From: an uncultured Desulfospira sp.
GTDB taxonomy: Bacteria > Desulfobacterota > Desulfobacteria > Desulfobacterales > Desulfobacteraceae
Reading direction: 5' to 3'
NCBI GenBank assembly: GCA_963663165.1
Contig: OY760175.1
Location: 3,296,001-3,360,000 of the forward strand
Length of the DNA stretch: 64,000 bases
Shown one piece after another: positions 1 through 64,000 of this stretch; position 1 is the first letter of the stretch; every line of letters begins with the position of its first letter. The notes under the pieces were generated by a model. The model had not been told where the DNA came from, ran no database searches, and worked only from the letters and a program-made list of their open reading frames with translations. Made by a program: the position numbers and the translations under genes.

Positions 1-67
1 CTTCATTGGCCGATACGGCACCAAAGCGCTTGGTAATGCCGGACAGTCTGAGAACAGGGTCGGTCAT
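1..67 (-). CDS. ABC transporter ATP-binding protein, sugar/nucleoside type (5' end only, runs off window)
   Basis: Manual translation MTDPVLRLSGITKRFGAVSANE; lies directly downstream of the BMP gene. Confidence 0.75.
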   Translation of the reverse strand, partial: MTDPVLRLSGITKRFGAVSANE

Positions 68-90
68 GGCGGTCTATCCTATAAGTTGGT

Positions 91-1080
91 CTAGAAGCTG
101 GACTTGGGTTCGTTGTCGTTAATGGGAATTTCAAGTTTTCCGGCCACGATATCGGCTTTGGCCTGTTCAACGGCCGCTTTCATGTCCGCCGGGACCTTGT
201 CCTCAAATTCATACATGGGGGAAAGACTTGCCCCGCCCTTGGCCATCATGGTCCATTCACGGTAATCTTCGGCTTTAAAGGTTTTGGCCTTTACCAGGGA
301 GATGGCGTGATTGACGGCCGGTTCCATGTGCCACAGGGCCGAGACCACCACCACGTTCTGGCCGTTTTCTTCCTTGTTCATGTCGTTGACGTTGCCAAAA
401 GCAATGATGCCCTTTTCCCTGGCCGCATCCACCACGCCGGCCCGTTCGGCATAAAGAACGTCCACGCCGGCTTCCACCTGGGCATAGGCAAATTCTTTGG
501 CCTTTGGCGGATCATACCAGGAACCGATAAAAGAAACTTTAAATGCCACGTCAGGGTTGACCTTTCTGGCCCCGGCCATAAAGGCGTTGAACAGCCGGTT
601 AACCTCTCCGATGGGATATCCGCCCACCATACCGATTTTATTGGATGTTGTCATTTTTCCGGCAATCATGCCCATGAGGTAGCAGGGCTCATGAATATAA
701 TTGTCAAAAACAGACAGATTGGGTTCGGCCGGGCCAAAGGTGTCCCCCATCAGGTAGGCCGTATCCGGATAATCTTTGGCCACTTTTCTGACGTCCCTTG
801 AAATCCCAAAGGCCTCGCCCACCACCAGGTCAACCCCTTTTTCAGAGTATTCCCGCAATACCCTTATATAATCGGTGTTGGATACTTTTTCAGAATAGGC
901 ATACTCAATTTCACCAGCATCGGCCGCTTTCTGCAATGCCTTGTGCAGGCAGGCATCCCATTTTTGCTGGATGGGCTGGGTGTAAATGCCCGCTACCTTT
1001 ATTTTATCACCGGCAAAGGCCTGTCCAGAAAACAGCAAGCCGACTGCCACACATACCGCAACCACATTTAAGCGTTTCAT
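91..1080 (-). CDS. BMP-family ABC transporter substrate-binding protein (purine/nucleoside-like)
   Basis: Signal peptide MKRLNVVAV...AFA; motifs KIGMVGG, F-x-AGA, SFIGSWYDP; start moved to ATG 1080 after AAGGAA. Confidence 0.85.
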   Translation of the reverse strand: MKRLNVVAVCVAVGLLFSGQAFAGDKIKVAGIYTQPIQQKWDACLHKALQKAADAGEIEYAYSEKVSNTDYIRVLREYSEKGVDLVVGEAFGISRDVRKVAKDYPDTAYLMGDTFGPAEPNLSVFDNYIHEPCYLMGMIAGKMTTSNKIGMVGGYPIGEVNRLFNAFMAGARKVNPDVAFKVSFIGSWYDPPKAKEFAYAQVEAGVDVLYAERAGVVDAAREKGIIAFGNVNDMNKEENGQNVVVVSALWHMEPAVNHAISLVKAKTFKAEDYREWTMMAKGGASLSPMYEFEDKVPADMKAAVEQAKADIVAGKLEIPINDNEPKSSF

Positions 1081-1617
1081 AATGTTCCTTTTTAAATTAA
1101 CCGTTAACATTTCCCCCGGCGCACTGGGGCGATTCCCATTTGCCGGCCATGCATTTGCAGCCTTTGCAAAAATAATGCAAAAACCATGCAAAAACAAATT
1201 CTGCAAATCAAATATCCCGGATGGGTCTTTTAGCATGCCGGGGGGCTTAAATCAACGCGGGTTTCAGAAAGTCCGGGCAGGTCCGCCGGGCAGTGTCAAA
1301 GGAAACCAAAAACGTAACAACCGATCCGGCCATAAGCCTTGAAATTACAAAATGGTATGTGGTGTTAAAGATAAAATTTGTGAATTCTATATGCTTTTTA
1401 TGGCGTGTTCAATGTATTTTGACCGGGTTGTCATCGGATCAGGACTTAAAAAATCTTCGTATATCACATCAATTCATGATAAATGCGGCATGGTTTCCCG
1501 TTGGCGGTTTGACAAAAAGATTTGAGTCCTATATGTTTTTATCCAAATAATGCATTGTGAATACAGATATATCAGATGACCCCAAAGCGGGGTTGACCGA
1601 AATATACAGGAAAATAA

Positions 1618-2847
1618 ATGGATAAAATCGTCATAGACAATTTATATAAAATATTCGGACCTGAGCCGAAAAAGGCCATCAAACTGCTTGAGCAGGGGCT
1701 TGAAAAAGATGAAGTCCTTGAAAAGACCGGCATGACCGTCGGGGTCAACAAGGCCTCCTTTTCCATAGAAGAGGGGGAGATCTTTGTGATCATGGGGCTG
1801 TCCGGATCCGGCAAATCCACCCTGGTAAGAATGATCAACCGGCTGATTGAACCGTCTGGCGGGAATGTGGTCATCAACGGGGAAAATATCACCCGGATGG
1901 CGCCAGAAGACCTGGTCAAATTCCGGCTTAACCATATGAGCATGGTGTTTCAGTCCTTTGCCCTGATGCCCCATCTCACGGTTTTGGAAAATGCGGCTTT
2001 CGGGCTGGAACTGGCCGGCGTGCCGACGAAAAAGAGAAAAGAACGGGCCATGGCCGCCTTATCCCAGGTCGGGCTGGAGGGGTGGGAGGATCAGCTGCCC
2101 CGACAGTTGTCTGGCGGCATGCAGCAGCGGGTGGGCCTGGCCCGGGGCCTGGCCGTGGACCCGGACATCATGCTCATGGACGAGGCCTTTTCCGCCCTGG
2201 ACCCCCTGATCCGGACCGAGATGCAGGACGAACTGCTCAAACTCCAGGAAGACAGCACCCGGACCATTGTGTTTATCTCCCATGATCTGGATGAGGCCCT
2301 GCGCATCGGGGACCGCATCGCCATCATGGAAGGCGGCCGGGTCGTCCAGGTGGGCAGCCCCGAAGAAATCCTCCAGAATCCGGCCGACGATTACGTCCGG
2401 GCTTTTTTCAGGGGGGTGGATCCCACCAACGTCATCTGTGCCAAAGATATTGCCATCCCCTCCAACCCCACCATCATTAAAACCAAAAAAGGCGGTATCC
2501 GGGCGGCCCTGGAGATGCTCAACGCCAAAGATTATAACTACGGGTATGTCCTTAATGCCAAAGGCGGGTTTCTCGGGCTGGTCTCTGTGGATTCCTTAAC
2601 CCGGGCCGTTGAACAGGGAAAAACAGGAGACCCCATTGATATCTGTTACCTGCCCGGGGCCAAAGCGGTCAGGGATGAGGACAACATGCAGGATATCTTA
2701 GCAGAGGTGGCAGAACGGCCCTGGCCCATTCCCGTGGTCAACGGCACCGGCAAATACCTGGGGGTTGTTTCTAAAAACCGGTTTTTAAAAACCCTGCATA
2801 AATCCGATCATAACGGCGGCAGCCAGGCCGCTGCCCTGGAGGCGTAA
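1618..2847 (+). CDS. proV: Glycine betaine/proline ABC transporter ATP-binding subunit with C-terminal CBS domains
   Basis: GLSGSGKST Walker A, LSGGMQQRVGLAR, DEAFSALDPLIR. Confidence 0.95.
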   Translation: MDKIVIDNLYKIFGPEPKKAIKLLEQGLEKDEVLEKTGMTVGVNKASFSIEEGEIFVIMGLSGSGKSTLVRMINRLIEPSGGNVVINGENITRMAPEDLVKFRLNHMSMVFQSFALMPHLTVLENAAFGLELAGVPTKKRKERAMAALSQVGLEGWEDQLPRQLSGGMQQRVGLARGLAVDPDIMLMDEAFSALDPLIRTEMQDELLKLQEDSTRTIVFISHDLDEALRIGDRIAIMEGGRVVQVGSPEEILQNPADDYVRAFFRGVDPTNVICAKDIAIPSNPTIIKTKKGGIRAALEMLNAKDYNYGYVLNAKGGFLGLVSVDSLTRAVEQGKTGDPIDICYLPGAKAVRDEDNMQDILAEVAERPWPIPVVNGTGKYLGVVSKNRFLKTLHKSDHNGGSQAAALEA

Positions 2848-2848
2848 T

Positions 2849-3679
2849 ATGTTTACCGATAAAGTGCTGAACCTGGATGTCTGGATTTCCGGGTTTGTGG
2901 AATGGCTGGTGGAAAATTACAGAGGGGTTTTCCAGATGATTAAATGGCCTGTGGAACAGACCCTCTCCGGTTTTGACGTTGCCCTGAACTATATCCATCC
3001 GGTCATTGTCATCGTTGTTCTGACCCTGGCGGCCTTGAAGTTCTCCGGCCGGGGCCTGGCCGTATTTTCATTAATTTCCATGGTCCTTATCGGGCTTCTC
3101 GGCCTGTGGGCAGACACCATGACCACCCTGGCCATGGTCCTGGCATCGGTATTGTTCTGCTGCATTGTGGGGATACCTCTGGGCATTGCATCGGGGCGAA
3201 GCGATACCGTTGAACAGATCCTGCGCCCATTTCTGGACGCCATGCAGACCACCCCCTCATTTGTCTATCTGGTGCCCATTGTCATGCTCTTTTCAGTGGG
3301 AAACGTGGCTGGGGTCCTGGCCACCATTATTTTTGCCATGCCGCCCATTATCCGGCTGACCAGCCTGGGAATCAGGGGGGTTCACCCGGAGCTGGTGGAA
3401 GCGGCCCTGGCCTTCGGGGCCACCAGAACCCAGGTGCTGGTCAAGGTCCAGGTTCCCCTGGCCATGCCCACCATCCTGGCCGGTTTAAACCAGACCATCA
3501 TGATGGCCCTGGCCATGGTGGTGATTGCCGCTTTGATCGGGGCCGGAGGGTTGGGGTCTCCCGTGGTCCTGGGGTTGAATACCCTGGACATCGGGCTGGC
3601 AGTGATTGCCGGATTAAGTATTGTGCTGCTGGCCATGGTGCTGGATCGAATTACACAGTCCATGGCCAAAAAGAATTAA
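2849..3679 (+). CDS. proW: Glycine betaine/proline ABC transporter permease
   Basis: LDAMQTTPSFVYLVP and EAA motif (ELVEAALAFGAT); operon position. Confidence 0.93.
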   Translation: MFTDKVLNLDVWISGFVEWLVENYRGVFQMIKWPVEQTLSGFDVALNYIHPVIVIVVLTLAALKFSGRGLAVFSLISMVLIGLLGLWADTMTTLAMVLASVLFCCIVGIPLGIASGRSDTVEQILRPFLDAMQTTPSFVYLVPIVMLFSVGNVAGVLATIIFAMPPIIRLTSLGIRGVHPELVEAALAFGATRTQVLVKVQVPLAMPTILAGLNQTIMMALAMVVIAALIGAGGLGSPVVLGLNTLDIGLAVIAGLSIVLLAMVLDRITQSMAKKN

Positions 3680-3688
3680 GAATCTGAT

Positions 3689-3840
3689 GTAACTGTTCAG
3701 CAGTGCCCCATCTTCGCTCATTCAGGCCTTCTCACATAGCAACAGTATGCTACGAAGGCCTGACTAAACAAATATGAAGCACTGATGAACAGTTACGGAC
3801 CCTTGTTTTGCTTAGTTTTCAGCATTAGCTGAATAGTTAC
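3689..3840. mobile_element. 152-bp MITE, copy 1
   Basis: Ends GTAACTGTTCAGC...GCTGAATAGTTAC; 8-bp direct repeat AATCTGAT at 3681-3688 and 3841-3848; near-identical reverse-complement copy at 27892-28043. Confidence 0.92.
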
Positions 3841-3870
3841 AATCTGATTAAATAAAAAAGTACAGGAGGA

Positions 3871-4905
3871 GTGACTATGCGCGATTTGAGAATATGGACG
3901 TTGGCCGGCCTGGCCGTGATGTTGTGGGGTACAGTAAGCTGGGCCGGCACCAGCCTGCCGGGAAAGGGGATTACCCTGCAGCCGGCCCGGGCCACCTGGG
4001 ACACGGGGTTTTTCCAGGAAGCCATTGTCAGCAAAGGGCTTGAGGCCATGGGCTATAAAGTCAAACCGCCCAAGGACCTTGCCAATCCCATTGCCTATAA
4101 GTCCATTTGCCTGGGGGATATTCAGTATTGGACCAATGGGTGGTATCCCAACCACATCAGTCAGACCCCCAAAAATTTTGATGAAAAAGCCGAATGGGTG
4201 GGCATGCTGATGAAATCAGGCGGCCTGCAAGGCTACCTGGTCTCCAAGGATGCTGTGGATAAGTACAACATAAAGTCCCTGGATGACTTCAAGCGTGAAG
4301 AGGTGAAAAAGGCCTTTGACAAAAACCATGACGGCAAAGCCGACCTCACTGCCTGCCCGCCGGGATGGGGCTGTGAAAACGTTATTGCCCATCATATGAA
4401 GGCTTACGACCTGGAGGGTTCCATTAACCCGGTCAAGGCCGCTTATAACGCGGGAATGGCTGATGCCATCGGCGCTTACAAGAACGGCGAGCCCATTTTC
4501 TTTTACACCTGGGCCCCCAACTGGACCACGGGCATCCTGGTGCCGGGCAAAGACGTGATGTGGATTAATGTTCCCAAAATCATCCCCAAGGAAACCCAGA
4601 AACCCATGGCTGAGAATATGACCGGTTCGGTTCCCGGGGCGGTGTCCGATCCCGTGAAACTCGGGTTTGTGATTTCAGATATCCGTGTGGTTGCCAACAA
4701 GAAGTTTTTGAACGAAAACCCTGCCGCCAGAAAGTTTTTTGAACTGTTCAAGCTGTCATCCGCTGATGTCAACGCCCAGAATAAACGCATGCACACCGGC
4801 GAAAAGACCCAGAAAGACATTGAACGGCATGCCGATGAATGGATCGCCAAGAACCAGGCCACCTGGGACAAATGGATTGCCGAATCCCTCAAGGCAGCCC
4901 AATAG
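3871..4905 (+). CDS. proX: Glycine betaine/proline ABC transporter periplasmic binding protein
   Basis: Signal peptide; QGYLVSK, ADLTACPPGWGCE, FFYTWAPNW; RBS AGGAGG (start 3871 GTG or 3877 ATG). Confidence 0.93.
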   Translation: MTMRDLRIWTLAGLAVMLWGTVSWAGTSLPGKGITLQPARATWDTGFFQEAIVSKGLEAMGYKVKPPKDLANPIAYKSICLGDIQYWTNGWYPNHISQTPKNFDEKAEWVGMLMKSGGLQGYLVSKDAVDKYNIKSLDDFKREEVKKAFDKNHDGKADLTACPPGWGCENVIAHHMKAYDLEGSINPVKAAYNAGMADAIGAYKNGEPIFFYTWAPNWTTGILVPGKDVMWINVPKIIPKETQKPMAENMTGSVPGAVSDPVKLGFVISDIRVVANKKFLNENPAARKFFELFKLSSADVNAQNKRMHTGEKTQKDIERHADEWIAKNQATWDKWIAESLKAAQ

Positions 4906-4931
4906 AACCGACAGAATCATTCAGCAAAGAC

Positions 4932-4976
4932 AGGCCGGGTCCTTTCCGTTGTATCGGGAAGGCCCCGGCTTTTTAA
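4932..4976 (+). terminator. Intrinsic terminator after proX
   Basis: GCCGGG...CCCGGC hairpin followed by a T tract, between convergent genes. Confidence 0.6.
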
Positions 4977-5019
4977 TTTCCACATTGCGGGTATTTTGAA
5001 ACGGATGAAGTTAACATCC

Positions 5020-5769
5020 TTAAAAAATCCCGTCGTACAGCAGCTTCATGCCGGACAGAAACAAAGCGGTGTAAAGGAATCGATAGATTATTTTCTGAGA
5101 GACCCGGTTTAAAATCAGATTGCCGAGTTTCACCCCGATGGGGGCCAGGGGCATCAAAATTACAGAGGTCATGAGGTTGGAGCCATCCAGCTCTCCCAGA
5201 AGGGTATAGGGGATCAGTTTGAGGTAATTCATCACGGTAAAAAAGATGGCCATGGTTCCCATAAGTACCACCCGGTCAAGATTCTGGGGCAGCAGGTAAA
5301 CACTTAAAGGCGCTCCGCCGGCATGAATCTGGGTGCTGGTAAACCCGGACACAATGCCCCAGATCCAGCCGCTGAGCCGGCCTCCTTTTTTGCGTTGGCT
5401 GAACCTTGACCCGATCCAGTAATTCAGACAAAAGGTAACGCAAATCACACCGATAATGATCCGGATGGCATCCTCGGACAGGTGCCCCATGAGCAGGGAG
5501 GCGGTGATAATCCCCACAATGCCTGCGGGAACAAGGATTTTTAAATGGTACAGATCAAATGATTTTTTAAAACTCCAGATGGCAAAAAGGTCCATGAGGC
5601 ACAGGACCGGCAGCAGAATGCCGGCGGCCGCAACGGGATTGATGACAAGGCTCATGGCTGGAATCGCCACAGCGCCCAGGGACGGCCCTAAACCGCCCTT
5701 GGACATGCCGTATAAAAGTACACACGGAACCGCCACCATATAAAAATGCGGATCTGATATAAAACTCAC
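5020..5769 (-). CDS. Sulfite exporter TauE/SafE family membrane protein
   Basis: GMSKGGLG, LLPVLCLMD, SGFTS...HAGGAP; start set at GTG 5769 after AAGGAA. Confidence 0.85.
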   Translation of the reverse strand: MSFISDPHFYMVAVPCVLLYGMSKGGLGPSLGAVAIPAMSLVINPVAAAGILLPVLCLMDLFAIWSFKKSFDLYHLKILVPAGIVGIITASLLMGHLSEDAIRIIIGVICVTFCLNYWIGSRFSQRKKGGRLSGWIWGIVSGFTSTQIHAGGAPLSVYLLPQNLDRVVLMGTMAIFFTVMNYLKLIPYTLLGELDGSNLMTSVILMPLAPIGVKLGNLILNRVSQKIIYRFLYTALFLSGMKLLYDGIF

Positions 5770-6027
5770 AAGATTTCCTTTCTTTGGGCATTCTCTTTTC
5801 AGGGCATTATCCCGCCAGCACACCCGAACCCCGCTGCAAATCCAGCCCGTATTCATAATTTTACAGGTCAATAGTTATAACCATCTTTGAGCAGCCTGCA
5901 ATATGATGCCATCAAAAACCCCTGTTTTGTATATCACAGTTAAGGGTAGGAATTAAAATGATGTAAAAAACGGAAACCGGAGAAAAGGAGACAGGAGACC
6001 GGATGAGGCGGTGTTGTTGGGTCGGTC

Positions 6028-6096
6028 GTAGGGGCGATTCATGAATCGCCCTTTCATGAAGAACCTTTACGTGGGCAATTCATGAATTGCCCCCAC
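6028..6096. repeat. GTAG-type REP doublet (REPIN-like)
   Basis: GTAGGGGCGATTCATGAATCGCCCT at 6028-6052 and inverted GGGCAATTCATGAATTGCCCCCAC at 6073-6096. Confidence 0.8.
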
Positions 6097-6202
6097 ACCT
6101 CCACCTGTAATAATGATAATCCAAGATATAAACCTCACAACCCCAACACCACCCAACAGTTTTGGCACCATCCGGCCCAATGGCTTCACCACTGATTTAG
6201 GG

Positions 6203-6238
6203 TTGACATAAATTTAGTAGCTACTATAATAGTCACTA
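6203..6238 (+). promoter_or_regulatory. Sigma-70 promoter with overlapping palindromic operator for azlC-azlD-trmB
   Basis: TTGACA(6203)-N16-TATAAT(6225); palindromes TAGTAGCTACTA (6215-6226) and TAGTCACTA (6230-6238). Confidence 0.75.
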
Positions 6239-6262
6239 TTGACATCAGGGAGGGCAGGTAAC

Positions 6263-6970
6263 ATGAAATCATCGGTTATTCAGGATGCCGTAAAAGCGGG
6301 CATCCCCATATTTATCGGCTATTTCCCGGCGGCGGTGGCCTTTGGCATCCTGGCCAAGACCACCGGGGTGTCGCTGCTGGAGGCCTTTTTATTCTCTGCC
6401 GTGGTCTTTGCCGGTGCCAGCCAGTTCATTGCCTTGAACCTTCTTTCCACGGGCATGGGGCCGGTGGGCATTATTTTAACCACCCTGCTGGTGAATTTCC
6501 GTCATTTTCTCATGAGCGCTTATCTGTCTACCCGGATCCGGGAAAAACTGGTGCGGTATTATTTCCCCATGGCCTTTGGGGTGACCGATGAAACCTTTTC
6601 GGTCATGTCCTTTACCCAAACCCCGTTAACCAAAACCTTTGTCATGGCCCTGGAGTTCAGCGCCTATTCGGGCTGGGTCCTGGGGACCCTGGCCGGATAC
6701 CTTTTGGGCGGGTTCATGCCCGCCGTATTGACCCAGAGCATGGGGGTGGCCCTCTATGCCCTGCTGCTGGCCATTCTCATGCCGGAACTGAAATCCTCGA
6801 CCCGGTCTCTGGTTCTTGCCGTTTCATCGGGGCTTTTAAACTGGGTCCTGGTCACGGCGGATGTCCTGCCCAAGGGGTGGAGCATTATTGCCTGTATTCT
6901 GGTGGTGGCGTCAGCGGGCGCCATGCTGGCCCCGGTCCCGTTAAAAAAGGAGGAAAACGCCCATGGATAA
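6263..6970 (+). CDS. azlC: AzlC-family branched-chain amino acid exporter
   Basis: VFAGASQF, LVNFRHFLMS, FGVTDETF. Confidence 0.92.
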   Translation: MKSSVIQDAVKAGIPIFIGYFPAAVAFGILAKTTGVSLLEAFLFSAVVFAGASQFIALNLLSTGMGPVGIILTTLLVNFRHFLMSAYLSTRIREKLVRYYFPMAFGVTDETFSVMSFTQTPLTKTFVMALEFSAYSGWVLGTLAGYLLGGFMPAVLTQSMGVALYALLLAILMPELKSSTRSLVLAVSSGLLNWVLVTADVLPKGWSIIACILVVASAGAMLAPVPLKKEENAHG

Positions 6971-7268
6971 AAGTCTGATCCCTTTAATTCTCGGCATGGC
7001 CGCCGTGACCTACGGCCCCCGGCTGGCCCCCTTTCTGTTTTTCAGGAACGCCCGGGTTCCGGCCCGGGTGGACGCATTTTTAAAATGCATCCCCGTGGCC
7101 GCCATTGGGGCACTGATTGTCCCCGGCGCCTTTACCGCCACCCCGGACCTGCCCGTTGCCGCCGTCCTGGGCATGGGGTTTACCCTGATCTACGGGCTTT
7201 TCAGGGGCGGGATCATTGTCCCGGTCCTGGGCTCTGTGGCCGTGGCCTGGCTGGCCTTGAGCCTATAG
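6963..7268 (+). CDS. azlD: AzlD-family membrane protein
   Basis: ILGMAAVTYGPRLAPF; overlaps the azlC stop. Confidence 0.88.
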   Translation: MDKSLIPLILGMAAVTYGPRLAPFLFFRNARVPARVDAFLKCIPVAAIGALIVPGAFTATPDLPVAAVLGMGFTLIYGLFRGGIIVPVLGSVAVAWLALSL

Positions 7269-7277
7269 GATGTTGCC

Positions 7278-8126
7278 ATGGATAAAATTGTTCAGATCAC
7301 AGACCACATGAAGGCCCTGGGATTTTCGGCCTACGAATGCAAGGCTTATCTGGCCCTTTTGGAGGAATTCCCCCAGAATGGGTATGCCTTGAGCAAGGCA
7401 TCGGGCATCCCGAGATCCCGGATATACGAAGTCCTGAAAAATCTGATCGACAAACAGATGGTGTTTGAACAGGATGACGGGAAAACCAGGGTCTATACCC
7501 CCATGGCGCCGGAAATTTTCATCAAAAAACTTAAAACCCGGTACCGGAAAATATTTGACGACCTTACGGAATACGCCGGCACCCTTTACCGGGAGCCCAA
7601 ACAGGACGACCGGCTGGTGGTCATCCAGGGCCGGGACAATATCCTGTCCTTTTTGAATGTCCTGATCAAAGGGGCCCGGCACCGGGTGGCCATTTTTATC
7701 TGGGATGAGGAATTAGAAGAGCTGTCTTCTGAACTGGATGCGGCCCTGGACCGGGGCGTTAAGCTCAGGGGAATCTATTTCGGCCGGGAAACCCATTTTA
7801 AGGATCTGGTGCCCCATCGGCGCCTTGACCGGTACACGGCGGAGAAAAAAGAACGCTACCTGTCGGTCATCGTTGACCGGACCCATGCGGTGTCCGGCAC
7901 GGTCTCCCGGGGGCAGGCCTCAAAAGCCACCTGGACACGGGACGAAGGCTTTGTGGAAATCAGCGAGGACTATATCTCCCATGACCTGGTGGTCAACCTC
8001 TATTCCGCCTCCCTGGACCATGACGCCTATGAAAAATTCGAAGCCTTTTCCGACAGTGTCCACGACTATTTCTTTCACTATAAGGAACCCACAACCGGTT
8101 TTCAGTCTGCACGAATGGTAAAATAG
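7278..8126 (+). CDS. TrmB-family transcriptional regulator
   Basis: LGFSAYECKAYLALL...GYALSKASGIPRSRIYEVL winged-helix motif. Confidence 0.9.
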   Translation: MDKIVQITDHMKALGFSAYECKAYLALLEEFPQNGYALSKASGIPRSRIYEVLKNLIDKQMVFEQDDGKTRVYTPMAPEIFIKKLKTRYRKIFDDLTEYAGTLYREPKQDDRLVVIQGRDNILSFLNVLIKGARHRVAIFIWDEELEELSSELDAALDRGVKLRGIYFGRETHFKDLVPHRRLDRYTAEKKERYLSVIVDRTHAVSGTVSRGQASKATWTRDEGFVEISEDYISHDLVVNLYSASLDHDAYEKFEAFSDSVHDYFFHYKEPTTGFQSARMVK

Positions 8127-8276
8127 GGGACAAAACAGTCCCAATGAAAAACGGGGTCTGCCCCTGATTTTTCTATTTGCCTTGCCTTCAGGCTGACATG
8201 TGAGGTAGAAACACTTCATATGGTTTAAACATACCAATGTCTTTCAAATAAAGCCCTTTTTATCAGGAGGATCTCT

Positions 8277-9767
8277 ATGAGCGACAAGGGGGGACGACTT
8301 AACTTCAGTTTTGATTTTCAGCCCCAATCCGGCGGTCCGGCCAAAAGCCGTCCTTCGGAAGATAAACCTTTCCGGGTTCTGCTGATGGCGGATCTGACCG
8401 GACGGGCCCAGCGCAATGTTGAAAGCGCTGAGGACCTGGGTTTGCGACAATGTCTGCGGATTGATGTGGATAACTTTGATACCGTCCTGACAAAGTATGC
8501 GCCCTGTATCCAGTGGCCCATCGGCAAGGCTGTTTTCAAGGAGCTGGAGGATTTTCATCCCGACCAGCTGTATCGCAGCCTCGAAATTTTCAAGTCCCTG
8601 CGGGATACCCGAAAAAAACTCAACGATCCCGGCACCAGTGCAGAGGTGATTAAGGGGTTGCGCTCGGAAATGCCGGACCCGCCGCCGGTGTCTGAAACCA
8701 GAGCCCATGAAAGTCGTGAAGACAACCTCCTTGACAGCCTGCTGGGCAGGCCGTCAAATTCTAAAGAGACGTCACCGGTCTCTTCACCGGCTAAGGACAC
8801 CCTGTCTTCCCTGATCCACCAGATCGTTGCGCCTCATATCGTGAAGGCTGATCCCCGCATCGATGAATACACGGCATCGGTGGATGCTGCCATCAGCCAT
8901 CAAATGGGTGCGGTCCTTCACCACCGGGATTTCCAGGCCCTAGAAGCGGTCTGGACGGGGATCTGGGAGCTGGTAGCAGGCATTGAAACGGATGACGGGT
9001 TTGAATTATGCCTGCTGGATGCCACTAAAAAGGAACTGCTTGATGACCTTGACGCCCATAAGGAGAGCCTTACCGGCAGTGGCCTTTACCGGCAATGGGT
9101 AGACAAGGCCGCCGGGGCTCCCGATGGTCAGCCCTGGTCCCTGTTGGCCGGGTGCTATGATTTTGAGAACAATGAAGACGATATGGCACTTCTGGCCGGC
9201 CTTGGACTTCTGGCAGCCCATGCCCAGGCCCCGTTTCTGGCCGATGCCGCCCCGTCCCTTGCGGGATGCCCCTCCTTTGACAAGGCCCCTGATCCGGCGG
9301 ACTGGACCGGGGAAGCACCGCTGTGGGATACCTTAAGAAAAAGCCCGGCAGCCCCGTGGATCGGCCTGGCCTGCCCCCGTGTCCTCATGCGCACCCCCTA
9401 CGGCCGGTCAACCGAAGAAATTGATGCCTTTGAATTTGAAGAGCTGGGAGAGATGCCCGATCACGAGCATTTCCTGTGGGGCAGCGCAGCCCTTTCCTGT
9501 GTCAGGCTCATGGGTATGGCATTTCAGGAACAGGGCTGGAACATGCGGCTGGAAGGCCGTCTGGACCTGGAGGACCTGCCCGCCTATACCCTGAGCGTTA
9601 AAGGCGAAAAACAACTCAAACCCTGCGCCGAAGCCTTCCTGTCCGAGCGTGCCGGGGATGAGCTTTCCCGGCGGGGCCTTACGGCACTGCTGAGTTTCCG
9701 TCACCAGAACGCTGTCCGGGTCCGGAACATTCAATCCATTGCCGACCCGCCCACAGCCCTTAATTGA
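8277..9767 (+). CDS. Type VI secretion contractile-sheath-like protein (TssB-like N-terminus fused to TssC/EvpB-like domain)
   Basis: PFRVLLMADLTG, IDVDNFD, ELEDFHPDQL (TssB-like); VLHHRDFQALEAVW, AAHAQAPFLA, WIGLACPRVLMRTPYG, FLWGSAA (TssC-like). Confidence 0.8.
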   Translation: MSDKGGRLNFSFDFQPQSGGPAKSRPSEDKPFRVLLMADLTGRAQRNVESAEDLGLRQCLRIDVDNFDTVLTKYAPCIQWPIGKAVFKELEDFHPDQLYRSLEIFKSLRDTRKKLNDPGTSAEVIKGLRSEMPDPPPVSETRAHESREDNLLDSLLGRPSNSKETSPVSSPAKDTLSSLIHQIVAPHIVKADPRIDEYTASVDAAISHQMGAVLHHRDFQALEAVWTGIWELVAGIETDDGFELCLLDATKKELLDDLDAHKESLTGSGLYRQWVDKAAGAPDGQPWSLLAGCYDFENNEDDMALLAGLGLLAAHAQAPFLADAAPSLAGCPSFDKAPDPADWTGEAPLWDTLRKSPAAPWIGLACPRVLMRTPYGRSTEEIDAFEFEELGEMPDHEHFLWGSAALSCVRLMGMAFQEQGWNMRLEGRLDLEDLPAYTLSVKGEKQLKPCAEAFLSERAGDELSRRGLTALLSFRHQNAVRVRNIQSIADPPTALN

Positions 9768-10488
9768 TCAGTTCGAGTATGGCTTCAATATCGGCCCGGG
9801 CCTTTTCCCGGCTCACATCCTGCCATCCGTTCTCTCGGATGCGGGTCAGTTCTTTTAGAAACTGGCCCAGAACCTGGGTATATTTGGCTGAACGGCCAAG
9901 TCCGTCGGTCTCCCTGCCCCGGATTTCTCCGCTTTCCCGGCGCTGGGCCTGGATTTCATTAAAGGCACGGTTAATGGACTTTTCCCCTGACTGGACCTGC
10001 TCCCGGATATCCGGGCTTCCGTGTTCCATGACCTTTCTGGCTTTGTCCACCTTGCCGGGGCTGATGCCCAGTTCTCTGGCCTGGGCCGCGTTCTTTGCCT
10101 TTTTCGTGGTTTTTTTATCGGTTTCATCCGGCTTGTAAAGGGAATCCAGCACGGTCAGGCATTTAAAGATATCATCATCACTCAGATTGCGCCGGTTGCG
10201 CTGGACATGAAAACTGTAAAGCAGGGCATCATCTTCGTTTTCAAAGGGTTTATACACCACCGGCACCTGTTCAAGGCGCATGCTTATGGCTGCGGCAAAA
10301 CGGGTATGGCCGTCCACGACCACATGTCCCTTTTCCCAGACCACGATGGGAAAGACCGGGTCAAATCCGTTGGTTTCCATATCCTGGCATATGGCAGCAA
10401 GGGTTTCCTGCTGGATGGGGAAAAGTTTGTCAAAAGGGGCGCGGGTAGTCAGCGTGTCCGGGTTCACAAGGGTTGTGTTCAAATCCAT
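9760..10488 (-). CDS. ParB/Srx N-terminal domain protein
   Basis: GFDPVFPIVV...VVDGHTRFAAA...RRNLS, followed by an HTH-like segment. Confidence 0.85.
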   Translation of the reverse strand: MDLNTTLVNPDTLTTRAPFDKLFPIQQETLAAICQDMETNGFDPVFPIVVWEKGHVVVDGHTRFAAAISMRLEQVPVVYKPFENEDDALLYSFHVQRNRRNLSDDDIFKCLTVLDSLYKPDETDKKTTKKAKNAAQARELGISPGKVDKARKVMEHGSPDIREQVQSGEKSINRAFNEIQAQRRESGEIRGRETDGLGRSAKYTQVLGQFLKELTRIRENGWQDVSREKARADIEAILELIN

Positions 10489-10631
10489 TATGTTTTCCTG
10501 AATGAACGCTGCCGGCGTTCACGGGCTATCAGTCAGCAGGGCAAAATTCATTTCCAGGCCGCAGGTTTTACCTGAAACAGGCCAATTGTTCAAGATTTTT
10601 GTGAGGGCGATGGAGAGCGAGCGAAGCGAGA

Positions 10632-10707
10632 GGGTCAAACCTTGATTATGGCACTAAGTGAGGGGGTCATGGCCCCCTCACTTAGTGCCATAATCAAGGT
10701 TTGACCC
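10632..10707. repeat. Perfect 35-bp inverted repeat (REP-like long palindrome)
   Basis: GGGTCAAACCTTGATTATGGCACTAAGTGAGGGGG, 6-nt loop, exact reverse complement. Confidence 0.9.
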
Positions 10708-10885
10708 CATTTATATTTTATATTTACATATATTTACATGAGTGGACGAAATCCGGTTTTGCCTTTATGATATCCGGATGATAGGATAACGGCCTGCCCT
10801 TTGGGGTCAAACTGAGGCAGGCCACCGTTAATGCTAAACCGACCCCCTTATTCAGCTCGCTCAGGAGGGCTGAGGAGATACTGTA

Positions 10886-12415
10886 ATGCTGTTGTTTTCC
10901 CCCGTAAGATCCCCCCTTTCCTTTTTCCCGGATACCGGTAAAAAACGGACCGTCATTGGGGTGATACTGATCTTTGCCCTGGTTTTCCAGGGCAGCCTGG
11001 CCGAGCCGAAAACCAGTCCGCCTTTAAAAGTTCCTCCTCCGGCGTTTGGCCTTACCGCCGTTAAAAAAGAACTGAAAAGCCTGCTAACGGACTGGAAAGA
11101 AGTCGAATTTCATGTGGATGACGTGCTGGTCCGGCATGTGAGCTATTATATCAAATACTATACGGTTGAGGATGTGGTCCGGTCTAACAAGGCCATCCGG
11201 CGCAGCGAAGAATGCCTGCACACCATCACCTGTATCTTTAAGAAGTACAACCTTCCCGAAGATGTGGCCTTTGCCCTGCCCTTTGTGGAAAGCAGCTTTA
11301 ATCAGGGGGCCCGGTCAGGTGCCGGGGCTGTGGGCATGTTCCAGTTCCTTGAAAGCACTGCCCTTGACTATGGATTAAAGATCAATAACAGCGGGGAGGA
11401 CGAGCGAACGGATGTTAAAAATGCGGCTGAAGCCTGCGCCAAATACCTAAGAAACAACCGCAGGGTATTTGCCAGCACCATTTTAAGCCTGGCCGGTTAC
11501 CACCACGGGACCAAGCTGGTCACCGATGTGCTGTTAAGCTACGGCGATGAGCCCCAAAGAGAATTCGGGCCGATTTTCCGGAACAAAAAACTCGGGCCTT
11601 TTTCCAGGGAGTATATTCCCCAGTGCCTGGCAGCGGCACTGATATACCGCTACCTTAAACAAAACAGACTCAAGGTGCTGCAGGTCCCCCAATTTGAATC
11701 CCGGACCCTTGTTTCCAAAACAAAGGTGGCCGCCCTTCACAAAGAGGTTCCCGGCCTGTTTGGCATCAACCCGGACCTTGAGCATGCCGCATCAACTTAT
11801 GCTTATGCCAGTACCAACGGTTATGTTCTGCTTACAAAATTGAATTATCCGCCCCCGGGGGCCGAGATCATCCGGACCCTGCCCCAATGGGCCCAAAACC
11901 CTGAGCCTGTCCCGTCCGGCAGCACCAAAGTCAAAGGGCTGCCCAAAACCATTCATTACGTCGCCCAGACCCACAATGACCTGCCGGGCATTGCCGCGGT
12001 TTTCGGCACAAGCGTCAAGGCCCTCAGGTTCAATAACCGGTATCTGGCAAAGCGGAAACTTCGCCCCAAAGATATCATTGAAATTAAGGGCATGGCCCCC
12101 ACCACCCAGGTCATCAACGGCAGAAATTTGAACCCAGGCGTCCCGATGAGCATCAAAACCCTGGAGAATGAAACCCTTAAAACATTTTGCCAAAGGGTGA
12201 TTCAGACCATTCGCCTGGCCTGTCCGGAATCCCCATGGGAGATGGGCACAGACCTGACCCCTGAACTGATTTATTATTGGAATCACGATGCGTTAGGAAA
12301 TATCCAGCCCGATACCCCCTTAGAAGAGAATCTAAGCCTGACCATCTATTCGGATTACCGGTGGTATAAATCTGAAAAAGGGGGATTAGCGCCTGTTGTG
12401 CAGCAGGGTTTTTAA
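10886..12415 (+). CDS. Lytic transglycosylase (SLT, MltD-like) with LysM-like domain
   Basis: LPFVESSF (catalytic Glu), AGAVGMFQF, DERTD; YVAQTHNDLPGIAAVFGTSVKALRFNN LysM-like. Confidence 0.85.
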   Translation: MLLFSPVRSPLSFFPDTGKKRTVIGVILIFALVFQGSLAEPKTSPPLKVPPPAFGLTAVKKELKSLLTDWKEVEFHVDDVLVRHVSYYIKYYTVEDVVRSNKAIRRSEECLHTITCIFKKYNLPEDVAFALPFVESSFNQGARSGAGAVGMFQFLESTALDYGLKINNSGEDERTDVKNAAEACAKYLRNNRRVFASTILSLAGYHHGTKLVTDVLLSYGDEPQREFGPIFRNKKLGPFSREYIPQCLAAALIYRYLKQNRLKVLQVPQFESRTLVSKTKVAALHKEVPGLFGINPDLEHAASTYAYASTNGYVLLTKLNYPPPGAEIIRTLPQWAQNPEPVPSGSTKVKGLPKTIHYVAQTHNDLPGIAAVFGTSVKALRFNNRYLAKRKLRPKDIIEIKGMAPTTQVINGRNLNPGVPMSIKTLENETLKTFCQRVIQTIRLACPESPWEMGTDLTPELIYYWNHDALGNIQPDTPLEENLSLTIYSDYRWYKSEKGGLAPVVQQGF

Positions 12416-12419
12416 GGCG

Positions 12420-12640
12420 CCCCAGACAAAGCGGTCCCGATATCACATCAAGCAGTGTCACCCGTCAGAAAACACGGGCAATGAATGACTGGAACGGGTG
12501 TCCGGGGATAACCAGTGACAGACATGATGATTCTGGTCGGTGCCGGTCAGGCCGGCATGGCCATCGCCCGCAGGATGGGCTTTGGAATGAAGATCCTGGT
12601 AGGCGATGATACGATGGAAAACGCCATGGAGGGGCAATAA
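12420..12640 (+). pseudogene. Remnant of a cupin 3' end plus SDR oxidoreductase 5' end
   Basis: SENTGNE*LERVSGDNQ* (cupin-tail-like, internal TGA), then VTDMMILVGAGQAGMAIARRMGFGMKILVGDD...* (Rossmann GxGxxG, 12515-12640). Confidence 0.6.
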
Positions 12641-12692
12641 GTCTGCTTTGAATTCCTGCTTCCTGCCGCCTGTTTCCGGCTTCCAGCCAAAT

Positions 12693-13811
12693 CTACTCTT
12701 CCACAGAGCCGGCATCAATATCAAAAATTTTCTTGCCGTCCACATAGTCTTTGGATGCATATCGGGAAATGCTCCGAATTTTTGATGACAGTTCCATCAG
12801 CCTTAATGTGGACTTTTTGATCAGGGTAATCAGCCGGTCCTTCTGCTGGGGTTTCAGGTCCGGGTCACCGAGTTTTTCAATGCCGGTCAGGACCACCTGA
12901 AGCGGGTTGTTTAACTCGTGGCTCACGGCCCCGGCCATTTCAAGAACAGCCCTTAATTTTTCTTTTTCCCGGTGTTCTTTCTGGGCATGTTTCTGCTCGG
13001 TAATGTTCATGAAATATCCCAAGACAGCCCGGGATCCCTGGTAAATAACAGGCGTTACCGTCTCCATGACCCATTTGGTCTGATGATTGCTGTCCACCAC
13101 ACAGAGTTCATAGGGGGAGGTTCTTACACCGGTCAGCATCTGCATGGCGTTCCTGCGGGTCTTCTCCCGGTAATCGGCATGCACCAGGTCAAGAGAGCGC
13201 ATGCCCATGAGTTGCTCCTGGGGATAACCGATAATCCGGGAAAATTCAGGGTTCACATATTTGAAGCAGCCCTTTTGCAGGATATAACTGCCGATCAGGG
13301 CATTGTTCCGGCTGCGGGCAAGTTCTTCTTCAGCCTGCTTTTTCTGGGTATTATCCCGGATAAACCCCTCGATGGCCACGGCCCGGTTCCGGTTGTCCTG
13401 GACCACCGACCACCGGTCATGCATCCACCGGACCGTTCCGTCAGGACTGACATACCGGTATTCCACCTCGCCCTGGGTGTCGCCGGATTTCAGCGTGGTT
13501 GACCTGGCCAGCCTGAGTTTGTCCACATCATCGGGATGAATATGCTGAATGGCACTGTACGACGATAAAATTTTGCGCCCGTCTTCCTCAATCTCGTAAA
13601 GCTCCTGAAACCGTTTGTTGAAAAAAGGAAAGGTCCCGGATTCGATATCGAACAGGTATATGGCATCCTGGGAAAGGTCGGCAACATGCTGGAAACTCTC
13701 GGATAACGCCCGGATAATATCCCGGTCGCTGTTTTCGGCGCCATGACCAACGGCCTTCTCTAATTCCCGGATTCTGGCTTCGAGCTCTTCGTATGTCGGT
13801 TTCTGATTCAT
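12693..13811 (-). CDS. Two-PAS-domain protein with HisKA H-box but no ATPase domain
   Basis: KPTYEELE N-terminus; two PAS/PAC units (IHPDD, VHADY); AGAVSHELNNPL close to the C-terminus. Confidence 0.85.
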   Translation of the reverse strand: MNQKPTYEELEARIRELEKAVGHGAENSDRDIIRALSESFQHVADLSQDAIYLFDIESGTFPFFNKRFQELYEIEEDGRKILSSYSAIQHIHPDDVDKLRLARSTTLKSGDTQGEVEYRYVSPDGTVRWMHDRWSVVQDNRNRAVAIEGFIRDNTQKKQAEEELARSRNNALIGSYILQKGCFKYVNPEFSRIIGYPQEQLMGMRSLDLVHADYREKTRRNAMQMLTGVRTSPYELCVVDSNHQTKWVMETVTPVIYQGSRAVLGYFMNITEQKHAQKEHREKEKLRAVLEMAGAVSHELNNPLQVVLTGIEKLGDPDLKPQQKDRLITLIKKSTLRLMELSSKIRSISRYASKDYVDGKKIFDIDAGSVEE

Positions 13812-14025
13812 TTTTTTTAGAGGCAACGAAACCCCAAATCGGTTTCTTGTTTTATCCTCATGGGCTTTACTTCATTTGCTTTTTGAAAGACTGAATGAGT
13901 TTGGATTTAACACTGTCATGTCTGCAAAGTTTGACTCTTCAGAACTTTCGATCCTTGCTGTATTTTTTTACCCATCTAAGTTATGAGGAACTATAAGCGT
14001 AATGCAAATCTATTTCAACACATCT

Positions 14026-14280
14026 TTACTTTTTCTTAGAATGAATCAGTTCCAACGTTTGCTCAAGGATTGCCAAACGCTGCTGGTCTTCCGGCCGTTT
14101 AGAATGCCGCTTCAATTCGATCAGTGTTTCAAGATCCAGCACATGGACTTTAAACCCATGGAATTCTATTTCCACTACGTTTTTAACTAAATCTTTAAAA
14201 CCGAGCCCCTTTTCAACGGCTCCCCAAATGTCCATGGGACCAAATTTTGTGGAAAGAAGCTGATGTCCCGAACCTTTCAA
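14026..14280 (-). pseudogene. 3' fragment of a nucleotidyltransferase-like gene
   Basis: TKFGPMDI...VLDLETLIELKR...RPEDQQRL resembles the C-terminal half of this family; no RBS or N-terminus, abuts the stop of the upstream gene. Confidence 0.55.
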
Positions 14281-14284
14281 AGCC

Positions 14285-15730
14285 TCACCGGATCACCTGG
14301 GTGGATGAAATGGTGTTGATGCCGTACTTGTCGATCTTGGCATGAAGCGTGGGCCGGGAGATATCGAGAAGCCGGGCCGCCTGGGACCGGTTGCCGTTGG
14401 AGATCTTAAGGGCTTCCTCCACGGCCATGGCGCAGATGGTGTCGGCAAAATATTCAAAGCTGTGGTCTCCTGCGGGGCTCAGAAGGTTAGCGTGAACCCA
14501 CTGGCGGATGGTCTCTTCCTGGTCTGAATTCTGGGCGGGCGCGCCAGACTCCTGTTTCTGAAAAATCTGGCTTAAGTCACCAACGGACAGGGGGTTGCCC
14601 CGGTTAAAGATCAGGGCCTTGTGGATCAGGTTGGCCAACTCCCGGACATTGCCGGGCCATTCATACCGGGTCAGAAGGCTTAAGGCATCTTCCCGGATGC
14701 CGGGGTTGTCGATTTTAAGTTCATGGGAGAACCGCTCCAGGTAATGGGCAGTTAACGGTTTGATATCGCCTATACGTTCGCGCAGGGGCGGCAGCTCAAT
14801 GGTGACCACCTTGAGCCTGAAATACAGGTCTTCCCTGAAAATCCCCTGGGCAATGGCCTCTTTTAAGTCCCGGTTGGTGGCGGCAATAATGCGCACATCC
14901 ACCGGGATGGTCTCATCGCCCCCCAAGCGCTCAATACACCTTTCCTGGAGCAGTCTCAGGATTTTGGCCTGAATGGAGATGGGCATGTCCCCGATCTCAT
15001 CGAGAAACACCGTACCCCCGTGGGCCTGTTCTATCTTGCCGATATGCCGGCTGGCAGCGCCGGTAAAGGCCCCTTTTTCAAAGCCGAACAGCTCGCTTTC
15101 CAGAAGGTTTTCCGGAATGGCCACGCAGTTGATAATGGAAAAATTCTTATCGGCGCGGATCCCGTGCTGGTATACGGCCCGGGCCACCAGTTCCTTGCCG
15201 GTGCCCGATTCTCCCTGGATTAACACCGTGGCATCGGTCTGGGCCACACGGCCGATGGTTTTATATACCTTTTGCATGCCCGGGCTCTGGCCTACAATGG
15301 CGTCCGGGGAATAGGTCTTGGGTTCGGCCCCCACCTGGACCGGGGTCCGCATGCAATACCCCGCATCAATGGCCTGGGTGATGAGGTTGAGCATTTCCGG
15401 GATATCAAAGGGCTTGAGCAGGTAGTCAAAGGCCCCGGCCTTGGTGGCTTCAATGGCCGTGTCCGTGGTGCCGAAGGCCGTGACAATGATGGCCGGCAGG
15501 GTTGCATCTATGTTTTTGATGGCTTTAAATGCCTCAAGTCCGTTGATGCCGGGCAGCCGGACATCCAGGATGACCAGGTCCAGCTCCTTGGCCTGGATTT
15601 TGGCTATTTCAATACCGGCCTCCCCGGAAGCGGCAGATACCACTTCGTACCCTTCCTCGGTCAGCAGTTTGGAAAAACTGGTTCTCAGCTGGTCGTCGTC
15701 ATCAATGATCAGGATCTTTGCCATGAACAT
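14285..15730 (-). CDS. NtrC/AtoC-family sigma-54 response regulator (REC-AAA+-Fis HTH)
   Basis: REC domain; GESGTGKE, GAFTGA, WPGNVREL; HTH at C-terminus. Confidence 0.95.
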   Translation of the reverse strand: MFMAKILIIDDDDQLRTSFSKLLTEEGYEVVSAASGEAGIEIAKIQAKELDLVILDVRLPGINGLEAFKAIKNIDATLPAIIVTAFGTTDTAIEATKAGAFDYLLKPFDIPEMLNLITQAIDAGYCMRTPVQVGAEPKTYSPDAIVGQSPGMQKVYKTIGRVAQTDATVLIQGESGTGKELVARAVYQHGIRADKNFSIINCVAIPENLLESELFGFEKGAFTGAASRHIGKIEQAHGGTVFLDEIGDMPISIQAKILRLLQERCIERLGGDETIPVDVRIIAATNRDLKEAIAQGIFREDLYFRLKVVTIELPPLRERIGDIKPLTAHYLERFSHELKIDNPGIREDALSLLTRYEWPGNVRELANLIHKALIFNRGNPLSVGDLSQIFQKQESGAPAQNSDQEETIRQWVHANLLSPAGDHSFEYFADTICAMAVEEALKISNGNRSQAARLLDISRPTLHAKIDKYGINTISSTQVIR

Positions 15731-17189
15731 CCTCCCCGCAAGGCAGCGTTATGGTGAAACAGGCCCCCTGGGGATCTTCCCCCTGGGGACTGTCCAGCAC
15801 CAGGCAGCCGCCGTGTTCGTTGATAATATTGAAACAGATGCTCAGGCCCAGCCCTGTGCCCTGTTCTTTGGTGGTAAAAAACGGGTTGAAAATTTCGTCC
15901 TGGATGGGCTGGGGGATACCGGGCCCTGAGTCCTGGATTCTGATCACGGCCGTGTCCCTGTCCTTGTTGATGCTGTCCATGGTTTCGCTGATGGTGATCT
16001 GTCCCCCCTTTTCCATGGCCTCACAGGCATTGATGATGATATTGGCCATGGCCTCCTTGAGCTGGCCTGCATCCAGGAACACCTCGTCCAACGGGGCGGT
16101 GCGGACCAGTTCTACGGTCACACCATAGGATTTGAGCCGCTGATCCAGAAGGCGCAGGGTATTGTCCACCACCTGGGAGGGGCTGTGCTTTTTCATAGAC
16201 AGTTTAGGGGGTCTGGAAAACTCCAGGAAGTTTTCCAGAATTTTGTTGATCTGGCCGATTTCAGTGGAAATCACACTGATATTTTCCTGCTGGTCCGAGG
16301 ACAGCTGCCGGGACTTGCCCAGAGAAAACAGGCGCATTTTAATGGAAGTTAAGGGGTTTCTGATGGAGTGGGCCGTGCCTGCGGCAAGCTTTCCCACCAG
16401 GGCCATTTTTTCAGACTGCATTAAGGTTTGCCGGCTTCGCATGAGCTCGGCATGGGTATGCTCGGCATTTTCAATCAGGCCGTGGACACTGCTTTTCAGT
16501 GCTTTGAGTTCATTTCCGGATATCCGGCCCTGGCCCAAGTGGTCGGCTTCCTGGGCCAGTTTTCGAATGGGCTCCAAGATATGCCGGGTAAAGATATAAT
16601 TGATGAGCAGGCTGAGCAGGACCACGGTGACAATGGCCAAAAGCCCGATATAGCGAAGCCTGCCCGCATCCACCCGGCTGTCGGCCACCACAGAGTCAAT
16701 GGCCTTCTTATGAAAACTTTTAAATTTTTCGCACAACTCAAAAATTTTAAAAAAATTGGCCCGAACCTCCCGGTGCAGGGCAGCCCCGGCACCGGGGTCC
16801 CCTTTTTCATACAGGGTCAGGACCCGGTCTTTGGCGGCAATATAGATGATATAGACGGCTTCGATCCGGGCAAGGGCCTCTTTTTCCCAGGCGTCTTCGA
16901 CCAGGGGCTTGGCACAGGCCAGATGGGCGGTAAAATCATTTTTAAACTCATCCATCTGCCTGAGCCATTCAGGGTTCTTGTCCAGAAGGTAATAGGACAG
17001 ATACCCTTTCTGGTTGAGCAGCGAGGTTTCAAGGGCTTCGGCTGCCTGGTAAACAGGGAGATGTCTTTGAACAATGCCGTTGAACAGGTCTTCGGTCTTA
17101 TAGGTATACCAGATCAAGGCAATGGTTCCCATGACCGTAATTCCCAAAAGCACGGCATTGGCGAGATAGACCCTCTTTTTAAGGCTCAT
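15702..17189 (-). CDS. Membrane sensor histidine kinase (four-helix periplasmic sensor)
   Basis: Two TM segments; AHSIRNPL H-box; DSGPGI; FFTTK..GTGLGL. Confidence 0.93.
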   Translation of the reverse strand: MSLKKRVYLANAVLLGITVMGTIALIWYTYKTEDLFNGIVQRHLPVYQAAEALETSLLNQKGYLSYYLLDKNPEWLRQMDEFKNDFTAHLACAKPLVEDAWEKEALARIEAVYIIYIAAKDRVLTLYEKGDPGAGAALHREVRANFFKIFELCEKFKSFHKKAIDSVVADSRVDAGRLRYIGLLAIVTVVLLSLLINYIFTRHILEPIRKLAQEADHLGQGRISGNELKALKSSVHGLIENAEHTHAELMRSRQTLMQSEKMALVGKLAAGTAHSIRNPLTSIKMRLFSLGKSRQLSSDQQENISVISTEIGQINKILENFLEFSRPPKLSMKKHSPSQVVDNTLRLLDQRLKSYGVTVELVRTAPLDEVFLDAGQLKEAMANIIINACEAMEKGGQITISETMDSINKDRDTAVIRIQDSGPGIPQPIQDEIFNPFFTTKEQGTGLGLSICFNIINEHGGCLVLDSPQGEDPQGACFTITLPCGEDVHGKDPDH

Positions 17190-17240
17190 GACGTTTCCTC
17201 CCTGTCCTGTTTTTCATACCACACAAGGTTGAAAATATCA

Positions 17241-17681
17241 TCAAATATCGCCGGAGCGCCGCAGCAGCAATCTTTCTTCAGCCTTCCGGATCCGCTCTTC
17301 CTGTTCATCTTTGCGCTTCCTGGCATTGGCCACTTTAAGGTTGATATCGTCGAAATCCGCCGGTTTCATCAAATAATCAAAGGCCCCGGATTTCATGCCT
17401 TCCACGGCGGTTTCCGTGGAGCCGTGCCCGGTGAGCAGAATCACCTCCACCAGGGGATGGCGGGACTTGATTTTCTTGAGGGTTTCGATACCGTCCATAC
17501 CGGGCATGCGGATGTCCAGGATCACCACGTCAATGAGGCTTTTATCCAGAAGGTCAAGGGCCTCCTGTCCTGAATAGGCGGCCGTTACCTTTTCTCCCCG
17601 CCGCTCAAGGCGCATGGAAAACATTTCCACGAAATCCTTTTCATCGTCAACGATTAAAATTTTTACCGGTATTTTTATCAT
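17241..17681 (-). CDS. Single-domain response regulator
   Basis: ILIVDDE, LDIRMPGMDG, LTGHGS, YLMKP. Confidence 0.92.
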   Translation of the reverse strand: MIKIPVKILIVDDEKDFVEMFSMRLERRGEKVTAAYSGQEALDLLDKSLIDVVILDIRMPGMDGIETLKKIKSRHPLVEVILLTGHGSTETAVEGMKSGAFDYLMKPADFDDINLKVANARKRKDEQEERIRKAEERLLLRRSGDI

Positions 17682-17791
17682 GGGGGTCTCCTTTTAATTT
17701 AGGTTTTTAGGCTGAAGGGGTTTAGGCTGAAGGATATAAAATATTTTTTTCCTTACCAACCTTCAGTCTTCAGTCTATCCACTTTCAGTCT

Positions 17792-18952
17792 TTAGTCTGC
17801 CTGCTCAGGCAGGCAGACGGTAAATGTTGCGCCGCAGCCGGGCTCAGATTCCACATGGATGGTTCCGCCAAGCCCGGTCATTATTTTGTGAACCACAAAA
17901 AGCCCGAGCCCGGTGCCGGATTCATTGTCCCGGGCCTGGGTTTTGGTGGTGAAAAACGGGTCAAATATATTTTCCATATGCTCCTTTTTAATGCCGCTGC
18001 CGTTATCACTGATGTCAAGACAGACCGATGCCCCCTTCCGATAAAGGGCCAGCCGGATCTGTCCGCCCGTGTCTACAGCGTCCACGGCATTTTCGAGAAG
18101 GTTGATCAACACCTGGCGGACCTGGAAGGGATCCGTGTGCATGAGCATCCCGGTCTCAGTTTCCGGGGCCCATTCTACAGTGACCTTTTTGGCCTGGGTT
18201 TTCTGTTTGACCAGATCAATGGTGTCTTCGGTCAGTTGCCGGATATCCACCGGGATCAGCTCGCGCCCGTGTTTTCTGACAAAGCCCAGCAGCTGGTGGG
18301 TAATTTTCCTGGCCCGGTCCACGCTTTTTTCTATTTTCTCAAGGCCCTTGAACAAAATGGCCTTTTCAGGAACCGGGTCCGGTGATTCCAGCACCATGCG
18401 CATGAGGCCGGCCGACTCCTTGATTACGGCCAGGGGGTTGTTAATCTCATGGGCGATCCCCGTGGACATGGTCCCTAAGGCGGCCAGCCGCTGGGTGTGG
18501 ATCATCCGTTTTTCCAGTCTCCGCCGGAAAATTTTGTCCCGTTCCCTGGCCTCTTCCAGCCGTTTGAGCTCCCTGGCCTGGCGGATTTTGCCGGCCAGGT
18601 GATCCACTTCAACGGGTTTGGACAGGTAGTCAAAGGCGCCGGCCTTGACCCCTTCCACCCCTTCGGTCACGGCGGCGTTGCCGGTCAGAAAAATCACCTG
18701 AAGACCGGGATGGTACTTCTGAATGGCGTGGAAGGTCTCCATGCCGGACATGCCCGGCATTTTCATATCCACCACGGCCACATCAATTTCCTTTGCCGCC
18801 AGGATTTCCAGGCAGGAGGCCCCGTCCCCGGTGTCGGTCACGATCATGTTCCGGCGTTGAAGACGCCGGGCCAGGGCCTGGCGAAAACTTTGTTCATCAT
18901 CCACCAGCACCACCCTCACAGGGGATGGCTCTTTAGGGCTGTTGGTTTCCAT
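17792..18952 (-). CDS. Hybrid REC-HisKA-HATPase protein
   Basis: N-terminal REC; AHEINNPL; DNGSGI; GTGLGL. Confidence 0.93.
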   Translation of the reverse strand: METNSPKEPSPVRVVLVDDEQSFRQALARRLQRRNMIVTDTGDGASCLEILAAKEIDVAVVDMKMPGMSGMETFHAIQKYHPGLQVIFLTGNAAVTEGVEGVKAGAFDYLSKPVEVDHLAGKIRQARELKRLEEARERDKIFRRRLEKRMIHTQRLAALGTMSTGIAHEINNPLAVIKESAGLMRMVLESPDPVPEKAILFKGLEKIEKSVDRARKITHQLLGFVRKHGRELIPVDIRQLTEDTIDLVKQKTQAKKVTVEWAPETETGMLMHTDPFQVRQVLINLLENAVDAVDTGGQIRLALYRKGASVCLDISDNGSGIKKEHMENIFDPFFTTKTQARDNESGTGLGLFVVHKIMTGLGGTIHVESEPGCGATFTVCLPEQAD

Positions 18953-18970
18953 GGCTTTGTCAAAAACCTC

Positions 18971-20539
18971 CTAAATCAGTCCCAGCACCTTCCACCAGGT
19001 ACAGACCACCCCCATCAGTATTAACAACAGGGCCGGGGTCGCCACAAGACCCACCTTGGTCAGGTCCGAAGACTTGAAATATTTATAGGAATAGGCAATG
19101 GCATTGGGCGGACACCCAATCACCAGCAGCATGGCAAAGGAGGTGGCCATGCCAAGCCCCAGTGCCAGGATGGTCGGGTTGACCCCTTCCAGCTGGGCCA
19201 TGGGAATTACAATAGGAAGAATCAGGGCCGCGGCCGCCACATTGGCCATGGCATTGGTCACCAGGGCGCCAAATACGGCCACGCCGGCAAACAGGACCAG
19301 CCATCCCTTCCCCTGGATCAGCGGGAAGAACAGGTTGGCAAAATAATCCGCTGCCCCGGAATACCCCATGGCCAGGCCCAGGGAGAGGCCCCCGCCAAAA
19401 ATAAACAGGGCCGTTCCCCACTCCAGGTTGTCGTTGATGTCCCGCCACTTTAAAACCTTAAACAGGACCAGGCAGGCCACCCCCACCATACCGGTAACCG
19501 AATAGTGCAGCCCGTGGATGCCCTTGGTCAACCAGGCCACGAAGGACAGTGCAATAATGATCAGTGCGGTTTTTTCAGCCGATGTCATGGGGCCTAAATC
19601 CTCATCAAAATCCGGCAGCTTGAACTTGGGGTCCGGACGGTAGATCATGTAAACGATCAGGACCGCTGCGGGCACACAGATAATGGCGGCCGGCATACAA
19701 TACTTGATCCAGTCAAAAAAAGTAATTTCAATGCCGGTGAACTCTTTTAAAAATGCCGCAGACACCATACACCGGCCGCCGCCCACCAGGGTTCCCATGC
19801 CGCCGCAGGAGCAGGCAAAGGGCAACGACAGCATCATGAACTTGGCCGTGTTGGTATTGGGATCAATGCCCACGGCCCGCATCAGCGGGAGCATGGTCAC
19901 AATGCCGATGGCACAGGCTGCGGCATCATGCATGAAAGAGGATGCAAGCCCTAAGCCCACGGCAATGATAAAGGTAAACCGGGTGACGGAATTGCCCGCC
20001 TTTTTAATAATAAAGTATCCCAGCCGTTTTGTCAGCCCCACTTTGTCCAGGGTAATGGCAAAAATCAGGCAGCACATGATAAAGACCACCACCGGGTGCA
20101 TATAAGGTGCCCAGGCATCCTTGACATCGGCAATGCCCAAAATGACAAGGGATGCGCCAATGAGGACCGCCGTAATCTCAAGGGGAATAGGCTCCATGAC
20201 AAAGAGGATGACCAGAACCGCCAGAACAGATAAGAACCGCTTGGCTTTGGGGCTCAATCCATCCACATAGTCCACCTGGACGGATCCAAGTCCCATTTCT
20301 TTGGCCTTTTCAGATAAAAATTTCACACTGGCCTGTTCTGTCCCCGGGGCTTTGGCTGTCAGCAACAGATTCTTGTCCTTGTTTTCCACACTGAAATACT
20401 GGGCCGCGGCCTGGGTGAGCTGGTCTGCCCCGGTTCCTGATACCTTGAATTTTGTCCCTTCGGGCCGGGGCAGCATAAATACGATGACGCCAACCATCAT
20501 GGCTGCCGCCAGTTTAAATCCATTTGTCTTAAATATCAT
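18971..20539 (-). CDS. SLC13/DASS-family anion permease
   Basis: Multi-TM; EPIPL, GGMGTLVGGGR, MANVAAA, IGCPPNAIAY. Confidence 0.9.
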   Translation of the reverse strand: MIFKTNGFKLAAAMMVGVIVFMLPRPEGTKFKVSGTGADQLTQAAAQYFSVENKDKNLLLTAKAPGTEQASVKFLSEKAKEMGLGSVQVDYVDGLSPKAKRFLSVLAVLVILFVMEPIPLEITAVLIGASLVILGIADVKDAWAPYMHPVVVFIMCCLIFAITLDKVGLTKRLGYFIIKKAGNSVTRFTFIIAVGLGLASSFMHDAAACAIGIVTMLPLMRAVGIDPNTNTAKFMMLSLPFACSCGGMGTLVGGGRCMVSAAFLKEFTGIEITFFDWIKYCMPAAIICVPAAVLIVYMIYRPDPKFKLPDFDEDLGPMTSAEKTALIIIALSFVAWLTKGIHGLHYSVTGMVGVACLVLFKVLKWRDINDNLEWGTALFIFGGGLSLGLAMGYSGAADYFANLFFPLIQGKGWLVLFAGVAVFGALVTNAMANVAAAALILPIVIPMAQLEGVNPTILALGLGMATSFAMLLVIGCPPNAIAYSYKYFKSSDLTKVGLVATPALLLILMGVVCTWWKVLGLI

Positions 20540-20945
20540 TGCTCTGGTTCTCCGTTTTGTTGATTCGATCCTGGCAGGCCAGGTTGATTTTCTCTATTAA
20601 CTCATTCAATTCGCATGGTTTGGTCAGATAATCAAAGGCACCGATTTCCATGCCGTCCTTTGCAGCCGTTTCAGACCCGTGTCCGGTCAGAATGATCACC
20701 GGCAGCTCCGGAGCCATTTTCCTGACAATCTTCAAGACCTCAATGCCGCCCATATCCTGCATTTTCAGGTCCAGGACCATGACGTCAAAAAAGGCCTGGC
20801 GCAGGGCTTGAAGCGCCTGGGTCCCGGAATAGGCCTTGACGGTCTCAATCCCCCTCCGGCCAAGCCGGTTAGACAGCACATCGAGAAATCCTTGTTCATC
20901 ATCCACTAGCAGCAGGCGGGTATGGGGTTTGGGGATATCTTTCAT
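20529..20945 (-). CDS. Single-domain response regulator
   Basis: LLLVDDE, LDLKM, LTGHGS, YLTKP; start moved to ATG 20945. Confidence 0.88.
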   Translation of the reverse strand: MKDIPKPHTRLLLVDDEQGFLDVLSNRLGRRGIETVKAYSGTQALQALRQAFFDVMVLDLKMQDMGGIEVLKIVRKMAPELPVIILTGHGSETAAKDGMEIGAFDYLTKPCELNELIEKINLACQDRINKTENQSNDI

Positions 20946-20994
20946 TTTATTCTTGCCTTTAATAAGTGATTGCAGGCGGTCGCTTCGCTCCGGC

Positions 20995-21420
20995 CTATAC
21001 CATTCGACCTGAAATTTCCCGGTGCCGGGCCTCCATGATCTTTTCCTCATGCTCTTGTTTCTTTCCGGCAGCCTTTTCCAGTTTTTCAATGAGCGCGGTA
21101 AGGTCGCAGGGTTTCATCAGGTAATCAAATGCCCCCTGCTTCATGCCTTCAATGGCCGATTCCACCGTGGCATGGCCCGTGAGCATGATCACTTCCACTA
21201 AAGGAAAGTCGGCTTTAATGGCCTTTAAGGTCTCAAGCCCGTCCATACCGGGCATCTTCACATCTAACACCACCACATCGGTGCTGCTGTTTTCTGAAAG
21301 AAAGTCAATGGCCGACTGCCCGTCATAGACGGCGTCCGCCTTGAGCTGACGTTTTTCCAGCCGTTTGATCAGGGTATCCAGAAACGCCTTTTCATCGTCC
21401 ACAAATAAAATTTTCATCAT
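20995..21420 (-). CDS. Single-domain response regulator
   Basis: ILFVDDE, LDVKMPGMDG, LTGHAT, YLMKP. Confidence 0.92.
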   Translation of the reverse strand: MMKILFVDDEKAFLDTLIKRLEKRQLKADAVYDGQSAIDFLSENSSTDVVVLDVKMPGMDGLETLKAIKADFPLVEVIMLTGHATVESAIEGMKQGAFDYLMKPCDLTALIEKLEKAAGKKQEHEEKIMEARHREISGRMV

Positions 21421-21421
21421 T

Positions 21422-23182
21422 TTAAATCTCCTTGTCTTTGTCCTGGTTCATATCAGGTTTAAATATTTTTTTTTCCTGCTGGTCATCCATGGGCAAACGA
21501 ATAAAAAAACTGGTGCCTTGGCCCACCCGGCTTTCTACCTCAATACTGCCGCCCATTTTCCGGATGATCCCGTAGCAGATGGAAAGGCCTAAACCGGTCC
21601 CCTTGCCCACGGCCTTGGTGGTGAAAAACGGATCAAAAATCCGGTCTAAATCGTGGGCTGGTATTCCGGGGCCATTATCATCCACGGTAATCAGCAGCAT
21701 GCCTTGATCCCGGGTGCTTAAGGCCGTTGAAATATCAACGGTGCCCCCCTCTTTTTCCATGGCGTCTATGGCGTTGTTGATGAGGTTGAGAATGACCTGC
21801 TGAAGTTCGGAAGGAGAAAAACGGATAAAGGGCAGGTCAGGTTCTAACCGGGTGCTGATGGTTACATTGTTATACCGGGCCATCTGAGCGGTGAGCCCAA
21901 CAATTTCAAGAATGGTGTCGTTGATGCAGATATCGGCCACGGCTGCATCGCTTTTCCGGGCAAAGCTCAAGAGTTTGTGGGTAATGTCCTTGCACCGCCG
22001 GCCCTGGGTCCTGATCTGTTCAATGGCCCGGTTAAATTCAGTCCGGCCGTCTAAAGTCATTTGGGTTTCTTCTTCCAGCAAATCCCCCATCCATCCGGCC
22101 TCTTCCACCATAATGGCCACGGGATTGTTGATTTCATGGGCAATCCCTGCGGCAAGCTCACCAATGCTGGCGAGTTTCCCGCTTTCCACCACCTGCTGGT
22201 TCATGGCTTCGCTTTCCCGGTCTGAATCGGCAATGCGGTTTACAAGGCTTTGGGGAAGTGTAAAAGAAACTGACAGGATGGCAATGCACCCTAGGGCAAA
22301 TACGGTAAGGGTCCACAGTTCGGCTTTGATCTGATCCTGGAAGGCATCCCGGGTATCCTGGCGGAACACCATGCGCCAGCCCACGGTTTTAAACATGGCC
22401 AAAGCGTAAATGTAAGTATCCCCATTGTCCCCGTCCTGTTTAAGGATAACGGTGTCCTTGTCTTTGAAAATGGCCGGGTCTGCGATGAACGAGGGAATCA
22501 CGGCCTGGCCGCCGGACCGGGGATGGGTTTGAAGCTTGCCCTGGGCATTAACGATAAACGCTGTGCCGGTCCGGCCGATCCTCACATTTTCCACCAGCAT
22601 GTTGAATGCTGTAAAATTAATGGTGGACCGCAAAATATAGGTGCGCCCCCGGCAGGACACCTTAACCGCCAGTATAAAATGGGGGTGGCCCCTTAAGCCG
22701 GCAAACACGTCAGATATATAATAGGGACTGTCCATGGCCTTACGGTACCATTCGGCCTTGCTGTAATCGGCGTATTCAAGACGGAAAGGCCCCTCATAGG
22801 CAAACTGGCGGCCATTGCTGTCCACTATCCCTAAGTCCGTGAACACATCCCCGTACTCGTTTTTAAGTTCCATCAACTGGCTTGCCAGAAAGGCCTGGGC
22901 CGTATCCGGCGAACCCGTGGAAAACTGCCGGGCCAGATACCGGATGTTCCCCAGTTTTTCGGCCAGAAAGGCATCAATATAACGAGTATGCTTAAGGACC
23001 AGTTCACAGATATGGGCACTGACCTTTTCCGAGTAGGCCAGGTGAAACTGCCAGCACAGAATGCCTGAGGTCAGCATCATGGGAATAAAGGAAACCAGCA
23101 GGATACGGATTCTGATTTTCCGGGTCAGCACCTGATAAAATTCTTTTCTATCCGATTTGGAGCGGCCTTTGATTAGGCTCAT
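21422..23182 (-). CDS. Cache-domain sensor histidine kinase
   Basis: Two TMs flanking a dCache-like region ([15 protein letters not shown]); AHEINNP; GTGLGL; paralog of 52057-53766. Confidence 0.93.
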
Positions 23183-23241
23183 ATATTGTCTCCCGTCAGC
23201 ATTAAGACGTTACTGTCCATTTGCTTTATGCTCACAGGGAT

Positions 23242-23364
23242 ATCAAGATATATGCCACTTGCGGGGAAAAGATAAAATTTTAATCAAGCGTTTGAAAATA
23301 CAGAAGAATAAAAAAACATGACAGAGGGTTAAAAAGCCTGTCGCCTGTCACGTTTTTTTACAGT
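23242..23364 (-). promoter_or_regulatory. Sigma-54-like promoter with IHF-like site and enhancer-like motif
   Basis: TGGCAT-ATATC-TTGAT (23257-23242, non-canonical -12); AATCAAGCGTTTG near 23282; TGTCACGTTTTTTTACAGT 23346-23364. Confidence 0.55.
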
Positions 23365-23436
23365 GTGTAAAAACTATAAAAAAAGGGGGGGCGGAGACGG
23401 GGCTCTGCTGAACAGTTACATAAATTTTTGATATGC

Positions 23437-26400
23437 TTACCCTGTCATCGGTCCCAGGCGCTCTTTCACGAGATTCAATTCCTCGATGGCCTCATCGGTA
23501 TCAAAGTCGCTTAACAGATCGCAGACCTTTTTCATATCAATGGCATAGGGGGTTCCCCCCAGCATGCCGGCAAGTTCTTCGGCCTTGTCCATGGCCTCTG
23601 ATATATTGGTCGCGATCAGGGCTGAAATCCGGTCCATTAACTCCGGGGCATGGGTCAGGTCCCCGGGGGGGTGAGATGTTACGGTTTCTTCAATGGCCTC
23701 GCCAAGTTCGGTAAGGGAGTGCAGCACTTCATCCAGATCGTCTTTAACAGCGCTCAAAAGAGGTCCGGCATCAGTTTTCCCCTCCCGCAGGGCCGTTTCC
23801 AGGGCACCGGAGGCGCCGGCCAGTTTTCCGGCCCCTAGGTTGGCGGCCACGCCCTTGAGGGTATGGGCCAGGCGGACGGCATCTTCATGGCGCCCGTCTG
23901 CCATGGCGGCGGATATGTCCGAAGGCGTGGAAGCATAGTTGTCCCGGAAGCGGCGCAGCAGCTTCTTGTAAAGTTTCTGGTTGCCGGACACCGAGGACAA
24001 TCCGTCGCTGATGGATATCCCGGGAACCCCGGCCATGGGCAGGCTGTTTTCGGACTGATCTTCAAGGTCCTGAGACGTCCGGTCCTCAAGTCCTTCAGGA
24101 ATTTCACGCTGGCCGGGTTTGATCCATTTCACCAGGGTTTGATTCAGCTCTACCGGATCGATGGGCTTTGTGATGTGGTCGTTCATGCCCGCACTCAGGC
24201 TTTTATCCCGGTCGCTGCTCATGGCGTGGGCGGTCATGGCCACAATGGGCAAATCTTCAATGCCCTGGCTTCTGATAGCCACTGAAGCGGCCAGGCCGTC
24301 CATTTCAGGCATCTGGATATCCATCAGCACCAGGTCAAATTCTTTGTCCCCGCCATCGGCCAGCGCCTGCACGGCTTGCAGGCCATTGTCCACCACGGCC
24401 ACCTCCAAGCCGACGGTTTCCAGCAGCTCAACGGCGATCTGCTGATTGATTTCGTTATCTTCGGCCAGGAGGACCCGGGCCCCGCGGATGGCATCCAGCC
24501 CCTGGACTGTCTCTTCTTCAATCTGGTCTCTTTTTCCGGATATGCCCGCATTCAGGCCCATGACCTCAAGGATGGTGTCCAGCAATTCTGAAATGTTCAC
24601 CGGTTTGACCAGAAACGCATCGGCACCGGCATCCCGGGACCGTTTCATCACGCCTTCCCGGCCAAAGGCTGAGACCATGATCACCGAAATCTTATCGGCC
24701 CATCCGGGGGTTTGTTTTATTTTCAAGGTGGCTTCAGCGCCAGTCATCCCCGGCATTTTGTAATCCATCAGCACCAGGGAAAATTGTTCCTCCTCAGGGG
24801 TGTTCTCAATAATGCTAAGGGCCCGCTCCCCCGAATTGACCGCTGTCACTTCCAGTTTCAAGGCTTCCAGCAAGGATTTTAAAGTGAGCTGTGACGCCTC
24901 GCTGTCATCCACCACCAGGGCCCGTTTCCCTTTCAGGTCATTGGCCAGTAAGGTGTAATCTTTGGGAACTGTTTGACCGGCAACCGGAATTTCCAAAAGA
25001 CAGGTGAACCAGAAGGTGCTGCCTTTGCCATATTCACTTTCAAGGCCGATCTCACCGCCCATAAGTTCCACAAGCCGCTTGCAGATGGACAACCCCAATC
25101 CCGTGCCCCCGTATTTTCGCGTCGTCGAGGTATCGGCCTGGGTAAAGGGCTGGAAAAGTTTTTCGCATTGCTCTTTGGTCAGGCCGATGCCTGAATCGGT
25201 CACACTGAATTTGACCAGCAGACGATTCTCCAGGTGTTTGACGATTTTTGATTTAACAACAATTTCCCCTTTTTCCGTGAATTTAATGGCATTGCTGACA
25301 AAATTCAAAAGGACCTGGCCCAGCCGGAAGGGATCACCGATCAGGTCACCGGGGATGTCCATATCCTGGTCAATGATAAATTCCAGCTCTTTTTCCTGGG
25401 CCTTCTGGGAAATAACGGCGGAAAGGTTATTGAACACCTTATCCAGGTCAAAGTGGATGTTTTCAATATCCAGCTGTCCGGCCTCGATCTTTGAAAAATC
25501 TAAAATATCGTTGATAAGCCCCAAAAGTGCCTTGGCTGAACTGTCGATTTTGTATATGTAATCCTCCTGCTTGGGATTCAGCTCGGTCTTGAGGACCAGA
25601 TGGGTCATCCCAAGGATGGCGTTCATGGGGGTGCGGATTTCATGGCTCATGTTGGCCAGAAAACCGCTTTTGGCCTGGTTGGCCTGCTCTGCTTCCCGCA
25701 TGGCCACCACCAGCTGTTTGGTCCGCTCTTCCACGAGTTCCTCCAGGGATTCCTGGTATTTTTTACGTTCTGTAACGTCCATGGCCGTGAAGCAAAAGCC
25801 CTGGTTGATGTCATTATCATCAAGGGGGACCAGGCTTAACTGCATGTTCTTAATGGATTTGTCCCTGCTTTGGAAAACAGTTTCCAGGGAGGCGGTTCCC
25901 TGTTCCTTGATTTGCCTGTAATAGTCCTTACCCACAGCCTGAAAAATCTCTTCGCTGGGATAAAGGACCCGGGTACTTTTGCCCAGAAGTTCCGTCAGGG
26001 GGCGGTCAAGAATCCGGCCGAGTTCCTCATTAACATGGGTCAGAACCCGGTCCTTTACCATACCGATGCCAACGGTGGCGGCCTTGAAAATACTGTTCAT
26101 CTCCGCCTGCCGGCGCAGCAGCCTTTTCTCGTCTTTCTTACGTTCCGTAATGTCCATGATGGTAAACGAATGGCCCTGGCTCTGGTCCTGTTCATTTAAC
26201 GGCGACATGGTGATATATACATCTTTTAACGTCCCGTCCTTGCTCTGGAAAACAGACTCCAGCTGAGCCTTTCCATTTTCTGTAAGCTGTTTGTAAGCCT
26301 CCTCTCCCGTGGACAGGAATATGTCGTCACTTTCATAAAAAATCCGGGTGCTTTCCCCCAAAAGCTCCGATACAGGACGGCCAAGAATCCTGCCTAATTC

Positions 26401-27621
26401 CTCGTTGGTATGGATGATAATGCGGTCCTTTAACATGCCGATGCCCACACTGGATGCCCTGAGGATGCTGTCCAGTTCCGCCTGCCGCCGGATCAGCTCC
26501 TGTTCGAATTTTTTGCGTTTGGTGATGTCCATGACCGTAAACGCATATCCCTGGCTCTGGTCATGTTCGTTTACCGGGGCCAGGCGGATCTCCACGTCCT
26601 TGAGGGTACCGTCCTTACACCGAAAAACCGTTTCCAGGGACGAATACCCCTGGGTTGCCAGCTGGGAATACCCGATCTTGCCGGTGGACATGTAAACTTC
26701 CTCACTGGGATAAAAGATCCGGGTACTCTGGCCGGCCAGTTCCGCCACGGACCGGCCCAGAATTCTGGCCAGCTTCTCGTTGACATGGACCAGGCAGCGG
26801 TCCTTGACCATGCCGATTCCCACGGTCGCGGCCTTGAGAATGCTGGCGGTCTCGGCCTGCCGGCGAAGCAGTTTTTTCTCATAGTTATCACGCTCCAGTT
26901 CTTTGATCTTTATCTGTTCCACCATATCAATAAAACAGTTAAACAGAACCCCGATTTCATCTTTCTTCTTTTTTCGCTCCAGGTCCGTGGGAACATCTTT
27001 TGCGTCAGCCAGGTTGCGGGCAATATGGGCCAGCTGGCCAAGGGGCCGGCTCAACGGAATAATGGTGAACAATACAACAATGATGATCAACACACCGATA
27101 ATGGTATAAATGATCACAATTCTGTGATTCAAGCTGCTCACTGCCTTTAAAATAACCTGTTCCGTATAAAACAACTCTATCTTGCCGACCAGCTCGCTAT
27201 CATAGAAAATTGCTTTTGAAATTTGTTTAATATTCACGGCATCGGGCGGTATGGTGTAGGGGGTGATAACATCTTTTTCAATCCGGGGCGTATCCGTTAA
27301 TTCTTTATCCACAGGCGGTTGTTTGAATGAAGCGGATAGGCTGTTAACATCAAACACATTCACCGCCACAAAAAATTCATTTTGCAGAATCACCCGGCTC
27401 AGCCGATCGACTGCCGCATCATCAAAATCCCAAAGCGGTTTTGAAAAGGCTATATTTGAAAATTCGACAATACTTGCAATGGAGTTGTTCAGGTATTCGG
27501 TTAATGTCGCCTTATTGGCCCTGGTGATAAACGCCAGTGCGGCCATCCCGCTCAAAATAATGATCAATAAGATAACGGCAGCCAGTTTAAAGGCAACTTT
27601 GTTTCTAATTTGCGAAAACAT
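23437..27621 (-). CDS. Hybrid sensor kinase (TM-HAMP-3xPAS-HisKA-HATPase-2xREC-Hpt)
   Basis: [22 protein letters not shown]; two REC domains; AHTLKG Hpt; start ATG 27621 after AGGGAG. Confidence 0.95.
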
Positions 27622-27891
27622 GAATTTCTCCCTATGGTGATAAGCAGATGCGAATATCCTGAACCATACCGCCATCTCTTTTTTTTCGTCAAGTATTTTA
27701 ATATCCGATGCGGCGGTGTTGATTTAATGGTTCCATTATTACAAGAATCGAACGGTCCCCTTAAAATCGCTTTATAGGTCTTACGAAAATACCACGAAAA
27801 CGCTTTAAGATACAACAAAATGTAACACAGACGGAAAAGGGGGAGGCGGGAGCAGGACGGCCGCAGACCGGATATAAATTCTAAAACCGCG

Positions 27892-28043
27892 GTAACTATT
27901 CAGCTAATGCTGAAAACTAAGCAAAACCAGGGTCCGTAACTGTTCATCAGTGCTTCATATTTGTTTAGTCAGGACTTCGTAGCATACTTTTGCAATGTGA
28001 GAAGGCCTGAATGAGCGAAGATGGGGCACTGCTGAACAGTTAC
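27892..28043. mobile_element. 152-bp MITE, copy 2 (inverted relative to copy 1)
   Basis: Same terminal inverted repeats; 8-bp direct repeat AAACCGCG at 27884-27891 and 28044-28051. Confidence 0.92.
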
Positions 28044-28178
28044 AAACCGCGCAGCATTCGGTCTCCCGTTTCCTGTCTCCGTTACAACTTGTTTTTCAAG
28101 GCTTTCAATGCTAAATTTTAAGGATTGGTAAAGACCGGATATGACGTTTGAGGGGAAGTGAGGAGAACACGGGTTAAG

Positions 28179-31100
28179 ATGGGGACCATTGAGGAACATT
28201 TTTATGCCATAGACAAAGAGAGCCGGGAAATCGGCCTGTTTACCTGTCTTATCCCGCCGCCGGTTTCTTTGGATGCCCTGTGCTTTATCACACAATACTC
28301 GCCGGTAAAGACCCTCCAGGTGGTTGAAGGATTTGTCAAAACGGGCCATCTGCTCAGGGATGACGAAAAGGGGGCGGGATATTATTGCCTTTCGGACGTT
28401 AAGCGCGCACCGGCATGGGTTGGGCAGTTTCCACCCGAAGAACTGGCCCTGGCCGTCGACAAAGCTGTCAAGGGCCTGTGCCGCTATTATCCGGACGGGG
28501 CCAAGCGATGGCTGGGCCTGGCCAATGTCTATCAGGTCTCGGGCCTGCCGGTGCGCCATTTCAAAGAACTGATCCATGCCGGCCATTACTGCACCGAATT
28601 AAACCTTCCCGCCGAGGCCGCCGTTTATTACCAGATGGCTTTGGAAGGCATGCTCGAAGCCCGGACCCAACTGGATCCAGCGGAAAAAGAAGCGTTTATA
28701 GACGGGGCCATCGGTGTCTGTACATGCAAAGACTCGGCCTTGTCCCCATATGTTCAACGCCGTTTTCTGGGGCAGGCGTTAATGTTCTGCCGAGGCCGGT
28801 CCGAACCTGCCAGGGAAATCCGGCTGCGGACAATGGTTGCCAAGACTTATATCAAGACCGACGAGTCAGATGAAGCCGCAAGGCAGCTTAAACAGGCCTG
28901 GGATATGCTCGAAAACGCTGAGCTGTCCCATGAACTCAAGATTCAGGTGGCCCTGGCCTATTCCGAACTGCTGTTCTGGAAAGGCTTTGTTACCAGGGCC
29001 ATTGAACGGTACGAGTCAGTGATCACCGACCATGAACAGCTGCCCAATGACGTGGAGACCCTTAAAGGGTGTATCCGCCTTGGCTGGACTTACGGGGTGG
29101 CCGGTGAAACCGCCCGGGGGCTGGGGCTGATCAGAACCGTCCGGAACAAAGCCAGGGAGCTTGGCGCCAAAACCCTTGAACTTTACGCCACCTTATATAT
29201 GGTGATCCTGCTGTCCGATGCCGGAAGGATTGAGGAAGGAGAGGTCTTTCTTGATGAGGTTTTTCAGGCCCCTGAAGACCAGCTCGATAATTATATTCGC
29301 TGGCCCGGCAACGGGAAACGGGCCTTTTTTGCCTATTGCCGGGGGGATTATGAAAAATCCTTCTACTATCTGGGCCAGGCCTGGGAAAATTCCAAGGCCC
29401 TTGAAACCCCCCACCAGCGGGGGCCGGACAACCTTGAATTCATGCTGGGCTTGGAAGAGCTGGGCATGGTTCACCCCGAGTGGAATTTTGATACGGAAAT
29501 TGAGCGGCTGCTCAACTGGCCGGATATTTATATGAAGGGGGTGGGGTACCGGTTCCGTGCCCTGAAATCCTACCGGCACCACGGCCCTTCAGACTCAGTC
29601 AAGGACGATCTGAAAAAAAGCCTGGTGCTGCTGACCCGGGCCGGTGCCAAAATTGAGCTGTCCCATGCCCAGGTGCTGATGGCCAGGGTCCGGCTCGGTG
29701 AAAAGAATATCCAGGCCGCTGAAAAACTGCTTAAAAGCGCCTGGGAGGTGTTTTCCAAAGTCAATCCCAAGCTGATGCCCCAGGACCTTCAGACCTATCT
29801 TGATCCGGCATCCAAAAATGCGCTGTGGGTGGATTCCCTGTTGCAGGTGGGCGATGCGTTGGGGAGCATCCGGACCCGGCGGGAGCTTTTGGGGCAGATC
29901 ATCAAGCAGGCCATGCGGCTTGCCGGGGCTGAAAGGGGGGCTATCTTTCTTCAGCAGGGCCGGGACCTGGAAATTGTGGCCACACGGAATATCGAGACCC
30001 GTGAAATTTCCTCTAATCATTTCAGCCTCCAGATGAAGGTCATCAAAAATGTATTTAAAACCGGCAGTGAAATTATCCGAAAGGCAAGTCTGATCCAGCT
30101 GGCCAAGAACATCAACCAGAGTCCTTCCGGGTGGACCGGATGTTTCCCCATTCAGCTCAAGGCCCGGACCTTGGGGGTTCTGTTCATGGACTGCGGCCTG
30201 ACACGGCTGCAGCTGCCCGACGATGAGGTCTCCTTGTTGAGGATCATCTGCAACCAGGCGGCCGTGGCCCTTGCCAACCTGGAAGCCTATGAGGAAATCC
30301 TTGACCTGAACAATGAACTGGAGGCGGAAACCCTGTCATACCGGGCACCCATTGAGCCGGGCCTGGTCCATACAAAGATGATCGGCCGAACCCCGCCTTT
30401 TGAAAAAATGCTGGGATTGATCCGCCAGGTGGCCGGGTCGGATTCCACCGTGATGATTACCGGGGAGACTGGCGTGGGAAAGGATTTGGTGGCCCAGGCC
30501 ATTCACCGCCACAGCAAGCGGTCGGGCGGCCCGTTTATTGCCGTCAATGTGGTCTCGCTGAGCCCGGAGCTCATCGCAAGCGAACTGTTCGGCCATGAAA
30601 AAGGGGCCTTTACCGGCGCATCCGGCACCCGGAAGGGCCGGTTTGAACTGGCCAGTGACGGCACCCTTTTCCTGGATGATATTGACGCCTTTTCCCTGGA
30701 TATCCAGGCCAAGATGCTGCGGGTGCTGGAAGCCAGGGAATTTGAGCGGGTTGGCGGGACCCGGACCTTAAAGACCCGCTTCCGTCTGGTGGCGGCCAGC
30801 AACCGGAATATAGAAGACCTGGTGGATCAAGGCCTTTTCCGGTCAGACTTTTACTTCCGGCTCAATGTTTTTCCCATCCGGGTCCCCCCCTTACGGGAGC
30901 GAAAGGATGACATTCCGCTGCTGGGCCGGTATTTTATGGATAAATTCTGCCGGAAATTCGAAAAAAAATTTGACCAGATTTCCAGAAAAGACCTTGAAAT
31001 GCTGATGAATTACCACTGGCCGGGCAATATCCGGGAGCTGCGCCATGTCATTGAGCGGGCCGTCCTGCTCAGCAGCAACGGGCGCCTGGTCATCCCGCCC

Positions 31101-31322
31101 CTGGACGGCTCCTGCGCCCCTTCCACCTGCGTTGAAGAGAGCAGAATCCTGCCGTTAAAGCAGATGGAGACCCAGCATATTCTGGCGGCCCTGTCCAGAT
31201 GCCGCGGCAAGGTCAGCGGTCCCAGCGGGGCGGCTGAGCTGCTTGAAATCAAGCCCACCACCCTGCATTCCAAAATGAAGCGGCTGGGCATCAAACGGGA
31301 CACCTTTCAGGTCGAAGCATAA
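28179..31322 (+). CDS. Large sigma-54 enhancer-binding protein (helical/TPR-like region, GAF, AAA+, HTH)
   Basis: GETGVGKD, GAFTGA, WPGNIREL, GAAELL HTH; GAF-like AERGAIFL...QAAVALAN; start 28158 or 28179. Confidence 0.92.
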   Translation: MGTIEEHFYAIDKESREIGLFTCLIPPPVSLDALCFITQYSPVKTLQVVEGFVKTGHLLRDDEKGAGYYCLSDVKRAPAWVGQFPPEELALAVDKAVKGLCRYYPDGAKRWLGLANVYQVSGLPVRHFKELIHAGHYCTELNLPAEAAVYYQMALEGMLEARTQLDPAEKEAFIDGAIGVCTCKDSALSPYVQRRFLGQALMFCRGRSEPAREIRLRTMVAKTYIKTDESDEAARQLKQAWDMLENAELSHELKIQVALAYSELLFWKGFVTRAIERYESVITDHEQLPNDVETLKGCIRLGWTYGVAGETARGLGLIRTVRNKARELGAKTLELYATLYMVILLSDAGRIEEGEVFLDEVFQAPEDQLDNYIRWPGNGKRAFFAYCRGDYEKSFYYLGQAWENSKALETPHQRGPDNLEFMLGLEELGMVHPEWNFDTEIERLLNWPDIYMKGVGYRFRALKSYRHHGPSDSVKDDLKKSLVLLTRAGAKIELSHAQVLMARVRLGEKNIQAAEKLLKSAWEVFSKVNPKLMPQDLQTYLDPASKNALWVDSLLQVGDALGSIRTRRELLGQIIKQAMRLAGAERGAIFLQQGRDLEIVATRNIETREISSNHFSLQMKVIKNVFKTGSEIIRKASLIQLAKNINQSPSGWTGCFPIQLKARTLGVLFMDCGLTRLQLPDDEVSLLRIICNQAAVALANLEAYEEILDLNNELEAETLSYRAPIEPGLVHTKMIGRTPPFEKMLGLIRQVAGSDSTVMITGETGVGKDLVAQAIHRHSKRSGGPFIAVNVVSLSPELIASELFGHEKGAFTGASGTRKGRFELASDGTLFLDDIDAFSLDIQAKMLRVLEAREFERVGGTRTLKTRFRLVAASNRNIEDLVDQGLFRSDFYFRLNVFPIRVPPLRERKDDIPLLGRYFMDKFCRKFEKKFDQISRKDLEMLMNYHWPGNIRELRHVIERAVLLSSNGRLVIPPLDGSCAPSTCVEESRILPLKQMETQHILAALSRCRGKVSGPSGAAELLEIKPTTLHSKMKRLGIKRDTFQVEA

Positions 31323-31325
31323 AAA

Positions 31326-31452
31326 TTCACGAAATAAAGTAACTTCACGAATTAATGGCAATACCGGCACCCATATCTTTTCGCCACTTATTCTGTAACC
31401 ATTCAATATTAAAAGTTATTTTTTTATTTTTAAAACTGGCACGGGTCTTGCT
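31326..31452 (+). promoter_or_regulatory. Sigma-54 promoter with upstream tandem UAS-like repeats
   Basis: TGGCAC-GGGTC-TTGCT at 31437-31452; TTCACGAA at 31326 and 31344. Confidence 0.85.
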
Positions 31453-31562
31453 CATACCAAGGGGCAGTTGGGTTGAGTGTTTTTGTTGAGTGTTTTTTTA
31501 TTAATCGTACATCGGACAGGATAGCCTGCCGGTTACACCAAATAAGTATGGAGGAAAGTTGA

Positions 31563-32930
31563 ATGGAGACTCATAAACCACCCTTAAAAAAATCCGTTAT
31601 CAATTTGTACGGATTGCCGTCGTTCGGGTTTAACCTTTTTGTCAGCATGGAAATCTTTTTCTTTGCTGCGTTTCTGACTGATTTTGCAAAAATTCCTGTG
31701 GCCATGGCCGGGACAGTGCTCATGATCACCAGTATTTTTGATATTGTCTGGGTGCCCACGGCAGGGGTGATCATCGAAAAAAGCAACATGCGCTGGGGCC
31801 GTTACCGTTCCTGGCTGCTCATCGGCCCGCCACTGGCCACACTCTTCTTCATCCTGCAATTCTCTAAAATCGGTGACCCCACCATGAACGCCGTCTTGAT
31901 TTGCGTGGGCTTCATCGTTTCTCACCTGATCTGGAACATTTTTTATGCCTCCCATATCGCAATGAACAACTCCCTGACCACTATCCGGGAGGAGCGAATC
32001 TCCATGGCATCCAACCGGGGCATGTTCAATGCCATCGGCGCCATTGCCTTTTCCATGGTCGGGGCCAAGACCATTGATCTGTTAGGAAACGGAGATAAGG
32101 CCATGGGATGCACCCTGACCGTTATCGCCGCCGGCATCCTGATGATCTTCTGCTACTGGGTCATCTTTGCCATGACCAAAGATTATGCCTATCATCCGAA
32201 AGCTGCCGGTACTTCTGAGGCTGCAAAAGCCGATAAAATGCCCGTTAGTGAAATGCTCAAACAAATCATTGTCAACCCGCCCCTGATTGGCCTTATGCTG
32301 GCGGAGTTAGGGCGGTACCTGGGACGGTTTATCATTTTCGGACTGGCCTTCTACTACTTTAAATATGTGGTTAACAGCCTGGCCTCTATTGCCATCTTCT
32401 TTACCGGCCTGAACGTGGTCTGTTTTTTCGGCGCCATGGCCACGGCCCCCCTGGCCAAAAAATTCGGCGAACGGAACACCTACATGCTGTCACTGGCCAT
32501 TTTCATTATCGGTTTGATGGCGGTCTGGATCATGCCCATGAACCATATGTCCTTTATGGTTGTCATGTTTGTGGCCTATCTGGGATACGGCATGCCCGAT
32601 GCCCTCAGTGTTGCCATGTATTCGGCCACCGTGGATTACGGTGAGTGGAAAACCGGGAAAAACGCCAGGGGATTTATCATGTCCCTGATCAGTTTCCCCA
32701 TTAAAACCGCTATCTTTGTCAGAAGCGTTGTGATCACCGGGATCCTCGTATCCGCCGGCTATGTGGCGGATATGGCGGCCACACCTGAACTGATTCAGGG
32801 GATCAAAAACGGAATCGCTTTGGTGCCGGCACTGTTTATCGGTGCAGGCCTTGTCATCATTCTGCTGCTTTACCGGATTACGCCCGAAAAGCTGCAGCAA
32901 ATGCAAGAGGAGATTGCCTCCCGTAAATAA
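31563..32930 (+). CDS. MFS transporter, glycoside-pentoside-hexuronide (MelB-like) family
   Basis: WGRYRSWLL, ERISMASNR, VDYGEWKTG; about 12 TMs. Confidence 0.9.
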   Translation: METHKPPLKKSVINLYGLPSFGFNLFVSMEIFFFAAFLTDFAKIPVAMAGTVLMITSIFDIVWVPTAGVIIEKSNMRWGRYRSWLLIGPPLATLFFILQFSKIGDPTMNAVLICVGFIVSHLIWNIFYASHIAMNNSLTTIREERISMASNRGMFNAIGAIAFSMVGAKTIDLLGNGDKAMGCTLTVIAAGILMIFCYWVIFAMTKDYAYHPKAAGTSEAAKADKMPVSEMLKQIIVNPPLIGLMLAELGRYLGRFIIFGLAFYYFKYVVNSLASIAIFFTGLNVVCFFGAMATAPLAKKFGERNTYMLSLAIFIIGLMAVWIMPMNHMSFMVVMFVAYLGYGMPDALSVAMYSATVDYGEWKTGKNARGFIMSLISFPIKTAIFVRSVVITGILVSAGYVADMAATPELIQGIKNGIALVPALFIGAGLVIILLLYRITPEKLQQMQEEIASRK

Positions 32931-32940
32931 GGCGGCTTAA

Positions 32941-32991
32941 GGGAAGCCTGATGCTTCAGGCAGGTTACCTAAGGACAGGCTTCCCTTTTTC
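32941..32991 (+). terminator. Intrinsic terminator/attenuator after the MFS gene
   Basis: GGGAAGCCTG...CAGGCTTCCC followed by a T tract. Confidence 0.6.
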
Positions 32992-33112
32992 ATCACTCGC
33001 GAAAGCCCAATTAACGAAAATATGACATAAAACCGCAAAAGGGCCCTAAGGCCATACAAAAATTTTATACCGGGGACCGTGTCCCCCCTGACAATACAGA
33101 AGGAGTAAACAG

Positions 33113-33916
33113 ATGATCATCATAGGAGAAAAGATCAATGGTGCCATCCCTTCCGTGGCAGAGGCCATTGCCAAAAAGGATGGTGAATTCATCAAAAACC
33201 TGGCCAAAACCCAATCTGATGCCGGTTCTCATTTTATTGATGTCTGTGCATCCACCGATGTCAAAATCGAACTTGAGACCATGAAATGGCTCATCGATCT
33301 GGTCCAGGAAGTCACTGACACCCCCATTGCCGTAGACAGCCCCGATGCCGGGATCTGTGCTGCGGCCATGGACTTTTGCAACAAGCCCGGCCTGATCAAT
33401 TCCGTATCCATGGAAGGGGACAAAATAGATGTGGTGTTCCCTAAAATCACCGGTACCAAATGGGAATGCGCGGCCCTGCTTTGCGATGACACCGGGATTC
33501 CCAAAACCGGAGAAAAACGTCTGGAAGTTTTTGAAGACATCATGAAAAAGGCCAAAGAATATAACATCGACCCTTCCCGCCTGCACATTGACCCCCTGGT
33601 AGAAATGCTCTGTACTTCTGAAGACGGCATCAATACCATTCTGGACGTGATGAAAACCATTAAAAAGCAATACCCCACCATCCACATCACCGGCGGGGCC
33701 AGCAATATTTCCTTTAACCTGCCGGCCAGAAAATTTGTCAACCAGGCCTTTCTTATCCTGGCCATGGGGGCCGGTATGGACAGCGCCATTATCAACCCCT
33801 TGCACAAACACATGATGGGGCTGATCTATGCCACCGAAGCCCTCAAGGGATTGGACGAGTACTGCATGGAATATATTAACGGATACAGAGACGGGCTGTT
33901 TGGCCCTGTAAAATAG
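33113..33916 (+). CDS. Methyltetrahydrofolate:corrinoid methyltransferase (pterin-binding, AcsE/MT2-like)
   Basis: MIIIGEKIN, AVDSP, LINSVS, IDPLV, GASNISFNLP. Confidence 0.92.
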   Translation: MIIIGEKINGAIPSVAEAIAKKDGEFIKNLAKTQSDAGSHFIDVCASTDVKIELETMKWLIDLVQEVTDTPIAVDSPDAGICAAAMDFCNKPGLINSVSMEGDKIDVVFPKITGTKWECAALLCDDTGIPKTGEKRLEVFEDIMKKAKEYNIDPSRLHIDPLVEMLCTSEDGINTILDVMKTIKKQYPTIHITGGASNISFNLPARKFVNQAFLILAMGAGMDSAIINPLHKHMMGLIYATEALKGLDEYCMEYINGYRDGLFGPVK

Positions 33917-33973
33917 TAGTCCGTTTGATGTTTAAAACGATTAACACATAAGCAAGATGTAAGGATATACAAC

Positions 33974-34612
33974 ATGTCTAAAATAGAAGAAGTCAAAACA
34001 AATGTGGAAAAAGGCAAAACCAAACTGGTCCCCGGACTGGTTCAGGAGGCCATTGATGAGGGGGATAAGCCCTCAGACATTCTCCAGGCAATGGTGGACG
34101 GTATGGGCGTGGTGGGAGACAAGTTTTCCGCCGGCACCATTTTTGTTCCTGAAATGCTGATCGCTGCCAAGGCCATGGCCAAAGGCGTTGAAATCCTCAA
34201 GCCCCTCATGGCCGGTGAAGACAGCGGACCCTCCCTGGGGACATGTATCATCGGAACCGTTCAGGGGGACCTTCACGATATCGGCAAAAACCTGGTGGCC
34301 ATGATGGTGGAAAGTGCGGGATTCAACATGATTGATCTCGGGGTGGACGTGTCTCCGGAAAAGTTCATCGACGCCATTAAATCCAATGAACACGTGACCC
34401 TGGTGGCCTGTTCCGGACTGTTGTCCACCACCATGCCGGCCTTGAAAGATACCGTGGAACAGATTAAATCCTGCGGTGTCAACGGATTTAAGGTGATCGT
34501 CGGGGGGGCCCCCGTGACCCAGGCCTTTGCCGATGAAATCGGTGCGGACGGCTATGCGGCGGATGCCGGCGGTGCAGCCATCAAAGCCAAAGCGCTTGTC
34601 ACCGCAGCCTAA
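33974..34612 (+). CDS. Corrinoid (B12-binding) protein
   Basis: FVPEML cap; GDLHDIGKNLV (DxHxxG); IVGGAP. Confidence 0.95.
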   Translation: MSKIEEVKTNVEKGKTKLVPGLVQEAIDEGDKPSDILQAMVDGMGVVGDKFSAGTIFVPEMLIAAKAMAKGVEILKPLMAGEDSGPSLGTCIIGTVQGDLHDIGKNLVAMMVESAGFNMIDLGVDVSPEKFIDAIKSNEHVTLVACSGLLSTTMPALKDTVEQIKSCGVNGFKVIVGGAPVTQAFADEIGADGYAADAGGAAIKAKALVTAA

Positions 34613-34636
34613 CTGAATAATAAGGAGGTTCACATC

Positions 34637-35614
34637 ATGTTGACCAAACGACAAAACCTGATTGAAACCATGAAAGGCGGGAATCCGGACCGGTTCGTCA
34701 ACCAGTACGAATTTATGGATATCATCCTGGAAGCACCGCGCAGAATTAAACCCCAGCCCGGGCAGACCATTGTCAATGAATGGGGCATTACCTACAGCTG
34801 GCCCAAAGACCAGTTGGGCGCATTCCCCGTGCATACCGAAGAACTCAAAGCACTTAAAGACATCACCAGGTGGAAAGAACAAATCAAGGTGCCTTCAGTG
34901 ATTTTCCCGGAAGATCAATGGGAGGCCGCCATAAAGCATGCCCGGTCCGTGGATAGAAATGACAAATACGTGGCCATCTTTTATGCCCCCGGTATTTTTG
35001 AAATGACCCATAGTCTTATGGGGATGGAAGACGCCATGATGGGGCTTTACGAAGAACCTGAACATATGGTCGAGCTCATTGATATGCTCTGTGAGTATGA
35101 AATTGCCCATGCCAAAGAGGTGGTCAAGTATCTTAAACCCGATGCCCTGTTCCACCATGACGACTGGGGCAGCCAGATCTCGTCTTTCATGTCCCCGGAT
35201 ATGTTTGAGGAATTTTATGTGCCGGCGTACAAGAAGGTCTATGGATTCTGGAAAGACAACGGGGTTGAGCTCATCGTCCACCACAGTGACTCCTACGCGG
35301 CCAACCTGGTGCCCTTTATGATTGAAATGGGAATTGATATCTGGCAGGGGGTGATGACCACCAACAACACCCCGGAGCTGATCAAGCAGTATGGCGGGCA
35401 GATCACCTTTATGGGGCAGCTGGATTCAGGGCCCTTGGACAACCAGGACTGGTGTGAGGAAGCCATTGAAAAAGCCGTGGAAAAAGTCTGCACCGAATGT
35501 GGTAAACAGTATTTCATCCCCTGCCTGACCCAGGGGCTTCATTTCAGCTCTTTCCCCGGCGTTTATGATGCCGCCACAAAGGCCATCGATAAAATGAGCA
35601 AAAAAATGTTCTAA
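34637..35614 (+). CDS. UroD-fold methyltransferase (substrate:corrinoid MT1, O-demethylase-like)
   Basis: HHDDWG, FMSP..FEEF, HHSD, GIDIWQG; operon with corrinoid protein and MT2. Confidence 0.8.
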   Translation: MLTKRQNLIETMKGGNPDRFVNQYEFMDIILEAPRRIKPQPGQTIVNEWGITYSWPKDQLGAFPVHTEELKALKDITRWKEQIKVPSVIFPEDQWEAAIKHARSVDRNDKYVAIFYAPGIFEMTHSLMGMEDAMMGLYEEPEHMVELIDMLCEYEIAHAKEVVKYLKPDALFHHDDWGSQISSFMSPDMFEEFYVPAYKKVYGFWKDNGVELIVHHSDSYAANLVPFMIEMGIDIWQGVMTTNNTPELIKQYGGQITFMGQLDSGPLDNQDWCEEAIEKAVEKVCTECGKQYFIPCLTQGLHFSSFPGVYDAATKAIDKMSKKMF

Positions 35615-35650
35615 GCATTAGACCATTCACTTTGGCAGGCTCGAAAAGAT

Positions 35651-35727
35651 GGAGACCGGAAACGGGAAACTGGAGACTGGATGTTACGCATCCGGTTTCC
35701 TGTCTTCGGTTTCCGGTCTCCTTTTTT
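35651..35727 (+). terminator. Heptamer-repeat hairpin with T tract
   Basis: (GGARACN)x4, loop, reverse-complement repeats, TTTTTT. Confidence 0.65.
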
Positions 35728-36076
35728 CATTGGCCACCTGTACACACCTATTCTTACTTTAAAAAATTAATTCGTTAAATTTGCCCTTGCATTTAATCCT
35801 GCTTTGGCTCGAATTCATGGGCTGAACCAAGCGCAAAATTAAGCACTGTTCATGCGGGTGCAAAAGAATATTTTTTGTTAACAGCCAGTTAAAAAAGGCC
35901 TGTGGTTTTTCCAACCCCTTGGGTCGTATTTTCATTCCCGGTGACCCGGATGTTTCGCCGGTGCGTTCCTGGCAAACAGGCGGTCATGGATTATTTTTTC
36001 ATGTCAATTTGGATAGCCTTTCGCAAGTGAATGTGTTATTTATTACACAATTCAACTTCAAAAGGAGGATCACCCT

Positions 36077-37333
36077 ATGTTCAGAAAAAATATTGTTCTA
36101 AATTTTATTTTAATTGCAGGCCTTTGTGCCATGATGCTTCAATTTTACGGCTGCAGCGGAATGATGAAAGCAAACCATTTGATTGCGCAGGAAAAATATG
36201 ATGAAGCCATACCGGTCTTGAAAGAACAGATCGCCGAAAACCCGGACTCTGTCCAAGCAAAAAACAGGCTTGGATTTGCCTATTTAAAAACCGGCCGGAT
36301 GGATGAGGCCATTCAGGAATTTGAGGAGGTTTTAAATTTATCACCTGGCGAACCCGAGGCTGTTTTATACCTGGGAATGGCCTATCTGAATAAGGAAGAG
36401 CTGGACAAGGCCATAGACACCTGGCAGGGATACAGAAATGACAAAGCGCCCCTGGTAGAAGAAGAAATTAACCGCCTGATGACCATCCTGCTCATCGCCC
36501 AGAGTCAACAGTCGGCCAAGACAGCCATTGCACAGGAGTCTCAGCTGAGCGCTAAAAAGGCTGATGCCAATTCAATTGCCGTGTGTTATTTCAACGACCT
36601 TTCAGCAGACAAATCCCTGGGGGCTTTCCAGAAAGGCCTGGCCGCAATGGTCACCACAGATCTATCCAAACTTGGAAAATTTAAAGTCGTTGAGCGCCTG
36701 CGCCTTCAGGCGTTGCTGCAGGAAATGAAATTGGGACAAACCGGTATCGTTGACCCAAGTACGGCCCCGAGAATCGGAAAGCTTCTCGGCACCGAAACCC
36801 TGGTGACGGGGAACCTGTCTTTAGGCAGCATCCGGGTGGTCACCTCCTTGTCCTCCTCAAGCAGAGAAAAAGTGGTGGGATCTGCCAATATCAGGGTGGC
36901 CCAGGAAGATTTTTATAACCTGCCGGGACAGATTATCCAGAACTGTGCCGATATTCTCGGAATAAAGTTGAATGCCATGGAGCAGAAAGCCATCCATGTG
37001 CCCCATACAAAAGTTTATAAGGCGTTTATTCACTATGGCCAGGCCATTGATGCTTTGGATGCCGGGAAGTGGCAGGATGCCAAAAACTTTTTTGAAATGG
37101 CGTTAAAAGCAGACCCCAATTTCGATCTTGCCAAAATGGGAAGTGATTCATGTCCTGGACCTGCCGCACCTGGAGTGAATGCCATCAGCGCGATGACGGT
37201 TTCCAATATCGCACAACAGGCTGCGACTTCGGTCTCTACGGCTGAAGAAGCACAGGAAAGTGCGAATTCCGAGGCCAGCGGCTCCGGCGGGTTCGGCTCA
37301 AGCGACAGCGATGGCGGTGGAGGATCATATTGA
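36077..37333 (+). CDS. Lipoprotein with TPR repeats and CsgG/TolB_N-like domain
   Basis: Lipobox FYGC; TPRs (LGFAYLKTGRMDEA); IAVCYF...VVERLRLQALLQEM...RIGKLLG. Confidence 0.8.
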   Translation: MFRKNIVLNFILIAGLCAMMLQFYGCSGMMKANHLIAQEKYDEAIPVLKEQIAENPDSVQAKNRLGFAYLKTGRMDEAIQEFEEVLNLSPGEPEAVLYLGMAYLNKEELDKAIDTWQGYRNDKAPLVEEEINRLMTILLIAQSQQSAKTAIAQESQLSAKKADANSIAVCYFNDLSADKSLGAFQKGLAAMVTTDLSKLGKFKVVERLRLQALLQEMKLGQTGIVDPSTAPRIGKLLGTETLVTGNLSLGSIRVVTSLSSSSREKVVGSANIRVAQEDFYNLPGQIIQNCADILGIKLNAMEQKAIHVPHTKVYKAFIHYGQAIDALDAGKWQDAKNFFEMALKADPNFDLAKMGSDSCPGPAAPGVNAISAMTVSNIAQQAATSVSTAEEAQESANSEASGSGGFGSSDSDGGGGSY

Positions 37334-37453
37334 TCCCTTTTGTACCGTCAATACGGTTTTGATCATGAATATTTAACATAAAGGCAGGGCCGGTTGTTTC
37401 AAGGCCTTGCCTTAGACATCAGGCCTGTCAAGAAAAATAGAGGAGAGCTGTTT

Positions 37454-38173
37454 ATGAAAATTATCAGTAAGACTGTGACCATGGCAGTGATGGCCGTGCT
37501 TCTGGCAGCATCCGGATGGATCGATGCCGCAGGGGCGGGCACCGTCGGGTCCGGTAATACTGAGGGCGGCCAATCCGTTGAAACGCTGGCTATTTTACCC
37601 TTTGAAAATAATTCCGTGACTGACCCTGACCGATACGCTCCTCTGAGTAAGGGGCTTTCAGCCATGCTGATAACCGATCTTAACAAAAACGCGCCGTCCA
37701 TGAAGCTGATTGAACGCGGAAAGATAGCGGCCCTGTTAAAGGAGGTCGCCTTAAGCCAGAGCGGCGCCGTAGATGATTCCACCGCCGTCCAGGCGGGGAA
37801 AGTTTTAGGGGCCCAGTGTATTGCCTTTGGCTCATTTATGGTCATCGGCAAACAGGTCCGCATTGACACCAGGATCATCAAGGTTGAAACCTCGGCACTG
37901 GTGATGGCTGAATCCATCAGCGGAAAATGCAATGACTTTATGACCCTTGAGCAGGATCTGGCCAAAAAGATCGCAGACTCCTTCAACGTGGGGTTAAACA
38001 CGAAAGACATGAAGTCCGGCAGTGACATTGAAGCGGCGCTTTATTTCTCAGAAGGGCTGGACCTGCTGGATAAAGGGGACAAGGCCGGGGCCAAAAAAAT
38101 GTTCAAAGAATGTATTAAGCTGGATCCCGCTTATAAATCGCAAGTGGACAATGCACAGGGCCAAAAGCTATGA
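37454..38173 (+). CDS. Secreted CsgG/TolB_N/FlgO-like protein with C-terminal TPR
   Basis: Signal peptide; LAILPFEN, LIERGKIAALLKE, GKVLGAQ, RIDTRIIKVET; start ATG 37454 after AGGAG. Confidence 0.8.
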   Translation: MKIISKTVTMAVMAVLLAASGWIDAAGAGTVGSGNTEGGQSVETLAILPFENNSVTDPDRYAPLSKGLSAMLITDLNKNAPSMKLIERGKIAALLKEVALSQSGAVDDSTAVQAGKVLGAQCIAFGSFMVIGKQVRIDTRIIKVETSALVMAESISGKCNDFMTLEQDLAKKIADSFNVGLNTKDMKSGSDIEAALYFSEGLDLLDKGDKAGAKKMFKECIKLDPAYKSQVDNAQGQKL

Positions 38174-39300
38174 AAAAAATACTGTTAATCATCCTGTTTA
38201 TTATGTCTGCTTTTTGTTTGTCCACCGGGGTGCAGGCCGGTGATAAAGTTGTCGAGGCGGAAGGAAGCAGCGATTTATCCCGTGATGATGCGGCCCGGCG
38301 TGCCATGGTCGCTGCCGTGGAACAGGCCGTCGGGGTATTTGTTCATTCTGAGACTGAAGTGGAGAATTTTGAACTCAAAAAAGATAAAATCCTCTCCCGT
38401 ACACAGGGGTATGTTACCCGTTATGATGTCCTCAAGGAGTGGCAGCAGGACGGTGCTTACAATATCCGCGTAAAAGCCACGGTCTCTTTGGATAAGATCA
38501 AAGACGATCTGATTGCCATGAAAATTCTGCTGGACAGTATGGAACGGCCCAAGCTCATGATCCTGATTGAAGAAAAATATGTGGATATGGGTGATATGGG
38601 CATGCGGTTTGCCGAAACAGAGCTTTCCAATATGTTCGTGGCCAAAGGATTTGATCTGGTGGACAAAGCCCAGATTGAACAGATCCAGTCCATGGACCAG
38701 GCCCGCCAGGCCCTGGCCGGAGAAGCCGATGCGGCCAAACAGCTGGGGTTGCAGTTTGGCGCCCAGTATGTGATTCTGGGGAAAGCGGTTCTTCAGGATG
38801 CGGGGGAAGCTTATCCCGGCAGTGGTCTGAAATCAATTCAGGGCAGTCTTCAGGTAAAGGTTCTTCAAACCCATACCGGACTGATGCTGGGCTCTGCGGT
38901 TAAAACCGGCGTTGCCGCACATATCAGTCCGTTAACCGGGGCAACAAAGGCCATGAAGGATGCCGCCGGCAAAGCAATGGATGAATACCTGCTGGATACC
39001 ATTACCAATTCATTCCAGGATTTTCTCAACAACGGCTCCCCTTTGAAGCTTTATGTCTCCGGGGTTAAATCCTTTCAAACATATAAGCAGGTCGCCGCCG
39101 GTGTTGAATCCCTGGAAAAAATGGTCAGCAGTAAAAAGGACGGCTGGAATAAAGCCGGCGGCGTACTGGTTCTGGACCTTCGGTTTAAAGGCGTCAGTGA
39201 GGAACTGGCCGATCTCCTGGATGGAAAAAAGCTTGCTAAAGGAAGCCTTGAGGTCGTGGACCTGGCACCGGACCGAGTGGATTGCAATTATTTGGAATAA
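38170..39300 (+). CDS. Secreted protein with FlgT N-terminal-like domain
   Basis: VEAEG...AVEQAVGVFVHSETEVENF...GYV...VKATV; following domain with KGFDLVD, GAQYVILG. Confidence 0.7.
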   Translation: MKKILLIILFIMSAFCLSTGVQAGDKVVEAEGSSDLSRDDAARRAMVAAVEQAVGVFVHSETEVENFELKKDKILSRTQGYVTRYDVLKEWQQDGAYNIRVKATVSLDKIKDDLIAMKILLDSMERPKLMILIEEKYVDMGDMGMRFAETELSNMFVAKGFDLVDKAQIEQIQSMDQARQALAGEADAAKQLGLQFGAQYVILGKAVLQDAGEAYPGSGLKSIQGSLQVKVLQTHTGLMLGSAVKTGVAAHISPLTGATKAMKDAAGKAMDEYLLDTITNSFQDFLNNGSPLKLYVSGVKSFQTYKQVAAGVESLEKMVSSKKDGWNKAGGVLVLDLRFKGVSEELADLLDGKKLAKGSLEVVDLAPDRVDCNYLE

Positions 39301-39387
39301 TGGCGGCAGGCGTTTGTTCAGGTTGGCATGAAACAGACGCCTGCCCGGCGATATTGGTTTAACGTCAAAGGAAGTAAGGGACGTTTT

Positions 39388-39789
39388 ATGATCAAGTTGA
39401 TAAAAATTGTGAGTTTTCTCCTATTGGGTTGTCTTTATCTTTCCTGCACGGCTGCGGCTGGAACAAGCCGGTTCTCCAGCCCGCCTAAAACAGTAAAACC
39501 CATTCAATATGAAGTCAGTGATTTATCGGCCAATACCTTTTCAAACAACACCCTTTTGCACGTTTCAGGAAAAATCAAGAACACCTCTTTTTACCCCATA
39601 CAAGGATATGTCATCATTCGGTTTCAAGATATCGGCCATTCGAATCTGGGATATGTAGAAGCAGACTTGAATCAGAACCGCCTTTTGCAGCACAACGAAT
39701 TGGGCGACTTTGAAATCAGCGTCAACATTCAAAATGAACCCGATATCCAGTCTGTATCCGTAGAGTTTGTAAGCACCGTGGGCCGCTGA
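39388..39789 (+). CDS. Exported small beta-sandwich (FxLYD-like) protein
   Basis: Hydrophobic N-terminus; VSGKIKNTS...IRFQD; start 39328 or 39388. Confidence 0.55.
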   Translation: MIKLIKIVSFLLLGCLYLSCTAAAGTSRFSSPPKTVKPIQYEVSDLSANTFSNNTLLHVSGKIKNTSFYPIQGYVIIRFQDIGHSNLGYVEADLNQNRLLQHNELGDFEISVNIQNEPDIQSVSVEFVSTVGR

Positions 39790-39810
39790 CCCGGACATGT
39801 CATGACGTTT

Positions 39811-41307
39811 TTAGTGTTGAAATTTCAGGGATCGGTCTGAAGAAATTTTATACTTTTTGAGAATTCTTTCGTTGGATTCTTCTACCGCGGTTTTGTTTAA
39901 AACGATTTTAAAGCCTCGGATATCTTCAATCACATGATAATCCTCATCCCACTGCTCAAAAGCCCTTATCAAATCCTCAAGGGTGGCGATGGGCTGCCCG
40001 TTGACCTTTGAAATGATGCCGTTGATAAATTCATGATATCCGATATTGACATCATCGGGCAGGACCTGGGCCAGCATTACGATATCTTTCTGGCGTTTGC
40101 TGGGGACGCCGTTATAAAACAGGTTTAACAGTTCGGTGGGGGCATTTAAATAGAAGTCCCCGTCACCGCTGCCGTATTCGTAAAGGTAATTCATGGACAG
40201 TGCCTCAAACACCAGGCCGCCGATAATATAAAATTCCGGTTCTGTTTCGTATTGCCGGTAAGGAACAAGACGGCAGCAATGAAGGGCTTTGGTTAACGGC
40301 AGTGTGATGGACAGACGTTTTCCCTTTCTAAACACATCAAGAGAAACTGAATCGTTGATCTGCTTTTCCTGGATCACAAAGCCCAGATAGGTTCTTTCCC
40401 CTTTCCTGAATTCAATGGTACCGTCATTGTCAATATCAAAGTCATCAATTTTTAACAGCACATCACTGTCTTCAAGATACCCCAGGGCAGGCGAATTCGG
40501 ATAAATAGCGTTCACCAGAACACCGGTCTGGGTATCGCTCATTTGATAGAATTCCCTCATGTCCTGATTTTCCAGTTTCTGCATGGAGATTCCTAGTTCA
40601 GGAATGCCGTCCAGATGATTGTCGGCAATATCTTCAAGAAAATGGCGCACCACCGGAATGGGGATCATAAAGCCGATATTCTCCGTTTGAGGGCCATAAT
40701 GATTCTGGAAGGCAATGCCCGCAATTTTTCCATCTTTGAAAATAGGCCCCCCGCTGTTCCCATGGTTGAGGGATGCGTCCAGCTGGCAGGCGATCAGGTA
40801 AGATCCGGCATGTTTATAATTTTTATGCTCCACCCGTGAGACCACTCCCTTTGTAATGGAAAGTTTGTCTCCGCCTTCGGGAAACCCATAGGCATAGACC
40901 TCATCCTTAACCTGGGAAAACTCACCGAATTCGATAGGAACAATGCCTTTGAAAAAACCAGGATCATTCACTTTGAGAAGTGCCAGATCACTTTTATGAT
41001 CAATTAGATCAACCACTGCGGTATACCGCTTGGCCTGCCCTGATTTTCTGACCTGTAAAAATGTATTGTCGCAGACCACATGGGCGTTGGTAAGAATTCG
41101 ATTGCCGTCGATGATCACGCCGGACCCATGGCGTGAATTAATGCCTTTCATCTGCCAGGGTTCATGGTAGTTGTACTCATTAAACACCACATAAATTTTG
41201 ACAACGGTATCTTTTTCTCCGGCAAATACTGAGGCGGCGGGAATGGTGCTGCATACCATGAACCATGTCAGAAAAACCCATTTTAATCCGGCCATGGGGT
41301 TATTCAA
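39811..41307 (-). CDS. Deg/HtrA-like trypsin serine protease with PDZ domains, exported
   Basis: TNAHVV, SDLALL, GNSGGP triad; PDZ-like C-terminal half; signal peptide. Confidence 0.92.
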   Translation of the reverse strand: MNNPMAGLKWVFLTWFMVCSTIPAASVFAGEKDTVVKIYVVFNEYNYHEPWQMKGINSRHGSGVIIDGNRILTNAHVVCDNTFLQVRKSGQAKRYTAVVDLIDHKSDLALLKVNDPGFFKGIVPIEFGEFSQVKDEVYAYGFPEGGDKLSITKGVVSRVEHKNYKHAGSYLIACQLDASLNHGNSGGPIFKDGKIAGIAFQNHYGPQTENIGFMIPIPVVRHFLEDIADNHLDGIPELGISMQKLENQDMREFYQMSDTQTGVLVNAIYPNSPALGYLEDSDVLLKIDDFDIDNDGTIEFRKGERTYLGFVIQEKQINDSVSLDVFRKGKRLSITLPLTKALHCCRLVPYRQYETEPEFYIIGGLVFEALSMNYLYEYGSGDGDFYLNAPTELLNLFYNGVPSKRQKDIVMLAQVLPDDVNIGYHEFINGIISKVNGQPIATLEDLIRAFEQWDEDYHVIEDIRGFKIVLNKTAVEESNERILKKYKISSDRSLKFQH

Positions 41308-41596
41308 TCTGGATAAAGGGCTTCTTTAAGTGATTAATAAAGATGACGGATTCATGTTCTGATTTGATCAGTCGGCTGTATACGGTTTTTGTCTCGCCGG
41401 TGGCGGTATCAATTACAAATGCGCCCACCAGAGCGCCGCCGTCCACAGGGGCCGTGGCCCACGACTGGAGTTGAAACCGTCCGTAATGGGGTGGCGGCGG
41501 CGAGTTTACCGCACCAAGAAAAAGGATGCCAAGCACCGTCAGACCAATCCCAAGCATAAAATATTGAGCCGGTTTGTTAAAATTAGGGAATTTCAT
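41300..41596 (-). CDS. Small membrane-anchored hypothetical protein
   Basis: One TM segment; RBS AGGAAGG; overlaps the protease start. Confidence 0.65.
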   Translation of the reverse strand: MKFPNFNKPAQYFMLGIGLTVLGILFLGAVNSPPPPHYGRFQLQSWATAPVDGGALVGAFVIDTATGETKTVYSRLIKSEHESVIFINHLKKPFIQIE

Positions 41597-41621
41597 GGAA
41601 CCTTCCTAAAAAAAATATCCA

Positions 41622-42356
41622 TTATTTCTTTGCCTTTGCAAAATCATCTTTAGAGGCACCGAAACCCTGGACTTCAATCACAGCATCGGGAATGCCAAGG
41701 TCTTTTCCAAGGATATTGGTGGCGTCAGCCACATTAAGCACCATGTTCACGAAGGCATCTCCGTTTTCTTCCCATCCGTAATCAGAGACTTCTGCAAGGT
41801 ACAATGTTGCCAGCAGTTTGGTTTTGACAATATCGGATTTGAGCAGATAGTTATCAACGCTTGTTTTGGATTCAACCTGCATACCGACCAGTCGTTTGCC
41901 AAGTTCCTTGTAAGCGTCAATTTCCGCCGCCCTTAGTGCGGCAACGGCCCCGGCATTTTTCTGGGTTGAAGTCCCGTACCCGACACGCCTGAACACCTTA
42001 TTTCCCAGATTCATCTGTTCGCCGTCAATATTTTCCATGGACGAAAGTTGGACACAGGCTTCAACTTTGGCAATATCTTTTTTGGAATCATAAACGATAT
42101 TGGTATACTGTATATTTTTTATGAATCCTTCGGTTTTGGTTTCGGTCGTGCTTTGATAATTGGCTGCAATCATGTTTTCTACAGACTCAGTCGCCCTGAT
42201 TTTAAGTCCGTATATGGACTCCACCAAAGAACGGGATGCGACCGCTTTGGCGGCCATGATGCTCATCAGTCTCTTATTTCCCGCCAGGGCAGGCGAAAAA
42301 CAGCCGGATACCAGAACCGATACGATCAGCATCGTTATTGTCTTTTTTTTCATCAT
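41622..42356 (-). CDS. LPP20/FlgP-like exported protein (two LPP20-like units)
   Basis: AAKAVASRSLVESIYGLKI and ALRAAEIDAYKELGKRLVGMQVES; VLVSGC possible lipobox. Confidence 0.7.
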   Translation of the reverse strand: MMKKKTITMLIVSVLVSGCFSPALAGNKRLMSIMAAKAVASRSLVESIYGLKIRATESVENMIAANYQSTTETKTEGFIKNIQYTNIVYDSKKDIAKVEACVQLSSMENIDGEQMNLGNKVFRRVGYGTSTQKNAGAVAALRAAEIDAYKELGKRLVGMQVESKTSVDNYLLKSDIVKTKLLATLYLAEVSDYGWEENGDAFVNMVLNVADATNILGKDLGIPDAVIEVQGFGASKDDFAKAKK

Positions 42357-42394
42357 GAATGACTCCGCCTTCACTTAAATTGGTTACGCAATGG

Positions 42395-42682
42395 TTATGG
42401 GTTTTTCTTTTCTATATCCTCTGTTCTCGGTCCCGTTTCGATGGTTTTTTCTATAATTTTAACTTTGGGGCCGTTTTCCCCTTCTTTCACATGGGCTTTG
42501 TATTCAATGGTCCCATATTGGGGAATATCAGGAAATTCTTTAATAATATCCTTATTGAGCTGGTCTATATCTTCCACCCGTTGTTCAACATGTTCTTTGT
42601 TGCCGGCCCAAAGCGTCATGGAAAAAGGGCCGGTAGCCAGAACAAAAATCAGGGCCATGATAAATGAGCGATATTTTCCCAT
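42395..42682 (-). CDS. Small secreted hypothetical protein
   Basis: Signal peptide MGKYRSFIMALIFVLATGPFSMTLWA; starts 5 bp after the upstream stop. Confidence 0.65.
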   Translation of the reverse strand: MGKYRSFIMALIFVLATGPFSMTLWAGNKEHVEQRVEDIDQLNKDIIKEFPDIPQYGTIEYKAHVKEGENGPKVKIIEKTIETGPRTEDIEKKNP

Positions 42683-42686
42683 GGAT

Positions 42687-44039
42687 TTACCATTCGTCAT
42701 CGCTGAGCATTCTTCCAATACCGGCTCCCGCTTTGATTGCCGGCTTGGGCTGGCTCTTGCTTCCAGGGGATGGCGCACTGGCCGCCGGTGGCGGTGGCTG
42801 GCTTTTGCTGGATGAAGAATAGGCTGGCGCACTGGTGGAGGCGGCCGCGGCACTGGTTGCTGATGGTGCCGGAGGACTTGATTCTACCGGCTGTTGAACC
42901 GTTCCGCCCGCCAGAAGATTGTTCAACTGATATCGCCGTGACAGGGCGGCTTCAGTGATGGGGATTTTTTCATATATGGTCATGAACGTCTTAAAATCAA
43001 CCGTACCCGATGCCGGTGAAAAAGAGGAAGAAATGGATTGAAAGGCCTTGATGGTGGCGGCATCAAGCTGGCCGCTCAAGGGCACGTTATGCCCGTATAA
43101 ATAGGCCCACTGCTGGGCCGCCATGATCTGCTCTGCCGGATTGATGCTGTGGTAATACCGTTTAATCTGCCTGACAACAACCGAATCCGGGGTGGTATCC
43201 TCTCCTAAAAGTGTCCAGTAGGGAAGTGCCAGGTACTTTCCAACCATCTGGATCATGCTGACTTCCACGAGCACCCGGACGGCGGCATGCCGGCCCTGGA
43301 CCTTTTTAACTGACCCCTTTGATCCAAAGGTAGGGCCAAACAGGGTGATGCCGAACTCTTTTTCCTGAAGCGCTTTGCGGACCTCCATACTGTTGATGGT
43401 GTTCATCCGGGGGATGCCAGCCATGGTTTTAAAATCCAGCATGTTAAAATCCAGGGTAATTCTGGCCAGTCCCTGTTTTTCGCTGTCACTGTAATTCAGG
43501 CCCACAGACCCGCTCGGGGTAAAGCTAGGGGCGTTGCTGAAGGTGGCATCCACGCCAAGATCCGTCCCCTCTCCTCTGGTTTCAAGGCCCCGGTCAAATT
43601 CCGTGATCCCCCCGCTGATCACCACCTCGGGAATCAGTTTATCTGAGAAGTCCGAATACCCTGTCACGTTCATGTTCTGGATATAGGCAGGATCGTAGGG
43701 GATATACCGGATATTGCCGCCGATGGAGTTCAGGGCGCTTTTCAGTATTTCTGTAATATCCCGGGGGATTTCCCCCCCTGTTGCCCCGGATGTTCCCGTG
43801 TTGTCCCCGATGGGGTCACTTTGTATTTTCAGCTCTCCCGTATCAAAAATTTCGGTCATCAAACCCAGATCAATCAACGTTTCTGTGTAAGATGTCATTT
43901 TGACTTCAGGACTTGATTCCTCCAATTGGACATTCACTTTGGTTGGCGAAGAGACGCACCCGCTCATTGTTATGCTGATAAATACGACGCATAGTCCTAT
44001 TATCAGCCGCCCTTCCAGCCTTCTAAATCCTTTCATCAT
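42687..44039 (-). CDS. CsgG/HfaB-like outer-membrane lipoprotein with peptidoglycan-binding-like segment and Ser/Pro/Ala linker
   Basis: Lipobox MSGC; IGDNTG, EILKSAL, VISGGITEFD, RITLDFNMLD; SGQLDAATIKAFQ. Confidence 0.7.
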   Translation of the reverse strand: MMKGFRRLEGRLIIGLCVVFISITMSGCVSSPTKVNVQLEESSPEVKMTSYTETLIDLGLMTEIFDTGELKIQSDPIGDNTGTSGATGGEIPRDITEILKSALNSIGGNIRYIPYDPAYIQNMNVTGYSDFSDKLIPEVVISGGITEFDRGLETRGEGTDLGVDATFSNAPSFTPSGSVGLNYSDSEKQGLARITLDFNMLDFKTMAGIPRMNTINSMEVRKALQEKEFGITLFGPTFGSKGSVKKVQGRHAAVRVLVEVSMIQMVGKYLALPYWTLLGEDTTPDSVVVRQIKRYYHSINPAEQIMAAQQWAYLYGHNVPLSGQLDAATIKAFQSISSSFSPASGTVDFKTFMTIYEKIPITEAALSRRYQLNNLLAGGTVQQPVESSPPAPSATSAAAASTSAPAYSSSSKSQPPPPAASAPSPGSKSQPKPAIKAGAGIGRMLSDDEW

Positions 44040-44166
44040 AATTCGCTCCTCAGTCCGACCTTGTTTTAATTGTAATATTGAGGTTTTTCACTAGAACCCA
44101 GACCAGCTATTGTGTTTCGCAAGGGTGTCCCAGGCTGAAATAACAAATGACCCGTTCATAAGAAGC

Positions 44167-44502
44167 CTAATCGGCAACCAGGGTTTTATTCCCCTTACTG
44201 TCGTCAATAATGATAATGTCACCCTTGACGGTACTGCCGGCCCCCATGACAACACTGTTCATGTTTGCGGATTCTGCGCTGCTGCTACCGGTCATGGAAT
44301 CTGCGTTGGTTTGGGCTTTGCTGCGGGCATTCATCTTAATGAAAGTGACGTTTCTATCCTTTTTCCCCAACTCGTCGTATTTTTGAATGGAGTCGTCTGT
44401 ATAAGTTGATATCCCGTCATCAAGATCCCCACTGACAGCAACAACCGGTGCCAGGAATTGAAGCAGGCAAAAAAACATGATTAAAATTTTGATGGATTTC
44501 AT
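44167..44502 (-). CDS. Small secreted protein with one degenerate copy of the 36-aa repeat (candidate minor/nucleator subunit)
   Basis: Signal peptide MKSIKILIMFF...; SANMNSVVMGAGSTVKGDIII vs TANMGSVNVKDSNVKGAVIN; RBS GGGAGG. Confidence 0.75.
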   Translation of the reverse strand: MKSIKILIMFFCLLQFLAPVVAVSGDLDDGISTYTDDSIQKYDELGKKDRNVTFIKMNARSKAQTNADSMTGSSSAESANMNSVVMGAGSTVKGDIIIIDDSKGNKTLVAD

Positions 44503-44522
44503 TTCAAAATCCTCCCTTATTT

Positions 44523-44612
44523 TATAAGAAAGTCCCACTAACAACTTAAAAAGACTTTCAATATCTATTGCGGACGCTGCTTGGTTGAATAACCACGGCG
44601 GCCCGTGGCCGT
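44523..44612. repeat. 90-bp structured intergenic repeat, single copy
   Basis: TATAAGAAAGTCCCAC...GCCCGTGGCCGT; aligns with the copies at 54181 and 61194. Confidence 0.85.
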
Positions 44613-44801
44613 TATAAACTATCAACGGTAGGCCTGTGACTCACCGTTGAACTGCAGGTATCAAGCCACAGGCCCTGAACTCAAGAAAACGGCCCCAGGG
44701 CAAACAAGCCATAACAGGATTCAGCAGAAAGGCGGTACAAAAACCGATCTGCTGAACCCCTGAATGCTGCTGCCCTGATAATCCGTACAAGTCTGCGCTA
44801 A

Positions 44802-45626
44802 CTATTTGATATCCACAGACCCCATGTTGGCGGTGTTGCCTTTGCCACCGGCAATGTTGGCCGCATTTTCAACATTGGACTGATTGATGACCGCCCCTTT
44901 GACATTGGAATCCTTGACACTGACGGATCCCATGTTGGCGGTATTGTCCTGTCCAACAGCAATGTTGGCCGCATTTTTAACATTGGACTGATTGATGACC
45001 GCCCCTTTGACATTGGATCCCTGGACATTGACAGATCCCATGTTGGCGGTATTGCCCTGGCCTGCGGCAATGTTGGCGGCGTTTTTAACATTGGACTGAT
45101 TGATGACCGCCCCTTTGACATTGGAATCCTTGACATTGACAGACCCCATGTTGGCGGTATTGCCCTGGCCTGCAGCAATGTTGGCCGCATTTTGGACATT
45201 GGATTTATTGATGACCGCGCCCTTGACATTGGATCCCTCGACATTGGTAGACCCCATGTTGGCGGTATTGCCCTGGCCTGCAGCAATGTTGGCCGCATTT
45301 TTAACATTAGACTGATTGATGACCGCCCCTTTGACATTGGAATCCTTGACATTGACAGACCCCATATTGGCCGCATTGTCCTTTCCAGCAGCGATGTTGG
45401 CGGCATTTTCAACATTGGACTTGTTGATTACGGCGCCCTTGACATTGGAGTCCTTAATTTTTACAGATCCCATGTTGGCGGTGTTGTTATCTCCCACAGA
45501 AATGTTGGCGGCATTTTTAACGTCGGATTTGTTGATAACAGCGCCTTTGACATTGGATTCCGCCAGTAAAGTACCCGGCAGCATGACAAACAACGCGATT
45601 AATGACAGTGCAAAAACGTTTTTCAT
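44802..45626 (-). CDS. Secreted repeat protein, 7 x 36 aa (candidate functional amyloid / beta-solenoid fibre subunit)
   Basis: Sec signal (~22 aa), then seven tandem SNVKGAVINQSNVKNAANIAAGQGNTANMGSVNVKD-type repeats (108-bp period); RBS AAGGAG. Confidence 0.9.
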   Translation of the reverse strand: MKNVFALSLIALFVMLPGTLLAESNVKGAVINKSDVKNAANISVGDNNTANMGSVKIKDSNVKGAVINKSNVENAANIAAGKDNAANMGSVNVKDSNVKGAVINQSNVKNAANIAAGQGNTANMGSTNVEGSNVKGAVINKSNVQNAANIAAGQGNTANMGSVNVKDSNVKGAVINQSNVKNAANIAAGQGNTANMGSVNVQGSNVKGAVINQSNVKNAANIAVGQDNTANMGSVSVKDSNVKGAVINQSNVENAANIAGGKGNTANMGSVDIK

Positions 45627-46044
45627 GATTCTGATCTCCTTTAATTATTAATTGTGGCCGGTATCGGCCTTTTTCAGTCTTGCAATAAAAAATCAATCCA
45701 CCTTCAATATTTATCTGCATCCTGAAAATCGTCTCTATAATCTCCAATTCACAATCAACGTCTTGATAAATATTTAATATTCAGTTGCTTTCCCCTGATG
45801 GTGTCTGTATGCTTTATACAATCAAGCTCACGGCAACCCAAAATCAATAAAAAAAAACGAACGAGGACAAATTAAAAAACAGCTATGCATCCCAAACGAT
45901 CATCGTTTCGCTCAAAAAAAATTTTCATAATTACATAATGATCATCCTAAATAATTCATAAGCGAATGTAAATAAAAAAAGGATAAATTGTGAATAAATT
46001 GTGAATAAAAAATAGATAAACTAGGGACAAAATATGGAGATAAA

Positions 46045-46782
46045 ATGAAATACCGAATTAAAAACAGAGTGTTGCTCATTTTACAGCTTATTTTTATCAG
46101 CAGTCCGGTATGGTTTCCGGTTGCTGCATCCGGCGCCCAAGCGCTTGAGAACTCAACAGGATATCAACTTAGCAGCACCAACCTGGTCCGTACAGATTGT
46201 CTTCAGGGCAACGGAATCCTTAAAAAAGAGAATAGAACCCCCGGTCCGTTCAACAAGGTACACATCAGCGGTGTTTTCAATGTTAAGATCATGCAGCAGG
46301 CCGACCCTTTTTTTGAAATATCCGCAGACGCCAACCTGATTTCAAACATCGAGACCCGTGTTATTGATGGCCAGCTGCAGATTTCTTCAAAAGGCTCTCT
46401 TTGCCCCAAACTGCCCGTCAAAATACAGATCGGTCTGCCCGAACTTGTGGCGCTGCAAGGTGTGGGTGCTGATGATATCAGCGTTTCAAATTTGGATAAT
46501 CAGCAGTTTTCAATCCAGATGGATGGCAGCGGCGATATCAGGGTGACGGGCCGCACCAGAGAATTTCAGGTCATGATGGATGGCGCAGGCAACCTTGATG
46601 CGGGCCAATTCAAGGCCGGCAACGTCTCTATCCGCTCTTCAGGTGCCGGGGATGCACAGATTTTTGCAATAGAAAAAATAGACGCTTATATAGACGGGGC
46701 CGGGGATATCTCACTCCATGGGCAGCCTGAAAAAGTGATTTTCAACTCAGATGGGGTAGGAGAATTAATCCGGGCGGATTAA
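46045..46782 (+). CDS. Exported GIN/DUF2807-like beta-helix (adhesin-head) protein
   Basis: GNGILKKENR, ISADANLI...IETRV, repeated GSGDI/GAGNL/GAGDA/GAGDI. Confidence 0.85.
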   Translation: MKYRIKNRVLLILQLIFISSPVWFPVAASGAQALENSTGYQLSSTNLVRTDCLQGNGILKKENRTPGPFNKVHISGVFNVKIMQQADPFFEISADANLISNIETRVIDGQLQISSKGSLCPKLPVKIQIGLPELVALQGVGADDISVSNLDNQQFSIQMDGSGDIRVTGRTREFQVMMDGAGNLDAGQFKAGNVSIRSSGAGDAQIFAIEKIDAYIDGAGDISLHGQPEKVIFNSDGVGELIRAD

Positions 46783-46849
46783 AATTATGGGTTATGGCCC
46801 CTTTTCCAGGATACAAAGATCCTCCAAAAGGGGCCATAGACTTGGATCA

Positions 46850-47773
46850 TCAGGGAATCATCCAGATGCTGAATTTTCTGGAGCTGTAGATGATTTTCCG
46901 GGGGATCCGGCCCAGGTCAAAGTTCTCAACCTCTGACCGGCCTTTCCGGCCCATGACCAGGGTATCACACTCCGCTTTCCGGGCCGTGTCCAGAACTGCG
47001 GCGGCCCGGCTTGAGGCGCCCTCAATCAGCCGGGTTTCGATCCGGTCTTCGGAAATGCCCGCCTCAACCAGGACGTCTTTTGACGCTGCCAGAGCCTGTT
47101 CCAGCCTGGAATAGGCCTGGTTGGACATCTCGGCAAAGGGGTCGTCCGTACCGGTAGGTTTGGCGGCCCGCATGACCGCACACAGAAGAATCCGGCAGTC
47201 GAATTTTCCCATGATGCCGGCGGTGAACCGGACGGCCCGCATACTCCCATCGGACCCGTCAACGGCAATACACAGATAATGCTTGATTTCCCGGGTTCCG
47301 GCTACAATCAAAGGAATGGAATCCTGCTTTTCCACAAGTTTTGCCGCCACGCTGCCCATGGTGACCCCGAGGATGGAGTTTTCGGTTCCCCTTCTCCTTA
47401 TGACAAGGGCCTCGTATTCACCGCTTTGGACCTCTTTGAGAATGCCTCTGGTAATTCCCTGGACACACCGCTCAAGCTTGACCTCAATACCGCCGGACTC
47501 AAACCCGGCGGAAATAAGTGCCTTGCGGGTGTTCTCCATGAAATCTGCCATCATTTTCTTCTGGCCCATTTCCCATGCTTTGACCTGGGATACGGCCACT
47601 TTGCTGAAGGCATTACGGCTTAAGTCGTAATAGGTTTCAGGCACCGGCGTGGTTATGTTGAACAGGGTCAGGTGTTTTTCTTTAAACGGTTTGAAGCTGC
47701 AAAGGTAATCAATGGTTCTTTCCGCTCGTTTTGACCCGTCAAGGGTGACCAGTATCTTTTTATCCTCCGACAT
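46850..47773 (-). CDS. Universal stress protein, tandem Usp domains
   Basis: KILVTLDGS...MGSVAAKL; IAVDGS...LVMGRKG. Confidence 0.9.
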   Translation of the reverse strand: MSEDKKILVTLDGSKRAERTIDYLCSFKPFKEKHLTLFNITTPVPETYYDLSRNAFSKVAVSQVKAWEMGQKKMMADFMENTRKALISAGFESGGIEVKLERCVQGITRGILKEVQSGEYEALVIRRRGTENSILGVTMGSVAAKLVEKQDSIPLIVAGTREIKHYLCIAVDGSDGSMRAVRFTAGIMGKFDCRILLCAVMRAAKPTGTDDPFAEMSNQAYSRLEQALAASKDVLVEAGISEDRIETRLIEGASSRAAAVLDTARKAECDTLVMGRKGRSEVENFDLGRIPRKIIYSSRKFSIWMIP

Positions 47774-47804
47774 AAAACCTCCTTTGATGTAGTTGTAAGC
47801 CGAG

Positions 47805-48728
47805 TTACCGGCTGCTCATTAATCGTTTGGGCAAGATGCATTTTCCCATTTCAAAAAACAGGTCCTGTTCTCTGATGACGCCGACAGGGCGGTCGTCTTT
47901 GGTTACAATAAGCCGGCGCTGGTCCTGGTCCACCATGATCCAGACCGCTTCCATGAGCGTGGCCGTGGCGTCAATGGATGTGGGCACGGGAGACATAACC
48001 TCGCTGATGGTCAAGTCACGGATATGCTCAACGCCCTGTGTGAACATGCCCTTCCAGAACATGGGAGAGTACTGAATGGAATCGGCCGTGGCCGGCTTGG
48101 GTGAGTTAAGGTATCCGGGCAGGATCAGTTCAAGCAGGTCCCGGATGGTCAGAATCCCCTGGATCTGCATTTTTTTGTCCATAACCAGCACAGACCGGTG
48201 GCCGGTCTCCATGATCTGGTCCGTGGCCGTGAGGGTGAGAAAGGAGGTTTTAAGCTCCCCTACCGCCTGGGCGATGGTGGCGTCCTCGTTTATGGTGGTA
48301 TAGGCTCCCAAAGGAATCATCACCGACTCCACCAAAGCCTCTTCGGCCCTGCCGGCATGTTTTTTACTCCGGCAGGCCTCACGGATCTTGTCGGACAACA
48401 GATCAATATCACAGGGTTTGGCCAGGTAATCAAAGGCGCCTAAGGCCAAGGCCTGTTCCGCAGAATCCTTGTCTCCATGGCCTGTGAGCATGATCACGGG
48501 CAGATCGGGCTTCATTTTTAACATTTTTTCCAGCACCTCGTGCCCGTCCATGCCGGGCATCCGAATATCCAGAATGACCACGTCCGGAGACTGTTCCAGC
48601 TGGATTAAGGCATCGGCTCCGTTTTCAGCCAGAATGGTTGCAAAACCGTTTCGTTCCAGAATTTTCCGTGTTGTTTCCCTGAACCGCTTTTCATCATCAA
48701 CCATTAATACTTTGATGGAATCTGTCAT
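47805..48728 (-). CDS. Response regulator with C-terminal CBS pair
   Basis: REC motifs; GILTIRDL and VGVIREQDL CBS motifs. Confidence 0.9.
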   Translation of the reverse strand: MTDSIKVLMVDDEKRFRETTRKILERNGFATILAENGADALIQLEQSPDVVILDIRMPGMDGHEVLEKMLKMKPDLPVIMLTGHGDKDSAEQALALGAFDYLAKPCDIDLLSDKIREACRSKKHAGRAEEALVESVMIPLGAYTTINEDATIAQAVGELKTSFLTLTATDQIMETGHRSVLVMDKKMQIQGILTIRDLLELILPGYLNSPKPATADSIQYSPMFWKGMFTQGVEHIRDLTISEVMSPVPTSIDATATLMEAVWIMVDQDQRRLIVTKDDRPVGVIREQDLFFEMGKCILPKRLMSSR

Positions 48729-48827
48729 GTTATATACTCCTATTTAAATTTATTTGAAAGCTGTTAATTGTCAGCCCCCCTGATCAGATGACCGCTTTCG
48801 GTATGTGCTGCGGACTGCGGCGGCCGT

Positions 48828-49436
48828 TCATCCATGGCCGATCACCGCCCTTAAAGCGGAATAGATCAGGCACCACTGCACAGGCACGGATATTAAAAGG
48901 ATGCTTAAAACCCGGGACTTTGCCAGGCCGCAGCTCTGTCTGAACCCCGTATACACCAGCCAGTATTTCCATGGCTCTGTAAACCAGAGCATAAAGGGAA
49001 GCCAGGAAATCAGCATGGTGATTCCCGAAGCGTAGGCATAAAGGGCAAACACCAAAGAAAAGCCGTTCTGCCTGCCGCTGATCATCACCATGGCGCAAAA
49101 GCCGGTGATGGAACCAATGACCACCATGCCCACCGCATTGGTAAAATAAATCAATGCCATGATCCCGGGACTCTGGGGGCCAGGCCCCGTGAGCAGGCAG
49201 GCACCGGCAAAAAAACCGCCGCACAGGGCCGCAAATCCCAGGGCAAGGCCCGGGGTATGGACGCTTGGCAGATCCTTAAAGAACAGGACCGGTTCGATGA
49301 GCAGCCGGATCACGGCATGGCTGTAAAATCTCAATGCCTGAAGTGTCCCTGATAGTCTCATTGGCTTTCTCCTTTGGTGCCGGGGCAGCTTCTGCCCCGG
49401 GCGCTGAACTGTGTTGCACATATCCATGGGCGTCAT
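48828..49436 (-). CDS. Yip1-domain membrane protein
   Basis: LLIEPVLFFK, YAYASG, about 5 TMs. Confidence 0.7.
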   Translation of the reverse strand: MTPMDMCNTVQRPGQKLPRHQRRKPMRLSGTLQALRFYSHAVIRLLIEPVLFFKDLPSVHTPGLALGFAALCGGFFAGACLLTGPGPQSPGIMALIYFTNAVGMVVIGSITGFCAMVMISGRQNGFSLVFALYAYASGITMLISWLPFMLWFTEPWKYWLVYTGFRQSCGLAKSRVLSILLISVPVQWCLIYSALRAVIGHG

Positions 49437-49570
49437 AGCAGCCGGGCCGCAATCCCTGCCCCGAGCATGACCAGTGTCATGTAAAAAAAGGCCCGCCGTT
49501 CCGCTTGTTTTGAAAAGTAAATTCTGCTGTTGGCCTTTTTAGCCGTTATGGTGCTTTTCCTGTGTCTCAT
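49433..49570 (-). CDS. Small 45-aa membrane protein (absent from ORF track)
   Basis: MRHRKSTITAKKANSRIYFSKQAERRAFFYMTLVMLGAGIAARLL; RBS GGAGAA; ATGA overlap with the next gene. Confidence 0.6.
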   Translation of the reverse strand: MRHRKSTITAKKANSRIYFSKQAERRAFFYMTLVMLGAGIAARLL

Positions 49571-49593
49571 GGGTTTCTCCTTTCAGCTTCGGG

Positions 49594-51444
49594 TCAGAAT
49601 CCGGGCAGGGTGCCAAACCCTCTGAAGGTCCAGTAAACGCCGGTGAGCAGCAGAAGCACGATGTTGGCGACAAAGAACAGAGGAATACCGGCTCTCAGGT
49701 AATCTTTGGGCTCCAGATAACCGCTGGCGTAAACAATGGCATTGGGAGGCGTGCCGATGATCAGACAGTAGGCAAAGGATGAGGCAATGGCCGTTGCCAT
49801 GGCCATGAAAGGCAGATAGTTGCTTGCCGGATGAACCATGCCGGCCATGTTCAGGGTAATGGGGCCTACGGATGCAGCTGCCGGGCCGTCCGCCATGAGG
49901 TTGGTTAAAATGGCGGTCATGCCGTTGGATACTGCCATAAGGGGCAGGCCGGAGTCAATGCCGAAGTTGGACAAAAATTCAATGGCGGTCCGGGCCAGCC
50001 AGTAGGCGGCACCCGTGTCATCCAGGGTCCGGCCGAAAATCAGGGCACCGGCATAGAGCCATACCACCCCCCAGTCCACCCTGTCCTGATAGTCACGCCA
50101 GTTGACCACGCCGGCCAGGATATAGGCGATGGCGCCGGCCACGGCAATGGTACCGATCCCCAGGCGGACCGGGTAGATGCCCATCTGGTAGAAGGCTTTT
50201 TCCGTAAACCAGCCGAACACCATGACCAGGAAGATGCAAAGGGCCCAGATCTGTTTGCTGTTCCAGCTGCCCATACGGTCGATCTCGTGGCGCAGGTGAT
50301 CCATGGCAGGGGCCAGGGTTACGGTTTTAGGCCGGAATCTGATGTTGATGATAAACCAGGTGACCGGGATCATGATGAACAGAAAGGGGAAACAGTAGGT
50401 GACCCACTGGAAATATCCGATATCAACGCCGAACATGTCGGTCAGATAGGTGATCATGATAACGTTTCTGGCACCGCCGGAAGGCGCACCGGGTCCGCCG
50501 ATGTTACAGGCCATGGCAATGGAGATCATTAACAGTTTGGCCAGCTCCTTGTCTTCGGGGACCTCGTCGGTCAGACTGTTCTGGTAGAGCAGCATGCCGA
50601 TGGGCAGGAACATGGCGGCCAGGGCATGATCCGAAATAAAGGCGGCCAGGGGGGTGATGATGATAAAGAAGACCAGGGTGATCATCTTGGGATTGGGCAC
50701 GGCCATGCGTTTGAACATCATCATGCAGACCCGCTTGTCCACCCCGGTTTTAACAAAGGCGGCGGCAAACATCAAAGAACCCATGATGAACCAGCAGGCA
50801 TCCCCCCAGTAAAGCATGGCCACCTGGCTGTAGCTGGTGACGCCGGTGAACACCACAATCAGGCCGATGCAGAAGGCCACCGCCGGCAGGGGGATACATT
50901 CGGTAAGAAAGCATAACACCACAAAAACACCCATGGCAACGGACACTTTAATCTTCCATGCCCCGTCGTCGGCCGACGCTTTGTCTTTGTCCTTGAGGTC
51001 CTCATATTTAAGCCCGGATTTTCTTAACTCCAGGGCCTTTTTCATCAGGGCCTGGAAATCATCGTCATTATAGCTGGCGTTGATAAACGCCTGGGCTTTT
51101 TCAAGGTTGGCTTTTTGAGCCGCAATTTTATATTTCTTGCACCACTTGGCATCCCGTTTCAGGAACCGGTCTTTGCTCAAAGCGCCGATGCGCATGTTCT
51201 GTTCCATAATCTGGGTGCATAACAGCTGCCATTGCTGAGCATCCTCGGATTTGACCGAGAACAGCTCGTTTGAAAGATAGGACAGCACCTTAGGGGTGGC
51301 CACCGTGTATTCCATCCCCACATCCTTCATGCCGTACGGGGTTGGCATAAAGAGTACCGCAAAAAACAGCACCACTGGAATGATAAAAATTTTCCAGTCT
51401 ATATATTTGTCATACCCGGTGACTTTCTTTTTCTCTTGTTTCAT
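49594..51444 (-). CDS. SLC13/DASS-family anion permease with soluble N-terminal insertion
   Basis: TECIPL, GGPGAPSGGARN, IGTPPNAIVY. Confidence 0.9.
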   Translation of the reverse strand: MKQEKKKVTGYDKYIDWKIFIIPVVLFFAVLFMPTPYGMKDVGMEYTVATPKVLSYLSNELFSVKSEDAQQWQLLCTQIMEQNMRIGALSKDRFLKRDAKWCKKYKIAAQKANLEKAQAFINASYNDDDFQALMKKALELRKSGLKYEDLKDKDKASADDGAWKIKVSVAMGVFVVLCFLTECIPLPAVAFCIGLIVVFTGVTSYSQVAMLYWGDACWFIMGSLMFAAAFVKTGVDKRVCMMMFKRMAVPNPKMITLVFFIIITPLAAFISDHALAAMFLPIGMLLYQNSLTDEVPEDKELAKLLMISIAMACNIGGPGAPSGGARNVIMITYLTDMFGVDIGYFQWVTYCFPFLFIMIPVTWFIINIRFRPKTVTLAPAMDHLRHEIDRMGSWNSKQIWALCIFLVMVFGWFTEKAFYQMGIYPVRLGIGTIAVAGAIAYILAGVVNWRDYQDRVDWGVVWLYAGALIFGRTLDDTGAAYWLARTAIEFLSNFGIDSGLPLMAVSNGMTAILTNLMADGPAAASVGPITLNMAGMVHPASNYLPFMAMATAIASSFAYCLIIGTPPNAIVYASGYLEPKDYLRAGIPLFFVANIVLLLLTGVYWTFRGFGTLPGF

Positions 51445-51467
51445 TCAATCCACTCCTTGTCTACGAA

Positions 51468-51920
51468 TTATTCACGACCCTCTTTGAGGATTTCCCTGGG
51501 AGATTTCAGATACTGTCTGGCCTGGGCTGACCGGATTTTTTCTTCCTGGTTCATCCGCTTTCCAAAGGCCTGTTCCGCTTTTTCAATAATATCCTCGATA
51601 TCAGCAGGCTTCATCAGATAGTCAAAGGCCCCTGACTTGAGACCGTCTATGGCTGAATCCACTGTGGCATGGCCCGTGAGCATGATCACTTCCGTAAGGG
51701 GATACAGCTCTTTGATATGCTTTAAGGTTTCATTGCCGTCCATCCCGGGCATTTTAACATCCAGGACCACCACGTGGGTGGTGTGGGTCGCCATAAGTTC
51801 AAGCGCCTTTGCTCCGCTGTTGGCCGTAAGGGTGTGATACCCTTTTTTGTTCATCAGTTTACTGGTGGTCTCAAGGTACCGTTCTTCGTCATCCACCAGT
51901 AAGAGTTTCATTTTCTCCAT
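51468..51920 (-). CDS. Single-domain response regulator
   Basis: LLLVDDE, LDVKMPGMDG, YLMKP. Confidence 0.92.
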   Translation of the reverse strand: MEKMKLLLVDDEERYLETTSKLMNKKGYHTLTANSGAKALELMATHTTHVVVLDVKMPGMDGNETLKHIKELYPLTEVIMLTGHATVDSAIDGLKSGAFDYLMKPADIEDIIEKAEQAFGKRMNQEEKIRSAQARQYLKSPREILKEGRE

Positions 51921-52056
51921 GCATTGGCCTCCTTTGTTGGGTTGGGTGAAAGCATCACCCGTTTAATGTGATTTTTTCATACCGCACGGTATGGTGGGCA
52001 ATTTGGTTTTTCATGATCCAGCCGGCCCTGTTCTGCCCTTCAGGGGCTGGCCGGTT

Positions 52057-53766
52057 TTAAGTTCCATGGGCTGCCAGCCGGATTGAAAACACGGTCCCAA
52101 GGCCTGGCTGGCTGTCCACGGCCATGGTCCCGCCAAAGCTTTCAATGATGCCGAAACAGACCGAAAGCCCAAGCCCGGTTCCCTTTCCGACGGCTTTTGT
52201 TGTAAAAAAAGGACTGAAAATTTTATTCATGTGGCCGGGATCAATCCCGCACCCGTTGTCTTTGACCTGGATGTCCACCATGGTCCTGTCTTTTTCCTGA
52301 TCAGGCCGGGCCGTGATTTCAATTTTCCCGCCGCTGGCCCCATGCTGCCGGGACACGGCATCCATGGCATTGTTGATCAGGTTGAGCATGACCTGCTGGA
52401 ACCGGCCGGGATCACCCGTAAACGACGGGGTGTCCTCGGCAATGCGGGTGACCAGTTCAATGCCGTTGGCCTTTGCAGAGTTTCCAACCAGCTTGAGAAT
52501 GTCAGGGATCACCACGGCAGGGGACAGGGCGGTCTGTTTGACCTCTTTTTTCCGGCCGAATTTCAAAATAGAAGAGGTAATTCCGTGGCAGCGCTCCACC
52601 TGGCAGTGAATCTGATCCACGCTTTCCTCTATATCCGCCATGGTCTTGGGATCTGGCTTGCCGCCGTCCCCAGGGCACAGTTCCTCTAAAAGAATCTTGA
52701 GCATGGCGTATTCGCTTTTGATAATCTGAAGGGGATTGTTGATCTCATGGGCAAAGCCTGCGGCCATTTCTCCGATTTCCGCCAGCTGCACGGCCCGGAT
52801 CAGCTGGCTTCCGAGCTGTTCCTTTTCCTTATCCAGGCGGGCCATGCGGCGGATAATGGCCTCTGTGGTGAAATAGGCCAGAACCACCAGGGCGGCCAGC
52901 CCGAACACGGCAATGGTCACACAGATCAGGACTGCGGAATAAAGGGACCGGTAAGCATCATGTTTTTCCTGGCGGACCACCAGGTACCAGGATTTTCCGG
53001 AAAGTCGGGATACGGCATAAATAAAGGGCTGGCCTTTGGGGGACAGTTGGAAGGTATGCGGATTGGAGGAAAATTGATTTACCATCCACCCAAAGGCCGG
53101 ATCTTTGTCAAGAAGGGCGATGTCCCCGGACCGCCGGGCGGTCTGGGCCACGCCTTCGTGGTTCAGGATATAGGCTTCCCCGGTTTTTCCCATGCGCACC
53201 CCGGAGACCATGGCATCAAAAAACACGGTATCAATGGTGGCCCGAAGCACCCAGGTCCGGTTGTTCTCAAACTTGCGCACCGCCACCACAAAGTGGGGGA
53301 TATTCCGGTACCCTAAAAATACATCGCTGATATAAAACCCCTGGGCCATGGTATTTTGAAACCAGGGTTCTGCGGTGTAACGCTTGCCGGCCAGGGCATA
53401 AGTACCTGAATATTTTAAATGATTGCCCTTATCATCAAAGAGCCCCAAATCCACAAAGGCCTCAGAGCGTTCCTGAATGCTCAAAAAGATGGCATCAATG
53501 GCGCCCGGGGCATTGATATCTTCAAAGCAATACACCCGGGTCATCAGCTCAAGGTCGGCTTTTCTTTCGAGCAGGAAGGATTCAATCATCCGGCGATGGT
53601 CTGTCAGTGTTCTTTCAAGGCTGATCTGGGTGGATTTATCCAGGGTTGAGGAAAAAAAATAAAAACTGACGCCCACAACAAGGATAAAGGGGATCATGGG
53701 GAAAAAGGTCATGTTCAGGAAGATAATTCTTTTGAGCCCTTGTCTGTTTTGTTTTGTTTTACCCAA
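52057..53766 (-). CDS. Cache-domain sensor histidine kinase
   Basis: YISDVFLGYRNIPHF; AHEINNPL; GTGLGL; start TTG 53766 after AAAGGA. Confidence 0.9.
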   Translation of the reverse strand: MGKTKQNRQGLKRIIFLNMTFFPMIPFILVVGVSFYFFSSTLDKSTQISLERTLTDHRRMIESFLLERKADLELMTRVYCFEDINAPGAIDAIFLSIQERSEAFVDLGLFDDKGNHLKYSGTYALAGKRYTAEPWFQNTMAQGFYISDVFLGYRNIPHFVVAVRKFENNRTWVLRATIDTVFFDAMVSGVRMGKTGEAYILNHEGVAQTARRSGDIALLDKDPAFGWMVNQFSSNPHTFQLSPKGQPFIYAVSRLSGKSWYLVVRQEKHDAYRSLYSAVLICVTIAVFGLAALVVLAYFTTEAIIRRMARLDKEKEQLGSQLIRAVQLAEIGEMAAGFAHEINNPLQIIKSEYAMLKILLEELCPGDGGKPDPKTMADIEESVDQIHCQVERCHGITSSILKFGRKKEVKQTALSPAVVIPDILKLVGNSAKANGIELVTRIAEDTPSFTGDPGRFQQVMLNLINNAMDAVSRQHGASGGKIEITARPDQEKDRTMVDIQVKDNGCGIDPGHMNKIFSPFFTTKAVGKGTGLGLSVCFGIIESFGGTMAVDSQPGLGTVFSIRLAAHGT

Positions 53767-53834
53767 GGTTATGTCCTTTTTAGCGGTTAGCGGATAGCTT
53801 ACGGCTGTTGGTTCGTTTACCTGACTGGGGATAG

Positions 53835-53998
53835 AGCAACTATGGTGCCCGGGGTGTACCACACGACAAGAAATTATTTAAACGATTGAAATAAAAGAAT
53901 AAAATAATACAGCCCCCCTTGAAGAAGGGCAGGGTTTCCAGAGGGGATTGCGGCCGGACGCCGTCCAGGTGTTTGTCAAACTGTAAAAAGGTATGACA
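53835..53998 (-). promoter_or_regulatory. Sigma-54 promoter with enhancer-like motif
   Basis: GGGCAC-CATAG-TTGCT (53850-53835); TGTCATACCTTTTTACAGT (53998-53980). Confidence 0.7.
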
Positions 53999-54180
53999 CC
54001 TGTGTCGGGGTCAAATCAGGGCAATGGCATGCACCTGCTGACGGTTTGATAAGACGGTAGGGATCAATGTATGGAAAGGCGGCCGAAAACGGAAGGAAGG
54101 AAGAAAGGAAGCTGGCAACGGGAGACCGGATTTTGCCAATTCCTAAGCGTTGTGCATCCGGTCTCCGGTTCTCTTGGATT

Positions 54181-54360
54181 TATATGAAAGTCTCACTAAC
54201 AGGCTGAAAAGACTTTCATTTTTCGTTGTGGACGGTGCTTGGTTGGATAACCCAAGCCGTCCGTGACGGTTATATGAAAGTCTCACTAACAAGCCGAAAA
54301 GACTTTCATTTTTCGTTGTGGGCGGTGCTTGGTTGGATAATCCAAGCCGTCCGTGACGGT
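54181..54360. repeat. Two tandem copies of the 90-bp structured repeat
   Basis: Units 54181-54270 and 54271-54360 nearly identical. Confidence 0.92.
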
Positions 54361-56012
54361 TAAAGAAAAACCATCCGTCTCTTTTCAAGCTCATCCAGAT
54401 TACGGCGAAGGCTGGCGATATAGTTCGCTTTTTTGACGGATTCAGGAACTTGTGACAGTTTTTCCATCTCTTTGGTGATCACCCGGTCGGCCTCTATGCG
54501 GCATCGCTCATAATGGGCTTCGGGCTGGCTGAAAAATCCGTACTTCTCTCGTTGTTCAATGGTAAATTCAACAGAGGAATAGATCATTTCCACGATCTGC
54601 TTTTTTTCCATTAAGGCTGTTTCATAATTCAACCACTGATGCCATGACGGCTCAGACAGTCCCCGGACATATTCTTCCAGGTTCTTATATAAAAGCCTGT
54701 ACCCGTATTTTCCGGGTGAATCAAACGCCTGCGAACCAGGGTCCAGAACGATTGGGCCCAATATCTGTCCGCCAATGGGAACGTTTTCCTCAATGGCATG
54801 AAACTCCCCTTTGGAGAAGGCCTCATGCTCCATCTGATCAAGTTGCCGCCACAGGTCCCAGGTTTTTTTCGCGTCCATCTCTGACTCATCGGCAAGCCCG
54901 ACGGAAAAGAAGTTGGTGACCGGGATCCGGTATTCGTGACAGATCTTTATGGTATGGATAACCTGGTCGTTGGTATACCCCCTGCCCAGGCGCTTTCGAA
55001 CCTTGTCTGATCCCGTATTGGGGCAGAAATGGAGGATAATGTTGTGGGCAACCCCTCTGATTTCCCTGATATAATCTTCATCCACAGGGGCCAGGATATC
55101 CAGGGACAACCGGTCCAGAACCGGTCTTTCCCTCTTGAGGGCTGCCACCAGTTCCTGCCAGTATGCGCGCCCTGCCATCCGGGGATCCTGGAACAGCCCG
55201 ATAAACGTAATGCCCTGGTCGTTCAGCTTTTTCATGTCGGCTGCAATCTTCCCGGGACTCCTGAACGACGGTTTTGCCATATTGAGATATTTTTTATAGG
55301 TGTAGGCGGAACCGCCGCAGATGGAGCAGTTGTGAACACACCCCCTGCAGACTTCAAGACTGTAGCGGCTCACGGAGTCCGCCGGGTAGACAGAGGTTTT
55401 GGGATCGAGAAGATCAAACCGGGTATATTCAAACTCATCCAGATCAACACTGGCCGGCATCAGGGGGGTCACGTGGACCTTTCCGTGAGAATCCCGGCAG
55501 GTCAGGTTCGGTGTGACGCCGAGTTGTCCGGTTTTTTCATAAGCCCGGACCATCCGGAGAAATGGCTTTTCAGCCTCCGCCCTGATCACCGCGTCAATGA
55601 ATTCATATTTTTCAATTATCTCATCATGAAACCGGGTTGCTGTCAGCCCGCCAACCACGACAACGGCATTTGGGTGATGTTTTTTGCACAGCCGGGCAAT
55701 CTCCAGCGCGCCCTGGGAATGCTGCTGAAAGTGCAGGCTGATCCCAAAGATGCCGGCCTCGGATTCCCGGATGTGCCGGTCGACATCAAAATCAGGCGAA
55801 TTGATCATACGGTCACCGAGATTATCCAGCACAACCCTGTAACCGTGCCGGTCCAGATACTCGGCAATGCTCAGCATGCCAATGGGCACCTTACTGAATT
55901 GGAGCCCTTCCACGGTTCGGCCCAACATTCCGGGAAACATTGGCCGGGATCTGAAATCGTAAATTGCCGGAGGATGAAAGAGAATGATATCGTATTTACT
56001 CATCGGGTCCAT
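54360..56012 (-). CDS. B12-binding domain / radical SAM protein
   Basis: DIILFHPPAIYDFR; PIGMLSIAEYL; VVGGLTAT; CVHNCSIC (CxxxCxxC). Confidence 0.9.
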   Translation of the reverse strand: MDPMSKYDIILFHPPAIYDFRSRPMFPGMLGRTVEGLQFSKVPIGMLSIAEYLDRHGYRVVLDNLGDRMINSPDFDVDRHIRESEAGIFGISLHFQQHSQGALEIARLCKKHHPNAVVVVGGLTATRFHDEIIEKYEFIDAVIRAEAEKPFLRMVRAYEKTGQLGVTPNLTCRDSHGKVHVTPLMPASVDLDEFEYTRFDLLDPKTSVYPADSVSRYSLEVCRGCVHNCSICGGSAYTYKKYLNMAKPSFRSPGKIAADMKKLNDQGITFIGLFQDPRMAGRAYWQELVAALKRERPVLDRLSLDILAPVDEDYIREIRGVAHNIILHFCPNTGSDKVRKRLGRGYTNDQVIHTIKICHEYRIPVTNFFSVGLADESEMDAKKTWDLWRQLDQMEHEAFSKGEFHAIEENVPIGGQILGPIVLDPGSQAFDSPGKYGYRLLYKNLEEYVRGLSEPSWHQWLNYETALMEKKQIVEMIYSSVEFTIEQREKYGFFSQPEAHYERCRIEADRVITKEMEKLSQVPESVKKANYIASLRRNLDELEKRRMVFL

Positions 56013-56200
56013 AGCTCCTGTTAAAATAGTGGCCTGTATAGGACAGGCAAATACGCTTTGTCAAGTATTTTGGAAACCGATTGTTTTCAAGGGATGACAC
56101 CGGCAGCCGCGAAATTTTAAGGTTGAAAAAAGCCCGTGACTTGCTTATGAATTGATTATCCTTTAATAATATCAAAACCCCATACATCAAAAGGAGCCCC

Positions 56201-57304
56201 ATGCTAGTCTCTTTAATTGTCGCGGCAGGTGTCATTGTCCTGATCATTGTCCTGGTTGTTCGCGGGCTGAACCGGCCTGACGATCGCACCATGGCGCCTT
56301 TTGAGCCGGCATCACCGGATTTGTCCCCATCCGCCCCCATGGACGACCTGGAATCAGAACTGCTGTCGGCCGGCCGTCAGCGCCGCCCTGAATTTGAATA
56401 CACGCCCCTGCCTGAACGCATTGGCCTTTATGAAGGGGATGACCTGTCAGGGGAACTGCTTGATACCATACAGAAAAAGCTGAAAACCCTGACCCCGCCC
56501 ACATCAGCTGCCTTTAAAATCTTAAAGCTCCTTGACAATCCCAATGTAAAAAACGAAGAGATCGCATCTGTGGTGTCCACTGACCCGGTCTTTTCCGCAA
56601 ATGTCTTAAAAGTGGTTAATTCAGCCTATTACAGCCTGCCCAATAAGGTCAGTTCCGTGGGGTCGGCCATCCTTTTTATGGGATACAATACCTTCAAGGT
56701 CATGGTCATGCAGCATAATTTAAAGGATGCCCTGCCCAAAACCCAGAATGCCCGGCAAAAAAAAGAGTACAATGACCTGTGGCTTCACTCCACCGTGGTT
56801 TCGGCCTGCGCCTATTACCTGGGCAAAAAAATTTTTCATCAGTATGAGCAGGAATTGGGCACTATCGGGCTGCTCCATGATATCGGCAAGTACTATCTGC
56901 CCTTGTTTGAAAAAAAGGCCGGGGCCCCGGATCACCCCCTGTCCTGTGTTGAGGAAGACCTTGCCTACGGGGTCAACCACGGGGTTTTAGGCGGCTATAT
57001 GGCCAGGGAATGGAACCTTCCGGAAATGATCGCCAACGCGGTTCATTACCATCACTATCCCCAGTTTTTCACCCCGGACAAAATTCCCAATGAATACCGC
57101 CAGATCAGTTTTATCACCAGTCTTGCCAACCTGGTGTGCAAAGCTTACGGCTATTACGGAAAAGGGGAGCAGATCTCTCCTATTCTTGAAGACTACTTTG
57201 AGCTTTACGAGATAGATCCGGACTTAAACGGCATCTTTTCCAAAGACCTTGAAAAAGAGCTTGAAAAGGCCCGGTATGCCGTAGAAGTGTTTATGAACGA
57301 ATGA
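56201..57304 (+). CDS. Membrane-anchored HDOD-domain protein
   Basis: DPVFSANVLKVVNSAYY, LWLHS, GLLHDIGK, WNLP. Confidence 0.92.
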   Translation: MLVSLIVAAGVIVLIIVLVVRGLNRPDDRTMAPFEPASPDLSPSAPMDDLESELLSAGRQRRPEFEYTPLPERIGLYEGDDLSGELLDTIQKKLKTLTPPTSAAFKILKLLDNPNVKNEEIASVVSTDPVFSANVLKVVNSAYYSLPNKVSSVGSAILFMGYNTFKVMVMQHNLKDALPKTQNARQKKEYNDLWLHSTVVSACAYYLGKKIFHQYEQELGTIGLLHDIGKYYLPLFEKKAGAPDHPLSCVEEDLAYGVNHGVLGGYMAREWNLPEMIANAVHYHHYPQFFTPDKIPNEYRQISFITSLANLVCKAYGYYGKGEQISPILEDYFELYEIDPDLNGIFSKDLEKELEKARYAVEVFMNE

Positions 57305-57345
57305 AAGGAATTTTGCCCGGCGTACAGCGTTAAGTTCACACCAGA

Positions 57346-57386
57346 TCCAAGACCCCGTTGATATGAAGAATCAACGGGGTCTTGAA
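57346..57386 (+). terminator. Hairpin terminator after HDOD gene
   Basis: CAAGACCCCGTTGAT...ATCAACGGGGTCTTG. Confidence 0.65.
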
Positions 57387-57578
57387 TTTTAAATTTTTGC
57401 CCCAACTAGGAAAAATTTTTCATATATTTATGAAATTAAGGTTCGAACTTTATTACCTTTTTTACATAATCCCATTGTTGTATCCGGGTTTTTCCTCTCC
57501 CATAAAATCCCATTTATATAAAAAATTGTTTTAAATTCGAAATATTTATAATATAACTGCTGTAATTCTTTATATCTT

Positions 57579-57594
57579 TGGCACCAATCATGCT
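57579..57594 (+). promoter_or_regulatory. Sigma-54 promoter of the first PEP-CTERM gene
   Basis: TGGCAC-CAATC-ATGCT (GG-N10-GC). Confidence 0.7.
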
Positions 57595-57690
57595 TAAACA
57601 AATATATTGAAAACGATTTTGGGACTTAACATAGCCATTTGAAACCAACAAAAAACCGGTTAAGCACCAAATTAAAAAGGACACAACATA

Positions 57691-58440
57691 ATGAAACATA
57701 TTTTATTCGGTCTGACGCTGATTGCTGGAATTCTCGGTTTATGGGGACTTTCCTTTGCCGCTTCCTATTCCGGGATTATCTATGACACCCCGGGCGCCAA
57801 TGATATCTATGGAAACCCCGATACCTATGACGTCTATGCAATGACGGTGGATTATTACAGTGACGGGGATCAAAACTATTTGAAAGTGGTGATACTCACC
57901 GATTATGATACTTCAAAAGATTCTCAAACAACCTATGGTGATTTATTTATCAGTATTGACGGCAATAACGGCTGGGATTATGCCTTTGATGTAAGCGACT
58001 CAACGCTTTACAACATCAGCAGTGCTTCAGACCAATACATCCTCACCGCCAATGAATACTCTGACCAGTACAAATACAATTGGGACACAGCGGGGTATAG
58101 ACCCGATGCGGTGGTTTTGGTGGTCCCTGATCCCGACGGCGATGGTGGCATTTCCCCCCTGGTGAGTATCAGTGATGACTCCGACGGATCAACAGTGGTT
58201 CATGCGTCGGCGACAAACAGCACCCTCTATCAATACACCTATACCATGACAATCAACGTGACCGGTGTGGATGAATTTAATCCGGATAATTTCGACCCGA
58301 CCCAGCTTTACCTGTACTGGACCATGACCTGCGGCAATGATATCATTGAAGGCACCCCCGAAGCCGTTCCGGTACCGGCCAGTATCAGCCTTTTGGCATT
58401 AGGCTTAGCCCTGGTCATAAGCCGCAGGAGAAGCTTCTAA
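57691..58440 (+). CDS. PEP-CTERM/VPxP-CTERM exosortase-target surface protein
   Basis: Signal peptide; Asp/Tyr/Thr-rich; WTMTCGND; VPVPAS-TM-RRRSF. Confidence 0.9.
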   Translation: MKHILFGLTLIAGILGLWGLSFAASYSGIIYDTPGANDIYGNPDTYDVYAMTVDYYSDGDQNYLKVVILTDYDTSKDSQTTYGDLFISIDGNNGWDYAFDVSDSTLYNISSASDQYILTANEYSDQYKYNWDTAGYRPDAVVLVVPDPDGDGGISPLVSISDDSDGSTVVHASATNSTLYQYTYTMTINVTGVDEFNPDNFDPTQLYLYWTMTCGNDIIEGTPEAVPVPASISLLALGLALVISRRRSF

Positions 58441-58466
58441 ACGCCGCATACCCCCTTTTATCGCTT

Positions 58467-58504
58467 AAGGCAGCGCCTTTTTAAAGGGCGCTGCCTTTTT
58501 TTTT
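58467..58504 (+). terminator. Intrinsic terminator
   Basis: AAGGCAGCGCC...GGCGCTGCCTT followed by a T run. Confidence 0.85.
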
Positions 58505-58596
58505 GAAACATTAAATATCCGGGCTGACGCCCGTGTTTGGGCGAAAATTTGGCCAGGCATTGACATATTGGCCCTCAAATCCTAATACTTGACATT

Positions 58597-59226
58597 ATGA
58601 CTTTATCTAAGCAGCTTTGGAACGACAATCAGGACCTGGCCACAGCCTCTTTGGAGAACCCTTTTGTCCAGGGAATTCTTTTTGGTACCCTGGACAAGGA
58701 AAAATTTTCTCACTATGTCAGCCAGGATTCATTTTTTCTTAAAGCCTTTGCCCGCGCTTATATTATCGCCGGGGCCAAGGCACCGGACTGGGAAGACTTT
58801 ATCAAATTGCACGGCCTTGCCCAGGGGGTTTTTGAAGAGTTGGCGTTACACCAGAAATATGCCCGGAACTGGGGCGTAACCGTTGACCAGGTAGCCCCTT
58901 CCCCGGCGACCAGGCGTTACACGGATTTTGTCATGGCAACCGCCTGGGGGTATGATACCGGGCTTACCGTGACCGCGTTGACGCCCTGTATGCGCCTTTA
59001 TGCCTTTCTGGGGCAGACCCTGTCAGAACAGCAGTCCGCTTTGCCCCACGCCTACACGGACTGGATTGAAACCTACAGCTCCGGTGAAATTGAAGCACTG
59101 GCCTGTGATTTAGAAGCCCTGGTGGACAAGTATGCAGACCCTGAAAACCCGTTGACGGCCGATACCTACCGGTATGCCATGGCCTGTGAAAGGGATTTTT
59201 TTCAGGCCGCCTTTGAAAAAGCCTGA
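58597..59226 (+). CDS. tenA: TenA/Thi-4 family aminopyrimidine aminohydrolase
   Basis: YVSQDSFFL..FAR; PCMRLY (catalytic Cys); YTDWIETY; ERDFF. Confidence 0.88.
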   Translation: MTLSKQLWNDNQDLATASLENPFVQGILFGTLDKEKFSHYVSQDSFFLKAFARAYIIAGAKAPDWEDFIKLHGLAQGVFEELALHQKYARNWGVTVDQVAPSPATRRYTDFVMATAWGYDTGLTVTALTPCMRLYAFLGQTLSEQQSALPHAYTDWIETYSSGEIEALACDLEALVDKYADPENPLTADTYRYAMACERDFFQAAFEKA

Positions 59227-59259
59227 TCCATCCGCGCCGGCCGTTTAAAAGGAACCGCC

Positions 59260-59832
59260 ATGATCGTTGCAGTTAACGGGAAACGCCCCGTCATCGGCAA
59301 AGAGGTTTATATTGCACCCAATGCCGTTATTGTGGGAGATGTTGTTTTAAAAGACAGGTCCAGCGTCTGGTTCGGCGCTGTTATCCGGGGCGATGAAGGC
59401 CGCATTGTCATTGGCGAGGGCACCAGCGTCCAGGACAATTGCGTGGTCCATGTGAACGCCAGTTCCGATACCGTGATTGAAGGCGATGTCACCATTGGCC
59501 ACGGCGTGGTGATGGAGGGCTGCACCATCCAAAAAGGAACCCTCATCGGCATGAACGCCACCATCTTAAGCCATGCCCAAATCGGCGAAGGCGCGCTTAT
59601 TGCAGCCGGTTCCGTGGTCAGGGAACATTTTGTTGTCCCGGCCCACCACATGGCGGCAGGTGTCCCCGCCAAAATCATACAACCCCTCTCTGCGGAACTG
59701 AAGGCCAGGATTGCAAAAGCACCCGGGCATTATGCCCAAAGCCGCCGGTGTTACCTTGAGGCCAGTCAAATCATCTATCCCCTGAAGCAAAAACAGAAAG
59801 AAAAAAACACATTAAAAAGGCCTTCATGTTGA
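59260..59832 (+). CDS. Gamma carbonic anhydrase family (YrdA/PaaY-like) protein
   Basis: Hexapeptide repeats; VIRGD, VQDNCVVH, TIGH. Confidence 0.92.
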   Translation: MIVAVNGKRPVIGKEVYIAPNAVIVGDVVLKDRSSVWFGAVIRGDEGRIVIGEGTSVQDNCVVHVNASSDTVIEGDVTIGHGVVMEGCTIQKGTLIGMNATILSHAQIGEGALIAAGSVVREHFVVPAHHMAAGVPAKIIQPLSAELKARIAKAPGHYAQSRRCYLEASQIIYPLKQKQKEKNTLKRPSC

Positions 59833-59960
59833 TCAGATGGCTCTGCAGTCATATTAACAAGGGGAAGATTATTTTGGGCCATAATGATATCTTTACCCTG
59901 AAAAGCCATGTCAACCAACTTGGACCATTCTGCCTTTGCTTCCAATACATTAACGATCAT
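59775..59960 (-). pseudogene. Degenerate Phd/YefM antitoxin
   Basis: MIVNVLEAKAEWSKLVDMAFQGKDIIMAQNNLPLV fits a Phd N-terminus; no adjacent toxin; tail overlaps gamma-CA. Confidence 0.55.
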
Positions 59961-60071
59961 TTTTAAAATCTCCGGTTATTTTCACAAAACAAAAGCCGGT
60001 CCCCCGCTGCCAAGTTGAGCCAGGTTGGTCACGCGATAATCAAAGTCTGCCTCCATCTGTTCTAAATTTAG

Positions 60072-60136
60072 ATTGTGGAAAAAAGTACACAATTTATGAA
60101 GAAAACTATCTAAAATTGTGTACTTTTTTCCACAAT
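60072..60136. promoter_or_regulatory. Perfect 24-bp inverted repeat; candidate paired enhancer (UAS) sites
   Basis: ATTGTGGAAAAAAGTACACAATTT, 17-nt spacer, exact reverse complement; each arm contains ATTGTG-N10-CACAAT. Confidence 0.65.
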
Positions 60137-60282
60137 TTACCCTTCTTTTTTCATCTATAACTTTAAATTTTTTCTAAAATTTAAAAAATTTGAAAAACTT
60201 ATTGGATTTAACTCTCTGAAATATTGATTCTTTCAGGCCTTCAAATTTTAAACAAAAAATATCTGCATAATTTTTCATATTT

Positions 60283-60298
60283 AGGCACACCAGTTGCA
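60283..60298 (+). promoter_or_regulatory. Sigma-54 promoter upstream of the riboswitch and second PEP-CTERM gene
   Basis: AGGCAC-ACCAG-TTGCA (GG-N10-GC). Confidence 0.75.
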
Positions 60299-60335
60299 AA
60301 AAAAACTCATCATATCAAACGAAATTATTAATTTA

Positions 60336-60412
60336 AAGAAAAAGCCAAACCCGGCGCGAGCCGGGGACGGAAAGCAAAAGGGCCTCACAGGGAGGCAGCC
60401 TGGCTGCCACAC
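60336..60412 (+). ncRNA. c-di-GMP-I (GEMM) riboswitch
   Basis: GCCAAACCCGGC-GCGA-GCCGGGGACGGAAAGC...GGGCCTC...GAGGCAGCCTGGCTGCC: GNRA-capped P2, GGACG-x-AAAG junction, P3. Confidence 0.88.
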
Positions 60413-60431
60413 AAACAAAAGGAGATTTAAA

Positions 60432-60524
60432 ATGAACCTGTTTTTCAAGGGGTTAAAAAGGATTGTTGCTCAAAATTATCACAGGCTTTTTTACCGCTGG
60501 GAATGCGGTGCCTTTGCCACATGA
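60432..60524 (+). CDS. Putative 30-aa leader/small protein
   Basis: Strong RBS AAGGAG directly after the riboswitch; MNLFFKGLKRIVAQNYHRLFYRWECGAFAT. Confidence 0.4.
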   Translation: MNLFFKGLKRIVAQNYHRLFYRWECGAFAT

Positions 60525-60615
60525 ACGAAGTGCAGGCCATGCTGATTTCACCACAGATTTTGAAATGATGATTTAATTCTATAGACAACGAGATCACTCA
60601 CAGAGGAGGTAAGGT

Positions 60616-61263
60616 ATGAAAAGATTTGCGTATTTGGTTTTGCTGGCGGCGGCGTTCCTGTTTGCCGGTGTCACAACGGCTTCGGCGGCCTATTATGAGT
60701 TTGATTACAATGAAGGGTCATATACTAGTTCCGTTAGCAACACATTCACTATCGACGATTTTTCCGGAATCGATTCCGCAACCCTGTCCATAACGATCAA
60801 AGGGCGGACCTACCATGAAACCAGATCTAATTATTGGCTATATTGGCCCGTGGTGGATATTTCGGCATCCGGCACTCAATATTTCAACAATAGGGCATTG
60901 ACATCTGCATGGGAAACCATCGTTATCGAACTGGATGCGGCTGTTTTGGCGTCCATGACGGAAAGTGGCGAGTTATTGTTCACTGTAGCCGGCGATTCTT
61001 CATACTGGCAAAGCAATAGCAGTTCAGGATACACCGCCGGCAGGTTCTATCTTGACAGTGTTGGTTTGACCGTCACCCCCTCATCCACCGTTCCCGTCCC
61101 CGGCGCCGTCTGGCTTCTGGGGTCAGGTCTGGCCGGCATGGTCGGCATCCGCCGCAAAAATTGGTCATCTAATGAGGGCCGATTCCTTTTTTTTATAAGA
61201 AAGTCCCACCAACAAGCTGAAAAGACTTTCATTTTTCGTTGTGGACGGTGCTTGGTTGGATAA
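60616..61263 (+). CDS. VPLPA/PEP-CTERM exosortase-target protein with read-through C-terminal extension
   Basis: Signal peptide; VPVPGAVWLLGSGLAGMVGIRRKN, then 33 extra residues running into the 90-bp repeat. Confidence 0.88.
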   Translation: MKRFAYLVLLAAAFLFAGVTTASAAYYEFDYNEGSYTSSVSNTFTIDDFSGIDSATLSITIKGRTYHETRSNYWLYWPVVDISASGTQYFNNRALTSAWETIVIELDAAVLASMTESGELLFTVAGDSSYWQSNSSSGYTAGRFYLDSVGLTVTPSSTVPVPGAVWLLGSGLAGMVGIRRKNWSSNEGRFLFFIRKSHQQAEKTFIFRCGRCLVG

Positions 61264-61374
61264 TCCAAGCCGTCCGTGACGGTTTATAAGAAAGTCTCAG
61301 TAAGGTCCTGAGAAGACTTTCAATATTTGTTGTGGGCGGTGCTTGGTTGGATAACCAAAGCGGCCCGTGGCCGT
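61194..61374. repeat. Two tandem copies of the 90-bp structured repeat
   Basis: Units 61194-61283 and 61285-61374. Confidence 0.9.
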
Positions 61375-61476
61375 TATATAATGTATTTATAATCCCTACC
61401 GGGAGAACGTGGCCATACGCCTCCCGGCAGGGATCATTTTAACCGCCTGCTGAAACTCCGTCCGGCTCCCAGGCCC

Positions 61477-62834
61477 TCATATTTCATTTAAAAATTGGGC
61501 CAGTTCCCGAACATTGGGGCAGGGAAACGCCCCGGCACACTGTGGCCCGTACCGGTCCATCACACAGTCTTTTTCCCCCACCGGGTTTCGGGAAGCGGAT
61601 TGAGCCAGTAAAGGGCGTCGCAAAGGCCCCTGATCTGCCCGAGAATGTCCTGGGCGTCGTCGGCATGGCCGTTGTTCTTGCCGTCCCCGAGAATCAGCAC
61701 CGTGGTCTGTTTTGAAAGCTGATCCAGGTATTGGTCTGAAAACTGCCGCAACACCTAGCCATAATCGGAAAAGCCTGTGGCGTTGGCGCCTTTAACGGAC
61801 TTTAAATTGAGCAACACCGTTTCCCAGTCGTTCTCTTTAAAATAATCCGTGGCCTCCACTATCCGGTCCACAAAGAAAAAAGAGCGGATCCGGCTGTAAT
61901 ACCGGTGGGAGGAATAAACAAGGGCCAGCATGAAATAAACAAATTGCCGGACCGAATTGGAGATGTCACAGATTAGCCAGAGATCCGGCTTTGATTGCTT
62001 TCGGCACATTTTAACCAGGTCCATGGGGATGCCGCAGGTCTTTAAAGACTGCCTTACCGTCCTGGGAAAACTTATGGTTCTCCCGGAACCCGGCTTTTTT
62101 CGTCTGCCCTTCCGGGTGGCCAGCTGTTTTCCCATTTTCCTGACTTCACGACAGATCCTGGGGACCTGGTCTTCACGGCAGTCCACAAAGGAGGCTTGCA
62201 GGGGATTGAGTCTGGAAATTGTTTCAACCAGGATACCCGCCCCCATGTTCTGTTTGAGCCATTGTTCCACCCTGGCCTCAATCAGGGCATGCCAGCGGTT
62301 CAGGGCTTTAAGGCTTGACTTGTGCCTTTCCGGGCACAGCTCCTTTTTAATGCGGGGCTGGCCCAGAAGAGGAGAGACCTCAAGCCAGCCGCATTCAGCC
62401 TCCATAAGCCCAAGGGCCTGGTCAAAGTCTTCCACTTCCGGTTCAAATTCCAGGTTCATGCCGGAGAAAATCAGGTGGACCTGTTTTAGATCATTGGCTG
62501 AAATGGCCTGAAAAAGGGTGTCAACCATTGCCCCCTTTGACGCTTCACCCATGTTTTTTTTGGCAGCGGGGTGATGGGCGGTGAGCCTCCCCAGCCGGTC
62601 TCCCGCAAGTTCCGGATCAGGCCCAAAGTAAAGCTCCACCAGCCAGAGGATGAACTGACGGCCCCAGGCCTCCTTTATCAGGGCGGCATTGATCAGGGTG
62701 TAAAAGTCGGACCGGTCAATGGGTGTTTGCCCCATACAGGAGAGCAGTTTCAAGCAGTCAACAATCTCCCCTGTGCTGACCGGGATGCCGCAGGCCCGGA
62801 GAAGCCCTGCAATTTTAAGGATGAGAAATGCCAT
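61477..62834 (-). pseudogene. CoxE-like VWA-domain protein, disrupted
   Basis: MIDAS DISNS; in-frame TAG at 61757-61755; frameshift in the GGGGGAAAAA run near 61570-61579; restored tail DCVMDRYGPQCAGAFPCPNVRELAQFLNEI*. Confidence 0.85.
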
Positions 62835-63693
62835 GGAACCAGTCTTCCTGGTCGATCTTTTCCAAAACCCGGGAAAGATCCTCCCGGTACTTGAACAGAA
62901 TATTAACCGATTCTGAGGCAAGGGGCCGGGTCAGGGTTTGGGCATGGCTTTTTTCAAGAACGGTGACCCAATCAATGACCTCACTGATGCTGGGATGCTT
63001 TTTGAGCTTTTCCAGCCGCAACTTACGGACAAACGCCACCACCTGCCTGCCAAGCTTCTCGTTTAATTCAGGGAAATAAAGCCTTAAAATGGAAAGTTCC
63101 CTGTCCTGGTCCGGATAATCCAAATGCAGATAAAGACAGCGCCGCCGCAGGGCCTCGCTGAGGTTCCGGGTATTGTTGCTGGTCAAAATTACAGACGGGA
63201 TGCAGGTTGCCCTGATGGTTCCGGTTTCCGGAATAGTCACCTGCCAGTCCGACAGGATTTCCAGCAGAAAGCTTTCAAATTCTTCATCGCTTTTATCGAC
63301 TTCATCGATGAGCAGGACCTTTGGCTCTCCAGAGGTGATGGCATAGAGCAAGGGCCTTTTGAATAAAAATTCATCGGTGAAAATATCGGCCCCGGTGTTC
63401 TGCCAGTCCAGGGCCTTTTCTCCTTTGGCCTGGATATAGAGCAGCTGCCTTGGGTAATCCCATTCATAAAGGGCCTTGCTTTCATCAATGCCTTCATAAC
63501 ATTGGAGCCGGACCAGCTCCCGGCCAAGATGCCGGCCCCATGCCTTGGCAAGTTCTGTTTTTCCGGCGCCGGCCGGACCTTCCACCAGCAACGGCTTGTT
63601 CAGGATACCGGCATAGGCCAGGACCTGGGCCGTGGCCTGGTCGGCAATATACCCCTGGGCCTTGAGTCCGGCTTTAATTTTTTCAATATTCAT
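62815..63693 (-). CDS. MoxR-family AAA+ ATPase (CoxD-like)
   Basis: GPAGAGKT, RLQCYEGID, LLIDEVDK, LSEALRRRC. Confidence 0.93.
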   Translation of the reverse strand: MNIEKIKAGLKAQGYIADQATAQVLAYAGILNKPLLVEGPAGAGKTELAKAWGRHLGRELVRLQCYEGIDESKALYEWDYPRQLLYIQAKGEKALDWQNTGADIFTDEFLFKRPLLYAITSGEPKVLLIDEVDKSDEEFESFLLEILSDWQVTIPETGTIRATCIPSVILTSNNTRNLSEALRRRCLYLHLDYPDQDRELSILRLYFPELNEKLGRQVVAFVRKLRLEKLKKHPSISEVIDWVTVLEKSHAQTLTRPLASESVNILFKYREDLSRVLEKIDQEDWFHGISHP

Positions 63694-63874
63694 CGGTTAT
63701 CAGGGTTTCAGATTTTTGTATTCCTTTTGGGTGTCGAAATTAAAGGCTTTATCCGCCTTTTTTGACCTCATAAAGTAGCACAGCACTGCAAATCCGCAAC
63801 CCCAATTATCCAAAACAACGCAACATCTCATATGCCTTAATCAGGATCTAACCCCAGTAACCCTTTCATGTCGA

Positions 63875-64000
63875 TCAGATAGTTCTGCAATTGTATTTAA
63901 GAATTTGCAGATCATCGGTCATCAGGGCCAATTTATTGGTCATGGATTGTGCAATCAGCATGCGGTCAAACGGGTCCTTATGAATAAACGGCAATTTTCC
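63875..64000 (-). CDS. VapC/PIN-domain toxin, 3' end (runs off window)
   Basis: Manual translation GKLPFIHKDPFDRMLIAQSMTNKLALMTDD...*. Confidence 0.85.
   Translation of the reverse strand, partial: GKLPFIHKDPFDRMLIAQSMTNKLALMTDDLQILKYNCRTI

Follow-up and report, generated by a model that had tools for sequence, protein, structure and literature searches.

Whether the locus at positions 36,077 to 46,782 of the analysed stretch of DNA (the window; 64,000 nucleotides from an uncultured Desulfospira sp.) encodes a functional-amyloid secretion system of its own kind was the question raised by a preliminary description, in which a Fap-like repeat subunit was paired with CsgG-like export proteins. 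All open reading frames of that description were recovered in place. The conserved core of the locus comprises three minus-strand genes, encoding a repeat subunit, a small secreted partner and a CsgG-fold lipoprotein. The proposal was supported in part: the genes agree with a module on curli logic, in which a repeat protein is the major subunit, a small protein its partner and a CsgG-fold lipoprotein the channel candidate, and this module differs from both canonical curli and canonical Fap.

The major repeat subunit (44802..45626, minus strand) has 274 aa; behind its signal peptide come seven repeats of 36 aa each, and a cap domain is absent. The repeat reported earlier is real: TRF detected a tandem repeat with a period of 108 nt in 6.9 copies (85% match, score 969), and the seven 36-aa units are contiguous and ungapped, with no linkers. 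The mature protein is basic (net charge of +9), contains 21% Asn and has neither aromatic residues nor Cys. Matches to pentapeptide repeats were rejected as compositional because the real period is 36. Homologues have whole numbers of repeats (2, 4, 7, 8 and more, up to about 30), and in most full-length copies the repeats begin directly after the signal peptide and stop in register, 17–18 residues past the last motif. Giant paralogues of 650–1170 aa were also observed, and FecR-domain proteins with two or three such 36-aa repeats at their C-terminal end exist in carrier genomes.

Single-sequence structure prediction yielded an uncapped beta-solenoid for the subunit, with pLDDT values of five models ranging from 89.8 for the best down to 50.9. 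An open-ended, uncapped beta-solenoid monomer is a feature of functional amyloids, and it is found here in the single-sequence model and in the whole-number repeats without terminal domains. According to excerpts of PMC10192328, uncapped, open-ended solenoids are the polymerising kind. The fold matches obtained with the predicted model are not specific; curli CsgA was nominally first (Z 13.4, rmsd 8.5), tied with the beta-helices of SufB and PfbA. These two beta-helices do not polymerise. FapC was matched by Foldseek with an E of 0.033 and a TM of 0.08 and was absent from the best 50 fold matches, an absence that does not exclude the Greek-key cross-section of FapC. Profile searches with the repeat gave no match to a Fap or curlin family, and a query of the ESM Atlas with the major subunit returned nothing but unnamed clusters below 0.9. 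Support for the label "Fap-like" does not extend past the length of the repeat.

Directly 3' of the major gene lies a stem-loop (44695..44778, minus strand; z -4.0). Of 16 loci compared, 15 have a stem-loop behind the repeat gene; among the ends of other operon genes, 4 of 83 have one, although the segments examined for this control often overlap the next coding sequence. This is a probable mRNA-stabilising or partial terminator element, and its conservation after the repeat gene suggests an abundant structural subunit made in bulk. Scans of the locus for sigma-70 promoters and terminators remained near shuffle expectation. The sigma-54 pattern had no site 5' of the subunit gene here, and only two of the 16 loci showed good ones.

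The second core gene (44167..44502, minus strand) encodes the small secreted partner, a protein of 111 aa with an acidic conserved N-terminus and a degenerate C-terminal part-repeat. It had been described as a one-repeat small secreted protein; the small secreted protein was confirmed, while the assignment of one repeat is borderline. Its likeness to the 36-aa repeat is weak (single-repeat HMM of 8.0 bits, E 3.4), and a profile-profile comparison with the major subunit was negative (hhalign probability of 0.2). The partner is present in 16 of 18 channel-anchored loci, each of its 162 homologues is unannotated, and no relatives were found in viral contigs. It is a candidate nucleator, cap or anchor.

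The third core gene (42687..44039, minus strand) encodes the channel candidate, a lipoprotein with two long amphipathic beta-hairpins, a C-terminal part resembling a peptidoglycan-binding domain and a Pro/Ser/Ala tail. The preliminary description had named the lack of a CsgG fold in this protein as a possible refutation; the fold is present. The ten best Foldseek matches of its AF2 model (pLDDT 90.7) were all CsgG (best E 2e-10), and VIA matched CsgG with Z 14.0, rmsd 3.3 and 183 aligned, the next match having Z 10.5. A point against a role in secretion is that rings that do not secrete (FlgT, PelC and TraT) share the CsgG/TolB_N fold. The Pfam CsgG profile gave an E of 0.0019, below the cut-off. 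The hairpins span 55 and 45 aa, both of their tips show an alternation of hydrophobic with polar residues across 60 homologues, and the lipid-anchor Cys is nearly invariant. At the level of the model, the protein agrees with the curli channel, an outer-membrane lipoprotein of CsgG fold in which two hairpins form the barrel. It differs from CsgG in its identity of only about 12%, in the extra peptidoglycan-binding-like domain and in its longer hairpins. When three copies of the channel core were modelled in complex with three repeats of the major subunit and the small partner, the prediction scored 0.02 (mark of 0.32), which counts neither way.

The co-occurrence of the repeat gene with CsgG-like genes, on which the earlier proposal also depended, was found to hold across genomes. 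The same 5 of 401 phylum genomes carry the repeat and a close channel homologue, always adjacent, and the repeat gene is present in 16 of 18 channel-anchored loci. When metagenome loci were anchored on the small partner, the repeat gene was upstream in 53 of 62 and the channel gene downstream in 62 of 71; nine loci had no recognised upstream repeat gene, and all seven of these that were inspected encode divergent repeat proteins there. Distant channel homologues (G195, G222 and G432) also adjoin secreted repeat-like genes, as judged by eye. The trio of repeat, partner and channel persists in lineages without FlgP-like and FlgT-like genes. These locus counts are not independent because the compared loci are related to one another. 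Identities of channel and partner correlated with a Spearman coefficient of 0.65, which is expected from kinship and is no evidence of their co-evolution. A quick, unfinished tree of the channel had long branches and carries no statement on origin. No description of, or experiment on, the family was found in the freely accessible main texts of the literature (supplementary tables of curli/Fap surveys could list such loci); the conserved gene set is apparently unstudied.

Accessories that vary between loci accompany this core: the FlgP-like, GIN and Deg genes and the small ones. Nearest to the core stands an exported FlgP/LPP20-like protein (41622..42374, minus strand; 17 of 18 channel-anchored loci). 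In line with its earlier naming, its phmmer matches include 9hmf with an E of 6e-4 and FlgP (8z5n) with an E of 0.005, and one homologue passes the LPP20 cut-off. The gene is missing from some lineages, and its product is a candidate for a periplasmic ring beside the channel. A second near-core gene (41300..41596, minus strand; 15 of 18 loci) encodes a 98-aa protein with a hydrophobic N-terminus. Its gene was confirmed, and the label "membrane protein" is weaker, as a cleavable signal peptide may be there instead. This family faintly resembles the C-terminal part of CsgF: six of 37 members, the window's copy not among them, touched Pfam CsgF (PF10614; best E 0.014), and CsgF was not listed when the family profile was run against the PDB. 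A further small secreted protein of 95 aa (42395..42682, minus strand) belongs to no family, gave no informative Pfam match and occurs in 6 of 18 loci.

The more variable accessories include a Deg/HtrA serine protease (39811..41307, minus strand), the identity of which was confirmed by profile matches to trypsin, PDZ and PDZ_3. Its proposed role as an equivalent of FapD is not supported: no more than 4 of the 18 channel-anchored loci have Deg, and the gene was also seen at loci L060, L061 and L077–L079. A small exported protein (39388..39789, plus strand; 9 of 18 loci) accompanies the core in changing position and orientation. The gene for a GIN/DUF2807 protein (46045..46782, plus strand; E 2e-31; 9 of 18 loci) is divergent from the repeat gene here and lies within the operon in most other loci.

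The plus-strand genes that had been assigned to the system as export proteins are not core, and this assignment of the two CsgG-like ones is not supported. The TPR and CsgG-clan lipoprotein (36077..37333, plus strand) and the CsgG-clan/TolB_N-like exported protein (37454..38173, plus strand) lack pore hairpins; they align to the Pfam CsgG profile of 210 positions only at 4–98 and 11–97, respectively, and their hairpin spans are 11 and 15 aa and 13 and 15 aa, as compared to 55 and 45 aa in the channel candidate. Of the 18 channel-anchored loci, only one, plus close kin, has orthologues of them next to the core. The third neighbour outside the core, an exported FlgT-like/LipL46-like protein (38170..39300, plus strand), was rightly called FlgT-like (FlgT_N E 0.0025). 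It occurs in 5 of 121 family genomes, one of these without the channel gene, and at E 1e-20 it was not found in one genome that has the channel gene.

Given the distant relative of the curli channel beside a secreted all-repeat protein, it is probable that this sulfate reducer makes an amyloid-like surface fibre of a new kind. The best explanation of the locus, held with fair though not high confidence, is a curli-like (type VIII-like) module for secretion and assembly whose subunits form a family of their own, and for which we infer export and polymerisation. The computed basis is the signal peptides, the hairpin-bearing CsgG-fold lipoprotein, the uncapped solenoid, the tight linkage and the conserved stem-loop. 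In such a module, the major gene would be expressed in excess of the downstream genes, and the subunits would pass the inner membrane by Sec and remain unfolded. The lipoprotein would oligomerise to a beta-barrel in the outer membrane that is tethered to peptidoglycan, and the FlgP-like protein would take the place of CsgE as its periplasmic partner. The small partner would seed, cap or anchor assembly, and open end-repeats would let one subunit join the next head to tail, giving a cross-beta, amyloid-like fibre on the cell surface, which may serve adhesion or as biofilm matrix. Deg, where present, would clear subunits piling up in the periplasm.

Like curli, the locus combines a CsgG-fold lipoprotein with two barrel hairpins, an Asn-rich uncapped repeat solenoid of variable repeat number with a signal peptide for predicted Sec export, and a small partner gene adjoining the major subunit gene. 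Unlike curli, it has a 36-aa repeat instead of the curlin repeat of ~20 aa, and FlgP-like, GIN and Deg accessories. Curlin repeats (PF07012) gave no match in the organism's own genome, with a positive E. coli control, or in 23 other carrier genomes. The preliminary description had recognised no CsgE, CsgF or FapF; accordingly, the genome, which is 96.7% complete, yielded no CsgE match (the E. coli control was positive), CsgF had no profile match in the genome, and domain profiles detected no FapF-type barrel or C39 protease among 12 locus proteins. The genome's two PF13557 barrels, which we take as a stand-in for the FapF barrel, lie about 0.4 and 1.7 Mb from the locus. Fap is resembled in the Asn-rich repeat of 35–40 aa (the length range of FapC repeats; PMC12392863), with one coil per repeat, and in the protease gene of some operons. 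Unlike Fap, the repeats are contiguous without linkers and number seven here and 2 to about 30 in homologues, as compared to almost always three in FapB/C in the portions of PMC12822426 that treat them, and, apart from the Foldseek match above, neither the sequence searches nor the fold searches returned FapC.

The same channel might instead export repeat and partner as a device like the holdfast anchor, in which short surface oligomers or rods tether polysaccharide or an adhesin and no long fibres form. Caulobacter provides the precedent: as outlined in sections of PMC6707917, the CsgG-like lipoprotein HfaB is paired with the non-curlin, amyloid-like proteins HfaA/HfaD and exports them as an anchor. 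CsgG/HfaB-family proteins also serve polysaccharide anchoring according to parts of PMC6707917 and bioRxiv 2021.05.19.444899, the latter describing an Acinetobacter CsgG-family gene that affects PNAG. An anchor would also suit the GIN adhesin-head-like gene that often adjoins the core, the basic mature subunit and the giant paralogues, which could be single-chain rods. However, HfaA and HfaB (NF037934 and NF037935) gave no match in the genome, with a positive Caulobacter control, no polysaccharide synthesis genes, holdfast genes included, were noticed by eye among the ORFs listed beside the core, the major subunit is multi-repeat, unlike in Hfa, and the stem-loop suggests a bulk subunit. We regard an anchor device as unlikely.

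Less probable still is an envelope scaffold, in which a ring of the CsgG-fold lipoprotein, with its peptidoglycan-binding domain, and the FlgP-like protein joins the outer membrane to the wall and the repeat protein is an unexported periplasmic rod or spacer. The peptidoglycan-binding-like domain, the FlgP likeness and the FlgT-like gene clusters, several non-orthologous kinds of which recur next to the core, speak for it, and the FlgP-like gene in the core string with its FlgT-like and CsgG-clan neighbours recalls the flagellar FlgO/FlgP/FlgT rings. Unlike these rings, the channel candidate has pore-type hairpins, long and amphipathic as in CsgG, and no flagellar genes were found among the ORFs around the locus. 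Moreover, a repeat number of 2 to about 30 suits a fixed-width periplasmic spacer poorly, and the trio outlasts the loss of FlgP-like and FlgT-like genes in some lineages. That the locus is a degenerate canonical Fap or curli system with subunits drifted beyond profile reach is very improbable: the repeat length within the FapC range, the faint CsgF signal, the nominal first rank of CsgA and a short Asn-Ile-Ala-Ala-Gly stretch reminiscent of FapC repeats favour it, but the locus has no FapF-type barrel or C39 protease, its repeats are linker-free and variable in number, and the curlin profile finds nothing in any carrier genome searched.

Returning to the curli-like module, it is conceivable, if rather doubtful, that it represents a third family of secreted functional amyloids beside curli and Fap, found in anaerobic sediment bacteria, with export through a CsgG-type pore that is anchored to the wall and supported by a FlgP ring of the flagellar type, and with a repeat that doubles as a C-terminal tag bringing cargo domains into the fibre. 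The tag is suggested because FecR-domain proteins end in two or three repeats. Surveys of bacterial amyloid operons rely on curlin and Fap profiles (PMC12822426); these profiles miss the 36-aa repeat, and the module would therefore be invisible to such surveys. If it forms fibres, the subunit would be a candidate biofilm matrix protein of sulfate- and sulfur-reducing bacteria and a very regular 36-residue amyloid scaffold with a natural length of 2 to about 30 repeats, and its divergent CsgG-type pore with longer hairpins would be relevant to secretion mechanism and nanopore work.

Judged from sequence and predicted structures, the minus-strand locus appears to be a real, conserved and apparently undescribed secretion module of the CsgG type with a new repeat family. 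An ORF map of the window confirmed the gene layout of the preliminary description: seven minus-strand genes, from the major repeat gene (45626) to the Deg protease gene (39811), face four plus-strand genes in convergent orientation. A GIN/DUF2807 gene starts at 46045 (plus strand), divergent from the repeat gene. The source genome is a single contig and is 96.7% complete.

The channel candidate is the 44039 product. Its N-terminal Cys was nearly invariant among 120 aligned homologues. The predicted model of the protein (pLDDT 90.7) retrieved only CsgG at Foldseek ranks 1–10 (best E 2e-10), and VIA superposed it on CsgG with Z 14.0 and rmsd 3.3 over 183 residues (next fold, Z 10.5). Thus, the CsgG fold proposed earlier is present in the predicted model. 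Two long β-hairpins have tips alternating between hydrophobic and polar residues (60 closest rows), which fits the expectation for barrel strands. A peptidoglycan-binding-like domain lies C-terminal of the CsgG domain (E 4e-4); Atlas neighbours carry PG_binding_1 and CsgG + PG_binding_1. The wider family comprises 519 representatives at E 0.001. One copy of the module was found on a 2.4-kb contig in an archaeal bin (L007); it clustered with bacterial copies in a quick tree, and the contig was probably mis-binned.

In the major repeat protein (45626), a signal peptide is followed by seven ungapped 36-residue units, with 21% Asn and neither aromatic residues nor Cys. Profile searches with Pfam, NCBIfam and PDB yielded only compositional noise and assigned it to no convincing family. 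In the single-sequence AF2 model, each repeat forms one coil of a β-solenoid (pLDDT 89.8 for the best of five models, 80.8 to 50.9 for the rest). Fold matches of this model are not specific: Foldseek gave no match at E 0.001, VIA placed curli CsgA (Z 13.4, rmsd 8.5) level with SufB-type and PfbA β-helices (Z 12–13), and FapC came up only with Foldseek E 0.033 and TM 0.08. More telling is how the protein is built: its homologues carry an integral number of repeats (2, 4, 7 or 8, with giant paralogues reaching about 30), which start directly after the signal peptide and in most cases end in the same register. According to PMC10192328, polymerisation is a property of open-ended solenoids that lack capping domains and does not occur in capped solenoids; since the architecture here is uncapped, 45626 subunits may join head to tail. 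A second gene order, with channel and accessories first and repeat genes behind, was seen in seven loci (L010, L012, L014–L018), which also show mixed 35/36 spacing and encode an additional, giant paralogue of the repeat protein (about 650–1170 aa). In the assembly with locus L003 (8588-9408), two overlapping frames share the major gene between them, through sequencing error or a frameshift.

The linkage of these genes was examined in three ways, with counts that are descriptive only because the loci share kinship. Around the channel, 18 genome loci contained the FlgP-like gene (17), the repeat gene (16), the small partner (16), the 98-aa gene (15), GIN (9), the 39388 gene (9), the 95-aa gene (6) and Deg (4), with several absences being contig ends and one locus a near-identical strain. 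Among 401 phylum genomes, channel homologues were close (E below 1e-140) in five and distant in two; the repeat profile matched exactly the five close-channel genomes, with the genes adjacent in all. By eye, secreted repeat-like genes lay directly upstream in the two distant-channel genomes and in G432, a genome from the family search. From the partner, in 80 metagenome loci with a required flank of at least 400 nt, the repeat gene was upstream in 53/62 and the channel downstream in 62/71; all seven inspected of the nine loci lacking a repeat match hold divergent secreted repeat proteins. The predicted co-occurrence of repeat and CsgG-like genes was thus borne out in all three comparisons. In a divergent subtype (L062, L144–L146, L151–L153, L160), the loci encode two distinct repeat subunits, of which one has an N-terminal region rich in Thr and Ser; a FlgP-like gene was not detected there.

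With regard to the accessory genes, the 42374 product fits its LPP20/FlgP-like label, and its gene is absent from some lineages. Weak Pfam CsgF matches occurred in 6/37 members of the 98-aa family (41596; best E 0.014) and were not recovered by profile against PDB; weak relatives occurred in nine module-free genomes among the 401. The possible CsgF likeness is a lead only. The small partner (44502) had been called a one-repeat protein: weak likeness to part of a repeat was found (single-repeat HMM, 8.0 bits, E 3.4; 109/120 homologues scored, versus 40 shuffled and 8 reversed copies), while hhalign of partner against repeat was negative. FecR-domain proteins (P0010, P0012–P0016) end in two or three of the major subunit's repeats and are possibly cargo subunits. 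In carrier genomes, one full-length unlinked copy (L162:1498-2376, G530) and one partial match (G526:C70:5193-5756) were seen, and a FecR gene follows GIN within one operon (L009:6666-7097).

In the window, the 121 nt after the stop of the major gene fold as a stem-loop at z −4.0. The 90 nt 3' of this gene reached z −2.5 or lower in 15/16 loci, compared with 1/16 upstream control windows and 4/83 after other operon genes, a contrast weakened because the control windows frequently extend into the gene that follows; a near-identical strain, loci with the gene missing or truncated, one N-run locus, L061 and L062 were left out. Because the stem-loop is conserved behind the major gene, we infer that the major subunit is produced in excess. 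Sigma-54-type sites upstream of the repeat gene were found in 2/16 loci (L009, 0 mismatches; L008, 2 mismatches) and not in the window; regulation seems to vary by lineage.

The plus-strand TPR-CsgG (36077) and second CsgG-clan protein (37454), earlier proposed as export proteins, matched only positions 4–98 of the CsgG profile, which has 210 positions. Their hairpins span 11–15 residues, versus 55 and 45 in 44039 (anchors by eye). On both counts they are unlikely pores. Orthologues adjoin the core in close kin (G411, G474, G480) and L087; G468 has the FlgT-like gene and no channel. Since non-orthologous FlgT-like/CsgG-clan clusters recur beside the core (L004, L011, L060, L061, L077, L082, L084, L112), a loose functional link is possible. 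Elsewhere in the window, 28158-35614 holds a sigma-54 activator, an MFS sugar transporter and three genes that, by eye, we take to resemble a corrinoid-dependent methyltransferase set. A dispersed repeat of 90 bp, for which BLAST gave 259 matches across the genome, lies in tandem copies at 54180-54362 and 61192-61381, one copy overlapping the end of ORF 60616-61263; this ORF and 57691-58440 encode exported proteins with a C-terminal PEP-CTERM/VPLPA-like sorting tail.

The main rival to secretion of a fibre subunit is that the channel serves surface anchoring, because the CsgG channel family can do so in Hfa (PMC6707917) and in an Acinetobacter cluster (bioRxiv 2021.05.19.444899); by Hfa profiles, the module is not Hfa. 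Curli is alike in design, but the module is not a member: curlin, CsgE and CsgF profiles had no match in the source genome with positive controls, in agreement with the preliminary description for CsgE and CsgF, and curlin had none in a further 23 carriers, whose assemblies are mostly incomplete. The designation Fap-like was not upheld, since the locus has no FapF-type or C39 gene and, instead of the fixed three repeats of Fap (PMC12822426; PMC12392863), seven repeats here and 2 to about 30 in homologues.

For deltaproteobacteria, PMC3521004 lists only canonical curli. The literature search found no description of this repeat/channel family. Phage csgGF is reportedly the subject of a published study (PMC9004378). 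Distant channel homologues with roughly 30% identity (L064, L065, L080), among them DUF4384 fusions, lie next to further secreted proteins that are repeat-like and either small or long, which suggests a wider superfamily of such modules. For the module described here, fibre or amyloid formation is predicted as a reasonably probable outcome.
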